DNA of 64,000 nucleotides. Source: Nemertoderma westbladi (lineage: Eukaryota; Animalia; Xenacoelomorpha). Shown here piece after piece: positions 1 to 64,000 of this stretch. A program made the translations under genes and the position numbers. How positions within the stretch are numbered: the stretch's first letter is position 1; every line of letters starts with the position of its first letter. The notes beneath the pieces are model-generated. The model searched no databases. It was not told the origin of the DNA and was given only the letters and a program-made list of their open reading frames with translations. Location: contig JAUCBJ010004415.1 in NCBI GenBank assembly GCA_032718475.1, positions 39,761 to 103,760 on the forward strand, written 5' to 3'.

Positions 1-2162
1 ACTCACCCACTCCAATAATTCTCCAGAAAAACAGATTCCCAGATACAAACCGAACGTGAACCTTTCCGTTTTTAACGTTGCGGACGAAACGCGATTTTCC
101 CAACCAAAGTTGTTGAGTTATCTATCTCCCAAACTTGCTAAACACGGTCTTGCTCACGTTACAGCCTAGAAATGAGTTCTGAATCCTGAAAAAACAAAAG
201 AGTTAGGTTTTACTTTACGAAAATTTTGTACCGGTACAATATGGTATTTAAACCCTTTTAAACACCGGTATTTAATTCCAAAAATAATTTTACACGCGGT
301 TCAAATCAAATTTTATTTCAAAAAATTAGCACTTAGCTAATCAAATATAAATTTTTACCTCAAAATACAAAATTTTCAAATAACTTTAGTCCTACCGAAC
401 CGTAGTTCAGTAAAACATATTCCTACTAAATTGGAGAGATACGCCTATTCCTACTATCGGAAGAGACGGTAACAATACCTGCAATATCCTACTGTAAAGT
501 TTGTAAATCAAATCATAAATCCGACCTTCTCACCAAAACAGTAAACCCCAAGTAAGCGAATATATTGCAGTATCGATCTCTTTTAACCGGTGAGGCAGAA
601 AACAGTCTACGAGCAGACAAACTTCGATAAAACAAATCCCGCGCAGCGAATCCTAAAATCAGGCTGACTCACTGACGGACTAAGAGGCTCGTATACTTTG
701 CCGCGGTGTGATTTATATGGTTGGGCAAAGGGACGCTAGCTAGGTATAGAGCAGATTTGGAGATGGCTAACTAGCGAGCAAAGTGCAGTAAGGACGAAAG
801 TTAATTTTATATATTTCGAGGTGTAAATAATTTCTAACGCGCGTGTGTTAATTCTGAACGGTCAAAGCAGTTTTGCTCCTTCACATATATAATTACTGGG
901 TACGGTGTGCATTTTACGAATATTCTAATTTTATAACTTGTAGGTCCAATACTCACGAATGATAAGGTTCCTTCCCCTCTTGCGTATTTCCAGGACTCAA
1001 ATTCAGGCATAAGGTTAATACTACGCCCAGAATTCGGCAATTTTAGGTACCAGGTCCCTGATACTAAGAAGAGATGTGTTAGTTTACTACTGTAGGCGTA
1101 CGGGTACTAATAGCTATCCTGGCTCCTATCTAGAATTTTAGTCACCCAGGTAGTCCGGGTAACTTCCTATTAGGGCGTTGGCGGGGACACGGTAGATGTT
1201 AGTATATCCCTGATAGCCTCAATTTATTTGCGCCTAGCGTAAACTGCCCTACCGCCCGAACGGTACAATCCCAATTCAGGTGAAAACACAGCAACCCCTT
1301 AGCCTACAAGTTCTGATGTAACGGACACCGTTGTACGGCAAATAGTCGCACACACACCTGTACTTAGCAAGAGTTAAGCGTACAGTTTGCTGCACCCTAA
1401 CCAATGTGTATGCCTTGTACCGGTGTGCCTACGTCCTATCTGCGTACTAGTATCTGCTCTCTCTCCCTCCCCCCCCCCCGTAGGAATATGAAGGTCTACT
1501 GCGGTTTTCCCTGAATCAAGACAGTACAGTCCCTATGATGTAATTTTGGGCTCACAGCGTGTCACTACGTCTACCTTTGATCTTTTGGTCTTACACTTAG
1601 GTAGCAAGGATCGAACGCTGTCTAACCTTTCAGGCGATGGGCGAATAACACTAGATGGTATTGCGGGTTGTCTCTCGTCTACATTCCCGTGATGTTCCCG
1701 TTCATTGCTGCGGCCCGATCTCTAGCCGGCCATCCTGTCCCTGGGTTTGTTCACCGTAGTGAAACCATATTAAAACAGATAGAAAAGGGCTGAGATGTGA
1801 CTAGTATTTCTGACTTTTATTACAAAAGATATAATAACTATTATACAATAAACAATGTAATCTGAAATAAGACAGAAAGTGAATGATGGATTGAGAGATT
1901 GAGAGTAGATTAGATAACTAATGAACGAATCGCACCTTTATATACTAAATTTGTGCTGCAATCAATCGAGAAAATTCTCGATTGTTCTATAGGTTCTAAC
2001 AAGGTTTTAAAGATAGCTTATTGGTCCAGCTAATATATAACTTGCACGACATTGGTTACAATCAAATAACTACAGCCTTATTGGTACAGACAAATGCAAT
2101 TAATTTGTAGCGGTTAATTTAAATGAGTTGAAATTCTGCACAAAAAATAATTCGCACTTACT

Positions 2163-2228
2163 AGGATTCGAACTCGATACCTACTACACATATAATTTCC
2201 AACGCTCTACCAACTGAGCTACTGAACC
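2163..2228 (-). repeat. tRNA-derived SINE-like head (pol III A/B boxes)
   Basis: Minus strand reads GGTTCAGTAGCTCAGTTGGTAGAGCG (A box) ... GAGTTCGAATCC (B box); the anticodon arm is degenerate and there is no intact acceptor stem. Confidence 0.55.
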
Positions 2229-2871
2229 ACTTGACCGATAGATACACAATAGATAGAACCAATACTAATGAGAACTTAAAGCAATCTTTACAAAGTTAAT
2301 CCGAATAAAATAAAATTTTGAAAATCCACGGCATTTAGGGAATATAATTCTATAGAGGTTATACCTCCGAGAGAGAGAGAGAGCGACAGTGGTGAGGGGA
2401 GAACACTCCCAGAGAGATGGGTGGGCGAGAATTAGGTTATCAGCCAATGGGGGGCAGGCATCCACTGAGTAATATGGCCAAACTAGGGCAGTATATTACC
2501 GGTCGGTGTGTCACATTCATTTACTCAGTTAGTCAGTTTAGCTAGGGCAAAACGGTAACTCTTGTCACTGTCCACTGCCGCCATCATCATTCAACCATAT
2601 TACCGGTACAGCCTTAATCAGTTCATACCAATTGTGCTTATACTTTACATTATATATATTATACATATCAACAATGGTCAGAGTAACTCAATAATACTCT
2701 TTTCACATACACACGGCAGGGACGCATAAACAAGATAACCGGATAAATCGGGATTCTCGGATCCCGTCACAGTGACAAGAACCAGCAGCTGCCCGATACC
2801 GCGATAGTGACAAGAGCCAATTGCCTGAACTAACTGACAGTCACCAGCCACCGACCAAGTAGAGACTAAAG

Positions 2872-4572
2872 ATGAGTCGAGAAGGAGAGACGACACCGCC
2901 GCGGACCCCGGACGGCGACCTAACGATCCGCAAGGCCGCGACGTCACGGTACCGACCCACGATGCCGGATCCGTCGACCATAGGCAATCCGGCAATCCAA
3001 ACGGAGGGGGGCCGTCTACAGCGAGAGGACGAGTCGAGAGAGGAGAGAGACGAGTCGACACACGACGGCGGTCGACGTGCCGATGTCGCCGGCCAGCCAC
3101 AGGCCGAGGGCGATGGACGGCCCACCGGAACGGCGACGGTGGGGCCGCCGGTACGATGCCGGACCCGGAGGGATAGAGGAGACGTTGGCGACGAGGACGT
3201 CGGGGTCAGCGACCGGCTCCGACGAGCCTACAACGCGACCCGAAAGCAACTGAGGGAAGCCAAAGGTGGGGCCAAGATAGATGAGGTAAAGCTAGAGAAG
3301 CGGCTAGGTGAGTCGAATAAACATTTTGATTACTTAGTGCGCTTTGGGCAGGGAGAACTAGCCGATGAGAGAGCGAGAGGGGTTGCCACTGAACTGTTTG
3401 AACTGTGGGAATGTAGGAGTATGGAACCTAGCATAGTGTACGTAGGGCCATACTTAGTCGATGCCCGGGGAAATAAGTTGGTGGGTTGGAGAGGGCTGCA
3501 GGAGGGCGAATCCGAGGTTAACCCCGAGGAGTCGGTCTCGTCGGTCGGCAAAAGTTCCAGGAAGCGGGGGAAAGTTAGTAGGACGGGAAGGCGACGGGAG
3601 CCCGTCGCAACCGATAAGTCTGCTACATCCTCCGCGAAAGTAAGACGGGTGATGGAAATAGATCTGGTGTGCCAGCTCGATCTGGCGGCGCTAGACCAGA
3701 GAGAATTAGAGAGACAGTTGGAAGAAGGGAGTGCGTTATTAGAGAAGGAGAAAGAACTGGCTAGAGAGAACAGAGAGAGAGCCGAAAAGGTTGCGAGAAG
3801 TTTTAAGGAGTGTGAGGAAATAGGGAGGATAGAAAGAAAGGAGCAAGAAGAGCGCGAGGCGGCGAGTGAGGCGAGAGAGCAGAGTGAACGTAAAGAGCGT
3901 GAGGCGAGAGAACAGAATAGACGTGAAGAGCGTGAGGTGAGAGAGCAGAGTGAGCGAAAAGAGCGCGAGGCGAAACGACTGGAGAGAGTTGTGAGAGAGG
4001 CGGAGTTAGCCAACCAAAGTTCACGAGAGGATAAAGAGAGAGAAATAACGGGAAAGTGTATGCGGGATGATATGCACGCCCGGTTGATGGGGCTTATGCA
4101 ATATCAAGCCAAACAGAAGCGCCGACTAGAACTGGCGCAGATGGGGCTGTCAGAGAGCGAGGCTGGCTCGGGTAGTATTTACGAGGAGCCAGGAGTTAGG
4201 GAAACATTTATTAATACCCCACTTACAGGGACCGGACGACAGACCCAAGACTGGTGTGACCACACGGGCGGGGGGGGGGGGGGGGGGGGGGAGGGGGGTA
4301 ATAATGATAATAATACAGTAAATAACGTTAATATTAATAGTACCGTAGTGGATAACCCTAATCAAACTTTTGTTGCAGGAAATAATATTTTGTCCGATAG
4401 TAGTAATTTAAATCTGAGCGGTTTCAATATAAATGTAGGTTCGAATTTACAAAATAATTCAAATAATTTAAATAATAATCTAAACCCGAGTATACAAAAT
4501 AATTCAAATAGTGTAATTACGCTAAATAATTTAATTGACGATTCAAATAATATAATTACACAAAATAACTAA
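2872..4572 (+). CDS. N-terminal Gag-like ORF of the host BEL element (coiled-coil E/R-rich region, N-rich tail), disrupted downstream
   Basis: 566-aa ORF just after the PBS-like site; continuity with BEL gag fragments beyond the nested insertion. Confidence 0.6.
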   Translation: MSREGETTPPRTPDGDLTIRKAATSRYRPTMPDPSTIGNPAIQTEGGRLQREDESREERDESTHDGGRRADVAGQPQAEGDGRPTGTATVGPPVRCRTRRDRGDVGDEDVGVSDRLRRAYNATRKQLREAKGGAKIDEVKLEKRLGESNKHFDYLVRFGQGELADERARGVATELFELWECRSMEPSIVYVGPYLVDARGNKLVGWRGLQEGESEVNPEESVSSVGKSSRKRGKVSRTGRRREPVATDKSATSSAKVRRVMEIDLVCQLDLAALDQRELERQLEEGSALLEKEKELARENRERAEKVARSFKECEEIGRIERKEQEEREAASEAREQSERKEREAREQNRREEREVREQSERKEREAKRLERVVREAELANQSSREDKEREITGKCMRDDMHARLMGLMQYQAKQKRRLELAQMGLSESEAGSGSIYEEPGVRETFINTPLTGTGRQTQDWCDHTGGGGGGGGEGGNNDNNTVNNVNINSTVVDNPNQTFVAGNNILSDSSNLNLSGFNINVGSNLQNNSNNLNNNLNPSIQNNSNSVITLNNLIDDSNNIITQNN

Positions 4573-4796
4573 AATAATATAATCACGCAAAATAATTTAA
4601 TTAATTTGGAAAATGACAGTGATGGTGGTGCTATTAATATAAACGCGGCAAGCTAAGGAGGCCCGGCAAATGAAGGCCTGGTAGGCCATGTAGTTAGTAG
4701 GCAGGAAGGGGCAGGGTTGAGTCAACCCAAAGAGGGCCTGGTAGGCCACGTAGTTAGTAGGCAGGAAGTGGCGGGGTTGAGTCAACCCAAAGAAGG

Positions 4797-6063
4797 TGTA
4801 CGCGCTTTTGAAGACCTTTAGCAGTTTAACCTGCCAAAATTTATATGTCTTTTGGTTTATAAATAGACTTTAGAAGATGACAAATATTTAATACCAATAA
4901 ACACAACATTAGCAGAAGCCAGCCTAGTGCGCGTCCATTCACCCGCTGGATATACCCGGGAGACTGGATTCTGAGGGCTTAGATTATTATTGCAGTGTAA
5001 GCTTACTGGATTGTATTATTCGATTGATCGTTAATAATTAATTTCTGACTAATATTATTTACTTTCGGGAAATATTAACAGTTCCTTTAGGACGTGGCGC
5101 TCTATCTAGGTAAACAGAGATATGACTTATACTAATCACAACGGTAAGTCGGTAAGGCTTATGATTCACGTATGAGGCGCATTCTTTAGGAAATGCTTAG
5201 TTATCAGTCACAATCAGGCACACTACCGGTAACACACAATACTGCCCACTAATTTGCCGACCGTCAATGATTTTTATCATATATAAAGAGAACAGCAACG
5301 GACCAATGTAGTGCTTATCAAATAGCATTAAATTCACTACATACACAATAATATAAGTCGCAATCGCTATATATATAACCCGTCTCTCTAACCTGTAGTG
5401 TATCAAGAAAATTGGGAAATTTGGGTTCTTTATATATGTTCTCCAAATAATATTCAACCAAAACACAACAGTAAACAGCATTAAGACGGTAGGTTAAGAT
5501 ATGATATGACAATATATGACAAGATATGCACTGATTGTTTTGTTATGATATGATAACAGTTATACGCTCTATAATTTAAGCCTACTAATGTTTCTTCTAA
5601 AGTATGAAAACGAGTTGACTCTAGAGCCGTTGTTCCTGGCCTAGATAGCAACAACAACAAAGTATCAAGTAAAAAACAGTAAGACTGAACACTCCTAGTA
5701 TGATCGGCCGAAAGCTCCACATCGACAGAAAAAATCGCTCTGATTGGCTTAAGCTAAACAAAGAACCATGTGGCCAATGGCTGTTTCCATGTCAGCAACC
5801 AGCTGTTAGATCTCGTAATATGAATCATCACGGCTAAGCTGTGAAAGTTATTTGGTGCATTGCAGGTTTTTTGCCTTACCATGTCCGCCAAAACACGTAT
5901 ATAGCAGAATGACTTTTATGTCCGTTAAAACACCTATAACGGTACCTTGCGGGCGAGGGGAATATATATACAGTTAGAGAACCTTTTAGAGTATTCCAGC
6001 GCCTGGGGGGGAAACTGGATTGCGAAGCAAAAGGGCCAGTTATATCCCACAGAAGCGTTTACA
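4797..6063 (-). repeat. 3' LTR of the young BEL element
   Basis: Begins TGTACGCGC and ends TTTACA on the plus strand; matches 20769-22035 except at about 4 substitutions seen by eye; adjacent to the PPT. Confidence 0.97.
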
Positions 6064-6071
6064 CCGCTCCC
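6064..6071 (-). promoter_or_regulatory. Polypurine tract
   Basis: Minus strand GGGAGCGG immediately precedes the 3' LTR; conserved as GGGAGTGG at 44165-44172 in the older relative. Confidence 0.75.
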
Positions 6072-6141
6072 AGAAAATGGGATTTGAGTCTATAAAATAT
6101 ACAAAATCACAGTTTCTAATATACGTAAATACTCTAAACAG

Positions 6142-7590
6142 TTAGTCTTTCTTGCGCGGACGGCGTTTACGCAGTTTCTTAAAGCTAGCCAGAGTCCTTT
6201 TCTCTTTGGGGCGAGCCACTTTACAAAGAGGGCTATAACTCCTGGGTGAGGGGTGCAATATGATTGCATCAGAGGGTGTAGGATTATGGTCGGTGTATCC
6301 GCCAGTCGAAGTACCGGGTTGATTGACATCAACGTCCGGGGAGAGGGGTCTAACGGCTTTGAGAGCTCGTTTCAAGACAGCCGCTCTTACGGGTCCTTTA
6401 CGAGTGGTCTGAACGAGGGCTGTGGGTGGACCATAGGCAGTTAGAAACCTCCGGGGTTTAATGGTCCTTTCCAACTCGCGTTCGCGGGCTCGGTATTCGT
6501 AAGGCCGTCGATATACTTCCTGTAACTCGGGGTGTGAGTTAACAAACAAGTCTCCATAGTCCGGATCCTGACGGATATAATTGATTAAGTTATAGGAATG
6601 AAGGTCGCTAGGATTAACACTCCTGAGAAATTTGCGTACGAATTTGGTTGAAATACATTCTCCAACGCGCTTCAGTAGCTCGTAACTTGATAGGCGTGAT
6701 TTCTGTTCAACCGAAGCGAATAGATAAGGATGGAACGCATAAACTCCTTCGTAAGCGCGTCCGGGATAATAGCGATGGCGAGAATCACAATGTAAATCAG
6801 CGTTCGCTTCCCAAGCTCTGATGTAACGTAGTGTGATCATTTCATCTACGCTTTCCAAATCGTGATTAAAAGGGCAATCGAAACTGGCATGTCCCTTTAG
6901 TTGACAATGGTGACATTGAGTCATAAATTGAGGGCAAACCGCAAAAATGTGCAAGTTATTGAGTCTGCAATATGCACAATAAATTTCCATCACCGGTTGT
7001 TCGTGGAAATAGGAACAGCGGACGTTTGTGTCCATGGGCGTAACATGGTCTCTCGATGCGCATACCCGACAACGTTGCCGAGAAACATAGTTGGCATGGC
7101 GATAATTGTACGCAGTGAGACACTGTGGACCTTGATACCATTCTAGGATGTAATCGTTGTCGCTGTTCCGGGCGCGATAGGCTGAATCTCCTCAGATTCT
7201 AGGCATATTGGTTCGTCTTCCCAGTCTGTTACGAATAGAATTTTCGTGATCTATTCTCGGTTTACCGTTATGACTCCGCTGGGTATGATATTTAAATAGA
7301 ACCATTTCCCTTTCGGTGTCTACATCGTCCGTATCATGTAAATCGATAGGATGGCCGGTAGTTAGGAAGTCCATATACATACTATTACGATGCGTATAGC
7401 GAGCGGTGAATTTTCGATAGTCCAATTCACGCGTAAGTTGCTCTTGGGACATCGGCGGTTCGATATAACGACCATCGTCCTCCGTAATGGTTGGATCGGT
7501 TTCACCGCGTATCAAGCTATCCACAAATGCTTGTAAAGGTAGAGTATATCGCTCCCTGATACCAAGATCATCTTCTATCAACTCCGTCAT
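6142..7590 (-). CDS. Accessory ORF3 downstream of pol (~482 codons, one in-frame TGA at 7192-7194); tandem Cys/His zinc-knuckle protein with basic C-terminus
   Basis: ORFs 7192-7590 and 6142-7035 are in the same frame with 52 open codons between them. Motifs CRVCASRDH...C, CAYC..NNLH....C and CHHCQLKGHASFDC; C-terminal KKLRKRRPRKKD. A homolog is present in the older copy (46765-47425 and 44165-44400). Confidence 0.75.
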
Positions 7591-8413
7591 ATCTGCTATC
7601 TGAGTTTATTAATATCGAAATGAGTTTATGTTTAGGCGAGCGGACGTCGCTGCCTACCTCTCTTTGCCCCCGGACAGTGGGATTCTCAGCGCCGATGTAC
7701 CGTCGTCGCGGTGTTTACGCCAACATGTAGCAACAGCACGACAACGATAACCGGCACAAGTCACTCCACTGTCCGTCCCAAAGGCTTGAATCCACTTTAG
7801 GTTCTTTCTATAGGAGAGTTGGGCTACTTTCACAATTGCGACTAGCTACTGTAAACACACCTTAGCAGTAACATTCACCTATAAACGCACAAATTCCACA
7901 CAACTGTCACCAATTGTACACATACAGGCCATTTGTCCGTTAGTCAGTGCCTTCCAGAATGTCACGTTATTACTGTGTATCTTTGGATACTAACAGTGTG
8001 CTATGTATTCTCTATGCTATGCAATGAGACAAGCTTTCTATTGCTCTTTTAACTTGCTTCTAATTCTAGCGTGGGTGTTGCTATGGTGACATTATGGAAT
8101 GCTAGCGGTAGAATTAGGGTAATTCTCATGCATACAGATCTGGGATGCTATTTAATAATAATTCTTTAATTGTCAATATCCTCTTTATGCATGATTTTAT
8201 TAATTTTATCGGCTATTGACTATATGTTGGAGATTCTCGCACTCTAATACGCTCAATAGGATGAATCTCCGCTCCCATGATCTATTAATTAATGGAATTT
8301 TTGGGAATGTTATAAATTGCACAAAACGACAATTTATAAAATTCATTTAAATATGAATTTAAATTTATTCCCATGAATTTTATTATTTGATGTTAAAATT
8401 GACACAATTTTTT

Positions 8414-8705
8414 ATTCCAGAGCATGTCTGGGGACATAGGATCCTTAATTCTATAAAATTGTCTTTTAAGAGTATCGGTAAGTGCTGCGATATCTTAATT
8501 GACTAGAAATTGTTAACGGATCTGAATTTTTACAGATTTTACTAAATATTAAATTAATATTTAAGATGGGCACCGATCTATTCCAGAACTTGTCTGGTGA
8601 CGTTAACCACTGATTCTAGAATTTGTCTTTCAAGTATATCGGTGGGTGCCGCGATATCTTAATCGACTAGAATTACAGATGGTCAAAAAGTTTAACAGAT
8701 TTATT
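8414..8705. repeat. Diverged ~165-bp tandem duplication in the pol-ORF3 spacer
   Basis: TATTCCAGA..TGTCTGG and GTCTTT.AAG..TATCGGT..GTGC.GCGATATCTTAAT.GACTAGAA occur twice (~8414 and ~8579). Confidence 0.75.
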
Positions 8706-9217
8706 TGCGTTTTACGCTACTGTTAGAGGGACATCACGCTACTATATGTATTATTTAATATAAGGTAGAAGAGCAATATCGCACGAAGCAATGTCAGTGT
8801 GAAGAGGCAAGTCGTTTCCAAGGTCTACCCAGAGCTTGGCTTAGCCGAGACACGAGGATCTGAACTTTGCATTCCTAATACTCTGCCTACCAATAATACT
8901 TGAATATAGTAGTGGCTTTATTGTACTTTAAGAAGTACGGACATTTCATCTTACTGTAGTCACGTATTTATAATATGATACGGACAGTAAGGAAAGAGAA
9001 GAAATTATTTCTCGCCGTCGCACTAAATATATTATAAGTAATTACGTACGTAATAAACACTAATATATTGCACTAATCTACTAAATAATCACTAAAATAA
9101 CATTCTACTAAATAAAATTGAATAAAAACGATTATAATAAAGTACATAATAAAGTTCGCATATAAAAATATAACAAAATAGATAAAATCATATAGTCATA
9201 CACCCACTCCAGACGTA

Positions 9218-12200
9218 TTACGTGGGGGAGTCCCTAGATGTTTGAAGAATTAGGGAGGTGGTCGTGGGAAGAGTGTCTTGCCTTCCATAGTTCCCGGAGA
9301 GTTCTCTGTCTCTTTCCAGTAAACATAAACGACCAACTGGGCGATTGAGTTATTGCGTCTCAAAGATTATGCCTGGCTTCTTGAAATTACGCCGCATGAC
9401 GATGAGTTCTACCGAGCGTACTAAACCATCATCTGAGATGTGGGTCTTGATGATACGACCTGTCTGCCACCGTTTACGTGGGAGGTCTGGATCTACAATA
9501 AGCACCATATCTCCGGCGCTGACGTTTTCTTGCTGCGCAAACCACTTAGTTCGAAGTTGTAGCGTGGGCAGATAATGTTTCTCGAAATGGTCAGCGAAAC
9601 GACGGGATAGCAACTGCATAAGTTGCCAAGTTCGACGGCAGTATTCGTCTCCGTCGGCAATCTCCGATCGTGGGAGCATGGCTACAGGTTTCTTCAGTAG
9701 GAAGTGCGCGGGTGTTAGCGCTTCTAGGGAATCGGGACTCGATGAGACTGGCATAAGAGGTCTCTCGTTGAGATAGGCAGCGATTTCCTCCATTAATGTC
9801 CGCAAAAGTTCGTCGGTGAGATACGCGCGGCATGGCACTATAAAGTGAAATGCGGTTTTGACACTTCGAATTAATCTCTCACAACTTCCTCCCCACCAAG
9901 GGGCGTCGGCAGCGTTGAAGGTCCAGCTAGACGCTGTTATCCTTAGCTGGTCGTCCACCTGTCTTTGGTTCCAGTCCTTCACGTAAGCCTGTATCTCGTT
10001 GTTGGCACCTATGAAGTTCGTTCCTTTATCCGATCTCATGGTATTACTCGTCCCGAAGCGAGCGATCTGTCATCGTAAACTTAAGACGAAGCTGTTGGTA
10101 GATAGATCGTTCACCATATCGAGATGGATGGCTCTACAAGTCATGCACACGAAGATGACACACCATCTCTTGACTATAGTCCTCGCACGATATACTTCAA
10201 TAGGGCCAAATAAATCTACACCAGTATTAGTAAAAGGTGGTTCATAGAAGCTTACTCGTTCCCTAGGTAATTCTGCCTCTCGCTGTGTTAAAGGCCTACT
10301 GAATGCTTTCCTACAGGGTATGCAGTTCCTAAGAACTTGGTTCAGAGCTCTACGGGGTTTATCAAAATAATAGCGAGTTCGAATTTCGCTAAGAATTCGT
10401 TCTCTACCAGCATGATAAAGTTTACCGTGAACGTCTACAATCATCTTGATTTGTACTTCAAGATTTCTAATAAGTATGGGGAATTTGGTGTCAAAGGATA
10501 AGGGCGCATTGGTGAGTCTTCCTCCAACACGTATTAACCCATCTATCATTGTGCTCGAGAATCGATCCCTTAAGCGCATCTGCGGATTTCTCAACAACAG
10601 GAAATACTTTTCGGAATCCTCATAGCATTGCAGGAGTCTCAGTATCTGCTTATTTGTTTCTTCATGCTCCTGGTGACTAATTTTCTCCTTTAGAAAACGA
10701 TCAGATGTCTTATATTTGGGTAAATTTTTAATGACATGAACTTGTGCAGATGTCAATGGAGCGGTATCACTAGTGGTCTTCGTCCTGGAGTAGTGATGAT
10801 GAAAACATCGTCTTAAATATGTGACGGCTTTACAGAGCCGATTCCAGGAACTATAATGATGCATTGCTCTCTGCAGCATGGGTGAGATTCCTTGCGAGAC
10901 GTCTGGTATTCCAGATTTCCAATCTCTATCTCTAATTTCCACAACAGACTTATTTGTGTTGAGGGATTGTGGATCCGAAGCATCATTCCCGGAAGTATGT
11001 AATACAGATAGATCGATAGTCGGTTTAAACAACTTCGATTTACTCGCCCGGGTTTTAGGTTTGACTGTCTCCGCTCCCTTGGCTTGTCTAATCTCTGCCG
11101 TAGTAAGGTGAGGAGGCCATTCATCCTCTTCCTTGCTCAGGAAGTCGGGTCCACCCAACCAATCTGGAGTATCTATCAGTTCCTGTGGAGTTGCTCCCCT
11201 GGAGGCGATATCGGCTGGATTAATCGTACCAGGGCAATGTCTCCATTGATCTATCTTTGTGCGACTAAGAATAATAGCTACTCTGTTAGTAACAAAAACG
11301 CTGAACTGACAGACTTCATTGGTTAGATACTCCAACACGAGTAAAGCGTCGGTCCAATAAACCGTTTTCTCCAGTGGATAGTCGATTTGTTCCGTTACGT
11401 TCCGGCCGATGGCTGTAGCGTATAAAGCCGCCTTTAACTCCGCTCGAGGAACCTTTAACTTGTTGTTAATCAATGCCTTAGAGGTAACCAAGGCGACTTT
11501 GATTCCATCCGGGGTTTCGACTCGCAGATATGCTACTATACCTATTCCCATGTCGCTGGCGTCTCCAAACACATGGAGTTGATAGGAATACGTAGGAAGA
11601 ACATGGCCAAAATAGGTACGGGAAATTATAAAGTTCTCGATGGCAGGTAGAGAATCTTCCCATTTCATCCATTTCTTTAACAATTCTCCCTTAAGCGGAT
11701 CGTCCCATGAGTGGTTTTCAAGCCACATTTGTTGTACTAAACTCCGAGCAATCAATATGACTGGGCTAATAAATCCCAATGGGTCGAAATAAGTGCTCAG
11801 GATACTTAAACAAATCCGTTTGGTCCGAACTGGATTATCTCGCTGTTTGAGCTGAAAAAACAGGATGTCTCTTTCAGTGTCCCACTTCAAGCCAAGCGTC
11901 TTGGTTTCAGGAAGATCGTCCTTTATTAAGTCTAGGTCTTTCGCTCCGCGGTCTTCTACTGGTATCGCTTCCAGAAACTCACGGGAGTTGCTGGTGAATT
12001 TCGTCAGTCGAAATCCACCTCTTTTCAAACACTCTACCGTTCCTTTCGCGACATCTATGGCTTCTTCTACTGATGGAAGGGACCTTAAATTGTCGTCCAT
12101 GTATATATTCCGTTTGATGTTGTCTATCACCTCTTTTGAGAAGGAGTCTCGGTTGTCATTCGCAGTGGTTCGCACCACGGAGCAGGCGTTGGAAGGGCTT

Positions 12201-12227
12201 GATATGATTCCAAAGGCCTGGATGGTC
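9218..12227 (-). CDS. gag-pol exon 2: RT C-half (YMDD), RNase H (Peptidase_A17-type), integrase; premature stops at 10070-10072 and 9350-9352
   Basis: TIQAFGIISSP, NIYMDD, LHVFGDAS, VPRAEL, HH-CC zinc finger, TGVDLFGP, SDKGTNF, APWWGG, LNERP. After the TAA at 9350 the same frame continues LNRPVGRLCLLE, a typical BEL C-terminus, to TAA at 9218-9220. Confidence 0.92.
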
Positions 12228-13488
12228 CGCTTGCGTCCTTCTGGGCTCCTCCCTGAGGCGCACCCACGAGGCGGACGCTGTCCCACCACCCTTGGGGCCA
12301 GTCTGACTCCGTTTTTATCAGACCGGGCCGGAGGGTAGCCCGATGCTTCCCGGGTTCAATTTTCAATCCCCCGATCACACCGGCACAGCTCGTCGGTGTA
12401 GCCAGATGGTTGGCTACTGTCAACTTACTGTGGCCTGACTGTACATTGAGCCAACTCCGAGAGTCAACCGGCGGGTGGACCAGTCGATAACGATCGAGCA
12501 TCAAGGTCGCCCTTGAGCCAAAGCGACGGTCTTGTCCCAAGTAGGCTTGCGCTACCTAACATGGAATATTGACCGTTTTCACCCGCCTCGCCGGCAGTAT
12601 TGAGGGGAAGTCGGTTCCGCAAACAATACTGACTAGCTCGAAAGCTAGGAACAAGTAACCACTTACCAGTCACTGTACACGTGTACTCAATAGATGCTCA
12701 CGAAATCAAGTACACAACGGTAAACACAAAATCTGACGCATACCATGCACACACAGAGGACATAATCGGCAATGGACAAAATCGGTGACAAATCAGAGGG
12801 GACAAAATTGTATCGACTAATAAAGAGTCGAGAGTACTTTATTTTACCGACAGGGTAAAATAACTTTGTGTGCACAAAGTATGCTGGGGCGCAGTAAAGA
12901 TATGGTCCTACTAATAACCAGCGGCGACTGAACCAACCGGTAAGGGTTCCCATACCCACTCGCAGTAGCCATACATACACTCACGTATACCACGTACACA
13001 CACAAACCACAGATTCCAGAGTATCATTCACTCGGACCACACTACAACACCAACCCCTCCTTGCAGCCGATATTCCGCGTGCCACCTCCATTCCAATAGT
13101 AGTACCAACAGAATCATCAGGAACCTGTCCATTCCGATGCAACACCTCCATTCCAATAGTGCTACCCTGGGAAAAGACACGTTTTGGCAACCGATTGGAG
13201 ACAGTAAAGAGTCTGGTCAACTCATACATACCACACATAGACCTACCACATAGACCACATAAACCACAGATCACACTAAGCCACCACCCCTACTGTGTAC
13301 AGGACTGGCAGTACGGCAACAGGCCGACTAGGCGATACCACGGCACCATGTTGATTCATGGTTCGCAAGACACGAGGGCCTTCAGTAACTCCCCTGCACT
13401 ATAGAATAGATTTAACGTGCCCCCAGACCCTCACGAGTCCGCCGCCGCCTGTTCTGGACACCCCTATAGAGACCTCACCTCCTTGGGT
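12228..13488 (-). ncRNA. Group I self-splicing intron (subgroup ID-like), 1261 nt, ORF-less, in the RT coding region
   Basis: 5' exon ...ACUGGAU|ACCC; IGS GGGU-GUCCAG (13463-13454) gives a 10-bp P1 with U.G at the splice site. P3 GGCGGGUGAA (12587-12578)/UCCACCCGCC (12479-12470). P4 ACGGUC (12576-12571)/GACCGU (12531-12526) with J4/5 AA and J5/4 CAA. J6/7 UUA. P7 U[C]GACUG (12487-12481)/CAGUCA (12441-12436). P8 GGUUGACUC/GAGUUGGCU; J8/7 CAAUGUA. Ends ...AAGCG|GACC. Excision restores the frame and an ATG. Confidence 0.9.
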
Positions 13489-16400
13489 ATCCAGTATTCT
13501 ACCGGTTTCTGATTGAGGTCTCCTTCAGGCCACCACAGAAATCTCAGGATGTCTCTATCTCTATCCAGCGCCTTGACTTGTAAGAACATTCCCTCTATAT
13601 CTGAGGCGAACGCGATGGAATATTGTCTTAATCTTAAAAGTATTCCCAACAAAAATTGGAGCAAGTTGGGTCCTGGTAACAACTCGGAATTGAGGGATTG
13701 GCCCATATATAGCGCAGAGCCATCGAATACGACTCGGACTTCATGAGGTTTACCGGGTTTGGGAACGTAATGATGTGTTAAGTAATACGTTCTCTCAGTC
13801 ACTGGTGTTCCTTCCGGTACTCGCTCCGCGTATCCCTTTGTTATAAATTTCTTCAGCTGAGTTTGGTACATTTCTTTAGCTGAAGTATTAGCTGTAAGGC
13901 GTCGATGTAATTGAGCGATTCTTTTCTCTGCCAAGGGTCTGTTATTTATAAATCTAGGTTCTCGTTTTCGAAATGGTAGGCCGATTTCATATCTACCTTG
14001 ATCCTTTAAAAAACGTGTAGTTGTTTCCTGGATTTGCTTGGCTCTTTCTTCTTCTATCGATAGAGCCTTATCATATGAATTGGGCTCTACCAGTTCCTGA
14101 GTAAAGAATCGTACGGCTAGTTCGTCCCGAGTTCTAGCGTTGTAGCGCTCTATCTCATCGTTGAGTTCGTCATTGTAAGCGATGGGTTCCGATGGGCGAA
14201 TCCGTTGACATAGGTTCACCTGATTTTTCCAAGTTTGGTTTTCTGTAAGTAAGTCGATTGTGTTCTCTTCATCGAAGAGTTGGTAGATGTCGTCATTATC
14301 TGAGGAGTATGATGTTCCCTCAGTTAGTTCGTCCACTTCACTGCTCTCCACTTCCCAATCGTTTACTTGGTATGTTTGTTCTTGTGGCATTCTCTCTTCG
14401 AGAGTCCTGCGGGAAGGGCCAGTAAAGTACCAACCTACTCTAGTTCTTACCGCATAGGTTTGCAGTGGCTGTGGTTGAGCAGGCCGTTTCTCCAATGTTT
14501 CGAGCGCCTCATGCGCGTTCTGGCCGATGAGTATTTGCACTCCAGGATAATCTGTCTGGAATCGAGGTATCTTAAGATGTTGGATGCTCTCATCCTCGTC
14601 CCAATTATAAAGGTCTGCTTGAGTAGTAGCGAAGTTCTTTATAGCCACCATTTTTACTGACCTTATACCTTGTGCTCCTAACTTATCCTGGGGGGTGGAC
14701 AATACACCTACATAGTAATCTGCCGTTAGGGTAGATTTCCAAACCTGCATAATTCCTGACATATTCAATTTAGTCCGGAACTTGGGTTGTCCAGCAAAGA
14801 TATCTTCGGCTAGTTCTTGATCGATGAATGTTCCTGTGCTGCCGGAGTCAAGGAGGGCGTTCACTATGTAACTTTTGTTAAGACCGTGAACTCTTACCTG
14901 CACAACAGGAAATTCTCTGATTCCTACATTGGAAGTTGGAGCTTTCCAAGATGGTTGTTTGGCAAAAGTAGTTGGGGGAAACTCATCGTTGGTGTCCTTT
15001 TCATAAGTAAGTGCTCGATACACTGCGGTATTGATTAGATAACAGGATTCGTTGGCGTCGGAGAATTCATCAGTATAGAATCCTTCCATCTCAGATTCTT
15101 GATCAGTGTCGTTTACATCACTGAATTGGACATGTAGTTCGGGCTCACTTACCTGACTCTGTTTGTCTCGTTCGAACTCACTGTGTAACAAGATGTGATG
15201 TTTCGCGCCACACTTTGCACACTTTATATCGGAGTAACAGGTTCGCAGTTGGTGTCCTGGTCTGAGGCAATTATAGCATAACCGCTTGTCCCACACGACT
15301 GCACGTCTGTCTACAAGGGATTTCTTTAGAAATTCAGCACACGCACTCAAACGGTGGGTCCCGTCGCACAACACACAGTTAGGTTTTATGTTACTCACTT
15401 TACCTTGGGTAACTTGATGCACTCTCGTTTTTTCTTCGGGTTTTCTTCGGTGCATTCTGTTAGGAGACTGAGGAGGAGTCTTGACAACCTGTTCTCTCCT
15501 ATCATTGTTTCGAGCCTTGTATTTACTTACATCCTTTGAGGTTTTTTCAACGTAGTAAGATCTCTCAGTGTCTTTCCCGCTGTCCTCTTCTTGAGAAGCT
15601 TGGCTTTCGCCATCGTCAGTGTAACACACCGGTGTTACTCTTCTCCTAGAAGCGAGTTTCTCACTTACCTTATTTTCCGATGTTTTCTCTCTGGACTGCT
15701 TGATGAGTTGTAGTTTTACTTCACCATCTAAGAAGGACATGAGATCAGCCATGGTAGGGCTTCGTCGTTGCTGTTCATTCATATACAACACTTTCTTGTC
15801 CCAGCGTGTACATACTCCACCCTTTGGTAAAGTAGAAACTACGGCTCCAATAACCATGGAACTCTGATATTCATGAGACTTACCTAACCAGTCCAATTGT
15901 CTACAGATTTCCTGAATCTCATCGGAAAACTCTATAATCCCGCTACTAAGGAAGTGTCGGGGGGCTACTAATTTTGCATACAAATACTTAGCTATGTTAT
16001 CCTTATTACCATACCTGATGTTTAATGTATCCCATACTTGTCTTAATCCTTCTGGATGTCCAATAAACTTTAATGCCATTAACCTGGGAGGTCCTTCCAA
16101 GCACTTGATGAGGAACCTAAGTTTCTCTCCGTTAGATAGTACAGAGTTTTGTATGCTATCTTTGTAATATTCGTTGAAAGGTAACCATTTCATCTCATCT
16201 CCATTGAATTTGACGATCTCTCCCACTTTGACCGCTTGGCGGGCTTCTGTTCTAGCCATCTGACGCGTAAAGCTTTCTTGGGCCATCGTGTTATTTAATA
16301 TCGAATTATCAGTATATAAATTTCTCGGGTCATTGTCAGGTCTATAGGGGATATCGTTAATAACAGGTCTATAATCACCCTTAATAGGGTTTGCTATAGG

Positions 16401-18533
16401 AGTTTCTACTTCACTAGCAGTATAGATGCGTGTAGGCTCCACACCTTGCGCATGTAATACTTCAGACCTAACAGGTTGACACAATTTTACAGGGGGTATT
16501 GGTATCCCCTTTTGGATATTGACTAATTTGTCGCGTTCTAGTGCAATACTTTGCTGCACTTCTTGCAACTCTGCTCTACCTTCCCTTACTGTTCCCTTAA
16601 GTTGGTGGACAGTCTCCTGCATCTGTCCGAGCAGGAGATTCATCCCCCGCCGTCCCTCCTCTACCCACTCGACCGCCGAAGCGGGAGTCGCCAACATTGT
16701 AGCGGGCTGACGTGGGACGACGGGAGACAAATCTTTGATTTCTCTCTCAGCTTCCAGGACAGGAATATTCTCATGGACTGTTCTACCGGGTACAGGCAGT
16801 GTAGTACTGTGTAAAGGGAACTTAGAGTTAAGCTCTGGAAGTACAGGGGTCTCTAGCACAGGTGTGACTTTGGGAACGACAGGCCTAATTATTTCAGGCT
16901 CATCAACTATTGTAGGGAGTCTTTTGACCTGAATAGTTTGGTATGTGGGTTCCGTACTACCTAAGTCTGCGCTAGCTAGCTGTCTTCTAACAGCTGGGGG
17001 CAAATCAGGCAATTTGTGACGGTGAGATGTTTTTCTAAGCCTGCTTAGACGAGATCTATTTCCTCCGCCTTCAGGATCGGTGGTTTCGCTTTCCTCCGAT
17101 GATGTGTATCCTTGGCGTTTGGGAATAGATCGTCTCATCATCTGCATTTGACTAGCAGTTAACTGTTTATTTATGTTGTCTTGCGTCTCTTGCAGATTTT
17201 CCAACTCCAGTTGGGTAGTCTGCTCAGACGCTCTCCGTTCTGCTTCTGCCACTGCCCTTTCCGCCTTTGCTTCTGCCGCCGCTGCCTTTCTTTCTGCTTC
17301 TGCTTCTGCCGCCGCTGCCTTTCTTTCTGCTTCTGCTTCTGCCGTAGCCGCCGCCTTTTGTTCCTCTATCCGTCTTTTCTTTACTTTTTCTTCTTGGACT
17401 CTAGCGAGGCGGAGTTTTTCATCAAATTCTGCTTGGTTAGCAGCTAACATTTCAGCATCGATTGAGTCTAACACACGCTGGGTTCCTTCACTATTGGGGG
17501 AAAGTCCAGACAGCCGTCTCCTCAACTCTTCGTCTCCTAGGAATCGCTGATAGTCGGACAGATAAATGTCTATGGCGTCTCTCGTTCGTGGTTTCTCTGA
17601 GGTCTCTTCGCCTTCCACTTGAGAAAGGGTGGCATCGGTTGGTTCTTCATAAGTTAGTCTCTCAGACAGCTGGGATTTCCACTGGTCCGTTTTTTGCACT
17701 TTGAGACCTACCCGCTGGAACCAAGTCTTAACAGAAACCTGCAGCAACGTGTCCTGTCTTCTTTTGGAAGTTTCCTCAAAGGCTGATAGGATTAGTCGAA
17801 TGCGTAGGGTTCTTTCGCGTACTTGATATAGCAGTTCTTCCTGCTCTTGAGGTCCTTGGGGTTGTCGAAACAGTTGTTCTTCTAATCGCTCTAAGGAGCC
17901 GAAGAATCCCTGCACATATCCTGCTGCCGACCTCTTCCAAACAGCTGGATCCATCGTATCTTTAGCCACTCCCATCCTGTGTATATCTTCCCAAGTAGCC
18001 TCGGACAGATCTAACGGGAGTCCGGGTCCGGGAAAGTTCCATTGTGACTCGACAATAGACATCAATTCTTCCCTGGCGTATCCCGCATAATTATCTTGGG
18101 TCGCTCGCTTATTTCTCGCCCAGTCGGCTTGATGTTCCTCCACCGCAATCAATATAGTAGCTAGCACTGCGGCAGGAAGGGTGAGAAGGGGGTCCGAGTA
18201 GGCTTTAGCCGTCATCTGTAATCCGCGTTCGGGGGTCAGCTCGACAGTATCCGAACCACTGGAACTATCGGATCGCTGGGAACAAGTTTCTTGACTAGGC
18301 TGTTGCTGCTGTGGGACAGCTGCTTCCTGGTTTCGTTTGACTTGGGCCCGAGTGCCGATGATAGACCTACGGTGTTGGATTAGCTTAGGGTCTGATACCA
18401 CTACCGGAGGGATGACCTTTCTTTCAGTAGGAGGTGAGCTGAACTCCTTTCTTAATCGCTCCACACTCCTATCTGTGTCACAGATGGTTGTATCGATTAG
18501 ACTGTCTGACAGGTTTTGCTGAGTGTCAGACAT
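13489..18533 (-). CDS. gag-pol exon 1: Gag (DUF1759-like, Zn knuckles), aspartic protease, RT N-half
   Basis: KFNGDEMKWLPF, CVLCDGTH..C, CYNCLRPGH..C, CAKCGAKHH.LLH, ALLDSGS, RVVFDGS, LLPGP, SDIEGMFLQ, LRFLW...EYW. Unspliced reading ends at the TAG at 13464-13466 inside the intron. Confidence 0.95.
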
Positions 18534-19864
18534 GTTTAGCTATACAGTTGAATGCTTACTGCTATAGTTACAGTTAAAGCAAGTCTAGCAATTCAGTATG
18601 ACCGTTGGCCTAGTACCGGTAATTTATTACAGTATATTAGAATACCGGTATACACTTATAGTATATATAAGTATTGTAAACTAGGTTTGTCACAGAGTAC
18701 CGGTATATAATTTTAGCACAAATATATATAAATATATAATAGGCCTATCGTGAATACCGGTATACAGCTTACACTTATAGTATATATAAGTATAATTATG
18801 AACTAGAATTAATTACAGAATACCGGTATGATTTCCGCTCAAATTTATAGAAATAAATATAATAAGCCTATGGTAAATACCGGTATGTCAATTATTTTAG
18901 AATAATTGAATTTCTGAATATTTTAGGGTTACTTGGTTACTTTAACTTACTTTGTTACCGTTATTTAAGCAGTAGTCCAACTGATATTGAGACCTAGTTG
19001 TTGTATGGCAGGCCTACTATTTATAAATCTTTTGAGTTGATTTATAATATTTATATACCCGTTTAAAAGGGGTTTTGTCAATATTTGAAATAAATGTTAT
19101 TATTTCTGGGGGAGTCACTACACAGAAGCTGTGCGCTCTCAGTGAAGTGCTATTTATTGGACACTAAAACAGATAATTCTAATTTACCTAAGTTACTTAA
19201 TACTACAAATTACTTACGATACGGGTGAGATTAATTCTCTAATTAAACACAACAAAATATTACGTACGAAATTTTTTAGGGTAATTTTACAGGAAGTCTA
19301 CAAACCAGTCTAACAAAGGGTTAGATTTCTGATTATTACAACGGACAGGGTACTACGGTTTTTGAAATAATAAGTAGTAGTAAATATATTGCACTGTCCA
19401 GATAGGAAGATACCACCGCCTGACAACCTATAACCGTATCGCTATAGGTACTACGTTATGTATCACGGAGTGTTCCTACCTAGAAGTTAATTACCGCGGA
19501 CTACCAGATCCAGCGTGCCTATTAACCACTTTACAACACAAATATACTGCCTACACACTAATTACCTCGGAAAGCACTGTACACTAAACCCTAAATTAGG
19601 TACAAGTACTGGTACAACAAATAATCAGTAGTTAAATATACTTGAACAGTTAAAAGAACCACGGCATCTGCTGGAGTGACCGGTGCACAAAATCACCAGT
19701 CTTGTCCTACGCCAAGCAGCCCGTGTAGTACCGGGGTTAATTTAACTATAACGGTATGTGTAACAAACACAATTACTGTAGGAATAAACTTGGGGACATG
19801 AATGTTGCGAATAATCGCATAAACTCTGAATAATAAATATTACGCTACCCGTACAGAATACTCA

Positions 19865-20410
19865 AACAAAATACAAACCAAACGCTGGCAGACTACCACC
19901 AAGCCTAAATAAACTACTGTATGTGCAGATTCCAAAACGGTTAGTTAGTATGCGTTCTAACACAGTAGTACGACTTATTCTTTAAGAGGGGATTGACCTT
20001 ACAGCTATGGCTGCCCCAACTTACTAACTGGCACTTTATCAGACAAACTCTACACACGCAGCAATCTCTTCAGACCTAATAATAGCTAGACAACAATCCA
20101 GCCTACAAAATATCTGAGTAATAACTATTACGGTACCTGAACAGACCACACAAACAAACACAGGCCAAAACGCTGGCAGAATACTGTCAAGCCTAAATAA
20201 ACTACAGTATGTGCAGATTCCAAAATTGTTAGTTAGTATGCGTTCTAACACGGTAGTACGACTTATTCTTTAAGAGGGGATTGACCTTACAGCTATGGCT
20301 GCCCCAACTTACTAACTGGCACTCTATCGGACAAACTCTACACACGCCGTAATCTCTCCAAACCCAACAACAATCTAACAACAGTCCGGCCTACAATTAT
20401 CTGAACAATC
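19865..20410. repeat. ~290-bp tandem duplication in the 2.2-kb 5' leader
   Basis: AAGCCTAAATAAACTAC...GGGGATTGACCTTACAGCTATGGCTGCCCCAACTTACTAACTGGCAC occurs twice (~19901 and ~20189). Confidence 0.85.
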
Positions 20411-20574
20411 TGAGCAGACTTACACGTCTTCAGCTCAATATTAACTTACATGTAAATAAAACCGACAGAAATAAGTAAAATCTCAATAAAAAATCAGGGC
20501 TGCAGTCCCTGATTAAATACTAAGACCTACCGGTATACAATAATCAAAATCGAATAATACTAATGTACTTATAC

Positions 20575-20702
20575 TGGAAGTACCGGTTAGGACAGTTGGG
20601 CCTACGGACCTACAGAAGTACCGGTTCTGACAGTTGGACCTACGGACCTACAGCAGTACCGGTTCTGGCAGTTGGGCCTACTGACCTACAGAAGTACCGG
20701 TT
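20575..20702. repeat. 39-bp tandem repeat (about 3.3 copies) in the 5' leader
   Basis: Unit approximately AGAAGTACCGGTTCTGACAGTTGGGCCTACGGACCTAC. Confidence 0.85.
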
Positions 20703-20768
20703 CAGGTTTACCGGTTGACCGGTACTTTCAACTTTATTGCTTACTGCAATAAAGTCAATAACTGTTAT

Positions 20769-22035
20769 TGTACGCGCTTTTGAAGACCTTTAGCAGTTTA
20801 ACCTGCCAAAATTTATATGTCTTTTGGTTTATAAATAGACTTTAGAAGATGACAAATATTTAATACCAATAAACACAACATTAGCAGAAGCCAGCCTAGT
20901 GCGCGTCCATTCACCCGCTGGATATACCCGGGAGACTGGATTCTGAGGGCTTAGATTATTATTGCAGTGTAAGCTTACTGTATTGTATTATTCGATTGAT
21001 CGTTAATAATTAATTTCTGACTAATATTATTTACTTTCGGGAAATATTAACAGTTCCTTTAGGACGTGGCGCTCTATCTAGGTAAACAGAGATATGACTT
21101 ATACTAATCACAACGGTAAGTCGGTAAGGCTTATGATTCACGTATGAGGCGCATTCTTTAGGAAATGCTTAGTTATCAGTCACAATCAGGCACACTACCG
21201 GTAACACACAATACTGCCCACTAATTTGCCGACCGTCAATGATTTTTATCATATATAAAGAGAACAGCAACGGACCAATGTAGTGCTTATCAAATAGCAT
21301 TAAATTCACTACATACACAATAATATAAGTCGCAATCGCTATATATATAACCCGTCTCTCTAACCTGTAGTGTATCAAGAAAATTGGGAAATTTGGGTTC
21401 TTTATATATGTTCTCCAAATAATATTCAACCAAAACACAACAGTAAACAGCATTAAGACGGTAGGTTAAGATATGATATGACAAGATATGACAAGATATG
21501 CACTGATTGTTTTGTTATGATATGATAACAGTTATACGCTCTATAATTTAAGCCTACTAATGTTTCTTCTAAAGTATGAAAACGAGTTGACTCTAGAGCC
21601 GTTGTTCCTGGCCTAGATAGCAACAACAACAAAGTATCAAGTAAAAAACAGTAAGACTGAACACTCCTAGTATGATCGGCCGAAAGCTCCACATCGACAG
21701 AAAAAATCGCTCTGATTGGCTTAAGCTAAACAAAGAACCATGTGGCCAATGGCTGTTTCCATGTCAGCAACCAGCTGTTAGATGTCGTAATATGAATCAT
21801 CACGGCTAAGCTGTGAAAGTTATTTGGTGCATTGCAGGTTTTTTGCCTTACCATGTCCGCCAAAACACGTATATAGCAGAATGACTTTTATGTCCGTTAA
21901 AACACCTATAACGGTACCTTGCGGGCGAGGGGAATATATATACAGTTAGAGAACCTTTTAGAGTATTCCAGCGCCTGGGGGGGAAACTGGATTGCGAAGC
22001 AAAAGGGCCAGTTATATCCCACAGAAGCTTTTACA
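20769..22035 (-). repeat. 5' LTR of the young BEL element
   Basis: Direct repeat of 4797-6063, followed by the TSD GAAGG. Confidence 0.97.
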
Positions 22036-24904
22036 GAAGGCCTGGTAGGCCACGTAGTTAGTAGGCCGGAAGTGGCGGGCCTGGTAGGCCACACAGCAGC
22101 AGAGGGAGAGGCGGGGGTGAATAGACCCAGCCGCAGTAGGGTTAGTGTGTCGACTAGAGAGGGGTGTAGAAGTGAAGTGAGAGATAGTGAAGTAATAGGT
22201 GGCGAGTGGGGGGGGGGGGGGAGGGCTACAGGAGCCCCACAACGAGAGATTAGCGGCGAGAGGGGGGGGGGGGGGGGGGCAAAGAGTGTCCCACAAGCGT
22301 CGGCGGATAGTGCGCGGGGCAAATTAGGTGAACCGCGGCACCCGGCGATGGAGAATAGTAGGGGGATTATGAGTATCCCCAGCGGCGTGCGATCGAGCAG
22401 AGAGAGACAGGTTGACGTCGCGAGAGGGTGAGCAACAAGACGTCGAGCCCAATCAGAAGAGGGAAGAAGAACAGTGGAGTTTAACCGGGAGGTCGACGAG
22501 AGATCTCACGACCGGGGATACTGCACTACAGAGAGAAGAAGGGAAGAGAGTAGAAGAAGTGTCGTCGCGAACGACAGGAGAGTGAGGACGGATAGCGAGC
22601 CGTCGGTAGTAGAGATGGAAACGGAGAGTCAGCCGGGGTCGAACTTCGGGAGATTGCCATCATCCCGGGGAAATGCGACCTGATGAGGCGTACTACGCTT
22701 CGAGAGAGGGGTACGGGATGTACCGGTACGAGGACGAGAGCAGTAGAGGGGGTCGAAGAGAAACTTCCCGACGGGATCTACCTAGCAATCGAGAGTACGG
22801 TAGCTGCGGGAAGGATTATTCGAGAAGATTAAACTTCGATCCCGAGCGACAGATACAGACTGCAGGACATACTGTAGGCCTTACTGCACATACCATAGGC
22901 CATACTGGGAGAGATAATGTAGGCGATAGGATAGCGCGGACGACGGGATTAAACCGGAAGTCGCGGAGTACATACCGGCAGGTTGGCCAGAAGTGGATAG
23001 GCCTATACTGGTACCAGCACAGCAGTATGACTACAGCATGCAAGGACATAACATATATCCAGGGGAGGGAAGAATTATTGCAGATAGGTACATGGGCCCC
23101 AATATATTAACATCAACCCCAGTACCAAACATACCGGTGGGGGGGGGGGGGGGGGGGGCAGGGTGACATTCCCCCATTACAATATCAACAATATACTCGA
23201 ACAGCAATGAGAACATCGAACCCCCTGGACGAGAACAGGTCGTGCGATACCGAAATATGGAGGGGGCCGTTACCCCCAATGATATATCCGACGCAACAGA
23301 GGAGAACAACAGATAGGATGAACGGACCACACCCAACAGGAGAGTCTGTACAGCATCCCTCGAACCCATTGGAAGCACAGGCAATGGGAATGGCGACACT
23401 AATCGATGCATTAAAGACCAGGATCGAGTAACCACCAGTCGAGCCATTTAAATTCGACGGAAGTAGGCCGGTAGAATACCTGCAATTTCGGCGCATGTAC
23501 AGCAACGAGATATTAAGTAAGAACTTGACGCAGGCGGAGTGCCTAAAATATCTACAGGTGTATACAGGAGGGCCAGCATACGACATCGTGAGGCAGTACC
23601 AGGGCATCGAGGGTGGCTTCACGACAGCATGGCGGGCGCTAGACAGGGAATACGGACACCCAGCCAAGATCATCCGGCAAACCCTGAGAGGTATAACATC
23701 GGGTGGCCTACAGGACAACCCCGTTAGCATAAATACCTTTGCGAACACGGTCGAGAAGGCGTTAATCGTGTTAAAGACACTAGACGCACCATACGAACTC
23801 AACGCATCTAATAACATCACCACGATAGCGCAGGCACTGCCGATAATCCAGGATTCGAATGTCAATTACATCGGGACGGAACCCATAAGACCATGAGTTG
23901 TAAGCACTGGCAAGCGTTGCCCAAACAAGATCGTATAGCCTACACAGACGCAAACGGACTATGTCATCGATGTGTGGTAGAAGGACACAGATCCGGAGAG
24001 TGTAGAGAAACAGCAGCAAGAGAGGAAGAGACTGGTGGACAAACAATGGCTACAAGCACGACAGGAGTAAGAAGGAAGAGAAAAGTACTACTCGGGGTAG
24101 TACCTGTTAAGATATCAGGAAAGGGCAGTCGATCAGTTACAACATTAATGCTGGTCGACAGCAGAGCAGCCTTCACGCTGGTGGAGAATTGGGTGGCCGA
24201 AGAGATAGGGCTAAAGACGAGGCCGAATAAGATGGCGGTAACTACCGTCTCAAGTAAGGATGAGGTCCTGGAGATGAGGACGGGATGGTGCAAGATATCA
24301 GCGATTGTACCGTGATGCGATTATGGGGCGACGATCGACCCCATTCACGTCCAGAATCGATAAATATCAACGCCAGGCGACCAACCAACATTGAGGTCGA
24401 ACAATATAGATTCCTGGATGGTATCGATTTCTCAATACCAAAGGTGGACGTTAGGAAGGTGTCCATTATAGTAGGAATGGACTGCCCAACGGCCCACGAG
24501 AGAATGAAGACGGTCTTCGGCGAAGACAGACAGCGGGATTCGATGGCGATCCTCACGCCGTTCGGATAGACGCTTAGTGGCCCAGTTAAAACCAAGATTC
24601 CATCCAGAGTGACGGAGACATCAGGGTGCATGTTACCAGGCACCGTAGACGCAGAGGACGAAGAGAAGTAACTGGAGGTGGTAGATGAGCCAGACGGAGA
24701 AGTAACAGTAGGATAGTGGGCGGAGGAGAATGGATTTGATGCAGAAGATTTAGAGGCAATGGGGTGGAACAAGGGTCCCAGCAAGTATCGGTATGGAGAT
24801 GGAGAGGAGCGGATGGTGAGATGTCCGGAGGACAAACCGGAGGAGTGTCTGGTGGAGTGTCACGAGGACAATAGTCCGGAGGAGTGTCCAGAGGAGTGTC
24901 CAGA

Positions 24905-25270
24905 AGAGACGCCATTCCCCCATCACAATATCAACAATATACCCCAATAGGAATAAGAACATCGAACCCCTTGGACGAGAATAGATCGTGCGACACCGAA
25001 ATATGGAGGGGGCCGCTACCCCCAATGATATATCCAAGTCAAAGGAAAGCGGCAGACAGGACGAACGGACCGCACCCAATGGGAGAACCTATACAGCATC
25101 CATCGAACCCATTGGAAGCGCAAGCGATGGGAATGGCCATGTTAATCGATGCATTAAAAACCAGGATCGAGTTACCACCCGTGGAGCCGTTTAAATTCGA
25201 TGGGAGTAGGCCGGAAGAATACCTACAGTTTCGGCACATGTATAGTAATGAAATATTAACAAAGAATTTT
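24905..25270 (+). repeat. Internal duplication of host BEL gag segment (copy of ~23165-23530)
   Basis: RTSNPLDENRSCDTEIWRGPLPPMIYP...PPVEPFKFDGSRP is encoded twice with modest divergence. Confidence 0.85.
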
Positions 25271-25358
25271 ATTTAAATATTGTTTCCAACTACAACACAA
25301 TTCTAGAACGTTTACATTCATTTCATATTTTAAAGATTCATTTGTGTTTTTAGACATT

Positions 25359-26495
25359 ATGAGTACAAACATTCAAAGACATTTATATTCGACACAGTCC
25401 ACTGATTTAAATATTATAGAAATTTCCAAAAGTTTAAAAGATGAGGGGAGTGCGATAACATTTGCACAATCCTGTGGCCTGTTACCCATACCCACTAGTA
25501 AAAGTTCTTGCAAACATGTTGGTTGTAGCTACTCTGCCCACATTTTTAGACGTATAAAACACGGAGGTACTTGTCTAATGTGGCGTTGCAAAGGGCCACA
25601 AAGACACCAATTATCGGCAAGAAACGGGACGTGGTTTGGTGCATCTAAACTACTAGTATCCCAGATTCTATGGATTACGTTTATGTTTCTTCAAGACATT
25701 ACTTTGAACACAGCACACCTGATGCTCAATGGAATGATCGGAGGAATCAACGACCATACATTCGTTGATTGGCATAATTTCATTCGGGAACTAATGAATA
25801 GTGACATGCATAACGCTGAGCCAATGGGGGGAGTTGGGATGACAGTCCAGATCGACGAATCGATCTTTCGCGGTAAGCGTAAGTATAATCGTGGGAGGAA
25901 GCTGCTCGGGGATGTAACAAGAAGGAGAAAGATCAACAATAAACGAGTCAAAAAGATCTACAATAAACGAGTCGGTCAATTCAATACATCGGCAAGGAAT
26001 TATGGTAAACGGGTAAATGGACCGTGGATTTTCGGAATTGTATGTAAATCCCCAGGTGGCCAAGTGGATGTCTGATTGTTTTATGTTCAACGTCGAAACA
26101 TGCTGACCTTACGCCCAATAGTGGAAGCCAACGTTAAAGGAGGGACCCTAATCCATAGTGACGAGTGGGCCGCTTACTGTGGTAAGACTGTGGGAATCAC
26201 TAGCAAGACAAGGCCATGGAGGGCCCTCGATGGCAGCGGCAAGTATTTACATGAAAGTGTGAACCATAGTATCAAAGGCAAAGGCCGATTTGTGAACGTT
26301 GTCACGGGCGCCCATACGCAGCGGATTGAAGGAATATGGTCCCACGCCAAAACAACGATCATGAGGAAAAAGAGGGGAACGAAGAACTTGTTGCTCGAAA
26401 ACCATCTCGCCGAGTTTCGTTGGAGGATGCTGCACAAAGTTTCTCCATTTACTGATTTAATCGATTTAATCAAGAAATCATTCCCTACACAGTGA
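25359..26495 (+). pseudogene. Merlin (ISXO2/IS1595-like) DDE transposase with one in-frame stop (26073-26075)
   Basis: VQIDES, KRKYNRGR, WIFG, IHSDEWAAY, VNHS, HTQRIEGIWSHAK; N-terminal Cys motif and RNGTWF. Confidence 0.88.
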
Positions 26496-26573
26496 CTCAA
26501 GCAACATTTCAAATTCACTTATTCTAATAAACAAAACTAATGTTTATAATGTGTGTAAAAAATAGTAAATATA

Positions 26574-27299
26574 GGAGCTTTTGCAGTATCCGTCACACAT
26601 TTTCTGAAAAAATTTTTAATTTTTTTAATCCGGATTAAAAATAAAAAATAAAAAAATAAAAATAAAATAAAAAATACAATGTTCTAGAACTTTTTTTTTA
26701 ATTTTAAAATAGCTAGTAAATATAAAAAAATATCCAATTTGGTAGATAAATTTTCTAAAAAATAAATAATATAAATAAATAATTTTTTTTGTATTACTAG
26801 CTATTTTAAATTTGAAAAATAACTAGCTATATGTTCTAGAACATTATATTATTTGTATTATTTATGATCTAGAATAGTGTATAATCAAGGCGTACTATAT
26901 ACAAGGCCATTCCATCGAGTTAACTGGGGGCGGTGATATCTATTAAATATTAATTATAGAAAAGTATTATATACTATTCTAGAACGTAAATAAAATAAAA
27001 AATACAATGTTCTAGAACATTTTTTTTAATTTTAAAATAGCTAGTAAATATAAAAAAATATCCAATTTGGTAGATAAATTTTCTAAAAAATAAATAATAT
27101 AAATAAATAATTTTTTTTGTATTACTAGCTATTTTAAATTTGAAAAATAACTAGCTATATGTTCTAGAACATTATATTGTATTATTTATGATCTAGAATA
27201 GTGTATAATCAAGGCGTACTATATACAAGCAATTTTAACAATTTTCATTTCAATTGGGGCAATTTTCAGAAAATGTGTGACGGATACTGCAAAAGTACC
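26574..27299. mobile_element. MITE with GG..CC termini and 8-bp TSD (Merlin-type)
   Basis: TIR GGA/TGCTTTTGCAGTATCCGTCACACATTTTCTGAAAA at both ends; TSD TAAATATA (26566-26573, 27300-27307); internal tandem duplication. Confidence 0.88.
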
Positions 27300-27394
27300 T
27301 AAATATATAATTGTATAAAATTAAAAAATAAATGGTGACCCACTCCACAGTGGTGCCCTTACCCTGTTCGCTCCCATCATTGGCTGTCCCATCC

Positions 27395-27490
27395 TGGTGC
27401 TGTCTAACGCGTTCAAACAAGTGTTGGATGGTGTGTCCAACATATTCCCCCTTACAAGAGGGACAAGAGAAAGAGTAAACGACGTACCGG
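27395..27490 (-). pseudogene. GIY-YIG endonuclease fragment (Penelope-like)
   Basis: VVYSFSCPSCKGEYVGHTIQHLFERVRQH matches the Penelope-type GIY-YIG pattern. Confidence 0.65.
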
Positions 27491-27589
27491 TAAGGTTTAA
27501 AAAACGTGCTTGATTTATAAATAAAATACAATTAACTCTTTATTATTGGATTTTCAAGCTTCTACTTCAATTAATATTGATTATAGAAT

Positions 27590-29350
27590 GGCTTTTGTTG
27601 ACCTTTAATATCTCATGGATACAGTTTAATTTTCCTTTTATTATCTGTTGCCTCAATATGTAGGCACTACTATGTTATGGGTACCCACTTTTTAAACAAA
27701 TTGTTTCATATGAAAATGGCTTTTATCATGAGGTTTTTTATATCTAGAACAAATATTTGGCCTTCTGATAGTAAGATGGTAGCTAGTACTTTTAATTTTG
27801 TGTTAGCTAGTACTATTAATTAGCTAGTAATTGTAAGATATACTGGTAATTTAATTCTCAATTATATATTTGCATGGAATAATTTATGAGTCATGGTAGC
27901 TAGTAATTTTTATTTGATAGTCAAAGTAGCTAGTAATTATTCACTAGCTAGTTTTTTATATTTTATACAAAATATAGGCAGATTTCAAAATAGAGTTTTT
28001 ACTTATTTTACTTATTTAGGCCTATTTTACTTATTACTAGATTTATTTATCTTTTTATTAATTGCGAGAATATTTTGATGATATGGAATTTGTCTAAATA
28101 AAAGGGGCACTACAAAATTTATTTTGTAATTTTAACATCACTATCTAGGCCTACCTTTAAAAGCACTACCGGTAGCTACCATAATAAAAAATAATAGCTA
28201 ACCTCTCTCATAAGGTGAAAAAATTTATGTTCTAGAACAAAAAGCCATCTTGATAATATCCATTAACATGGTCCAAAATATTATTTTGTAATTTTAAGAT
28301 CACTAGCTACCTTTAAAAACACTAGCTACCTTAATAAAAAATAATAGGTAACCTCTCTCAGAAGGTGAAATTTATGTTCTAGAAAGAAAAACATAATGAT
28401 AATATCCACTAACATGGTAAAAAAAATTGATCAAAAATTAGGTACCAAAAATTTGGTTTTGTAATTTAAAAAACAGTAGCTACCTAAAAGAAATCACTAG
28501 CTACAATAAAAAAAAACAATAGCTAACGTTTAACAGAAGATGACATTAATGTTCTAAAACAAAAAACCTCAAGATAATAGCCATTAACATGGTCAAATAA
28601 ACGGTCAAAAAGTGGGTACCCATAACATAGTAGTACCAATATGTATTCTGTCAGTTTTTTGGAGAATTTATCTTCCTAGTTTAATGCACTCCTCACACAA
28701 AGCTCTGGCGTCGTATATTTTTCTTATTTTTCTCCGTACCTGTTTTTAATTGCCTTAATTTGACTTTTTGTGCATTTTGCACCTCAAAAATCTTATTATC
28801 ATAATTAAATTTTATCAATTTAGTTTTGAAAAATAACTAGCTATACGTAAGAATATGATATTTTTTATTTTATTTATGTTCTAGAATAGTGTATAATATT
28901 AAAATTTTATTCTAGAACTCTACAATCATAAAAATGTAGTTCTGTATGGAACTGTTACCCATAAATGCCCTACTAGCACATTTATAAAATAAGAACAAAA
29001 TTATATTGTTCTAGAACCGTAATTTTCCAAATATATATCAAACTTATTGTGAAAATGTAAACAATATTGTTAGTAATTCAAGTAAGAATATTAGTAATTA
29101 TATTAAATAATGTTACATGTCAATATTATTGTTTCGTTGAGTTACCGGTAGGCCTACCATTAATTACTAGAATGTTAATTGATGATGTTGTCATAACATC
29201 TAATCAATAATGTCATTATCATCACAACATATATAAGAATAATTATTTGTTACTGCAATAGTAAATTGAAGTAAAAATAATTATTTAAGAAAGTTTACTA
29301 ATTTATCATTAACAATAATTAGCACATATCTAGTATATAATTAAGAATGT
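27590..29350 (+). repeat. AT-rich dispersed repeat rich in TTCTAGAA; second copy at ~60525-61320
   Basis: Colinear near-identity between 28640-29350 and 60598-61320, and between 27595-27662 and 60525-60591. Confidence 0.8.
27663..28637. mobile_element. MITE with GG..CC termini and 8-bp TSD (Merlin-type)
   Basis: TIR GG(C/T)ACTACTATGTTATGGGTACCCACTTTTT; TSD AATATGTA (27655-27662, 28638-28645); the related repeat at ~60585 lacks the MITE. Confidence 0.9.
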
Positions 29351-31549
29351 AATTAGCAAAATTTAATGTTTTTAATTAATGTTTATTTAGAGTTGTTTTA
29401 GAAGTTGCAATGGTATATGTTATTGTGGACGTTTACTCCCAGAAACTTATAATTATCCCATGCAACCCTGGAACCCTGTTCGCAAATCCGACACCCCTCC
29501 ATGGAAGTCTTTCCTCCCCGGAGGCAGAGCGAGTTGACTCGTAGGAAGGCAAAGAGAAGTCTCTTAACATAACAGCAAATTTTGTAATAATTTATCAATA
29601 TTTGCCCCTTTTGGTGTATATTTTTAACTCCGATTTCAAAATTCCAAAATCCCTAAGTGCAGAAGTCGAGTTTCCCAACTAATTTCCCACCATCCTTACC
29701 ATTATTGGACCCAGTTGACCCAAACGTCAATAAAACGTTTCAATTAACAATATCGAAGTCAAACACTGGCATTATTGAGAGATTATTAGGACACGATGAA
29801 TCATGGTTTAAAACCATAGAGGTGCATATTGAAAAAAAATGTTGATTGAATGGTGGATTAACAATTAGGACCAATACCAGTGATGGATATCAGAAAATCT
29901 GAGAGAGATATTATAAAGTACGAACAACGAAATGAATTCGAAGACGAGTGGATAACAGTCAGAGCTAAGAAACAAATAAGGAAAAGGAAGGACAGTTGTT
30001 TCTCGACATTATACCCTATAATTAAGGAGGGCATAATATGGCTAGGGACACGAATAAACAAAACAACTCACCAGAAGGATTGGGCGTTACATACCCAATA
30101 ATCATACAAAGGAATCCCAAATGGTTATTAAGATTATAGCAGACTCACACTTCAAGGTGCGACATGGAGGAATGGAGGCAACCATTATTGCGGAAGAGAG
30201 ACAGAATTTCTGGATACAGTCATTAGGAAGGAAAATCAAGAATTATTTAAATAAATGAGTCACATGGGAATAGAGAGGGTTGAACAAATAATGGCACCAT
30301 TGCCGTACAACCATTCACAAACAGTGGGAACCATTTGTCTGGACCGATACGTGTTAAGGTGGGACGAATGTATGACAAGAGGTGGGGCGCAATACTGGTC
30401 TGCTACGCCAGTAGAGCGGTCGCTCTTCAGGTGGTAAGAAACGCCAGCGCGCACGCATTTATCAACGCATTACGTAGATTTATTCGCAGCCATGGAGGAA
30501 TGAAGAGATTCAGTATAGAAAGTGGGGGAAACTTCATTGGGGCAAATGAAGAACTAAATACGCACAGAAGTAAAGGCGACGGCAATGCGGAATGGAATAG
30601 AGTAGAAATTCCATACACCTTATACAACACACTGATCGGGGGTGTGGGAGCGGTTAATAGAGTCAGCCAAGCGGCAAATGACAGCAGTAACGAGGAACAG
30701 ATGCCTCAATGAAGACACATCAGAGATCATATTTGCCAAGACGGCAGTGCCAATGAACAGCAGGCCATTGTGTGCTCAAATTGATGACACGGAATAATAT
30801 GAAGTACTTATTGGTACTGAAGCGAGTTATTCGATAATAGAGATAGTTACTCTAAACATACGTGGAAAATTGCACAAGAAGTTTCGAGATTATTCTGGAA
30901 GAGATGGGTAGAGCAGTACCTCCCCACTCTACATAAACGACAAAAGTGGCGTAGAGAGAAATGACACCTCAGAGTAAATTATATAGTGATTGTTACAGAT
31001 GATACCTGAAAGAAGTTCGACTGGATACTCGGTTTGAGTAGTGTCTGATGACGTACTGTACTTCACTATACATAAAATACTGCTACTATAATTCTAGTCA
31101 AGTGCAACTGCAATCATAAATAATTCATAATATATTATTTTATAAATAATTTGCTTCCACTGTTGGGCGTTTATTCTATTTAATAAATACTCAATGTTAG
31201 AAAATTTCGCTAATGTATGTACATTAATACTAGGAATATCCAGATACTAGTATTATCATGTAGTTATTGCATTGTTGCCAAGCTACTTATGAGATAAACA
31301 AAATGTTCCAGAATGTTATGCATTTATTAAATAGAATAAACGCCCCGCAGCAGAAGCAAATACATGCAACTTTCGAAAGCCCATTTTCTCCACTATTTTT
31401 CAACGAAATTCAAACATTTTTACACATTTGGAATCCTTGCACGGTCAGCTTTCCACTACTACCAACAAATCACTAAATATTTGAAGAATAACTGCGTTGT
31501 AGCTAGCTGATGCAATATCGATGGAGACACTTATAGCTAAACAATTTTT

Positions 31550-32115
31550 TTTCTAGCTAAACATTGAAAGCAACTAATAAAAATTCTGGCTCCCCCAGTA
31601 AGTGGTCGGGAGGTGAAACTAGAAACAGAAAAAGCACTTTGAATGAAAGATGCGAGTCGATCACAAAACTAATGTTTCGGGCAGCTGATCAGGCACTGAT
31701 CAGGAGTCTGAGGACCAAAAGGAGATCATCTTCATCATGTTACAGTTCATCCATTTCCTAAAGTCTGCAAGACACTCGTTTGAGACTGTAATAGGGCTAT
31801 TTATGTATTTTGCGTTTAAATTAAATATATATTTGAGTGTCGTCCGCGTATAAATGGAAAGCCAGCGCATGTTTTCTAATTACATTGCCAAGTGAACGGG
31901 TGTAAATGGTGAAGAGGATTGGACCCAGGACTGATACTTGTGGGATACCGTACCGTAATGCAGTCGTTTCTTGGCTAATATTGAACTACCAACATGAACT
32001 CTCTGTGTCCACTCATCCAAATTTGATTTGAACCAACTCAAAGCCGAATCAGTCACCCCAGTGTACTTTTCAAGGCTCCTCAACAAGATTTTGTGGTCGA
32101 CTGGAACTAGGTAAA
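31550..32115 (-). pseudogene. Degenerate CR1/L2-group LINE RT fragment
   Basis: VDHKILL..L....GVTDSALSWFKS; [11 protein letters not shown] at ~31830-31860. Confidence 0.7.
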
Positions 32116-32702
32116 CCAATGAACTAATGAGTCAAAGTGTGTTTAAGGGGAGGGTATACCATAATCGGACTCCGAAGACCAAAAGTGCCATAACTCTGGA
32201 TCAGGTTGATGAATTTACTTGAAATTTGGTATGAGCATTTCGTATATGATTTGGGTTAATATGAAACATGCACTGACACCCAGATTCAACCAGGTCCATT
32301 AGCAGACAAATATAAGTGTCGAAAATGGTGTGATTTCCCAAATTGATGATCAATTTTGAAGACCAACATGATTTTTGCTGATAACTCTTTAGGAAACATC
32401 CTTTAGACCTCCTCTGAAAAATTGTCGGTCAGAATTCTCAATTTCAGCCCTAAAACGAAACCAGGGCCATTCAAATGAGAGAAACTGGCACTCCGCGATA
32501 AAATTGCGTTCATTTTTTACAAAATGTATCAAAACTTTAACATACGAAAAGATATGGCAATTTTGACCGACAATTTTCCAGAAGGCATATTTCTGGATGT
32601 CCTGGCCAAATTTCAGTTGATTTCATGAAGAATTGGCTATCTGATGGGCATTTTAGTTATTCCGTTCAATCGAAATTACAATTAGCGGTAATCAAACGTT
32701 AA

Positions 32703-34261
32703 CCCTATTAGTACCGTGCTATAAAATGTACAAATACCGGGGGGGGGGGGGGGGGGTCATATTGACCCCCCCCCCTCTAAAATCGACAAATATTTACGAA
32801 AACGTCTGATTTTCTGTTTGTACGTAGGTATCACTTGTCTGGATCCGACCGAAAAAAATTTTTTTCGAAAAATGTACTGGGGTGGTTATATTGCAGCACC
32901 AAAATTACAAGTAGTGCACAATTTTCACCAAATTTGAAAGTTACATTTTCGGCTAATTATTTTTCAATACAGTTTTCTGGGGTGCAAAATACATTGGAAA
33001 ATATTAAAAAGTGATATGATTACTATAAATGGCTGTTTAGTCCTCTCTGCGTAGGAAAAAAATGAAAAAAACAAGTACACAGCACTTTTCAGTTAGAACA
33101 CAAAATTTTTAATTCACTTATACGATGCTATAAATTCACATTTTCAGGTTTTCGAGGGCGCTGATTCTAATGGAATACATCTCTAATATGCCAGGTCATT
33201 GCTACTTGTATTTTTCGGCGTAATTTGGCAAATTTTGGTGCTAGTACCAAATTTCGTACCCATCACCAAAAAGTACAAGTTTGCGATGTCCAGTGCTGTT
33301 TTTATTGATTCCATCGGATTCACGACCCTCATAAACCCGTATAACGCAAGAAACAAGGTGATACTATCTACTTATGAATTTGCATATTTTCCAAAATTTG
33401 GTGCTGGCACAACAATTTTCACCAACCGGCGAAAAATACAAGTTTGGGAACTCTAATGAAATTTTACTGATGCCATTGAATTCAGAACCATCACAAACCC
33501 GTATAACGCAAGAAACAAGGTGACACAATCAATTGATATATTTGATGGTTTTCAAAAATTGGTGCTAGCACCACATTTTGCACCCACATCCGAAAAATAC
33601 AAGTTTGAGATGTCTAGTTCGATAATTATATTTTCCATTGAATTCAGAACAGCCATAAACCTCTAAAACGCAAGAAATAAATTGTCACAAGCAATTTTAT
33701 CTATTGAATGGATTTTCAAAATTTCGTGCTATCACCAAAATTTGCACACAGCTCCGAAAAATACAAGTTTGATACGCTTGGTGCAACTCGTATATATTTC
33801 ATCGAATCCATAAACCCAAAAAACCCCAATTGCGTAAAAAACAAGTTTCAAACGATCAATTTACAAAATTGACTTATTTCAAAATTTGGTGCTGGCACCA
33901 AAATTTGGCACCCACCGAAAAAAAACAAGTTTGAAATTTCTAAATCAATTTATATGAATTCCATCAAATTTCTAACACCAAAAAACCGGTGTAAATCAAA
34001 AATAGAGATGTTACAATTCATATTTAATGAAATGTAATTTTCAAAAAACGTCTCAAAAAAAGTGCCAAAAGTAGGGTTAAAAAATGGTGCTATAACTCGA
34101 AAAGTACCCAATATTTTTGAAAACGGTTTTCACTACTAGGAAGACAATAGATTTTTAGGAAAAGTCATAAAATTCCAGATTCCCAACTGCGTTTGTTTCA
34201 GAATTATAATAAAAAAACCACGGGAAGGGTCATATTGACCCCCCCCCCGGGTTTAATAGGG
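32703..34261. mobile_element. piggyBac-type non-autonomous element
   Basis: TTAA|CCCTATTA...TAATAGGG|TTAA; subterminal GGGTCATATTGACCCCC palindromes; internal ~180-bp repeats. Partial relatives at 40058-40730 and ~54350-55330. Confidence 0.85.
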
Positions 34262-34357
34262 TTAAAGTTTTATGCACAAATGAATAGACTGTACAGTACA
34301 ACCGATAAACTGTAACAAATACAACCAAGTAAGTAATATTATAATGAAAGTGTTCTG

Positions 34358-35734
34358 TCAGTCAAATCCTCCACTGATGTATGATGGTCCTGCTTCTTCT
34401 AGTAAGGCTACTTCTTCTTTCTTGGCTCGGGCAATCTTCTTATGTATACGCTCCCTCTTCTTCTTCCCTTGGTACCTGGCATAACTAACGCGCTTGCGGT
34501 TCTTGCGATCGATACTTCGTCGACTGTGGGTGTTGCTGGTCAGGTCATTCTGAGATGTTTTGTTTAGAATTTTATAACTACCAGATGCTCCATTGTTGAA
34601 ACTCAATATGGCACTGTTGATGGCCAGTTTGATGCGTTTATGGCCATGAAATTTATGTTTAGGAGCTCTACTCCACACTGCGCCATTCAGAGACTCACTC
34701 TGGTTCTGGGTATATCCCGGTAAGCATCGCTGAAGGAGAAGTGGATCTGAGAGTCGTCTATAGACTGGAAGTAGCAGTGGTAGAAACACAGGATCGAGGT
34801 GGTGAGGTTTGTCTGTGAATTTTTTACCTGCCTGAAACTTGCAAAAAGTAGATTCTCCTTTGTCACAATATTTGTGGCGTACTTCAGGTGTTGGCAGCAT
34901 AATGCTATGAACGATTGTTGCGAGAATGTCCCTTTTCATCTTCCAGAGACATCGCCTTTTTTCTTCTGGAGTTTTTGCTGTAGCATCCACATTCTTTCTA
35001 ATAGCATTGCCATAATATCTTGATAGACGTTCACAAGTTGGGAGAGAAAGTCTATGTTTGGAGCCTCCAACAAACTTGCCATCAGAGAGTTTGCCTTTGT
35101 TGTTCTCTCTAACATCTCGAAGGGCTTTATGGAGGCGCTTCTGCACATGGTTTATGCAATCCAGTTTATTTACTCTGTTGCAATCGACAGTACTATCAGA
35201 GTGTTGAGACCAATGTTCCTTTCCCCTATCTGAACTGTCGAATTCCTCTTTTTGAGCTTTTGTCATAGGCTCATACTTCTCACAGCTATCACAGGCTCCA
35301 TAGACATTCCAAACATTCTTATATGTTGAGCTGTCTCCATTACATATCAGTTCCTTGAACATCAATCCATGATTTACACCCATCAGACCAGAGTTTGAAC
35401 GACTAAACAACTCAATGCCAATACTGGCCTCCATTGAACCACTTGATCCTGTATGAATTGTTTGACATGTTGAGCAATCTTTAGTATGGCTCTCAAGCCA
35501 TACTTTATATTCCTTAGATCTCTTGTTCAGGGGATTGAAAGTAACCTGATTGCAGACCTTGGTACGGAACCCATAATCAAGCACTTTGCCCGACTCCATA
35601 GAGATTACTGCACCATAGCCATAATCCGATGTGTGACCCCTCTTGGCCCATGAACCATCAAATGAAACTGCAGTTTCAACAGGCAATTCATCAGATCTTC
35701 TGATTTCTTTAACGATAGATTCTATCTTTAACAT
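34358..35734 (-). CDS. Transposase, 'Mutator-like'/Kolobok-type domain (5' truncated)
   Basis: SFDGSWAKRGH.S..G, C(N)GDSS, KLDCINHVQKR, YYGNAIR, H..C....CKF, RCL.G.TQNQSESLN..VW..APK. Confidence 0.8.
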   Translation of the reverse strand: MLKIESIVKEIRRSDELPVETAVSFDGSWAKRGHTSDYGYGAVISMESGKVLDYGFRTKVCNQVTFNPLNKRSKEYKVWLESHTKDCSTCQTIHTGSSGSMEASIGIELFSRSNSGLMGVNHGLMFKELICNGDSSTYKNVWNVYGACDSCEKYEPMTKAQKEEFDSSDRGKEHWSQHSDSTVDCNRVNKLDCINHVQKRLHKALRDVRENNKGKLSDGKFVGGSKHRLSLPTCERLSRYYGNAIRKNVDATAKTPEEKRRCLWKMKRDILATIVHSIMLPTPEVRHKYCDKGESTFCKFQAGKKFTDKPHHLDPVFLPLLLPVYRRLSDPLLLQRCLPGYTQNQSESLNGAVWSRAPKHKFHGHKRIKLAINSAILSFNNGASGSYKILNKTSQNDLTSNTHSRRSIDRKNRKRVSYARYQGKKKRERIHKKIARAKKEEVALLEEAGPSYISGGFD

Positions 35735-35759
35735 TCATTTAAGATTCTAACTTAAAGAT

Positions 35760-36920
35760 AGCGAGTTGTCCTAGCTTGGATTTGTTTAGCTCTCTCTTCC
35801 TCTACAGAGAGAGTTTTATCATATGAGTTAGGTTGAACAGCTTCTTGTGTAAAGAATCTTACCGCATGTTCATCTCTCATCTTTGTGTTGTATTGCTGTA
35901 TATGCTAATAATTCATTACTCTGATTAGTTGATATAATTCAGTTTGGTTAGACCAGGCTTGATTTTCGGTGAGTGGTCCTATGACATTATCCTCATCATA
36001 CAATTCCTCGACATCGTCGTTTCCTCAGCTGGGATTATTTCCTCCTCTACTGGTTCTATACTCTCACTCACCAGACTCATAAAGATATTTTCAGTTCTTT
36101 CTCTTAGGGTTCGTTTTGAGGGAGCTGTGAAATACGAACCTACCAGAGTTCTTGCTGCTTAAGTCTGTAGCAGTTGTGTCTTGGTAGGTCTCTTCTCTAA
36201 CTTTTCTTATGCTTCATGAGCATTTTGCCCTATCAGTAACTGGACTCCTGGAATAGTCAGTCTTAAATCTAGGGACCTTATACTGACAGGAAAAGTTCTA
36301 CTCATCCCAATCATAAGGTTATATCTGACTAGCGGCAAAGTTTTTAATAGCTACCATTTCTATGTTTTATACTATCCTTACCTTGTGGGGTAGATAGAGA
36401 TCCCTCATAGAAGTCCGTTTCCACAGTAGATTTCCAAACCAGCAATATGCCGGATAAATTGAGTTTAGTACGATATTTCTCCTGTCCAGCGAAAATATCT
36501 ACGGATAAGTCCTTGTCAATAAAGGTTCCTGTACTACCTGAGTCAAGGAGGGCATTTACTACTAAACTCTTACCTTGTCCAAGTATCCTGAGCTGCACCA
36601 CGGGAAATTCTCTGATGACAACAGATGGTTGAGAGACCTTCCACAAGACTTGTTTATCGGGGCTGAGTTGTTTAGCCTCCTCTTCTTCAATTGAAGTCTC
36701 ATTGGTGAGGGCTCTGTAGATAGCAGCGTTGATCATGTAACAAGACTCGTTTTCATCAGAAAACTCGTCTGTATAGATCCTTACATCTATAGCCTTCCAT
36801 CTCCGAACTTTGGTCTATATCATTCTTGTCACTAAACTGAATGTGCACCTCTGGTTCACTCACCTTATCTGCACTTTGTAGCAAAGAATGGTGTTTAGCT
36901 CCTCACTTAGCACACTCAGG
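35760..36920 (-). pseudogene. Degenerate gag/protease fragment of the same BEL family
   Basis: IREFPVVQ.R..G...VNALLDSGSTGTFID; AVRFFTQE.V.PNSYDK; closely similar to 51950-52545. Confidence 0.85.
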
Positions 36921-36924
36921 TCGG

Positions 36925-37600
36925 GTCAGGTATTCTACTACTAGGATCGGCATGCTGCTTTGCAGCTGCATTTTTAAGAATGCTGTGCCGGCTTGTCAAC
37001 AAAATTGCACTGCCACAACTCCCTATCACCCATGACATTTGCTAGATCATCCGCATCTTTAAGGCCAGTGTCCTTTAAGATGCGTCTCAAGAAAGTCATG
37101 GGCTGTCCACCATGCTTATTCACTCCATGAGGCTGCCAAAGTACAAGATTATGCACTGGCTGGTCCTCACGGCGAAAGCAATGTCCTGCAAAGCGGAGGC
37201 GATTTTGTTCTAGTGTCAAGCTTGGGGGAACCAATGAGACACCTCCAATGTTATATAGTGTCTGGTTGGAGATGTGTGCATTGTACTTGACACAATGAAC
37301 CCGGCGTAGCATTCTTGTGAATGTGCCATCCAGAGATTTGGTGTCCTCAGCAGTTAGAGCCCAGCATGGACTCCCGTAGAGGAGTACTGGAACTACTGCT
37401 GCTCTAAATAATCGGACCTTAAGTTTCCGATTAATTCTCGGTGACTTCTAAATCCTGGAAAGCCTATTCAAGGCTGCCCATGCCTTTCACTTACGTATTC
37501 AAAGGTCCTCACCTGACTTCCGGATCCATGATCCCAGGTAACAGAAGTCGTCCACATGCTCAAGCATTGTATTATAGGCATTCTAGGTCATTGATCAAGA
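36925..37600 (-). mobile_element. RTE-like LINE 3' fragment
   Basis: RLRFAGHCFRREDQPV..LVLWQP; its 3' tail recurs at ~51465-51525. Confidence 0.7.
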
Positions 37601-37659
37601 AAACTTGCCACCTCCATGCAGCATAAAGGAGGTGGGTGCCACCTGTAGCTGCATAGACC

Positions 37660-38942
37660 CTCTTACTAGGGCAAATCTGATCCTGTAACTAGGACCCCCT
37701 TCGTTCTGGGATAAGGACGCCCTTGGTCCTGGATTAAGGACCCATATACTTGGCTGCAGGGGTATATGGCCTGGCAAGGCAGATCTACTGATGGCGATCT
37801 ACCGAGGTGATCTACCGATGGCTGGTCAGGAGTAGAGTGTTCTCATGTCCACTCTGAGTGCACTTCGACCTGCACCTCGCAGCAGGGGTACAGGGCATGA
37901 CCCAGCAGATGAGCTGCACAGCCAATGGTGGGTCATGTGCGCCAGAGTAGATATGGGTGATGGGCCTCATATCTGACTCCACTGCGACACCCACCCTGTG
38001 GAATGGCAAACCAGGGTGTGGTATTTGCCCCAGAAAAATTTGCCTGACTCGGCAAAAAAGCACCCCCCAACCCCCACTATGGATTACATTAGTAATGCGG
38101 AGGTCCAGCCACTAGAGGCCAGTGGAATGACTGGACACAATCAGCCTCACAGGCGTCAGTTATCTCCTGACCGGCTGCCTGTCTCACCCGCTACTGGAGA
38201 GAGAGCGGCAAACGATTCTTTGAGTCCCTTTCCTGATGACCATTCTGGCCCAAACCCTGGGTCACCAGGGAGGCCAGATTGTGAGGGGGAGAGGGATTCT
38301 GGAGTTGGAGGCTACTCTCATGTTCGACCAACAAAGCCATTGGTGAATCTGAGGCAAGTCACTAGACTAGCCTCAGTAAACACCCTAACACTCGGGTCCC
38401 CAATGCGACAAGGTGAGATGGCAGATAAGCTTTCTCTTAGTGCAGTGGGTGTTCAAGAGCACCGAATGCAGACTGGACAGACTGATGAGGTTCTGATTAA
38501 GGACATGGGGGGTGGTTGGCGACTCGCCATCGCTTCAGCAGATGACAGTGGCAATGGTGGAATTGGTCTATTGATGAATCCAACTGCACATGCAGCATTG
38601 ACAAAATAGACCAAATCTCTAACTGCATCATCCGTTGCCACTAGACTGGCTAAGAAGTTTCCTAAGGTGGTTCTGATTGTGTGCTACTCTCCAACTAGTG
38701 TTGCCCCTGTAGAGGAGGTGGAAAATTTCTACCAGAATCTACAAGCAGCTACTGATGGAGTGGATCAGCATGCATTCTTAACATTCCTGGGAGACTTTAA
38801 TGCAAGTCTGCATCAATCACCTACATCGCCCTGGGTCTATAGCAATAGGGTTAACCGAAATTCCGTCCATCTTCAGGATTTTATCTCTGGAAATGGATTG
38901 TTTTCGGCTGAAACCCAGTTCAAGAAGCGAACTGGAAAGCCC
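37660..38942 (+). mobile_element. RTE-like LINE 5' part: GC-rich leader plus APE endonuclease (stops present)
   Basis: LASVNTLTL, VGVQEHR, GGIGLL, IVCYSPT, LGDFNA, N.NS..L.DF. Confidence 0.75.
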
Positions 38943-40057
38943 GTACAAAATCAAACAACAGTAGAAGAGTCTTTGTGTGGCGTATGACCCAGCATGTGTG
39001 GGAGACTGAATTCTATCGGCATGAAAGGTAGGTTAATTTGTATTATTCTATTGATCTAACTATATAATTTCCAAAAAATAAGTTCGCTTTCAGGGTAGTA
39101 TTAACAGTTCCTTTCAGATTCTGCGCTTTATAGACTAGACAGAGTTATGACTTACAATAATTACAACGGATGATTTAATCGAGCCACTGTGATGTACATT
39201 CTTTAGGAATGTAGTATTATGTATACTCACACTCACTTCACTGATAATAATACGGAAAAATGCTGATTTGCTGACTGTTACCAATTTTGTTCATGTATAA
39301 GGAGAAATTTAGCTCACTTACGTTAGCTTAATGAAATAGCATAAATATCACACAGACCACTTTAATTTGAGCCAAATCGTTACTCATACTTCCCTTCTGC
39401 TTACCTCTCAATAATAAAGAAAGTTAGTTGCGATTATCGATTATATGTACATATTCTCCAAGCAATCCAGCAATAATATTACCAAAGAACAACGAACAAC
39501 AGTACAAAATAGTAAAATAACAGTGGTGCGGTGCAGTGGCACAGTTAATCAGCAATCAGATGTTTGCGGTTACGAAATGCAGTTTCTGAGTGCAGTAAAA
39601 AGGTGAGTGCAGTAAGTAAATGCAGTGAGTGCAGGTAATTTACTTGTGCTCGATATTTCACGCCACTGTTGGTTTCTGGGCTGAATACTAGCTGACTGCC
39701 TAAGCCTAGGCGTACTCTGTATTATATACACCAGAAAAAAGGTAGTCATGGAATTCTTAGAATCTTGGTCAAAACTCCAATCAAGAGCCAGTAATCCATG
39801 TCAGCTGGATTAGGGATAAGGGCTGTGTAATGGAACTCTACGGCCCGAGAAAGTGAAAATTGCGTTGATTGGCCGTGTACGGTAACAAAGAAACCAGGGT
39901 TCAGGTTTTGACTGATTTCGTCAACAGAGTCATATACCAAAAGTAAACGCATCAAGGCATAAGTTTATATGTTCTCAACTATCTTGAGATATTGCTGCGT
40001 TTAGAGTAGTTCGTGTATTGCCCAAAAAGATTCACCTTTGCCGCAAAAGCTTTTACA
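38943..40057 (-). repeat. Truncated LTR of the older BEL subfamily
   Basis: Colinear with 43035-44164; ends CCGCAAAAGCTTTTACA; abuts a piggyBac-type repeat copy. Confidence 0.85.
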
Positions 40058-40882
40058 GAGTTGCACCAGGCGTATCATACTTGTATTTTTCGGCGGTGTG
40101 TCTAAAATTTGGTACCAGCACGAAATTTTGAAAATCCATTTAATAGTTCAATTGCTTGTGACAACTTAATTCTCGCGTTTTAGAGGTTTATGGCGGTTCT
40201 GAACTCAATGGAATAAATAATTATCAAACTAGACATTTCAAACTTGTACTTTTCCGAAGTGAGTGCTAAATTTTGTGGTAGCACCAAATTTTGAAAACCA
40301 TCAAATATATCAATTGATTGTGTCACCTTGTTTCTTGCGTTATTCGGGTTGGTGAGGGTTCTGAATTCAATGGAATAAGTAAAAATTACATAAGAGTTTT
40401 CAAACTTGTATTTTTCGTGGGTGGTTGAAAATTGTTGTGCCAACACCAAATTTTTTAAAATAAGCAAATTGATCAATAGATAGTATCATCTTGTTTCTTA
40501 CGTTATTATTAATTGTATTAAAAAAAAATTAGCCGAAAATTTAAACTTTCAAATTTTTTGAAAATTGTTCACTACTTCTAATTTTGGTGCTGCAAAATAA
40601 CCACCCCAATACTTTTTTTAGAAATCTTTTTTCGGTCGGATTCGGACTAGTGAAATCTACGTACAAACAAAAAATCAGACGTTTTCGTTATAATTTGTAG
40701 ATTTTAAGGGGGGGGGGGGGGGCCTCAATATGGCTATAATTTATCTTAAGCAAAGAACGACAATTCCAGTTTTGGTTAATTTGACTTGTACAAAAATAAT
40801 ATATTATAGATAAGGTACAGTTATATGTTTTACAATTATATTTCGTATATTGCCATCAATATAAAACAATTAATCCTAAATT

Positions 40883-42703
40883 CTAAAAGAATGGTGACCC
40901 ACACTCGCAATTGAACAATTTAATTATACTTTCTTTATATACTTTACGGCTTTGCATCGTTCCACACAGCTGCCAAGAATTATCACCTAATTTCTTCACC
41001 CTATTTTGGTCCATTTCGCCATCGGATTGTCCAATGGCTATAATTTCTCCGAAGCAAACAATGATTCCTATACCTTTACCAGGTGATGGATCAGCTTCAA
41101 CCAGATTCCATACATCATTTAGAGGATCGTAGCACTCAATGCTACTCAGTAGGCCTTTTGGAATATGATTACTGCAGCCACCTACCACGTAGATATGGTT
41201 GTTATAAACTGCGCACCCAAAGGAATACCGTCTGGTGTTCATCGCCGCCACTCTCTTAGTCCATTTTTTGGTTTCTGGGTTGTACTTCTCGACCGAATTC
41301 AAAATGCTAGAATCATTGATACCGCCAATAGCATAAAGACATCCACCCAGAACAGCCACTGACAATCGTGATCGACGATACGTCATTGAAGTAACCGGTT
41401 TCCATCTGTTGGTGTTTGGGTTGTAACGTTCCACAGTCTTGAGGTGTCTTTGCCTACTTCTATATCCCCCAACCACATAGAGCAACCCGTCCATCACAGC
41501 GACAGCATGGACATAGCGGGATGTGCTCATTGGGACCATGGTATCCCATTGGTCGACTTCTGGGTCATAACGCTCACTGACTCTCTGTGCTATGCGCTCT
41601 GCATTTAATCCTCCAACCGCATACAAAAATCCATTGATCACAGCGACTCCCACACTAAATCTGGGCCAATTCAATTGATTCACCAATTCCCAGTCATTAG
41701 TCTCTGGTTTGTATTGCTCTACCTGGGAGAGTTGAATCCAGAACGAACTTCTGATTGAAATCCGGCCGAAAGCAAATAAACGTGCACAGGGCTGGGGTTT
41801 CCGTGCATGGTTCCCCACCCAAGGGCTGGAGGTCAATGAGACATCCTTCCGGAATGTCTTGGCATCTTCTACCAGTTTCAGACACTCATTGTCATTAAAA
41901 ATTAGAGGGTGGGTCTCCACAGTTCCTTCTAGGAATGTAAATTTAATTAGCGGCATACGAATGCGTTTGAGCAACTCCAGCAGTAATGGAAAAGGTTCCC
42001 CATTGTGCTTGGTATGGTGCTGAATAAATTCCTTACTGCTCACAACCCATTTCATCACAGCAGTAAACAGCTCCTCCTCAGACCGAAGATTCAGCTCGTC
42101 ACTTCTAATTATATCCTTCAGCTTATTAACTGGCAATGAAAGAAACTCCTCATTCTCTATAACATTATGGAAGTGGTGCATCATGTACTTTTTGGCATCA
42201 CGCAAGAGGTCCTGACATAAAAATATTTCCGCAATCGATAGGAAACCAATACAATTACTCGGGTCCAGGTTGTTCTTCAAGAACTCGCAGCACCTTTGCA
42301 GCACCTTTTTCACTTGGAGCATAGATGCAGCAGCCAACAGTTTCTCCACATTTTCCTCATCTACCGTTATGAATGATGTGTATGCAAAGTTGATTATCTG
42401 TTCCACAGCGTGTGCGTCTACTTTGCTGATTCTCACCTCAGCTTGATTGGCTTCTTTCCATTCATGAGTGAACATGGCTTCGAAGTAGGGACTTAACCTC
42501 ACCAAAATACATCTGTGCGTGGTGATTCTCTGTTCTTCGACGATGAGTCGCATGTCACAGGGTTTGTTAACTATTTCACTCCTAATTTTGGATAAGATCC
42601 TATCATACTCCATGGTGTTATTTTTCGGCTCATAGTTTCTAGCCGTTGCCTCTTCGCCAACTTCCCACCCAGTGACACTGTTCCTGCAGCCAAGGTACCA
42701 CAT
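40883..42703 (-). CDS. BTB-BACK-Kelch protein (KLHL20/diablo-like), intronless; likely start ATG at 42613
   Basis: CDMRLIV..HRCIL..SPYFEAMF (BTB), LDPSNCIG..EEELF.AVMKW (BACK), about 6 Kelch repeats (LYAVGG..VERYDP...W). Confidence 0.9.
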   Translation of the reverse strand: MWYLGCRNSVTGWEVGEEATARNYEPKNNTMEYDRILSKIRSEIVNKPCDMRLIVEEQRITTHRCILVRLSPYFEAMFTHEWKEANQAEVRISKVDAHAVEQIINFAYTSFITVDEENVEKLLAAASMLQVKKVLQRCCEFLKNNLDPSNCIGFLSIAEIFLCQDLLRDAKKYMMHHFHNVIENEEFLSLPVNKLKDIIRSDELNLRSEEELFTAVMKWVVSSKEFIQHHTKHNGEPFPLLLELLKRIRMPLIKFTFLEGTVETHPLIFNDNECLKLVEDAKTFRKDVSLTSSPWVGNHARKPQPCARLFAFGRISIRSSFWIQLSQVEQYKPETNDWELVNQLNWPRFSVGVAVINGFLYAVGGLNAERIAQRVSERYDPEVDQWDTMVPMSTSRYVHAVAVMDGLLYVVGGYRSRQRHLKTVERYNPNTNRWKPVTSMTYRRSRLSVAVLGGCLYAIGGINDSSILNSVEKYNPETKKWTKRVAAMNTRRYSFGCAVYNNHIYVVGGCSNHIPKGLLSSIECYDPLNDVWNLVEADPSPGKGIGIIVCFGEIIAIGQSDGEMDQNRVKKLGDNSWQLCGTMQSRKVYKESIIKLFNCECGSPFF

Positions 42704-44402
42704 TCAAATATGCCACTCGACCCCCTCTTACGCTATATAGTAAATGAAGACGAAATAGTGAACATTTTAAAATAGATAATAGATAACGTCTACCAGAAGG
42801 AAAAATTAATGTTCTAGAATAAAAAGAACACATAACTGTCATTCACACATTGAAAAAATGAATAAAATTTGGGGCATAAATGGGCAAGAGTTCCGTATAG
42901 CAGTGCATTTTAAAAGATATGTCATTATTACTATGGTAACGTTGAAGAGTTTATAACAATTATATACTGTTCGCGCTTTTAGACCTTTAACAGTTTAACC
43001 TGTTAAATTACGTGTCTTATATTATTTCTTAGCCTGTACAAAATCAAACAACAGTAGAACCCTGTAGAAGACAGTCTTTGTGCGGCGTATGACCCACTGT
43101 ATGTGGGAGACTGAATTCTATCGGCATGAAAAGTAGGTTAATTTGTATTATCCGATTGATCTCTACTATATAATCTCCAAAAACTATGTTCACTTTCAGG
43201 GTAATATTAACAGTTCCTTTCAGATTCTGCGCTTTAAAGACTAGACAGAGTTATGACTTACAATAATTACAACAAGATTGTTTAATCGAGCCACTGTGAT
43301 TTAAATTATTTAGGAATGTAGTGTTATGTACTCGCACTCAATCTACTGATAATAATACCGAAACACATTGATTTGCTGACTATTACCAATTTTGTTCATG
43401 TATAAGGAGAAATTTAGCTCACTTACATCGGTGAAATGAAATAGCATAAATACCATACAGACCACTGTAATTTGAGCCAAAATCTTTACTCGTACTTCCC
43501 TTCTGTTTCCTCTCAACAATAAGGAAAGTTAAGTGAGATTATCGATTATGCATACGTATTCTCCAAATATAATCATCCAGCAATAATATTACGAAACAAC
43601 CATGAACAACAGTACAAAAACAGTAAATAACAGCGGTGGCAGCAGTTAATCAGCAGTCAGATGTTTGCCATTAATAAGTTAAGCAGTAAAAAGGTGAAGT
43701 GAAGATTAGTGCAGATGAGTGTTTAGATGAATGCAGTTGAGTGCAGGTAACTTAATAGTGCTCGATAATTCATGCCACTGTTGTTTTCTGGGCTGAATAC
43801 TAACTGACTGCCTAAGCCTAGGAGTACTCTTTGTTATAAACACCAGTAAAAAGGTGAGTCATAGAATCCTGGTCATAACTCCAATCAGGAGCCAGTAATC
43901 CATGTTAGCTGTCCGTAACTAATGGGTTCAGTTTCCTGTGTAATGAAACTCTATGGCTGGAGAAAGTGAAAATTGTGTTGATTGGTCGTTTGGATATCAC
44001 AGGGGCTACGGTTCAGTTTTTGAAATATTTCGTCGCCAACAGATTCATATACGAAAAGTAAACACAACAAGTTTATATGTTCTCAACTATCTTGAGATAT
44101 TGTTGTATATAGAGTAGATTGTGTATTGCCCAAAAAGAAGATTTTTGCCGCAAAAGCTTTTACACCACTCCCAGAAAGTGGGACTTAAGTTTATAATATA
44201 TACTAAAGTTACAATTTCTAATAAGTTTACTACTATAAACAATCAATCCTTCTTACTAGAACGACATTTATGGAGTTTTTTAGACTTCTGAGCAGCATTT
44301 TTCTCCTCTGCGCGAGCCACTTTAATAGGAGGGCTATCACTCCTATGTGGGGGATGCAATATGATGCAGCTGGAGGAATAGGTTTTTGGTCGGTGTATCT
44401 GC

Positions 44403-46762
44403 CTCGGGCCTCGGATGATCTCGGGTATTCTTAGTAATATCAGAGAAAGAGATAACTATTTGTATAAATTTAGGAAATACCGTGTTTTAGCTGATTATAA
44501 TAATTACTGCAAATATAGAAACCTTGTCCAACGGGAAATAAAAAAAGCTAAATCTGAATATTTGTACAACAAAATAAGTGAGAATAAAGATAATCCTAAA
44601 AGTCTATGGTCTACCCTAAAATCTTTAGGTTATAAAAACCTTAAATCTAAATCGAATATTGTTCTGCAAGATAACGGTGAGCTGATTCATGATCATACTC
44701 TAGTTAGTAATTTATTTAATAATTATTTTACTAATGTTGCCTCTAATTTAGTTAAGAAATTACCGTTATCAAGTAATAAATATAGTATAGGGTCCGAAAC
44801 TCTAAATAATTTTTATTTAGAAAAGTTACAAAATTCAGAAAAGTTATTTTTAAAACCCGTTTCTGAGGATTTCGTTTTTAAAAATCTACTTAGCCTATCA
44901 GCCCCTAAAAGTACCGGTCTAGATCTAATACCTGCCCGTTTTCTTAAGGATGGTGCTGAAGTACTTAAAGTGCCTATTACTTTTATTATTAATTACTCTA
45001 TCGTAGATAATGTAGTACCAGACGAACTGAAATTAGCTAAGGTTGTTCCTCTGTATAAAAAGAATAGTAAAGTAGAACCCTGTAATTACAGACCTGTTAG
45101 TATCTTAAGTATTGTATCTAAAATTCTAGAACGTTCTGTTTTTCTACAGCTGGAGGCACATCTTAGTAGGCTAAATCTGATCTATGAACTTCAGTCCGGT
45201 TTTCGTAAATCATATTCTACAGACACCTGCCTTATTAACTTAACTGATACAATTAGATGTAATAACGCAAAGGGTTTATATACTGGTATGGTAATGTTGG
45301 ACCTACAAAAGGCTTTCGATACTGTAGATCACGAAATTCTGCTTGGTAAGTTAGGCCTGATGGGTGTAGGTTCTATAGACTGGTTCAAGTCCTACCTGTC
45401 AGACAGAGGTCAAACTGTAGTCATTAGCAAATCGCTGTCTACTGTACAAGAGATTACCTGTGGTGTACCGCAAGGTAGTATATTAGGTCCTCTGCTTTTT
45501 GTATGCTATGTAAATGATATGATAAGTAGTATAGATCCCGATTTTAAACTCATTTTATATGCCGACGACAGTGCTCTTATTTTCTCTCATAAAGATCCTA
45601 TCCATATTTCCCAAAAGTTAAGTGCAGTTCTAGAATCCTGTAATGAGTGGTTGGTTGATAATAAGCTATCCATTCACTACGGTAAAACTGAAAGTTTTTT
45701 GTTTGGTTCCAAAAGAAAGTTAAAGAAGGTAACTAAGTTTGAAGTCACTAGTAATGGACATAAGATTGAAAATAAAAAGGAAGTTAAATATTTAGGCGCC
45801 ACATTGGATAACTGCTTATCAGGAGAAAGTACAGTGAAAAATATTTTCTCGAAAGTTAACAGTAGGCTTAGGTTTCTATACAGAAATAAAAATAGTTTGA
45901 ACACCGACTCCCGCAAGTTACTTTGCTCTTCTTTAATACAGTGTCACATGGACTATGCGTGCTCTTCTTGGTATGAAGGCTTAACCAAACAGCTTAAATG
46001 TAAATTACAAGTAGCTCAGAATAAAGTAGTACGATTTATTAAAGACTACAAACCTAGGCACCACCTAACTCCAGATGACTTTTCTGAATCTGGACTACTT
46101 AACTTAGATAGTAGAGTTAAGCAGCTACGCCTTAAACCATGTGCATAAAGTGTATAATGGTAAATGTCCCAATTACCTAAAACAAAAATTCAACAGAGTA
46201 CGCGATACACACTCTTACAGTACCAGAGCTAGTGCTTCAAACTTCTACCTCCCGAATTGTAAATCCTTTAAATCTGATACTTTCTTTTTTAACGGCATAA
46301 AAAATTGGAACGCTCTGCCTAATGAAATTAAAAACCTAAATAATCAACATTCTTTTAAATCTGCAGTTAAATCTCATCTCCGTGTGCAATGTAAAAATAG
46401 GTACAATAGTCCTACAGTAAGTTATTAGTTTATTAATTATTTACTATTTATACTGTAATTACGTTTTATAATAAATTGTTCTGTACATTACATCTTTATC
46501 GTTGAGTCGGGCATTGTCACGCTCTCGGTAAAGTTGTACATGTACATAGTGTAATTACGTTTTATATTGGTTTTAGGTTAGCGTAGTGTAATATTGTATT
46601 TGTAACCAAGTAACATAAAGGACCCCCTTGGAAATAAGCTGCAAAGCTTTAGGGGTAATCCTATATGTTATGTTGGACAATACCTTTATACCGGTACATT
46701 GTTTGGTGTATTTGTTATTGTTTTTACATAATGTATAAATAAATCTATCTATCTATCTATCT
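44403..46762 (+). mobile_element. 5'-truncated CR1/L2-group LINE (RT ORF 44415-46428, frameshift near 46135)
   Basis: [42 protein letters not shown]; AATAAA then an (ATCT)n tail; flanking duplication TATCTGCC. Confidence 0.92.
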
Positions 46763-49400
46763 GCCAGGTCGAGGTACCTGGTTGATCAATATCCATTGGG
46801 GATTCTCTCCTCTCTTTTGTCTTGGCTGCAAAGTTGGCACTCTCTTTAGAGGACTTGAGGGCGCGTGACCTTTAAGGCCCTTCTCAGGACATCATCTGTA
46901 CCTTAGTCTCACTCTAGTCGTTTGTATGACCACCGTAGATGGACCATGAGTGAGTAGTTATAAACTACCATGGTCTAATGATTCTTTCTAATTCCTGTTC
47001 TCTCGCTCTGTACTCGTATGGACGTCAGTGGACCTCCTGTAGTTCAGGGTGTGCTTTTATAAATGTCTCACCGTACTCTGAGTCTCTACTAATAAAACCA
47101 ATTAAATGGTAAGATTTAATGTGGCTCGGATTTCTATTTCGTAAATATTTCTGAACGTATTTGGTGGAAATACATTCATCAACAAGTTTAATTAATTCAT
47201 AGCTGGGAATGCGAGTTCTCTGTTCGACATGGGGGAAGGGGTGTGGATGGAATGCATACACTCCCTTGTAAGCACATCCAGGATGATACTGATGGTGCAA
47301 CTCGCAGTGGAGATCTGCGCTGGCTTACCACGCTCGTATATTTCGAAGCACAATTAACTTGTCCACACTTTCGATGTCTTGACCGAAAGGGCAATCCCAA
47401 CTTACGTGTCCCCTAAGTTGGCAATCCTGCGTGCTCCGAATTTTCATGGCTACCGGTTTTTTGAGCAGAAAATGCGCGAGTGTCAACAATTCCAGTTCTA
47501 GGAGACTGGCATAAGTGGTCTTTCTGTAGATAGGTGGCAATTTCTTCCATTAGTGTTCATAGGAGTTCATCAGTGAGATACGCATGGCATGGCACTACAA
47601 AGTGGAACGCGGTCTTGACACTGCGTATAAGTCTCTCCCAACTTCCTCCCCACCAAGGAGCATCTGCAGTGTTGAATGTCCAGCTGGATGCTGTCACTTT
47701 CAGCCGATTGTCCACCTGCCTTTGGTTCCAGTCATCGACGTAAGCTTCAATCTCATTATTGCTATTGGCTCCAATGAAGTTCGTACCTTTATCAGCATAG
47801 TTAATCAGCACAGGGATATCTGCATAGTGTTGCTAGTTCCGAAACGAGCGATTTGCCAGCGCAAGCTGAGTATAAAACTGTTCATAGATAGATCATTCAC
47901 CATATCCAGATGAATCTCTCTACAAGTCATACAAACAAATATAACGCACCATCGCGTGACTATGGTTCCAGCGCGATACACTTCAATAGGGCCAAATAAA
48001 ACCACACCAGTATTGGTAAAGGGTGGTTCATAACAGCTTACTCTTTCCCTGGGTAATTCTGCTCTCGCTGGGTTAAAGGCCTACACTAAATGCTTTCCTA
48101 CATGGTATACAGTTCATAAGAACTTGATTCAGAGCTTTGTGCGGTTTATGGAAATAATAGCGAGTTCTAATTTCACTAAGAACTCATTCCCTACCAGCAT
48201 CATATAGGCTACTGTGTGCGCTAAAATCATCTTGATTTGTATCTCAAGATTTCTAACCAATATGGGAAACATGGAATCAAAGGAAAGAGGTACATTAGTT
48301 TATTCTCCCTCCAACATGTATTAACCCATCAAACATCATGCCAGTAAAAGAACCTCTTAAGCACATCTGTGGATTTCTCAACAACAGGAAATACTTCTCT
48401 GGATTCTCATAACATTGTAGAAGTCTCAGTAGTTGTTTGTTGGTATCATCATGCTCCCGGTAATTGATCTTCAGGTAGGTCATAGCTTTACAAAGTCTAT
48501 TCCAGGAACTCTAATATGCCATAGCTCTCTGGCTAATCGGGGAGAGTCCTTCAGAGACATCTGGTACACCAGTCTTCCAATCTCTTGTTCTACTATCGGT
48601 GTTTGCTCTAATTTGGACTCATTGAGGATCTTTGGGTATATCTTCATTAAGATCCTCGTCCGTGGCATTGGCCATATGCAGTACTGACAGATCTATCGCA
48701 GGTTTGAACAGTTTAGATATACTTGTCCGGGTTTTCGTCTTAACTGTTTCTGCTCCCTTGGCTTGTCGAATCTCAGCCATAGTAAGATGGGGGGGGGGGG
48801 GGGGCATTCCTCCTCTGGTTTACTTAAGAAGTCGGGGCCACCTAACCAATCGGGAGTTTCTGTCAGTTCCTTTGGTGTAGCTCCTCTGGAGGCTATGTCT
48901 GGTGGATTAATGGTTCCAGGGCAATGTCTCCTTTGTTTTATATTAGTGTGAATAAGTATAACAGCTACTTGGTTAGTGACGAAGATGCTGAACTTCATTG
49001 GTAAGATAATCCAGAACAAGTAATGCATCTGTACAATAAAAAGATTTATCTAAGGGATATTCTATCTGTTCAGTGATGTTCCTGCTGATGGTGGTAGCAT
49101 ATAATGCTCCTTTTAATTCCGCTCTAGGGACTTGTAGTTTGTTAATGATCAAAGCCTTTGAGGCGGCCAATGAAACCTTAATTTCTTCAGGAGTTTCGAC
49201 CCTCAAATAGGCAACTATACCTATTCCAATATCGCTGGCGTCTCCAAAGACATGGAGTTGATAAGAATAAATGGGGAGAACATGACTGAAATACGAGCGG
49301 GAAATTTTAAAGTTCTCAATAGCTGGTAAAGAGTCTTCCCACTTCATCCACTTCTTTAACAGTTCTCCCTTGAGTGGATCATCCCAAGAGTGGGTTTCGA

Positions 49401-50846
49401 GAATTAGGGCATCGATTTTGAACAATTCTTCACGATCTTCACAAACGTCGCGATCTTCGCAATATTTTGTGTTTAACAATACTATAGGTGGAGCTTCGCA
49501 ACCATCCCGATCTTTGCGAATGTTCTAGAATATTTTTTTTAAATGAAAGAATACCGATTAATAACAAATATTATAGTTTTATATTAAAATATTTATGTTC
49601 TAGAACAAAATATATTAGTTCTAGAGAAAAAAGTACTTTTAAATTTTTAGAATATCTTCAAAATTTTTACGAAGATTGCGAAAAACGCAAAATTTCGCAG
49701 ACATCGCGATTTTTGTGAAATACAGTATCAGAACCTTTATTAATATTATTTAACAATGCTATAGGCGGGGTTCGCAAACATTTCCAAATTTCTGGAAGGC
49801 CTACACCAATACATGGAATTCTAGAATATTATTTTACTCCATATATTAATATATATATATATATATATAACATTCATATATATATATATATATCACAAAC
49901 GTCGTGATCTTCGCGATATTTTGTGTTTACCAATTACTAAAGGTTAAACTTTGCAAATGTCGCGATCTTTGCGAAATTTTGTGTTTAACAATACGGTGGA
50001 GCTTCGCAAACGTTGTGATCTTTGAGATATTTTGTGTTTACCAATACTATAGGTGGAGCTTCACAAACGTCGCGATCTTCGCGATATTTTGTGTTTACCA
50101 ATACTATAGGTGGAGCTTCGCAAAAGTCGTGATCTTCGCGATATTTTGTGTTTACCAATACTATAGGTGGAGCTTCACAAACGTCGCGATCTTCGCGATA
50201 TTTTGTGTTTACCAATACTATAGGTGGAGCTTCGCAAAAGTCGTGATCTACGCGAACGTTCTAGAACATTTTTTAAAAAGTAAGAAAATCTATAATGAAA
50301 AATATATTATTTAAAATTTTTCTAGAATAAAATATATTATTAGTTCTAGAGAAAAAAAAATATTTTTAATTAAAATAGCTAACATGTACTATAGTATATA
50401 TAATATATGACACTATTAGTATTAGTATTGTTCACAGAATTCTAGAATGTTATATATATACAGACAGATGGTATAAAATTGTATTCTAGAAGTCCATGTA
50501 TTTGTGTTGGCTATCCAGAAATTTTGCTATTTTTGCGTCACTGTACCTATAATGGTATTAATAAATAATATTATTAAAGGTTGAGAAATTTTTTTATTGA
50601 AGCTCCACCTATAGTATTGGTAAACACAAAATTTCGCAAAGATCGCGACATTCGCGAAGCTCCACCTATAGTATTTGTAAACACAAAATCTCATGAAGAT
50701 GGCGACGTTTGCGAAGCTCCACCTATAGTATTGTTAAACACAAAATATCGCGACGTTTGCAAAATTTCGCGATTTTCGCAATAATCACGACGTTTTCGAA
50801 GAGTGCGAAAATCGCGAAGAAATGCTCAAAATCGTTGCCTTACTCC
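49401..50846. mobile_element. Foldback-like TIR element with 57-bp subterminal tandem repeats
   Basis: Imperfect TIR GAATTAGGGCATCGATTTTGAAC / GGAGTAAGGCAACGATTTTGAGC; duplication TTTCGA; inverted arrays of a 57-bp unit; interrupts the BEL 'WLETHSW' codons. Confidence 0.85.
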
Positions 50847-53800
50847 TTTCGAGCCACATCTGTTGGACTAAACTCCGAGCAACTAGGATTACAGGACTAA
50901 TAAATCCCAATGGATTAAAATAAGAGCTCAGAATACTTAGGCAAATCATCTTAGTTCAAATAGGTTTGTTGAGTTTCTTTAATTGAAAGAATATCCCAGT
51001 TTAAACCGAGGGTCTTAGTTTCTGGGAGGTCGTCTTTAATAAGGTTGAGATCTTTAGCACCACACTCTTCTACTGGGATCACCTCCAGAAACTCACGGGA
51101 GTTGCTGTTGAACTTGGTTAATCGGAATCCACCACATTGGAGACACTCTACCATTCCCTTGGCAACCTCGATCGCTTCTTCCACTGGTGGTAAGGATTTG
51201 AGGTTATCGTCCATATAAATGTCTCGTTTGATGTTATCGATCATGGCTTTAGGGGAGGCATCTCGATTTTCGTCGGCAGTGGTATGCACCACTGAGCAAG
51301 TGTTAGACGGACTAGAGATAATGTCAAAAGCCTGGATGGGATAGTCATCCAGTACTCTACTGGTTCTTTATCGAAGTCTCCTTGTGGCCACCATAGGAAC
51401 CGTAAGCTAGCTCTGTCCCATTACAATTCATTTAACTTGAAGAAACATGCCTTGGATGTTGGAGGCTACTACTAGGATTGGCATGCTGCATTGCAGCTGC
51501 ATTTTTAAGAATGCTGTGCCAGGTTTGGATGCTGGAGGCAAATGTGATGGAGTATTGACAGAGCCGTAATAATATACCCAACAGCAATTGTATTAAGTTG
51601 GGTCCCAGCAATAATTCTGAGTTTAGGGACTGACCTTTGTATAAGGCGGAGCCGTCAAACACTACCCAGACTTCATTGGGTTTACCAAGTTTGGGAACGT
51701 AATGTGTGCGTCAAATAATACGTTCTTTCTGTCACCGGGGTTTCTGCGGGAACTCACTCCGCATATCCCTTATCAATGAACTTTTTAAGCTGAGTTTTAT
51801 ACATCTCTTTAGCTTTCTTGTTCATGGATAAACGTCAGTGTAATTGTTCGATTATTTTAACGGCAACAGTCGATTGTTAATGAAGCTGGGTTCTCGTTTC
51901 CTGAAAGGTAAACCTATCTCGTAATGGCCCTCTTCCTTGAGATAGCGAGTTATCGTAGCTTGGATTTGTTTAGCTCTCTCTTCCTGTACGGAGAGAGTTT
52001 TATCATATGAGTTAGGTTCAACAGCTTCTTGTGTAAAGAATCTTACCGCATGTTCATCTCTCAGCTTTGCATTGTATCGCTCCACCACAACATTGAGTTC
52101 ATGATCTTCATATGCTAATAATTCATTACTCTGTTGAATTATTCTGTTTGGTTAGACTAGGCTTGATTTTAGGTGAGTGGTCCTATGACATTATGCTCAT
52201 CATACAATACCTGGATATCGTCGTTATCTGAGGAACATGGAGTTTCCTCAGCTGGGATTATTTCCTCCTATATTCTCAGTTCTTTCTCTTAGGGTTTGTT
52301 TTGATGTACCTGTGAAATTCCAACCTACCTGAGTTCTTGCTGCTTAAGTCTGTAGCGGTTGTGGCTTGACAGGTCTCTTCTCTAATGTGACTAACTCTTC
52401 ATGAGCATTTTGCCCTATCACTAACTGGTCTTTGGGATAGTCGGTCTTAAATCTGGGGACCTTATACTGACTGGAAAAGTTATCCTCATCCCAGTCATAA
52501 GGTACTACCTGACAGGTGGCAAAGTTCTTAATAGCTACCATTTATTTTTTTTTATCTACAATTTCCAAATAATCCATTACATTTCCAAATAAATGTATAA
52601 TTCATTATAAATTAGATAAATAATATCTCCAATGAGAAATAATCATAGATTAGGTCTGGAATATCATTAAGTAGGTCGAAATCTAATGGACAAAATAATT
52701 ACAGTACGTTAATTTAGAGAAATATTTCGATTTAAGTAAAAATAATACCAGAAATTATGTAGAATAAGCGCACATTACGAACTCCCTAGCTATATAGGGA
52801 GGGCCTTGCAAACGGAAGTTGTGTATAGTAAGGAAGTTTGTAGCAGCAACTATGGCACAAAGACAGATTCAGCAAACGAGACAGGACAACTCATCCAAAT
52901 GAGACCACGGATGATCAATCATGTTAGAATCCACCGAATGACATCTGGAACAAACCACCAGTGGATATTATCAACATTTACCATGCCATAACAAAGTTCA
53001 TGACATCCAGGATCTCTTTCGTGTCAACCACGAGAGTCACCTCATTGGAATGTACAGAACACCGGTAATAGACAATGCTGTAGCGAAGTATCTTCATTGC
53101 ATCACCTCCAGCAAGGAATAAAACTTTGGAATCCCAATGTCCACGAAGCAGCCATCGCGAAAACAGTGGAAGAGATTTATTGAAGCAGTTCGCAAGGAAG
53201 TATTCATTATATTCGATGACAAAGGAACAACCAAGTGACTTATTGGAGTTTTTCGTAATGCACACAGAACGATGCAGCTGCACTCCCTAACTAGTTGGAC
53301 GCACAGGTTTTGTATATGGTGTGTACAGCGCCCTATGGACTTGGACTTCCAGACATCAGCAACATATATGGATTGGCCACCTACAGACCTATGATGGGAC
53401 TTATATGTCATAAGCACATGAACAGGAAAACATTCAAAGACTGTTATGGATCCCAGCTCACCATCGACATAGTTTGGGAAGCTGACAGCTGCTAGCCCTG
53501 CTCGAGTTCTTTATGACCATCATCATGGGTGAAGAACTGAACAAGTTTCTCGTTTCGGACCAAGCTGTCAGTATCTGCGAGTTGATAGGGATTGAAATCG
53601 GACCACTAGTCGACTTCCCTGGCTCTAAAGGTGACACCGTATCGTATCCAAAGTATCCAAGTTTCTTACCAATACGGGAGTGGAGACACCACAAAACTGC
53701 TGGATTAGAGGATAGTGGGAGAGGGAGGATCAGTAAATGGAGGATCAGGAGCAGATCGACGCATATCACCGCATGCTGACGATCTGCACTTGAAGCTCCT

Positions 53801-55574
53801 TCCAATACCCGGACGTTATCCAAACTCACCCTAGCTGGTTTGAAATCAGAACATCGCATCATTGTTACTACAACAACTCGCGTCAATACATTTGATGAAA
53901 CGCTAACCATAGTATTCTCTCCATGAGTAACACTAGTAGGCCAAGGATATTGCGACACGGACTGGCGAGATGGTAAGTAATTCTGAGTAGCATTCAACCA
54001 ACGAACACGGCACGGCTTCCCGGTTCGAGTATATTGAACAACCAGGACCATCCTCTGCCATCTTCGGATACAAAGAAGAAGTTGCGATTTACAGGAGTTT
54101 CAGGCCATGTTGACAGACCGACAGTCATGATGATCACGAATGTACCAAAGCCATAGACGGCTTGACTGTCTATACCAACATATCCACCAGACATGCGTCT
54201 ATTGTGACAAGAACCACCACCTCCTTAAAGCATGTCCGATCATGCATAACCTATGCCAGGATTGTTTTTTCCGGGGACATCTCGAGCGAGATTGCAAGAA
54301 GGGAACAGCAATGGAGCAATTGCAATATTCGTTAAATACTCCGAAGTTTTGATTTCAATGCATTTTTATGGGTTTTCTGGCCCGCTTAATCGATTGAAAG
54401 TAATATAGAAGACTCAATTTTTAGTGGTACATCATTTTTGGTGCACCAAAATTAGGGCGTGGCAAGTAGGCTTACTTCAAATTTTCATAATTACGATATT
54501 CAGAAAATACCACAAGGTTTTCATTTCAATCCATTTTTCTAGGTTATCTGGACCGCTGAATCGATTGAAAGTAATATTGAAGCTTCGTCATTATTACTGG
54601 TACACCACCATTAGGGCGTGGCACTTTTTCAAAATTTGAATAAGTGCCACTCCCTAATTTTGGTGCACCAAAAATGCCGAACCACTAAGTCTTCAGGCTT
54701 CTATAATACTTTCAATTGATTCAGCGGTCCAGAAAACCTATAAATGTGCGTTGAAATCTCAACTTTGGTTTATTTTCCGAATCTCGTATTTTTCAATATT
54801 TGAAGTGCCACACCCTAATTTTGGTGGTCCAAAAAGGACGATCCACTAAGTCTTCAGGCTTCGATAATATTTTCAATCGATTCAGCGTCCAGAAAACATA
54901 TAAAAACGCGTTGAAATCAAAAGATGGGGGTATTTTCCGAATATCGTATTTTTCAAAATTTGAAGTGCCACACCCACTTCTTAGGTGCAAAAATAGCATC
55001 TAGTTAAATTTTAGGAAATGGAATATAATCACATTCGATTCAGCGTAGTGAAAAACCTACTAATGCTAGCCAACAATGCCACACTATTAGATTTTAGAAT
55101 ATCAAAAAAATTTATATTTTGTCCTGGGACAACTTCTATTTTTCATGAAAATTATTATACCCACCAAATGAAATTTTCATTTTTTTGGATTGGAAAATGG
55201 TCTTCGATAATTTTTTCACCTACAGCCCAAATTTCGTAGGATTTTATTGGATGGTTACAAAAATACAGCGGGGGGCCGAATCGACCCCCCGCCAGTGCTG
55301 CTCATGGTCTAAACACCCCAGTGGTAATAGGATTAAGTGCCCTACGTACCCTATGTGCCTTAATGTGTGCGAGTGTCCTACGTGCCCTACAGTACTTGCC
55401 CAAATGTACCTTATCACTTACAATGTGTCTAACCGTCTGCGTGTGCCCTACGTGTCTTACCATGTGCGAGTGTCCTACGTGCCATACGTGTCCTATGTAC
55501 CATATTATCGCTTATCGCATACGAAGTGCCTTACCGTGTGCGTGTGGCCCTACATGCCCTATGTGTCCTATTTA

Positions 55575-57210
55575 CCTTATCGCCCTTATTTATTTTATAC
55601 ATTATGTAAAAACAATAACAAATACACCAAACAATGTACCGGTATAAAGGTATTGTCCAACATAACATATAGGATTATGTACCCCTAAAGCTTTGCAGCT
55701 TATTTCCAAGGGGGTCCTTTATGTTACTTGGTTACAAATACAATATTACACTACGCTAACCTAAAACCAATATAAAACGTAATTACACTATGTACATGTA
55801 CAACTTTACCGAGAGCGTGACAATGTCCGACTCAACGATAAAGATGTAATGTACAGAACAATTTAATATAAAACATAATTACAGTATAATTAGTAAATAA
55901 TTAATAAACTAATAACTTACTGTAGGACTATTGTACCTATTTTTACATTGCACACGGAGGTGAGATTTAACTGCAGATTTAAAAGAATGTTGATTATCTA
56001 GGTTTTTAATTTCATTTGGCAGAGCTTTCCAATTTTTAATGCCGTTAAAAAAGAAAGTATCAGATTCGAAGGATTTACAATTCGGGAGGTAGAAGTTTGA
56101 AGCACTAGCTCTGGTACTGTAAGAGTGTGTATCGCGCACCCTGTTTAATTTTTGATTTAGGTAATTGTGACATTTACCATTATACACTTTATGCACATGG
56201 TTAAGGCGTAGCTGCTTAACTCTACTATCTAAGTTAAGTAGTCCAGATTCAGAAAAGTCATCTGGAGTTAGGTGGTGCCTAGGTTTGTAATCTTTAATAA
56301 ATCGTACTATTTGTAATTTACATTTAAGCTGTTTGGTTAAGCCTTCATACCAAGAAGAGCATGCATAGTCCATGTGACACTGTATTAAGGAAGAGCAAAG
56401 TAACTTGCGGGAGTCGGTATTTAAACTATTTTTATTTCTGTATAGAAACCTAAGCCTACTGTTAACTTTCGAGAAAATATTTTTCACTGTACTTTCTCCT
56501 GATAAGCAGTTATCCAATGTGGCGCCTAAATATTTAACTTCCCTTTTATTTTCAATCTTATGTCCATTACTAGTGACTTCAAACTTAGTTACCTTCTTTA
56601 ACTTTCTTTTGGAACCAAACAAAATACTTTCAGTCTTACCGTAGTGAATGGATAGCTTATTATCAACCAACCACTCATTACAGGATTCTAGAACTGCACT
56701 TAACTTTTGGGAAATATGGATAGGATCTTTATGAGAGAAAATAAGAGCACTGTCGTCGGCATATAAAATGAGTTTAAAATCGGAATCTATACTACTTATC
56801 ATATCATTTACATAGCATACAAAAAGCAGAGGACCTAATATACTACCTTGCGGTACACCACAGGTAATCTCTTGTACAGTAGACTGCGATTTGCTAATGA
56901 CTACAGTTTGACCTCTGTCTGACAGGTAGGACTTGAACCAGTCTATAGAACCTACACCCATCCGGCCTAACTTACCAAGCATAATTTCGTGATCTACAGT
57001 ATCGAAAGCCTTTTGTAGGTCCAACATTACCATACCAGTATATATACCCTTTGCGTTGTTACATCTAATTGTATCAGTTAAGTTAATAAGGCAGGTGTCT
57101 GTTGAATATGATTTACGAAAGCCGGACTGAAGTTCATAGATCAGATTTAGCCTACTAAGATGTGCTTCCAGCTGTAGAAAAACAGAACGTTCTAGAATTT
57201 TAGATACACT
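55575..57210 (-). mobile_element. Second, shorter copy of the CR1/L2-group LINE
   Basis: ORF 55909-57033 is nearly identical to the 44415-46428 product; the 3' UTR is shared. Confidence 0.92.
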
Positions 57211-57234
57211 GCAATACTGTAATTACAGGGTTCT

Positions 57235-57385
57235 CGATGTTAAATAGTTAAGAGTACCGTTTAACTGGGAGCAAATCTTGGGATAGGAGTAGCGCCCACC
57301 CCTACCCTCGGGTAGCAGCTGTCGAAAGAGGAGCCTTCGGGTCGCCTCCGGCTTCGGCCGACTGTTTGCTTTTGCTTTTGCTTGC
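57235..57385 (+). repeat. SINE/LINE 3' tail-like structured segment
   Basis: GGAGTAGCGCCC.CCCCTAC.CTCGG.TAGCAGCT..GAAAG.GGAGCCTTCGGGTCGCC followed by a (TTTGCT)n tail; resembles invertebrate SINE tails from memory only. Confidence 0.5.
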
Positions 57386-57841
57386 GATGTGTATTACGAT
57401 GTGTATGATGGGCATACGATGTGTATTACTGTGTGTGAATATGTCTTATTGTGTGCGAGTGCATATGATGTGTCTTACCGTGTGTGTGCAAATATGTCTT
57501 ACTACGTGTGATTGCATATGATGTGTCTTACCATGTGCGACTGCATATGATGTGTCCTACCGTGTGCGCTGTCAGACTGTGTCGAATATACACAGTGTAA
57601 TAAATAATGAAAGTAAACTGTGAGACTGTTTATTAAGGTATATACAGCAATGCAGTATACTATAAATATAGAAAAATTAGAAAATGGTGTAAAAGATAAG
57701 TATTTGGGTGGAAATACTAGTAAACTGCGATGTGTGAAGGATGTAACAAAAATTGTGTGGTAATGTGATAGTAAAGTTAAAATTACACACCGCAGTTTAC
57801 CCACTAGTGATTTAGCCGCCTTCACTGTGAGAGAGTATTAA

Positions 57842-59360
57842 GGGGGGGGTATAGTAATTTTGGTAAAAAAATTTGATTTTTTTTTTATAATTTCATCAAG
57901 AGCAGAATTTTATGAGGATTTTAAATCTGAAAACGGCTTGACCATATCTATTTAACTTCTCGAGTTGTGGCGGATTTTCTAACTGTATGTCGGTCTGTCT
58001 GATCAAAATTATTATAAAGCACCTGTCGGTTTGCCTGACGTAGTCTAAGAAAGCACTCCATATACTACTATAACAATAGCTACTATAACTATAACGTTTG
58101 TTACCGTGTTTTAATTCGGTAACTTAATTTCCCGAGTCAGTTCTAATATTTTTCAGAATCTAGACTGCTATATGTCTGTCTAAACATTTGTCTGTCTGTC
58201 GGTCAGTCTGTCGAAATGTAAACGCGACCCAGCTAAAATTTCTGTTCTAAGGGTTTTCTTGGTCAGAGATTTCATTTCTGAAGTCAGTTTTTACATTTGA
58301 CGACGCCGTGTCTGTCTTTGTGGATGTCGGTCTGTCAGTCAGTCTGTCAAAATATTACTGACAGTCGGATAACCAAACATACAGTTTGGCTGCCATCAAA
58401 CGAAAAAACTGTCATTGGAAATGAAATCACCATCCAGAAAAACCCTAACAGAAAAATTGTTGTCTAAGTGAAAACTTGTGAATATTGTGAAAAATTGTGA
58501 AAACTAAAATATGAAAAATTGCATTTTATTCCATAGTGGGGAAAAGTTAACTTTTCGTAATAGTAATAAAAAGTTAACTTTTCTTAATAGTAATAAAAAG
58601 TTAACATCTATCCTCTAGTAAATGATTTCAGAACTACTTATTTTGTTTTGTATTAGTCTTAATTCAAGTTTCATGTTAGTCATATGTGTAATACTCTAAT
58701 ATTCTAATAAATAAGTAATATTTGTTCTATAAATAAAGCTTCACTTAATTTCTCGTGCTGCGCGAAGGCTTTTTTTCATCCTGCTAAATATTGTTAAAAT
58801 CTATTTTGTTATGTTGCCAATTTGTTTTTGTTTGTTACTTTTATTAGGTACAAAATTGGCACCAAAGATTGATTCGAAAAATACTACACAAAGGAAAAGG
58901 GAAAAAAATCCATATTACTAAAAATGGCGGGAAGGTTTGAATTATTATAACCGAACTTTAAAGCGATTTCACTCAAAACTATTTTTTTAACATATTAAAA
59001 AATGGGAAACACGTTTTCTCCGCCATTTGTTAAATAAAATTTGCCATTTGTTATTCTGCTCGTTCACTTTGATGCGGGTATAATTCTCATTAAAACAAAA
59101 AAATAATTTTAAAAATCCATTGAGAACTAAATGAGAAATCGTGTTTCTACTGTTTCGTAATTTGTCCTCATTAATTATGTTAATTTATGCATAATTAAGC
59201 TAATTACGTTAATTATTGTGGATTTTTTTTGTTAAGTTAATGACCCATCTTTTAGCTTTGAAATGGGACTATATTCAAGAAAAACCATTCATATCTTCAA
59301 AAGTTACACGCTAAATACATAAACCCACCAAATCGTTGTAAAATTACTATACCCCCCCCC
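57842..59360. mobile_element. Kolobok-type non-autonomous element
   Basis: TTAA|GGGGGGGGTATAGTAATTTT...AAAATTACTATACCCCCCCCC|TTAA. Confidence 0.85.
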
Positions 59361-60208
59361 TTAAAGCACTCCAAGATGCCTTAACCCTATAAGAACCAGG
59401 CAGGTCGTATTCAGAAAAAAAGAGACCTAGCCTCATAGTGATTACCAATATATGCGAATCGGGAACTGAACGTTCTGAGTGCTGATTGGTCGCAGCTCGT
59501 CCCTCATTGGTCGGAGCTACTGGTTGGCCAAACAGTTAGGCTTCGATCCTATTGCACCTATGGGCTGGCGTGGGCAGGAGGTCGATGACATGGGTCATGT
59601 GACTTACAAACGTATCAGCGTTTGAGAACCCAAACGTGATCCCACTGGACAAACATAACCGAATTGATAAATATTTTTGTTCTAGAACATATTTTTTTTT
59701 GTTCTAGAACATTTTTTGGAAAAAATGAAATAGCTATAATTCATTGCAATTTATATTGTAAATCAATAATATTATAGTACTTTGGCTGAATTTAAACGTT
59801 ATTTGTTGAAATTAGCTAATAGCTGAGTGTTCTAGAACAAAAAAAAAAGCTTAGTCCTTTAGGGAACAATCACACTTGAATTATTTTCATAAAAACACAT
59901 TTAACACTATAAAAAAGTTTGATGAAAATGGTGACCCAAGGTGAACAAATGACAAAATAATTAATAGTGTCGAAGGTGAAGATGATGCAGCACTCTGACA
60001 ACCGTTCCACCGACTTATAACCACCTTTGGGAGATATATAGAGTTCGTAGAAGTGGTGGCTGAAGACCTTCACGTTCTCATTCCGGATGGCGATCCGAGA
60101 CCAGGATGGTCGATGACGCTGTTGCCTAACTCCCTTGGGGCTGAGCCCGAATAAATTAATACAAATTAATAATATTAATAAATAAAAACAGATTAAATAA
60201 ATAAAATT

Positions 60209-60429
60209 GTATATAAGTACAGCAGTAGCAGTACTGGTACTAGCTGGTACTATACTATATAAGTACAGCAGTAGCAGTACTGGTACTAGCTGGTACTATA
60301 CTATATAAGTACAGGAGTAGCAGTACTGGTACTAGCTGGTACTATACTATATAAGTACAGCAGTAGCAGTACTGGTACTAGCTGGTACTATACTATATAA
60401 GTACAGCAGTAGCAGTACTGGTACTAGCT
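60209..60429. repeat. 46-bp minisatellite (about 4.7 copies)
   Basis: Unit TATATAAGTACAGCAGTAGCAGTACTGGTACTAGCTGGTACTATAC. Confidence 0.9.
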
Positions 60430-62333
60430 TGGTTTTAATTTATGCAGTTCAGCAGTTTGTAGTTTATATAATGATATTGTAATCATATATTATAAATCAA
60501 TTAATATTGATTATATAATGTATTTTGTTGGCCTTTAATATATCATGGACACAGTTTAATTTTCCTTTTTTATCTGTTGCCTCAATATGTAGGCCTATTC
60601 TGTCAGTTTTTCGGAGAATTTATCTTCCTAGTTTAATGCACTCCTCACACAAAGCTCTGGCGTCGTATATTTTTCTTATTTTTCTCCGAACCTGTTTTAA
60701 TTGCATTAATTTCAAATTTCGTGCATTTCGAATCTCAAAAATTTTATGAAAATTTTTTTTAATTACTTTCAATTTAGTTTTGAAAAATAACTAGCTATAC
60801 GTAAGAATATGATATTTTTTATTTTATTTATGTTCTAGAATAGTGTATAATATTAAAATTTTATTCTAGAACTCTACAATCATAAAAATGTAGTGCTGAA
60901 CGGCACTGTTACCCATAAATGCCCTACTAGCACAGTTATAAAATAAGAACAAAATTATATTGTTCTAGAACCGTAATTTTCCAAATATATATCAAACTTA
61001 TTGTGAAAATGTAAACAATATTGTTAGTAAATCAAGTAAGAATATTAGTAATTATATTAAATAATGTTACATGACAATATTATTGTTTCGTTGTGTTACC
61101 GGTAGGCCTACCATTAATTACTAGAATGTTAATTGATGAAGTTGTCATAACATCTAATCAATGTCATCTCATATGTCATGTGTATGTCAATGTCATGTAT
61201 GTGTAGCAATAATTATTTGTTACTGCAACAGTAAATATAATAAATAATTATTTAAGAAACGAAACTAATTTATCATTATCAATAATTAGCACATAATATT
61301 ATATAGTACATAATCAAGAATCACGTTCTGACCACGTCTATAATTATATCTCTACTACTATAATGGCGCAAAAGTACGACTACTCCCCTGCAAGTTGCTA
61401 AATTGCCAATTTACCAGAAAGGCATTTCCTAAAGGAAATACAACCACGAAGGTAAGGAAAAATTAAACAAACGGCCACACTTTGGTTCGTTGCTTAGCCT
61501 CGTTTAGTAGCAATTGTCAATAATTAACTTCTATTCCCATGGAAACTAGAGTTCTCTGGAACTGTTGCTTTAACCTTTGAAAAAAGATTCAGTCCAAATT
61601 GTGGTTCAAATAACATACCGAGTTTCAGAAAATTTTGTAGTTCATGTCCAAATTACAGATTTTCTATCAAAATGCATCTACTTGTGAGTGGTTGTCATGG
61701 AAACTGAAAAATAGAACAATGTAATTCGGATGCTGAATAAGTCATATAGTGGGGGTAGGTGTTGGTCCCAACTCATAATACTATTAACTAGTGCTTCAAA
61801 TTATATTTATAATATAATTATAATTTTATAAATTTTAGCATCTGTTTAGTCTTGTTGCTATGGTAACTGGATTTTCTAATTAACCTCGAACCGGAACGGC
61901 TTGGATATGGACCTTATATGAGTTGCAAAACCCCAAGTTTATATATATTACAGTTCTGCTACAAATATAGTTATGAATATAGACTTGAATAAACTACAGT
62001 TACCATGGTAACTATATATTTCTGGAATGATTTGAGTTTCACTAAAAGTTCCAACTAGTGGTCCAGATAACACATACCCAGTTTCGTAAAATTTTATCGC
62101 GAAGTCTATGTCCAAATGAGTAATTTTTGTGTAAAAACATCTGTTTTCAGCGGTTGTCATGGTACAGTAACTGCAAAATAGAACAATCAAATTCGGACGC
62201 AAAATAAGTTATATAGTGGGGGTAGGGATTGGTCCCAAGTCATAACGCCTTAACCTCAGGCTTCAAATTAACATTTTATAAATTTTAACATCTGTTTAGC
62301 CCGGTTGCCAAGGTAACTGGAATTTCTATTTAA

Positions 62334-63034
62334 GGGGGGTACACCATTTTGGTCCAAAATATGTCGAAATTTTTTTTTTATGGTCTATTATAATGCACCC
62401 TTGAATCGTGTTTCCAAATCTGAAAACCGCTATTTAATAGCTGTTTTAGTTTTCAAGTTATGTTAATTTCCATTTAGGGAATCCTATTGAAATTACTATT
62501 ACTATGTATAATGAAAGGTCGATTATTTCCAAATATTTTTTTCATGAAATTGTCAACTTCAAAACCCTACTACTTCTACAATGTTTGAGTAATTAGTCTG
62601 AAACTTCCTGTAGGTGTCTAGATAGCCACCCTGCATAAAAGTATCAGACAACTTTTCGAAATTTTTTGTTAATAAAATTTAATACTATTTATAAAAAACC
62701 TAAAAATTTGCATAAATTTGCAGCGCCACCTAGCGGTGCAGAATTATTTTCACAACATTTCGCCTGATAGTTATGTTGCCCCATCTTTGATCTATCATAT
62801 AAAAAAACTTTCATGTGATTAGGTTCAAAACTGTAAAAGCCTTAGGGTTTTAAGCGCAACCAAGTTTTTTTTGTTGTTAACTAGTATTAACTAATATTAA
62901 ATAGCGAAAAAAAAAATTTTCTGACCTGTCATGTAGATTAGCATCTTAGGCACCTATATGCCAAATTTTAGCCAAAACCAAACAATTTTGAAACGCTGAG
63001 AGTGATAAATCGAAGAGTTGTCCGAAAATGGTGT

Positions 63035-63068
<34 letters not shown>
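62334..63068. mobile_element. Kolobok-type MITE inserted in a ~450-bp tandem repeat (61530-63190)
   Basis: TTAA|GGGGGGTACACCATTTT...AAAATGGTGTACCCC(C)n|TTAA; the empty site is visible in the neighbouring repeat unit (~61880, TTAACCTC). Confidence 0.88.
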
Positions 63069-64000
63069 TTAACCTCAATCGGCTCTGCTATGGACCTTAT
63101 AGTTGAGTTGAGAAACCCCAAGTCTATATCTATTATAGTTTTCCTACAAATAGAGTTATAAATATTGACTTTAAATACATAGACTTTTTTCTATGTGATA
63201 ATTGAAAGTACCGACATACTGACTAATGGGGCTTGGTGGTATATACAGTACAGGCCACCAGAAAACGCAGATTTGTACAATTGTGAACACATTTTATCAA
63301 ATGTGTACCAGTGTAATGTAATGTTGTTGAACGGGACAATTGAACATAATTGAACATAATTGAATTGGCAACAACCAAAATTTTTTCGCCAAAGGATACA
63401 ATTGAATACTTTTGAAACGCTTAGTAATCTGGAAACTCTCTGTAGTTTGCCGCTAACTGTCACTCACTGCAGCTGGAAATGCGATAAGGATATTGTTTAC
63501 CTTTATATTGTGCGGTTAATAGTGTCTAGTAGGCAGGTCTATGGTTAGTGATGTTAAGGCATCTTCTGGTGTTTCTCTGTGCCCTCTCGGTGTCAGACTA
63601 ATGGCGCGACATCTCCCTGCACTAAATTAATTATTCAATGGTCTAGGCTCCTCCATCCACATACCCATCCACTCCCATGCACTCCATGAACCTCCATGTG
63701 GTCTTGTATGTAGTTCTCTCTCTACCAATACAGCCCATGTCCGCAATGTTACGCCCTGGGGGCTCTCTGATCTACCTGATATCAGACATACAGGCGCACC
63801 GCACACAAAGCCTTTGTCGGTCCCAGCAAGTTAGCCTCCTGCTGTGGGCTCTAGAAGATAACTCGCCATAACCTGCCAATCCGATGACTTGAACAAATGT
63901 GTTCACATGTGATCACATTGGATGAAATCTGCTTTTTCTGGTGGCCTGTACTGTAAATATAATAAATGGGTAAACACTACACTACTACACCTACACCACA

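Follow-up and report, generated by a model that had tools for sequence, protein, structure and literature searches.

A group I intron with predicted self-splicing activity in the reverse transcriptase of an animal nuclear BEL/Pao retrotransposon

What interrupts the reverse transcriptase of a BEL/Pao retrotransposon in Nemertoderma westbladi, and could it remove itself from the RNA of the element? The question was raised by a window of 64,000 nucleotides (contig JAUCBJ010004415.1, positions 39,761 to 103,760; this whole stretch is called the window, and coordinates count from its first letter). The initial annotation, made from the letters alone, had proposed that the insert is a self-splicing group I intron. 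Table 1 collects the features of the intron and of its host.

Table 1. Coordinates of the host element, the intron and the intron's parts in the window
Feature	Position	Strand	Evidence
5′ LTR, TG...CA	20769..22035	-	
5′ part of BEL/Pao gag-pol frame (gag, protease, RT start)	13489..18539	-	DUF1759
Last six exon bases, final U, guide target	13489..13494	-	6/6 pairs with 13454-13459
Group I intron, 1261 nt, in reverse-transcriptase region of pol	12228..13488	-	contig skip and phase check
Internal guide sequence and P1 extension (P1 3′ strand)	13454..13463	-	same position in 21 relatives
Conserved 5′ peripheral (P2-type) domain	13307..13453	-	identity to L028, L108, L131; consensus fold
Variable GT-rich loop insertion, about 600 nt, limits approximate, no recognisable gene	12690..13306	-	
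UUCG-capped hairpin before P3	12633..12648	-	
Catalytic core P3-P8	12435..12592	-	R1 52.3 bits, R2 115.4 bits; pair table
P3	12587-12580/12477-12470	-	pair table
P4	12576-12571/12531-12526	-	pair table
P7	12487-12481/12441-12436	-	pair table
P9 region, P9.0, terminal G at 12228	12228..12434	-	free fold; L028/L049/L062 similarity
3′ part of pol (YMDD, RNase H region, integrase)	9350..12227	-	Peptidase_A17, Integrase_H2C2, DUF5641
3′ LTR	4797..6063	-	
Decayed related BEL copy, insert absent at same site	51319..51453	-	

The host is a complete BEL/Pao element on the minus strand (4797-22035), bounded by a 5-bp target duplication. Its LTRs differ by 4 mismatches over 1267 positions, and the element is young. 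One stop codon stands in the integrase (10070-10072). All named proteins among the 66 matches of the 3′ frame are animal. Likewise, the named proteins among the best 120 matches of the kelch gene of the window are all animal kelch-like proteins, which are at most 45% identical to it and for the most part belong to KLHL20/diablo. Because BEL/Pao is moreover described as a metazoan group in the accessible part of PMC3118150, the host is very likely an animal and the insert very likely lies in animal nuclear DNA. LTRs, target duplication, protein domains and animal-only named relatives thus bear out the host and context first annotated. No tRNA-type primer site was found after the 5′ LTR. Eleven bases after this LTR (20758-20768) are the exact reverse complement of LTR positions 501-511, and self-priming of the element via this complement is possible; we would liken such priming to that of Tf1. 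An extra frame of 349 amino acids, rich in Cys and His and matching no Pfam family, precedes the 3′ LTR (6142-7191, minus strand). Elsewhere the window carries the single-exon BTB-BACK-kelch gene (40883-42703, minus), two inverted copies, 96% alike, of a non-LTR reverse transcriptase (44382-46148, plus; 55909-57222, minus) and a Mutator-like transposase (34358-35734, minus).

The limits of the insert were defined by contigs from sequencing runs. In runs X1, X3 and X5 there are contigs in which 12227 directly adjoins 13489; exactly 1261 bases are left out, and the junction is unambiguous, no letter fitting both sides. In the same three runs, loose ends reading the other exon were found in 29, 11 and 2 contigs at 13489 and in 16, 6 and 1 contigs at 12227, respectively. 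Therefore, empty-site copies exist as DNA, and the insertion was precise and made no duplication. Direct reading of the insert ends showed neither duplication, terminal repeat nor polyA, as had been claimed. Run X5 is only presumed to be RNA, no RNA run being listed among the runs searched, and its joined form says nothing on splicing because the same form stands in DNA runs. For the same reason, unphased junction reads from RNA-seq would not be decisive.

The motifs SDIEGMFLQ and YMDD flank the insert, one on each side, in agreement with the proposed split of pol. Excision restores the frame as predicted, with 1683 open codons up to the 5′ junction and 718 after the 3′ junction in unchanged phase. 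If unspliced, the pol frame entering the intron ends 8 codons inside it. The insert ends are AC...CG and cannot slide to GT-AG, GC-AG or AT-AC, which rules out spliceosomal removal. An intron-less relative had been reported at 51335-51357. It does match across the junction, but this copy is decayed and carries a 5-base duplication just after the junction.

The group I identity was examined with two covariance models, R1 built from 14 organelle-type cores and R2 from 30 mixed cores. The window is in neither training set, although the cores of both were picked with a 22-base P4 motif taken from it. R1 matched the window at 12435-12592 with 52.3 bits (E 7e-12, next best 13.5) and R2 gave 115.4 bits (E 4e-26, next best 11.2). 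R1 returned no score on seven loci carrying the search motif alone, and the R..S motif occurred in 0 of 20000 shuffled inserts. The P4 motif by itself retrieved 23 viral and 120 metagenome loci (55 of 64 metagenome parts scanned; 40 loci with short flanks). Among the 139 matches with enough downstream sequence, duplicates included, 115 have the two halves of P7 in order, a feature outside the search pattern. An Rfam match had also been expected; Intron_gpI (RF00028) gave no group I match in 11000-15000. On 20 viral loci the Rfam model called one motif-bearing core group I (L009, E 7e-5), and it matched none of 20 further loci, fungal cob cores included. Its silence on the window means little, because it misses other such cores. 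Overall, the insert is confirmed as a group I intron, self-splicing remaining a prediction, and the models support an ID-like core resembling mitochondrial ID introns. The formal ID label, for the mitochondrial training cores as for the core of the window, is one that we assume.

The core elements P3 to P8 stand in canonical order with the P3/P7 pseudoknot, and among relatives both sides have changed in 17 of 33 predicted pairs. P3, initially read as a perfect 10-bp helix, is present with 8 bp followed by an A.C mismatch. The other helices were recovered as described, by direct reading, pair table and folds: P4 has 6 bp, P7 has 6 pairs and a bulged C, and the P6 extension and P8 are present in folds. 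The guanosine-binding pair G12485-C12437 follows the bulged C12486; in the relatives this G-C pair was forced by the motif search. The first P7 pair varies across 93 distinct cores (C-G 53, U-A 28, A-U 11, G-C 1), and the window fits this variation. At J6/7 (12490) and at the third P6 pair the window departs alone, unlike 92 of the 93 cores. The UUA quoted for J6/7 contains a letter private to the window copy, the family letter standing in nearly all the depth of X1, X3, X4 and X5.

Outside the core, the consensus fold of the 5′ peripheral domain has both sides changed in 9 of 51 pairs. The GT-rich middle of about 600 nt is absent from the closest relatives, and no Pfam family was found in 12 of its 17 small frames that were scanned. 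The UUCG-capped hairpin is where it had been placed, upstream of P3; the base pair at its foot is swapped in other copies, and loose ends occur at 12649 in X1 and X4. R2 found no second core within the window. As for a homing endonuclease, the longest frame in the insert has 168 amino acids and is antisense, and the 12 of 17 frames scanned had no Pfam match under E 0.1.

The 5′ splice site can be read from P1. Positions 13494-13489 pair with 13459-13454 over all six bases, with U.G at the junction and a 4-bp extension, and P1 arises unprompted in a free fold of 13300-13500, in agreement with the original reading of a 5′ exon ending in U. The G found six bases ahead of a conserved AACAGG-type motif recurs in 22 of 30 distinct 5′ regions. 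In 18 of these 22, made up of the window plus 17 out of 21 relatives, all six guide bases can pair with a hexamer further upstream that has U as its last base, as compared to 46 of 458 (10%) with swapped guides, and many different hexamers are used among the relatives. Prediction from P1 only places the 5′ splice site of the window at 13489, the boundary observed in contigs. At the other end, the insert does finish in G at 12228, with a P9.0 of 2 bp (12434/12433 with 12229/12230) in a free fold of 12228-12436. Similarity among the three close relatives L028, L049 and L062 stops after the same terminal motif as the end of the insert, the 3′ end pattern having been designed with the window known and hence not being a blind test. 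P10 with the 3′ exon amounts, on direct reading, to at most 3 contiguous pairs.

We then considered the other copies of the insert. Three DNA runs from three studies yielded 1919, 841 and 115 contigs on the stretch searched, in many variants. Because of these, the insert is a varied repeat of the species and not a chimera. Depth is greater for empty copies in X1 and X3, where that inside the insert lies well below that of the flanks; in X4 it lies above them, depth not being copy number in either case. At 12573, about a tenth of the depth in X1 and X3 has an additional base within P4. A minority of contigs carry other letters at positions 13454 and 13456 of the guide (10-11 in X1, 5-6 in X3 and the only one in X4). 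In addition, one X1 contig tracks the intron to 12228 and continues with 30 letters unlike the exon. These two observations, unlinked to each other, hint at a second insertion site; the changed guides could reflect decay instead of a second target.

Differences between copies were compared with the fold. Of the 40 differences listed (44 more exist), 13 fall at paired positions of single-sequence folds, 7 keeping the pair and 6 breaking it, and the remaining 27 fall at unpaired or unfolded positions. Two of the six broken pairs are the guide changes, and a comparative fold would keep two 5′ changes. After four of 40 rows had been dropped (one at the frame end, three outside the frame), 19 of 36 listed coding differences were silent as compared to 28% expected, and 6 of 9 were silent 3′ of the intron. 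This count compares the window copy with a mostly empty family and not with intron-bearing copies alone.

The likeness to organellar ID introns, initially proposed, holds for the core motifs and for R1, but introns on viral and unassigned eukaryotic contigs turned out to be closer. The best whole-length matches are the metagenome contigs L028, L108, L131 and L118, with identities of 75-77% across the first ~180 bases and of 67-70% across the core, and capsid-gene introns of large DNA viruses are 68% alike in the core. A tree of 43 cores places the window among 33 viral and unassigned cores and separates all of these from the 9 mitochondrial cores (100/96). On this tree the window has a long branch (0.69) without a resolved position inside its clade; a viral donor would be plausible. 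The host genes of relatives encode capsid, RNA polymerase, DNA polymerase B, virophage capsid, histone H3 and retroelement-like frames, and LAGLIDADG, HNH or NUMOD3 frames adjoin some viral and organellar relatives. None of the 143 loci with the core motif has a BEL flank, and window-specific patterns had no match in viral contigs. Among prokaryote genomes, one of nine motif matches is a real core, and it comes from a metagenome bin.

Some relatives bear on the way in which such introns move. The introns of L046, L070 and L074 are 94-99% alike, and their flanks are unrelated except for the hexamer read by the guide. With L104 included, the range is 93-99%; this fourth intron, again in an unrelated flank, has a different hexamer and a guide matched to it. 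Such a pattern would be expected from reverse splicing. The cob genes of L065 and L066 are split behind codon 131, a common intron site according to the available part of PMC6279837.

Several loci deserve mention in their own right. L033 carries, on its minus strand, a histone H3 frame (2-370) in which codon 2 comes straight after the end of an intron from this family; the contig begins within that intron, so that the 5′ exon lies outside it. Major capsid genes on L001-L003, L013 and L153 harbour introns of this family towards their ends, with more than one codon serving as the site, and these genes look to us like those of invertebrate iridoviruses. For IIV22, IIV22A, IIV25 and IIV30, the accessible portion of PMC4149023 reports that group I introns were not found. 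Two further contigs of large DNA viruses, L155 and L159, have capsid genes with a related intron and a slightly different P4. In L039, L098, L040 and L025, relatives lie beside gag-like, reverse-transcriptase and zinc-knuckle frames. The gag-like case is a lead only (Atlas, 0.92, L039), and the frame of L074 had no Atlas match. Other eukaryotic retroelements may thus carry the same intron family.

How would the intron act in the RNA of its host? By established group I chemistry, free guanosine would attack after 13489 at the U.G pair, the freed exon would then attack after 12228, and the exons would be joined at the terminal G. Folding may need host proteins. Spliced RNA would encode the whole polyprotein, and unspliced RNA a Gag-protease product terminating 8 codons past the 5′ junction. 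As the simplest source of the window copy, with its near-identical LTRs, is an RNA that had kept the intron, splicing would have to be partial. Since the unspliced message ends so early, partial splicing could set the ratio of Gag to Pol. Entry and spread were likely by reverse splicing into RNA with the six-base target, because the intron has no homing endonuclease; copying by the element's own reverse transcriptase and integrase would follow. Reverse splicing via a pairing of 4-6 bases followed by reverse transcription is the route proposed for such moves in the part of PMC10964413 available to us.

The insert is most likely a recently functional ribozyme riding on the RNA of the retrotransposon. 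We consider it probable that the lineage still removes itself from the RNA of the element or did so until recently, and the window copy itself may be impaired. The strongest competitor, which we hold to be possible though rather unlikely, is a dead passenger: the intron would have entered one BEL copy and would no longer splice, the broken subfamily being copied in trans by intron-less elements. Indeed, a dead intron could be mobilised by the empty copies, which are far commoner, and copying of unspliced RNA would then need no explanation. The departures at J6/7 and the third P6 pair, the A.C after P3, the integrase stop codon and the extra P4 base in some copies all argue against activity, and the much greater depth of empty sites and the 600-nt low-complexity insertion also agree with a passenger. 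However, P1, P7, P9.0 and both ends are intact, and most copies keep the family letter at J6/7. The 718 codons downstream of the intron are open, a pair in the UUCG hairpin has been swapped among copies, and the excess of silent differences 3′ of the intron points the same way, these being few and not limited to intron-bearing copies.

Very improbable, in our opinion, is an insertion at the DNA level in the manner of IStrons, in which a transposase or endonuclease acting in trans would insert the unit after a short target and the ribozyme would merely hide the insertion. It would account for the absence of a target duplication and for relatives at unrelated sites with one common hexamer; bacterial IStrons do couple a group I intron and a transposon, as stated in the accessible part of 10.1101/2023.11.20.567912, and nuclease frames adjoin some viral and organellar relatives. 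Against this, transposase and TnpB are absent from 79 frames beside relatives and from 12 frames in the insert, and the targets change together with the guide. The chance that the insert is an assembly chimera, a contaminant or an organellar fragment is very small: although the 32 pieces listed, out of 2887, include none that spans a junction with 31 letters to the left and right of it, the many variant contigs come from DNA runs of three studies, the guide matches the exon exactly, the element is whole with its target duplication, and the core groups away from mitochondrial cores.

Going beyond a ribozyme that was recently functional, we tentatively propose, as a possibility well short of an even chance, an active endonuclease-free family of group I introns in nuclear retrotransposons of one animal. 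It would spread by reverse splicing at guide hexamers and be fixed by reverse transcription, its slow splicing would set Gag to Pol, and it would form an arm of an overlooked ID-like group in eukaryotic viruses, transposons and genes such as that of histone H3.

The ribozyme class is known; its compartment and host are undescribed as far as the literature was searched. In that search, which covered mostly open-access papers, no report of a group I intron in an animal retrotransposon was found. The initial statement that nuclear group I introns are known essentially from rDNA needs a caveat, since polinton-like viruses of protists have group I introns in short protein genes according to the available part of PMC12220804, and candidate group I introns in shark rDNA spacers are described in the accessible part of PMC8393795. 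What is available of PMC9587614 deals with a nuclease derived from such introns rather than with the ribozyme. If a ribozyme intron does reside in an LTR-driven protein-coding transcript of an animal, such introns can persist in animal messenger RNA. The locus would also offer a natural test of the long-standing idea that reverse splicing and reverse transcription carry group I introns to further sites, with target RNA, enzyme, and filled and empty sites together in one genome. More cases are probably hidden in repeat libraries, because Rfam misses most of this intron family.

Compared with known systems, the intron of the window shares core motifs and their order with the ID introns of fungal mitochondria (R1 E 7e-12), of which we take the cob393 site to be an example. 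It differs from them by its nuclear retroelement host, by the absence of a LAGLIDADG frame, by its longer P6 and P9 extensions and by its separate branch (100/96). IStrons (IS605/IS607 with a group I intron) also link a ribozyme to a mobile element and insert precisely without duplication. However, they are bacterial and their intron is part of a transposon carrying TnpA/TnpB, whereas the intron of the window is a passenger in the gene of another element, with neither TnpA nor TnpB in the 12 frames scanned in the insert. The host shares with other BEL/Pao elements, as far as described in PMC3118150, the domain set, the LTRs, the 5-bp duplication and the EYxMTxxxFG..SP and YxDD motifs, and differs by its ribozyme intron, the absence of a tRNA-type primer site and the extra 349-aa frame. 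The introns of large DNA viruses, virophages and polinton-like viruses have the same core and the same guide position before AACAGG, and they too interrupt protein genes, among them those of capsid, RNA polymerase and DNA polymerase B and short genes of polinton-like viruses; the host of the window's intron is instead an LTR retrotransposon with an RNA stage, and no nuclease accompanies it. Finally, the rDNA introns of fungi and protists and the candidate shark spacer introns are also nuclear, and spread by reverse splicing has been proposed for them (PMC10964413, in the part available). Introns of rDNA sit in rRNA precursors made by polymerase I, whereas the intron of the window breaks a reading frame in an LTR-driven transcript.
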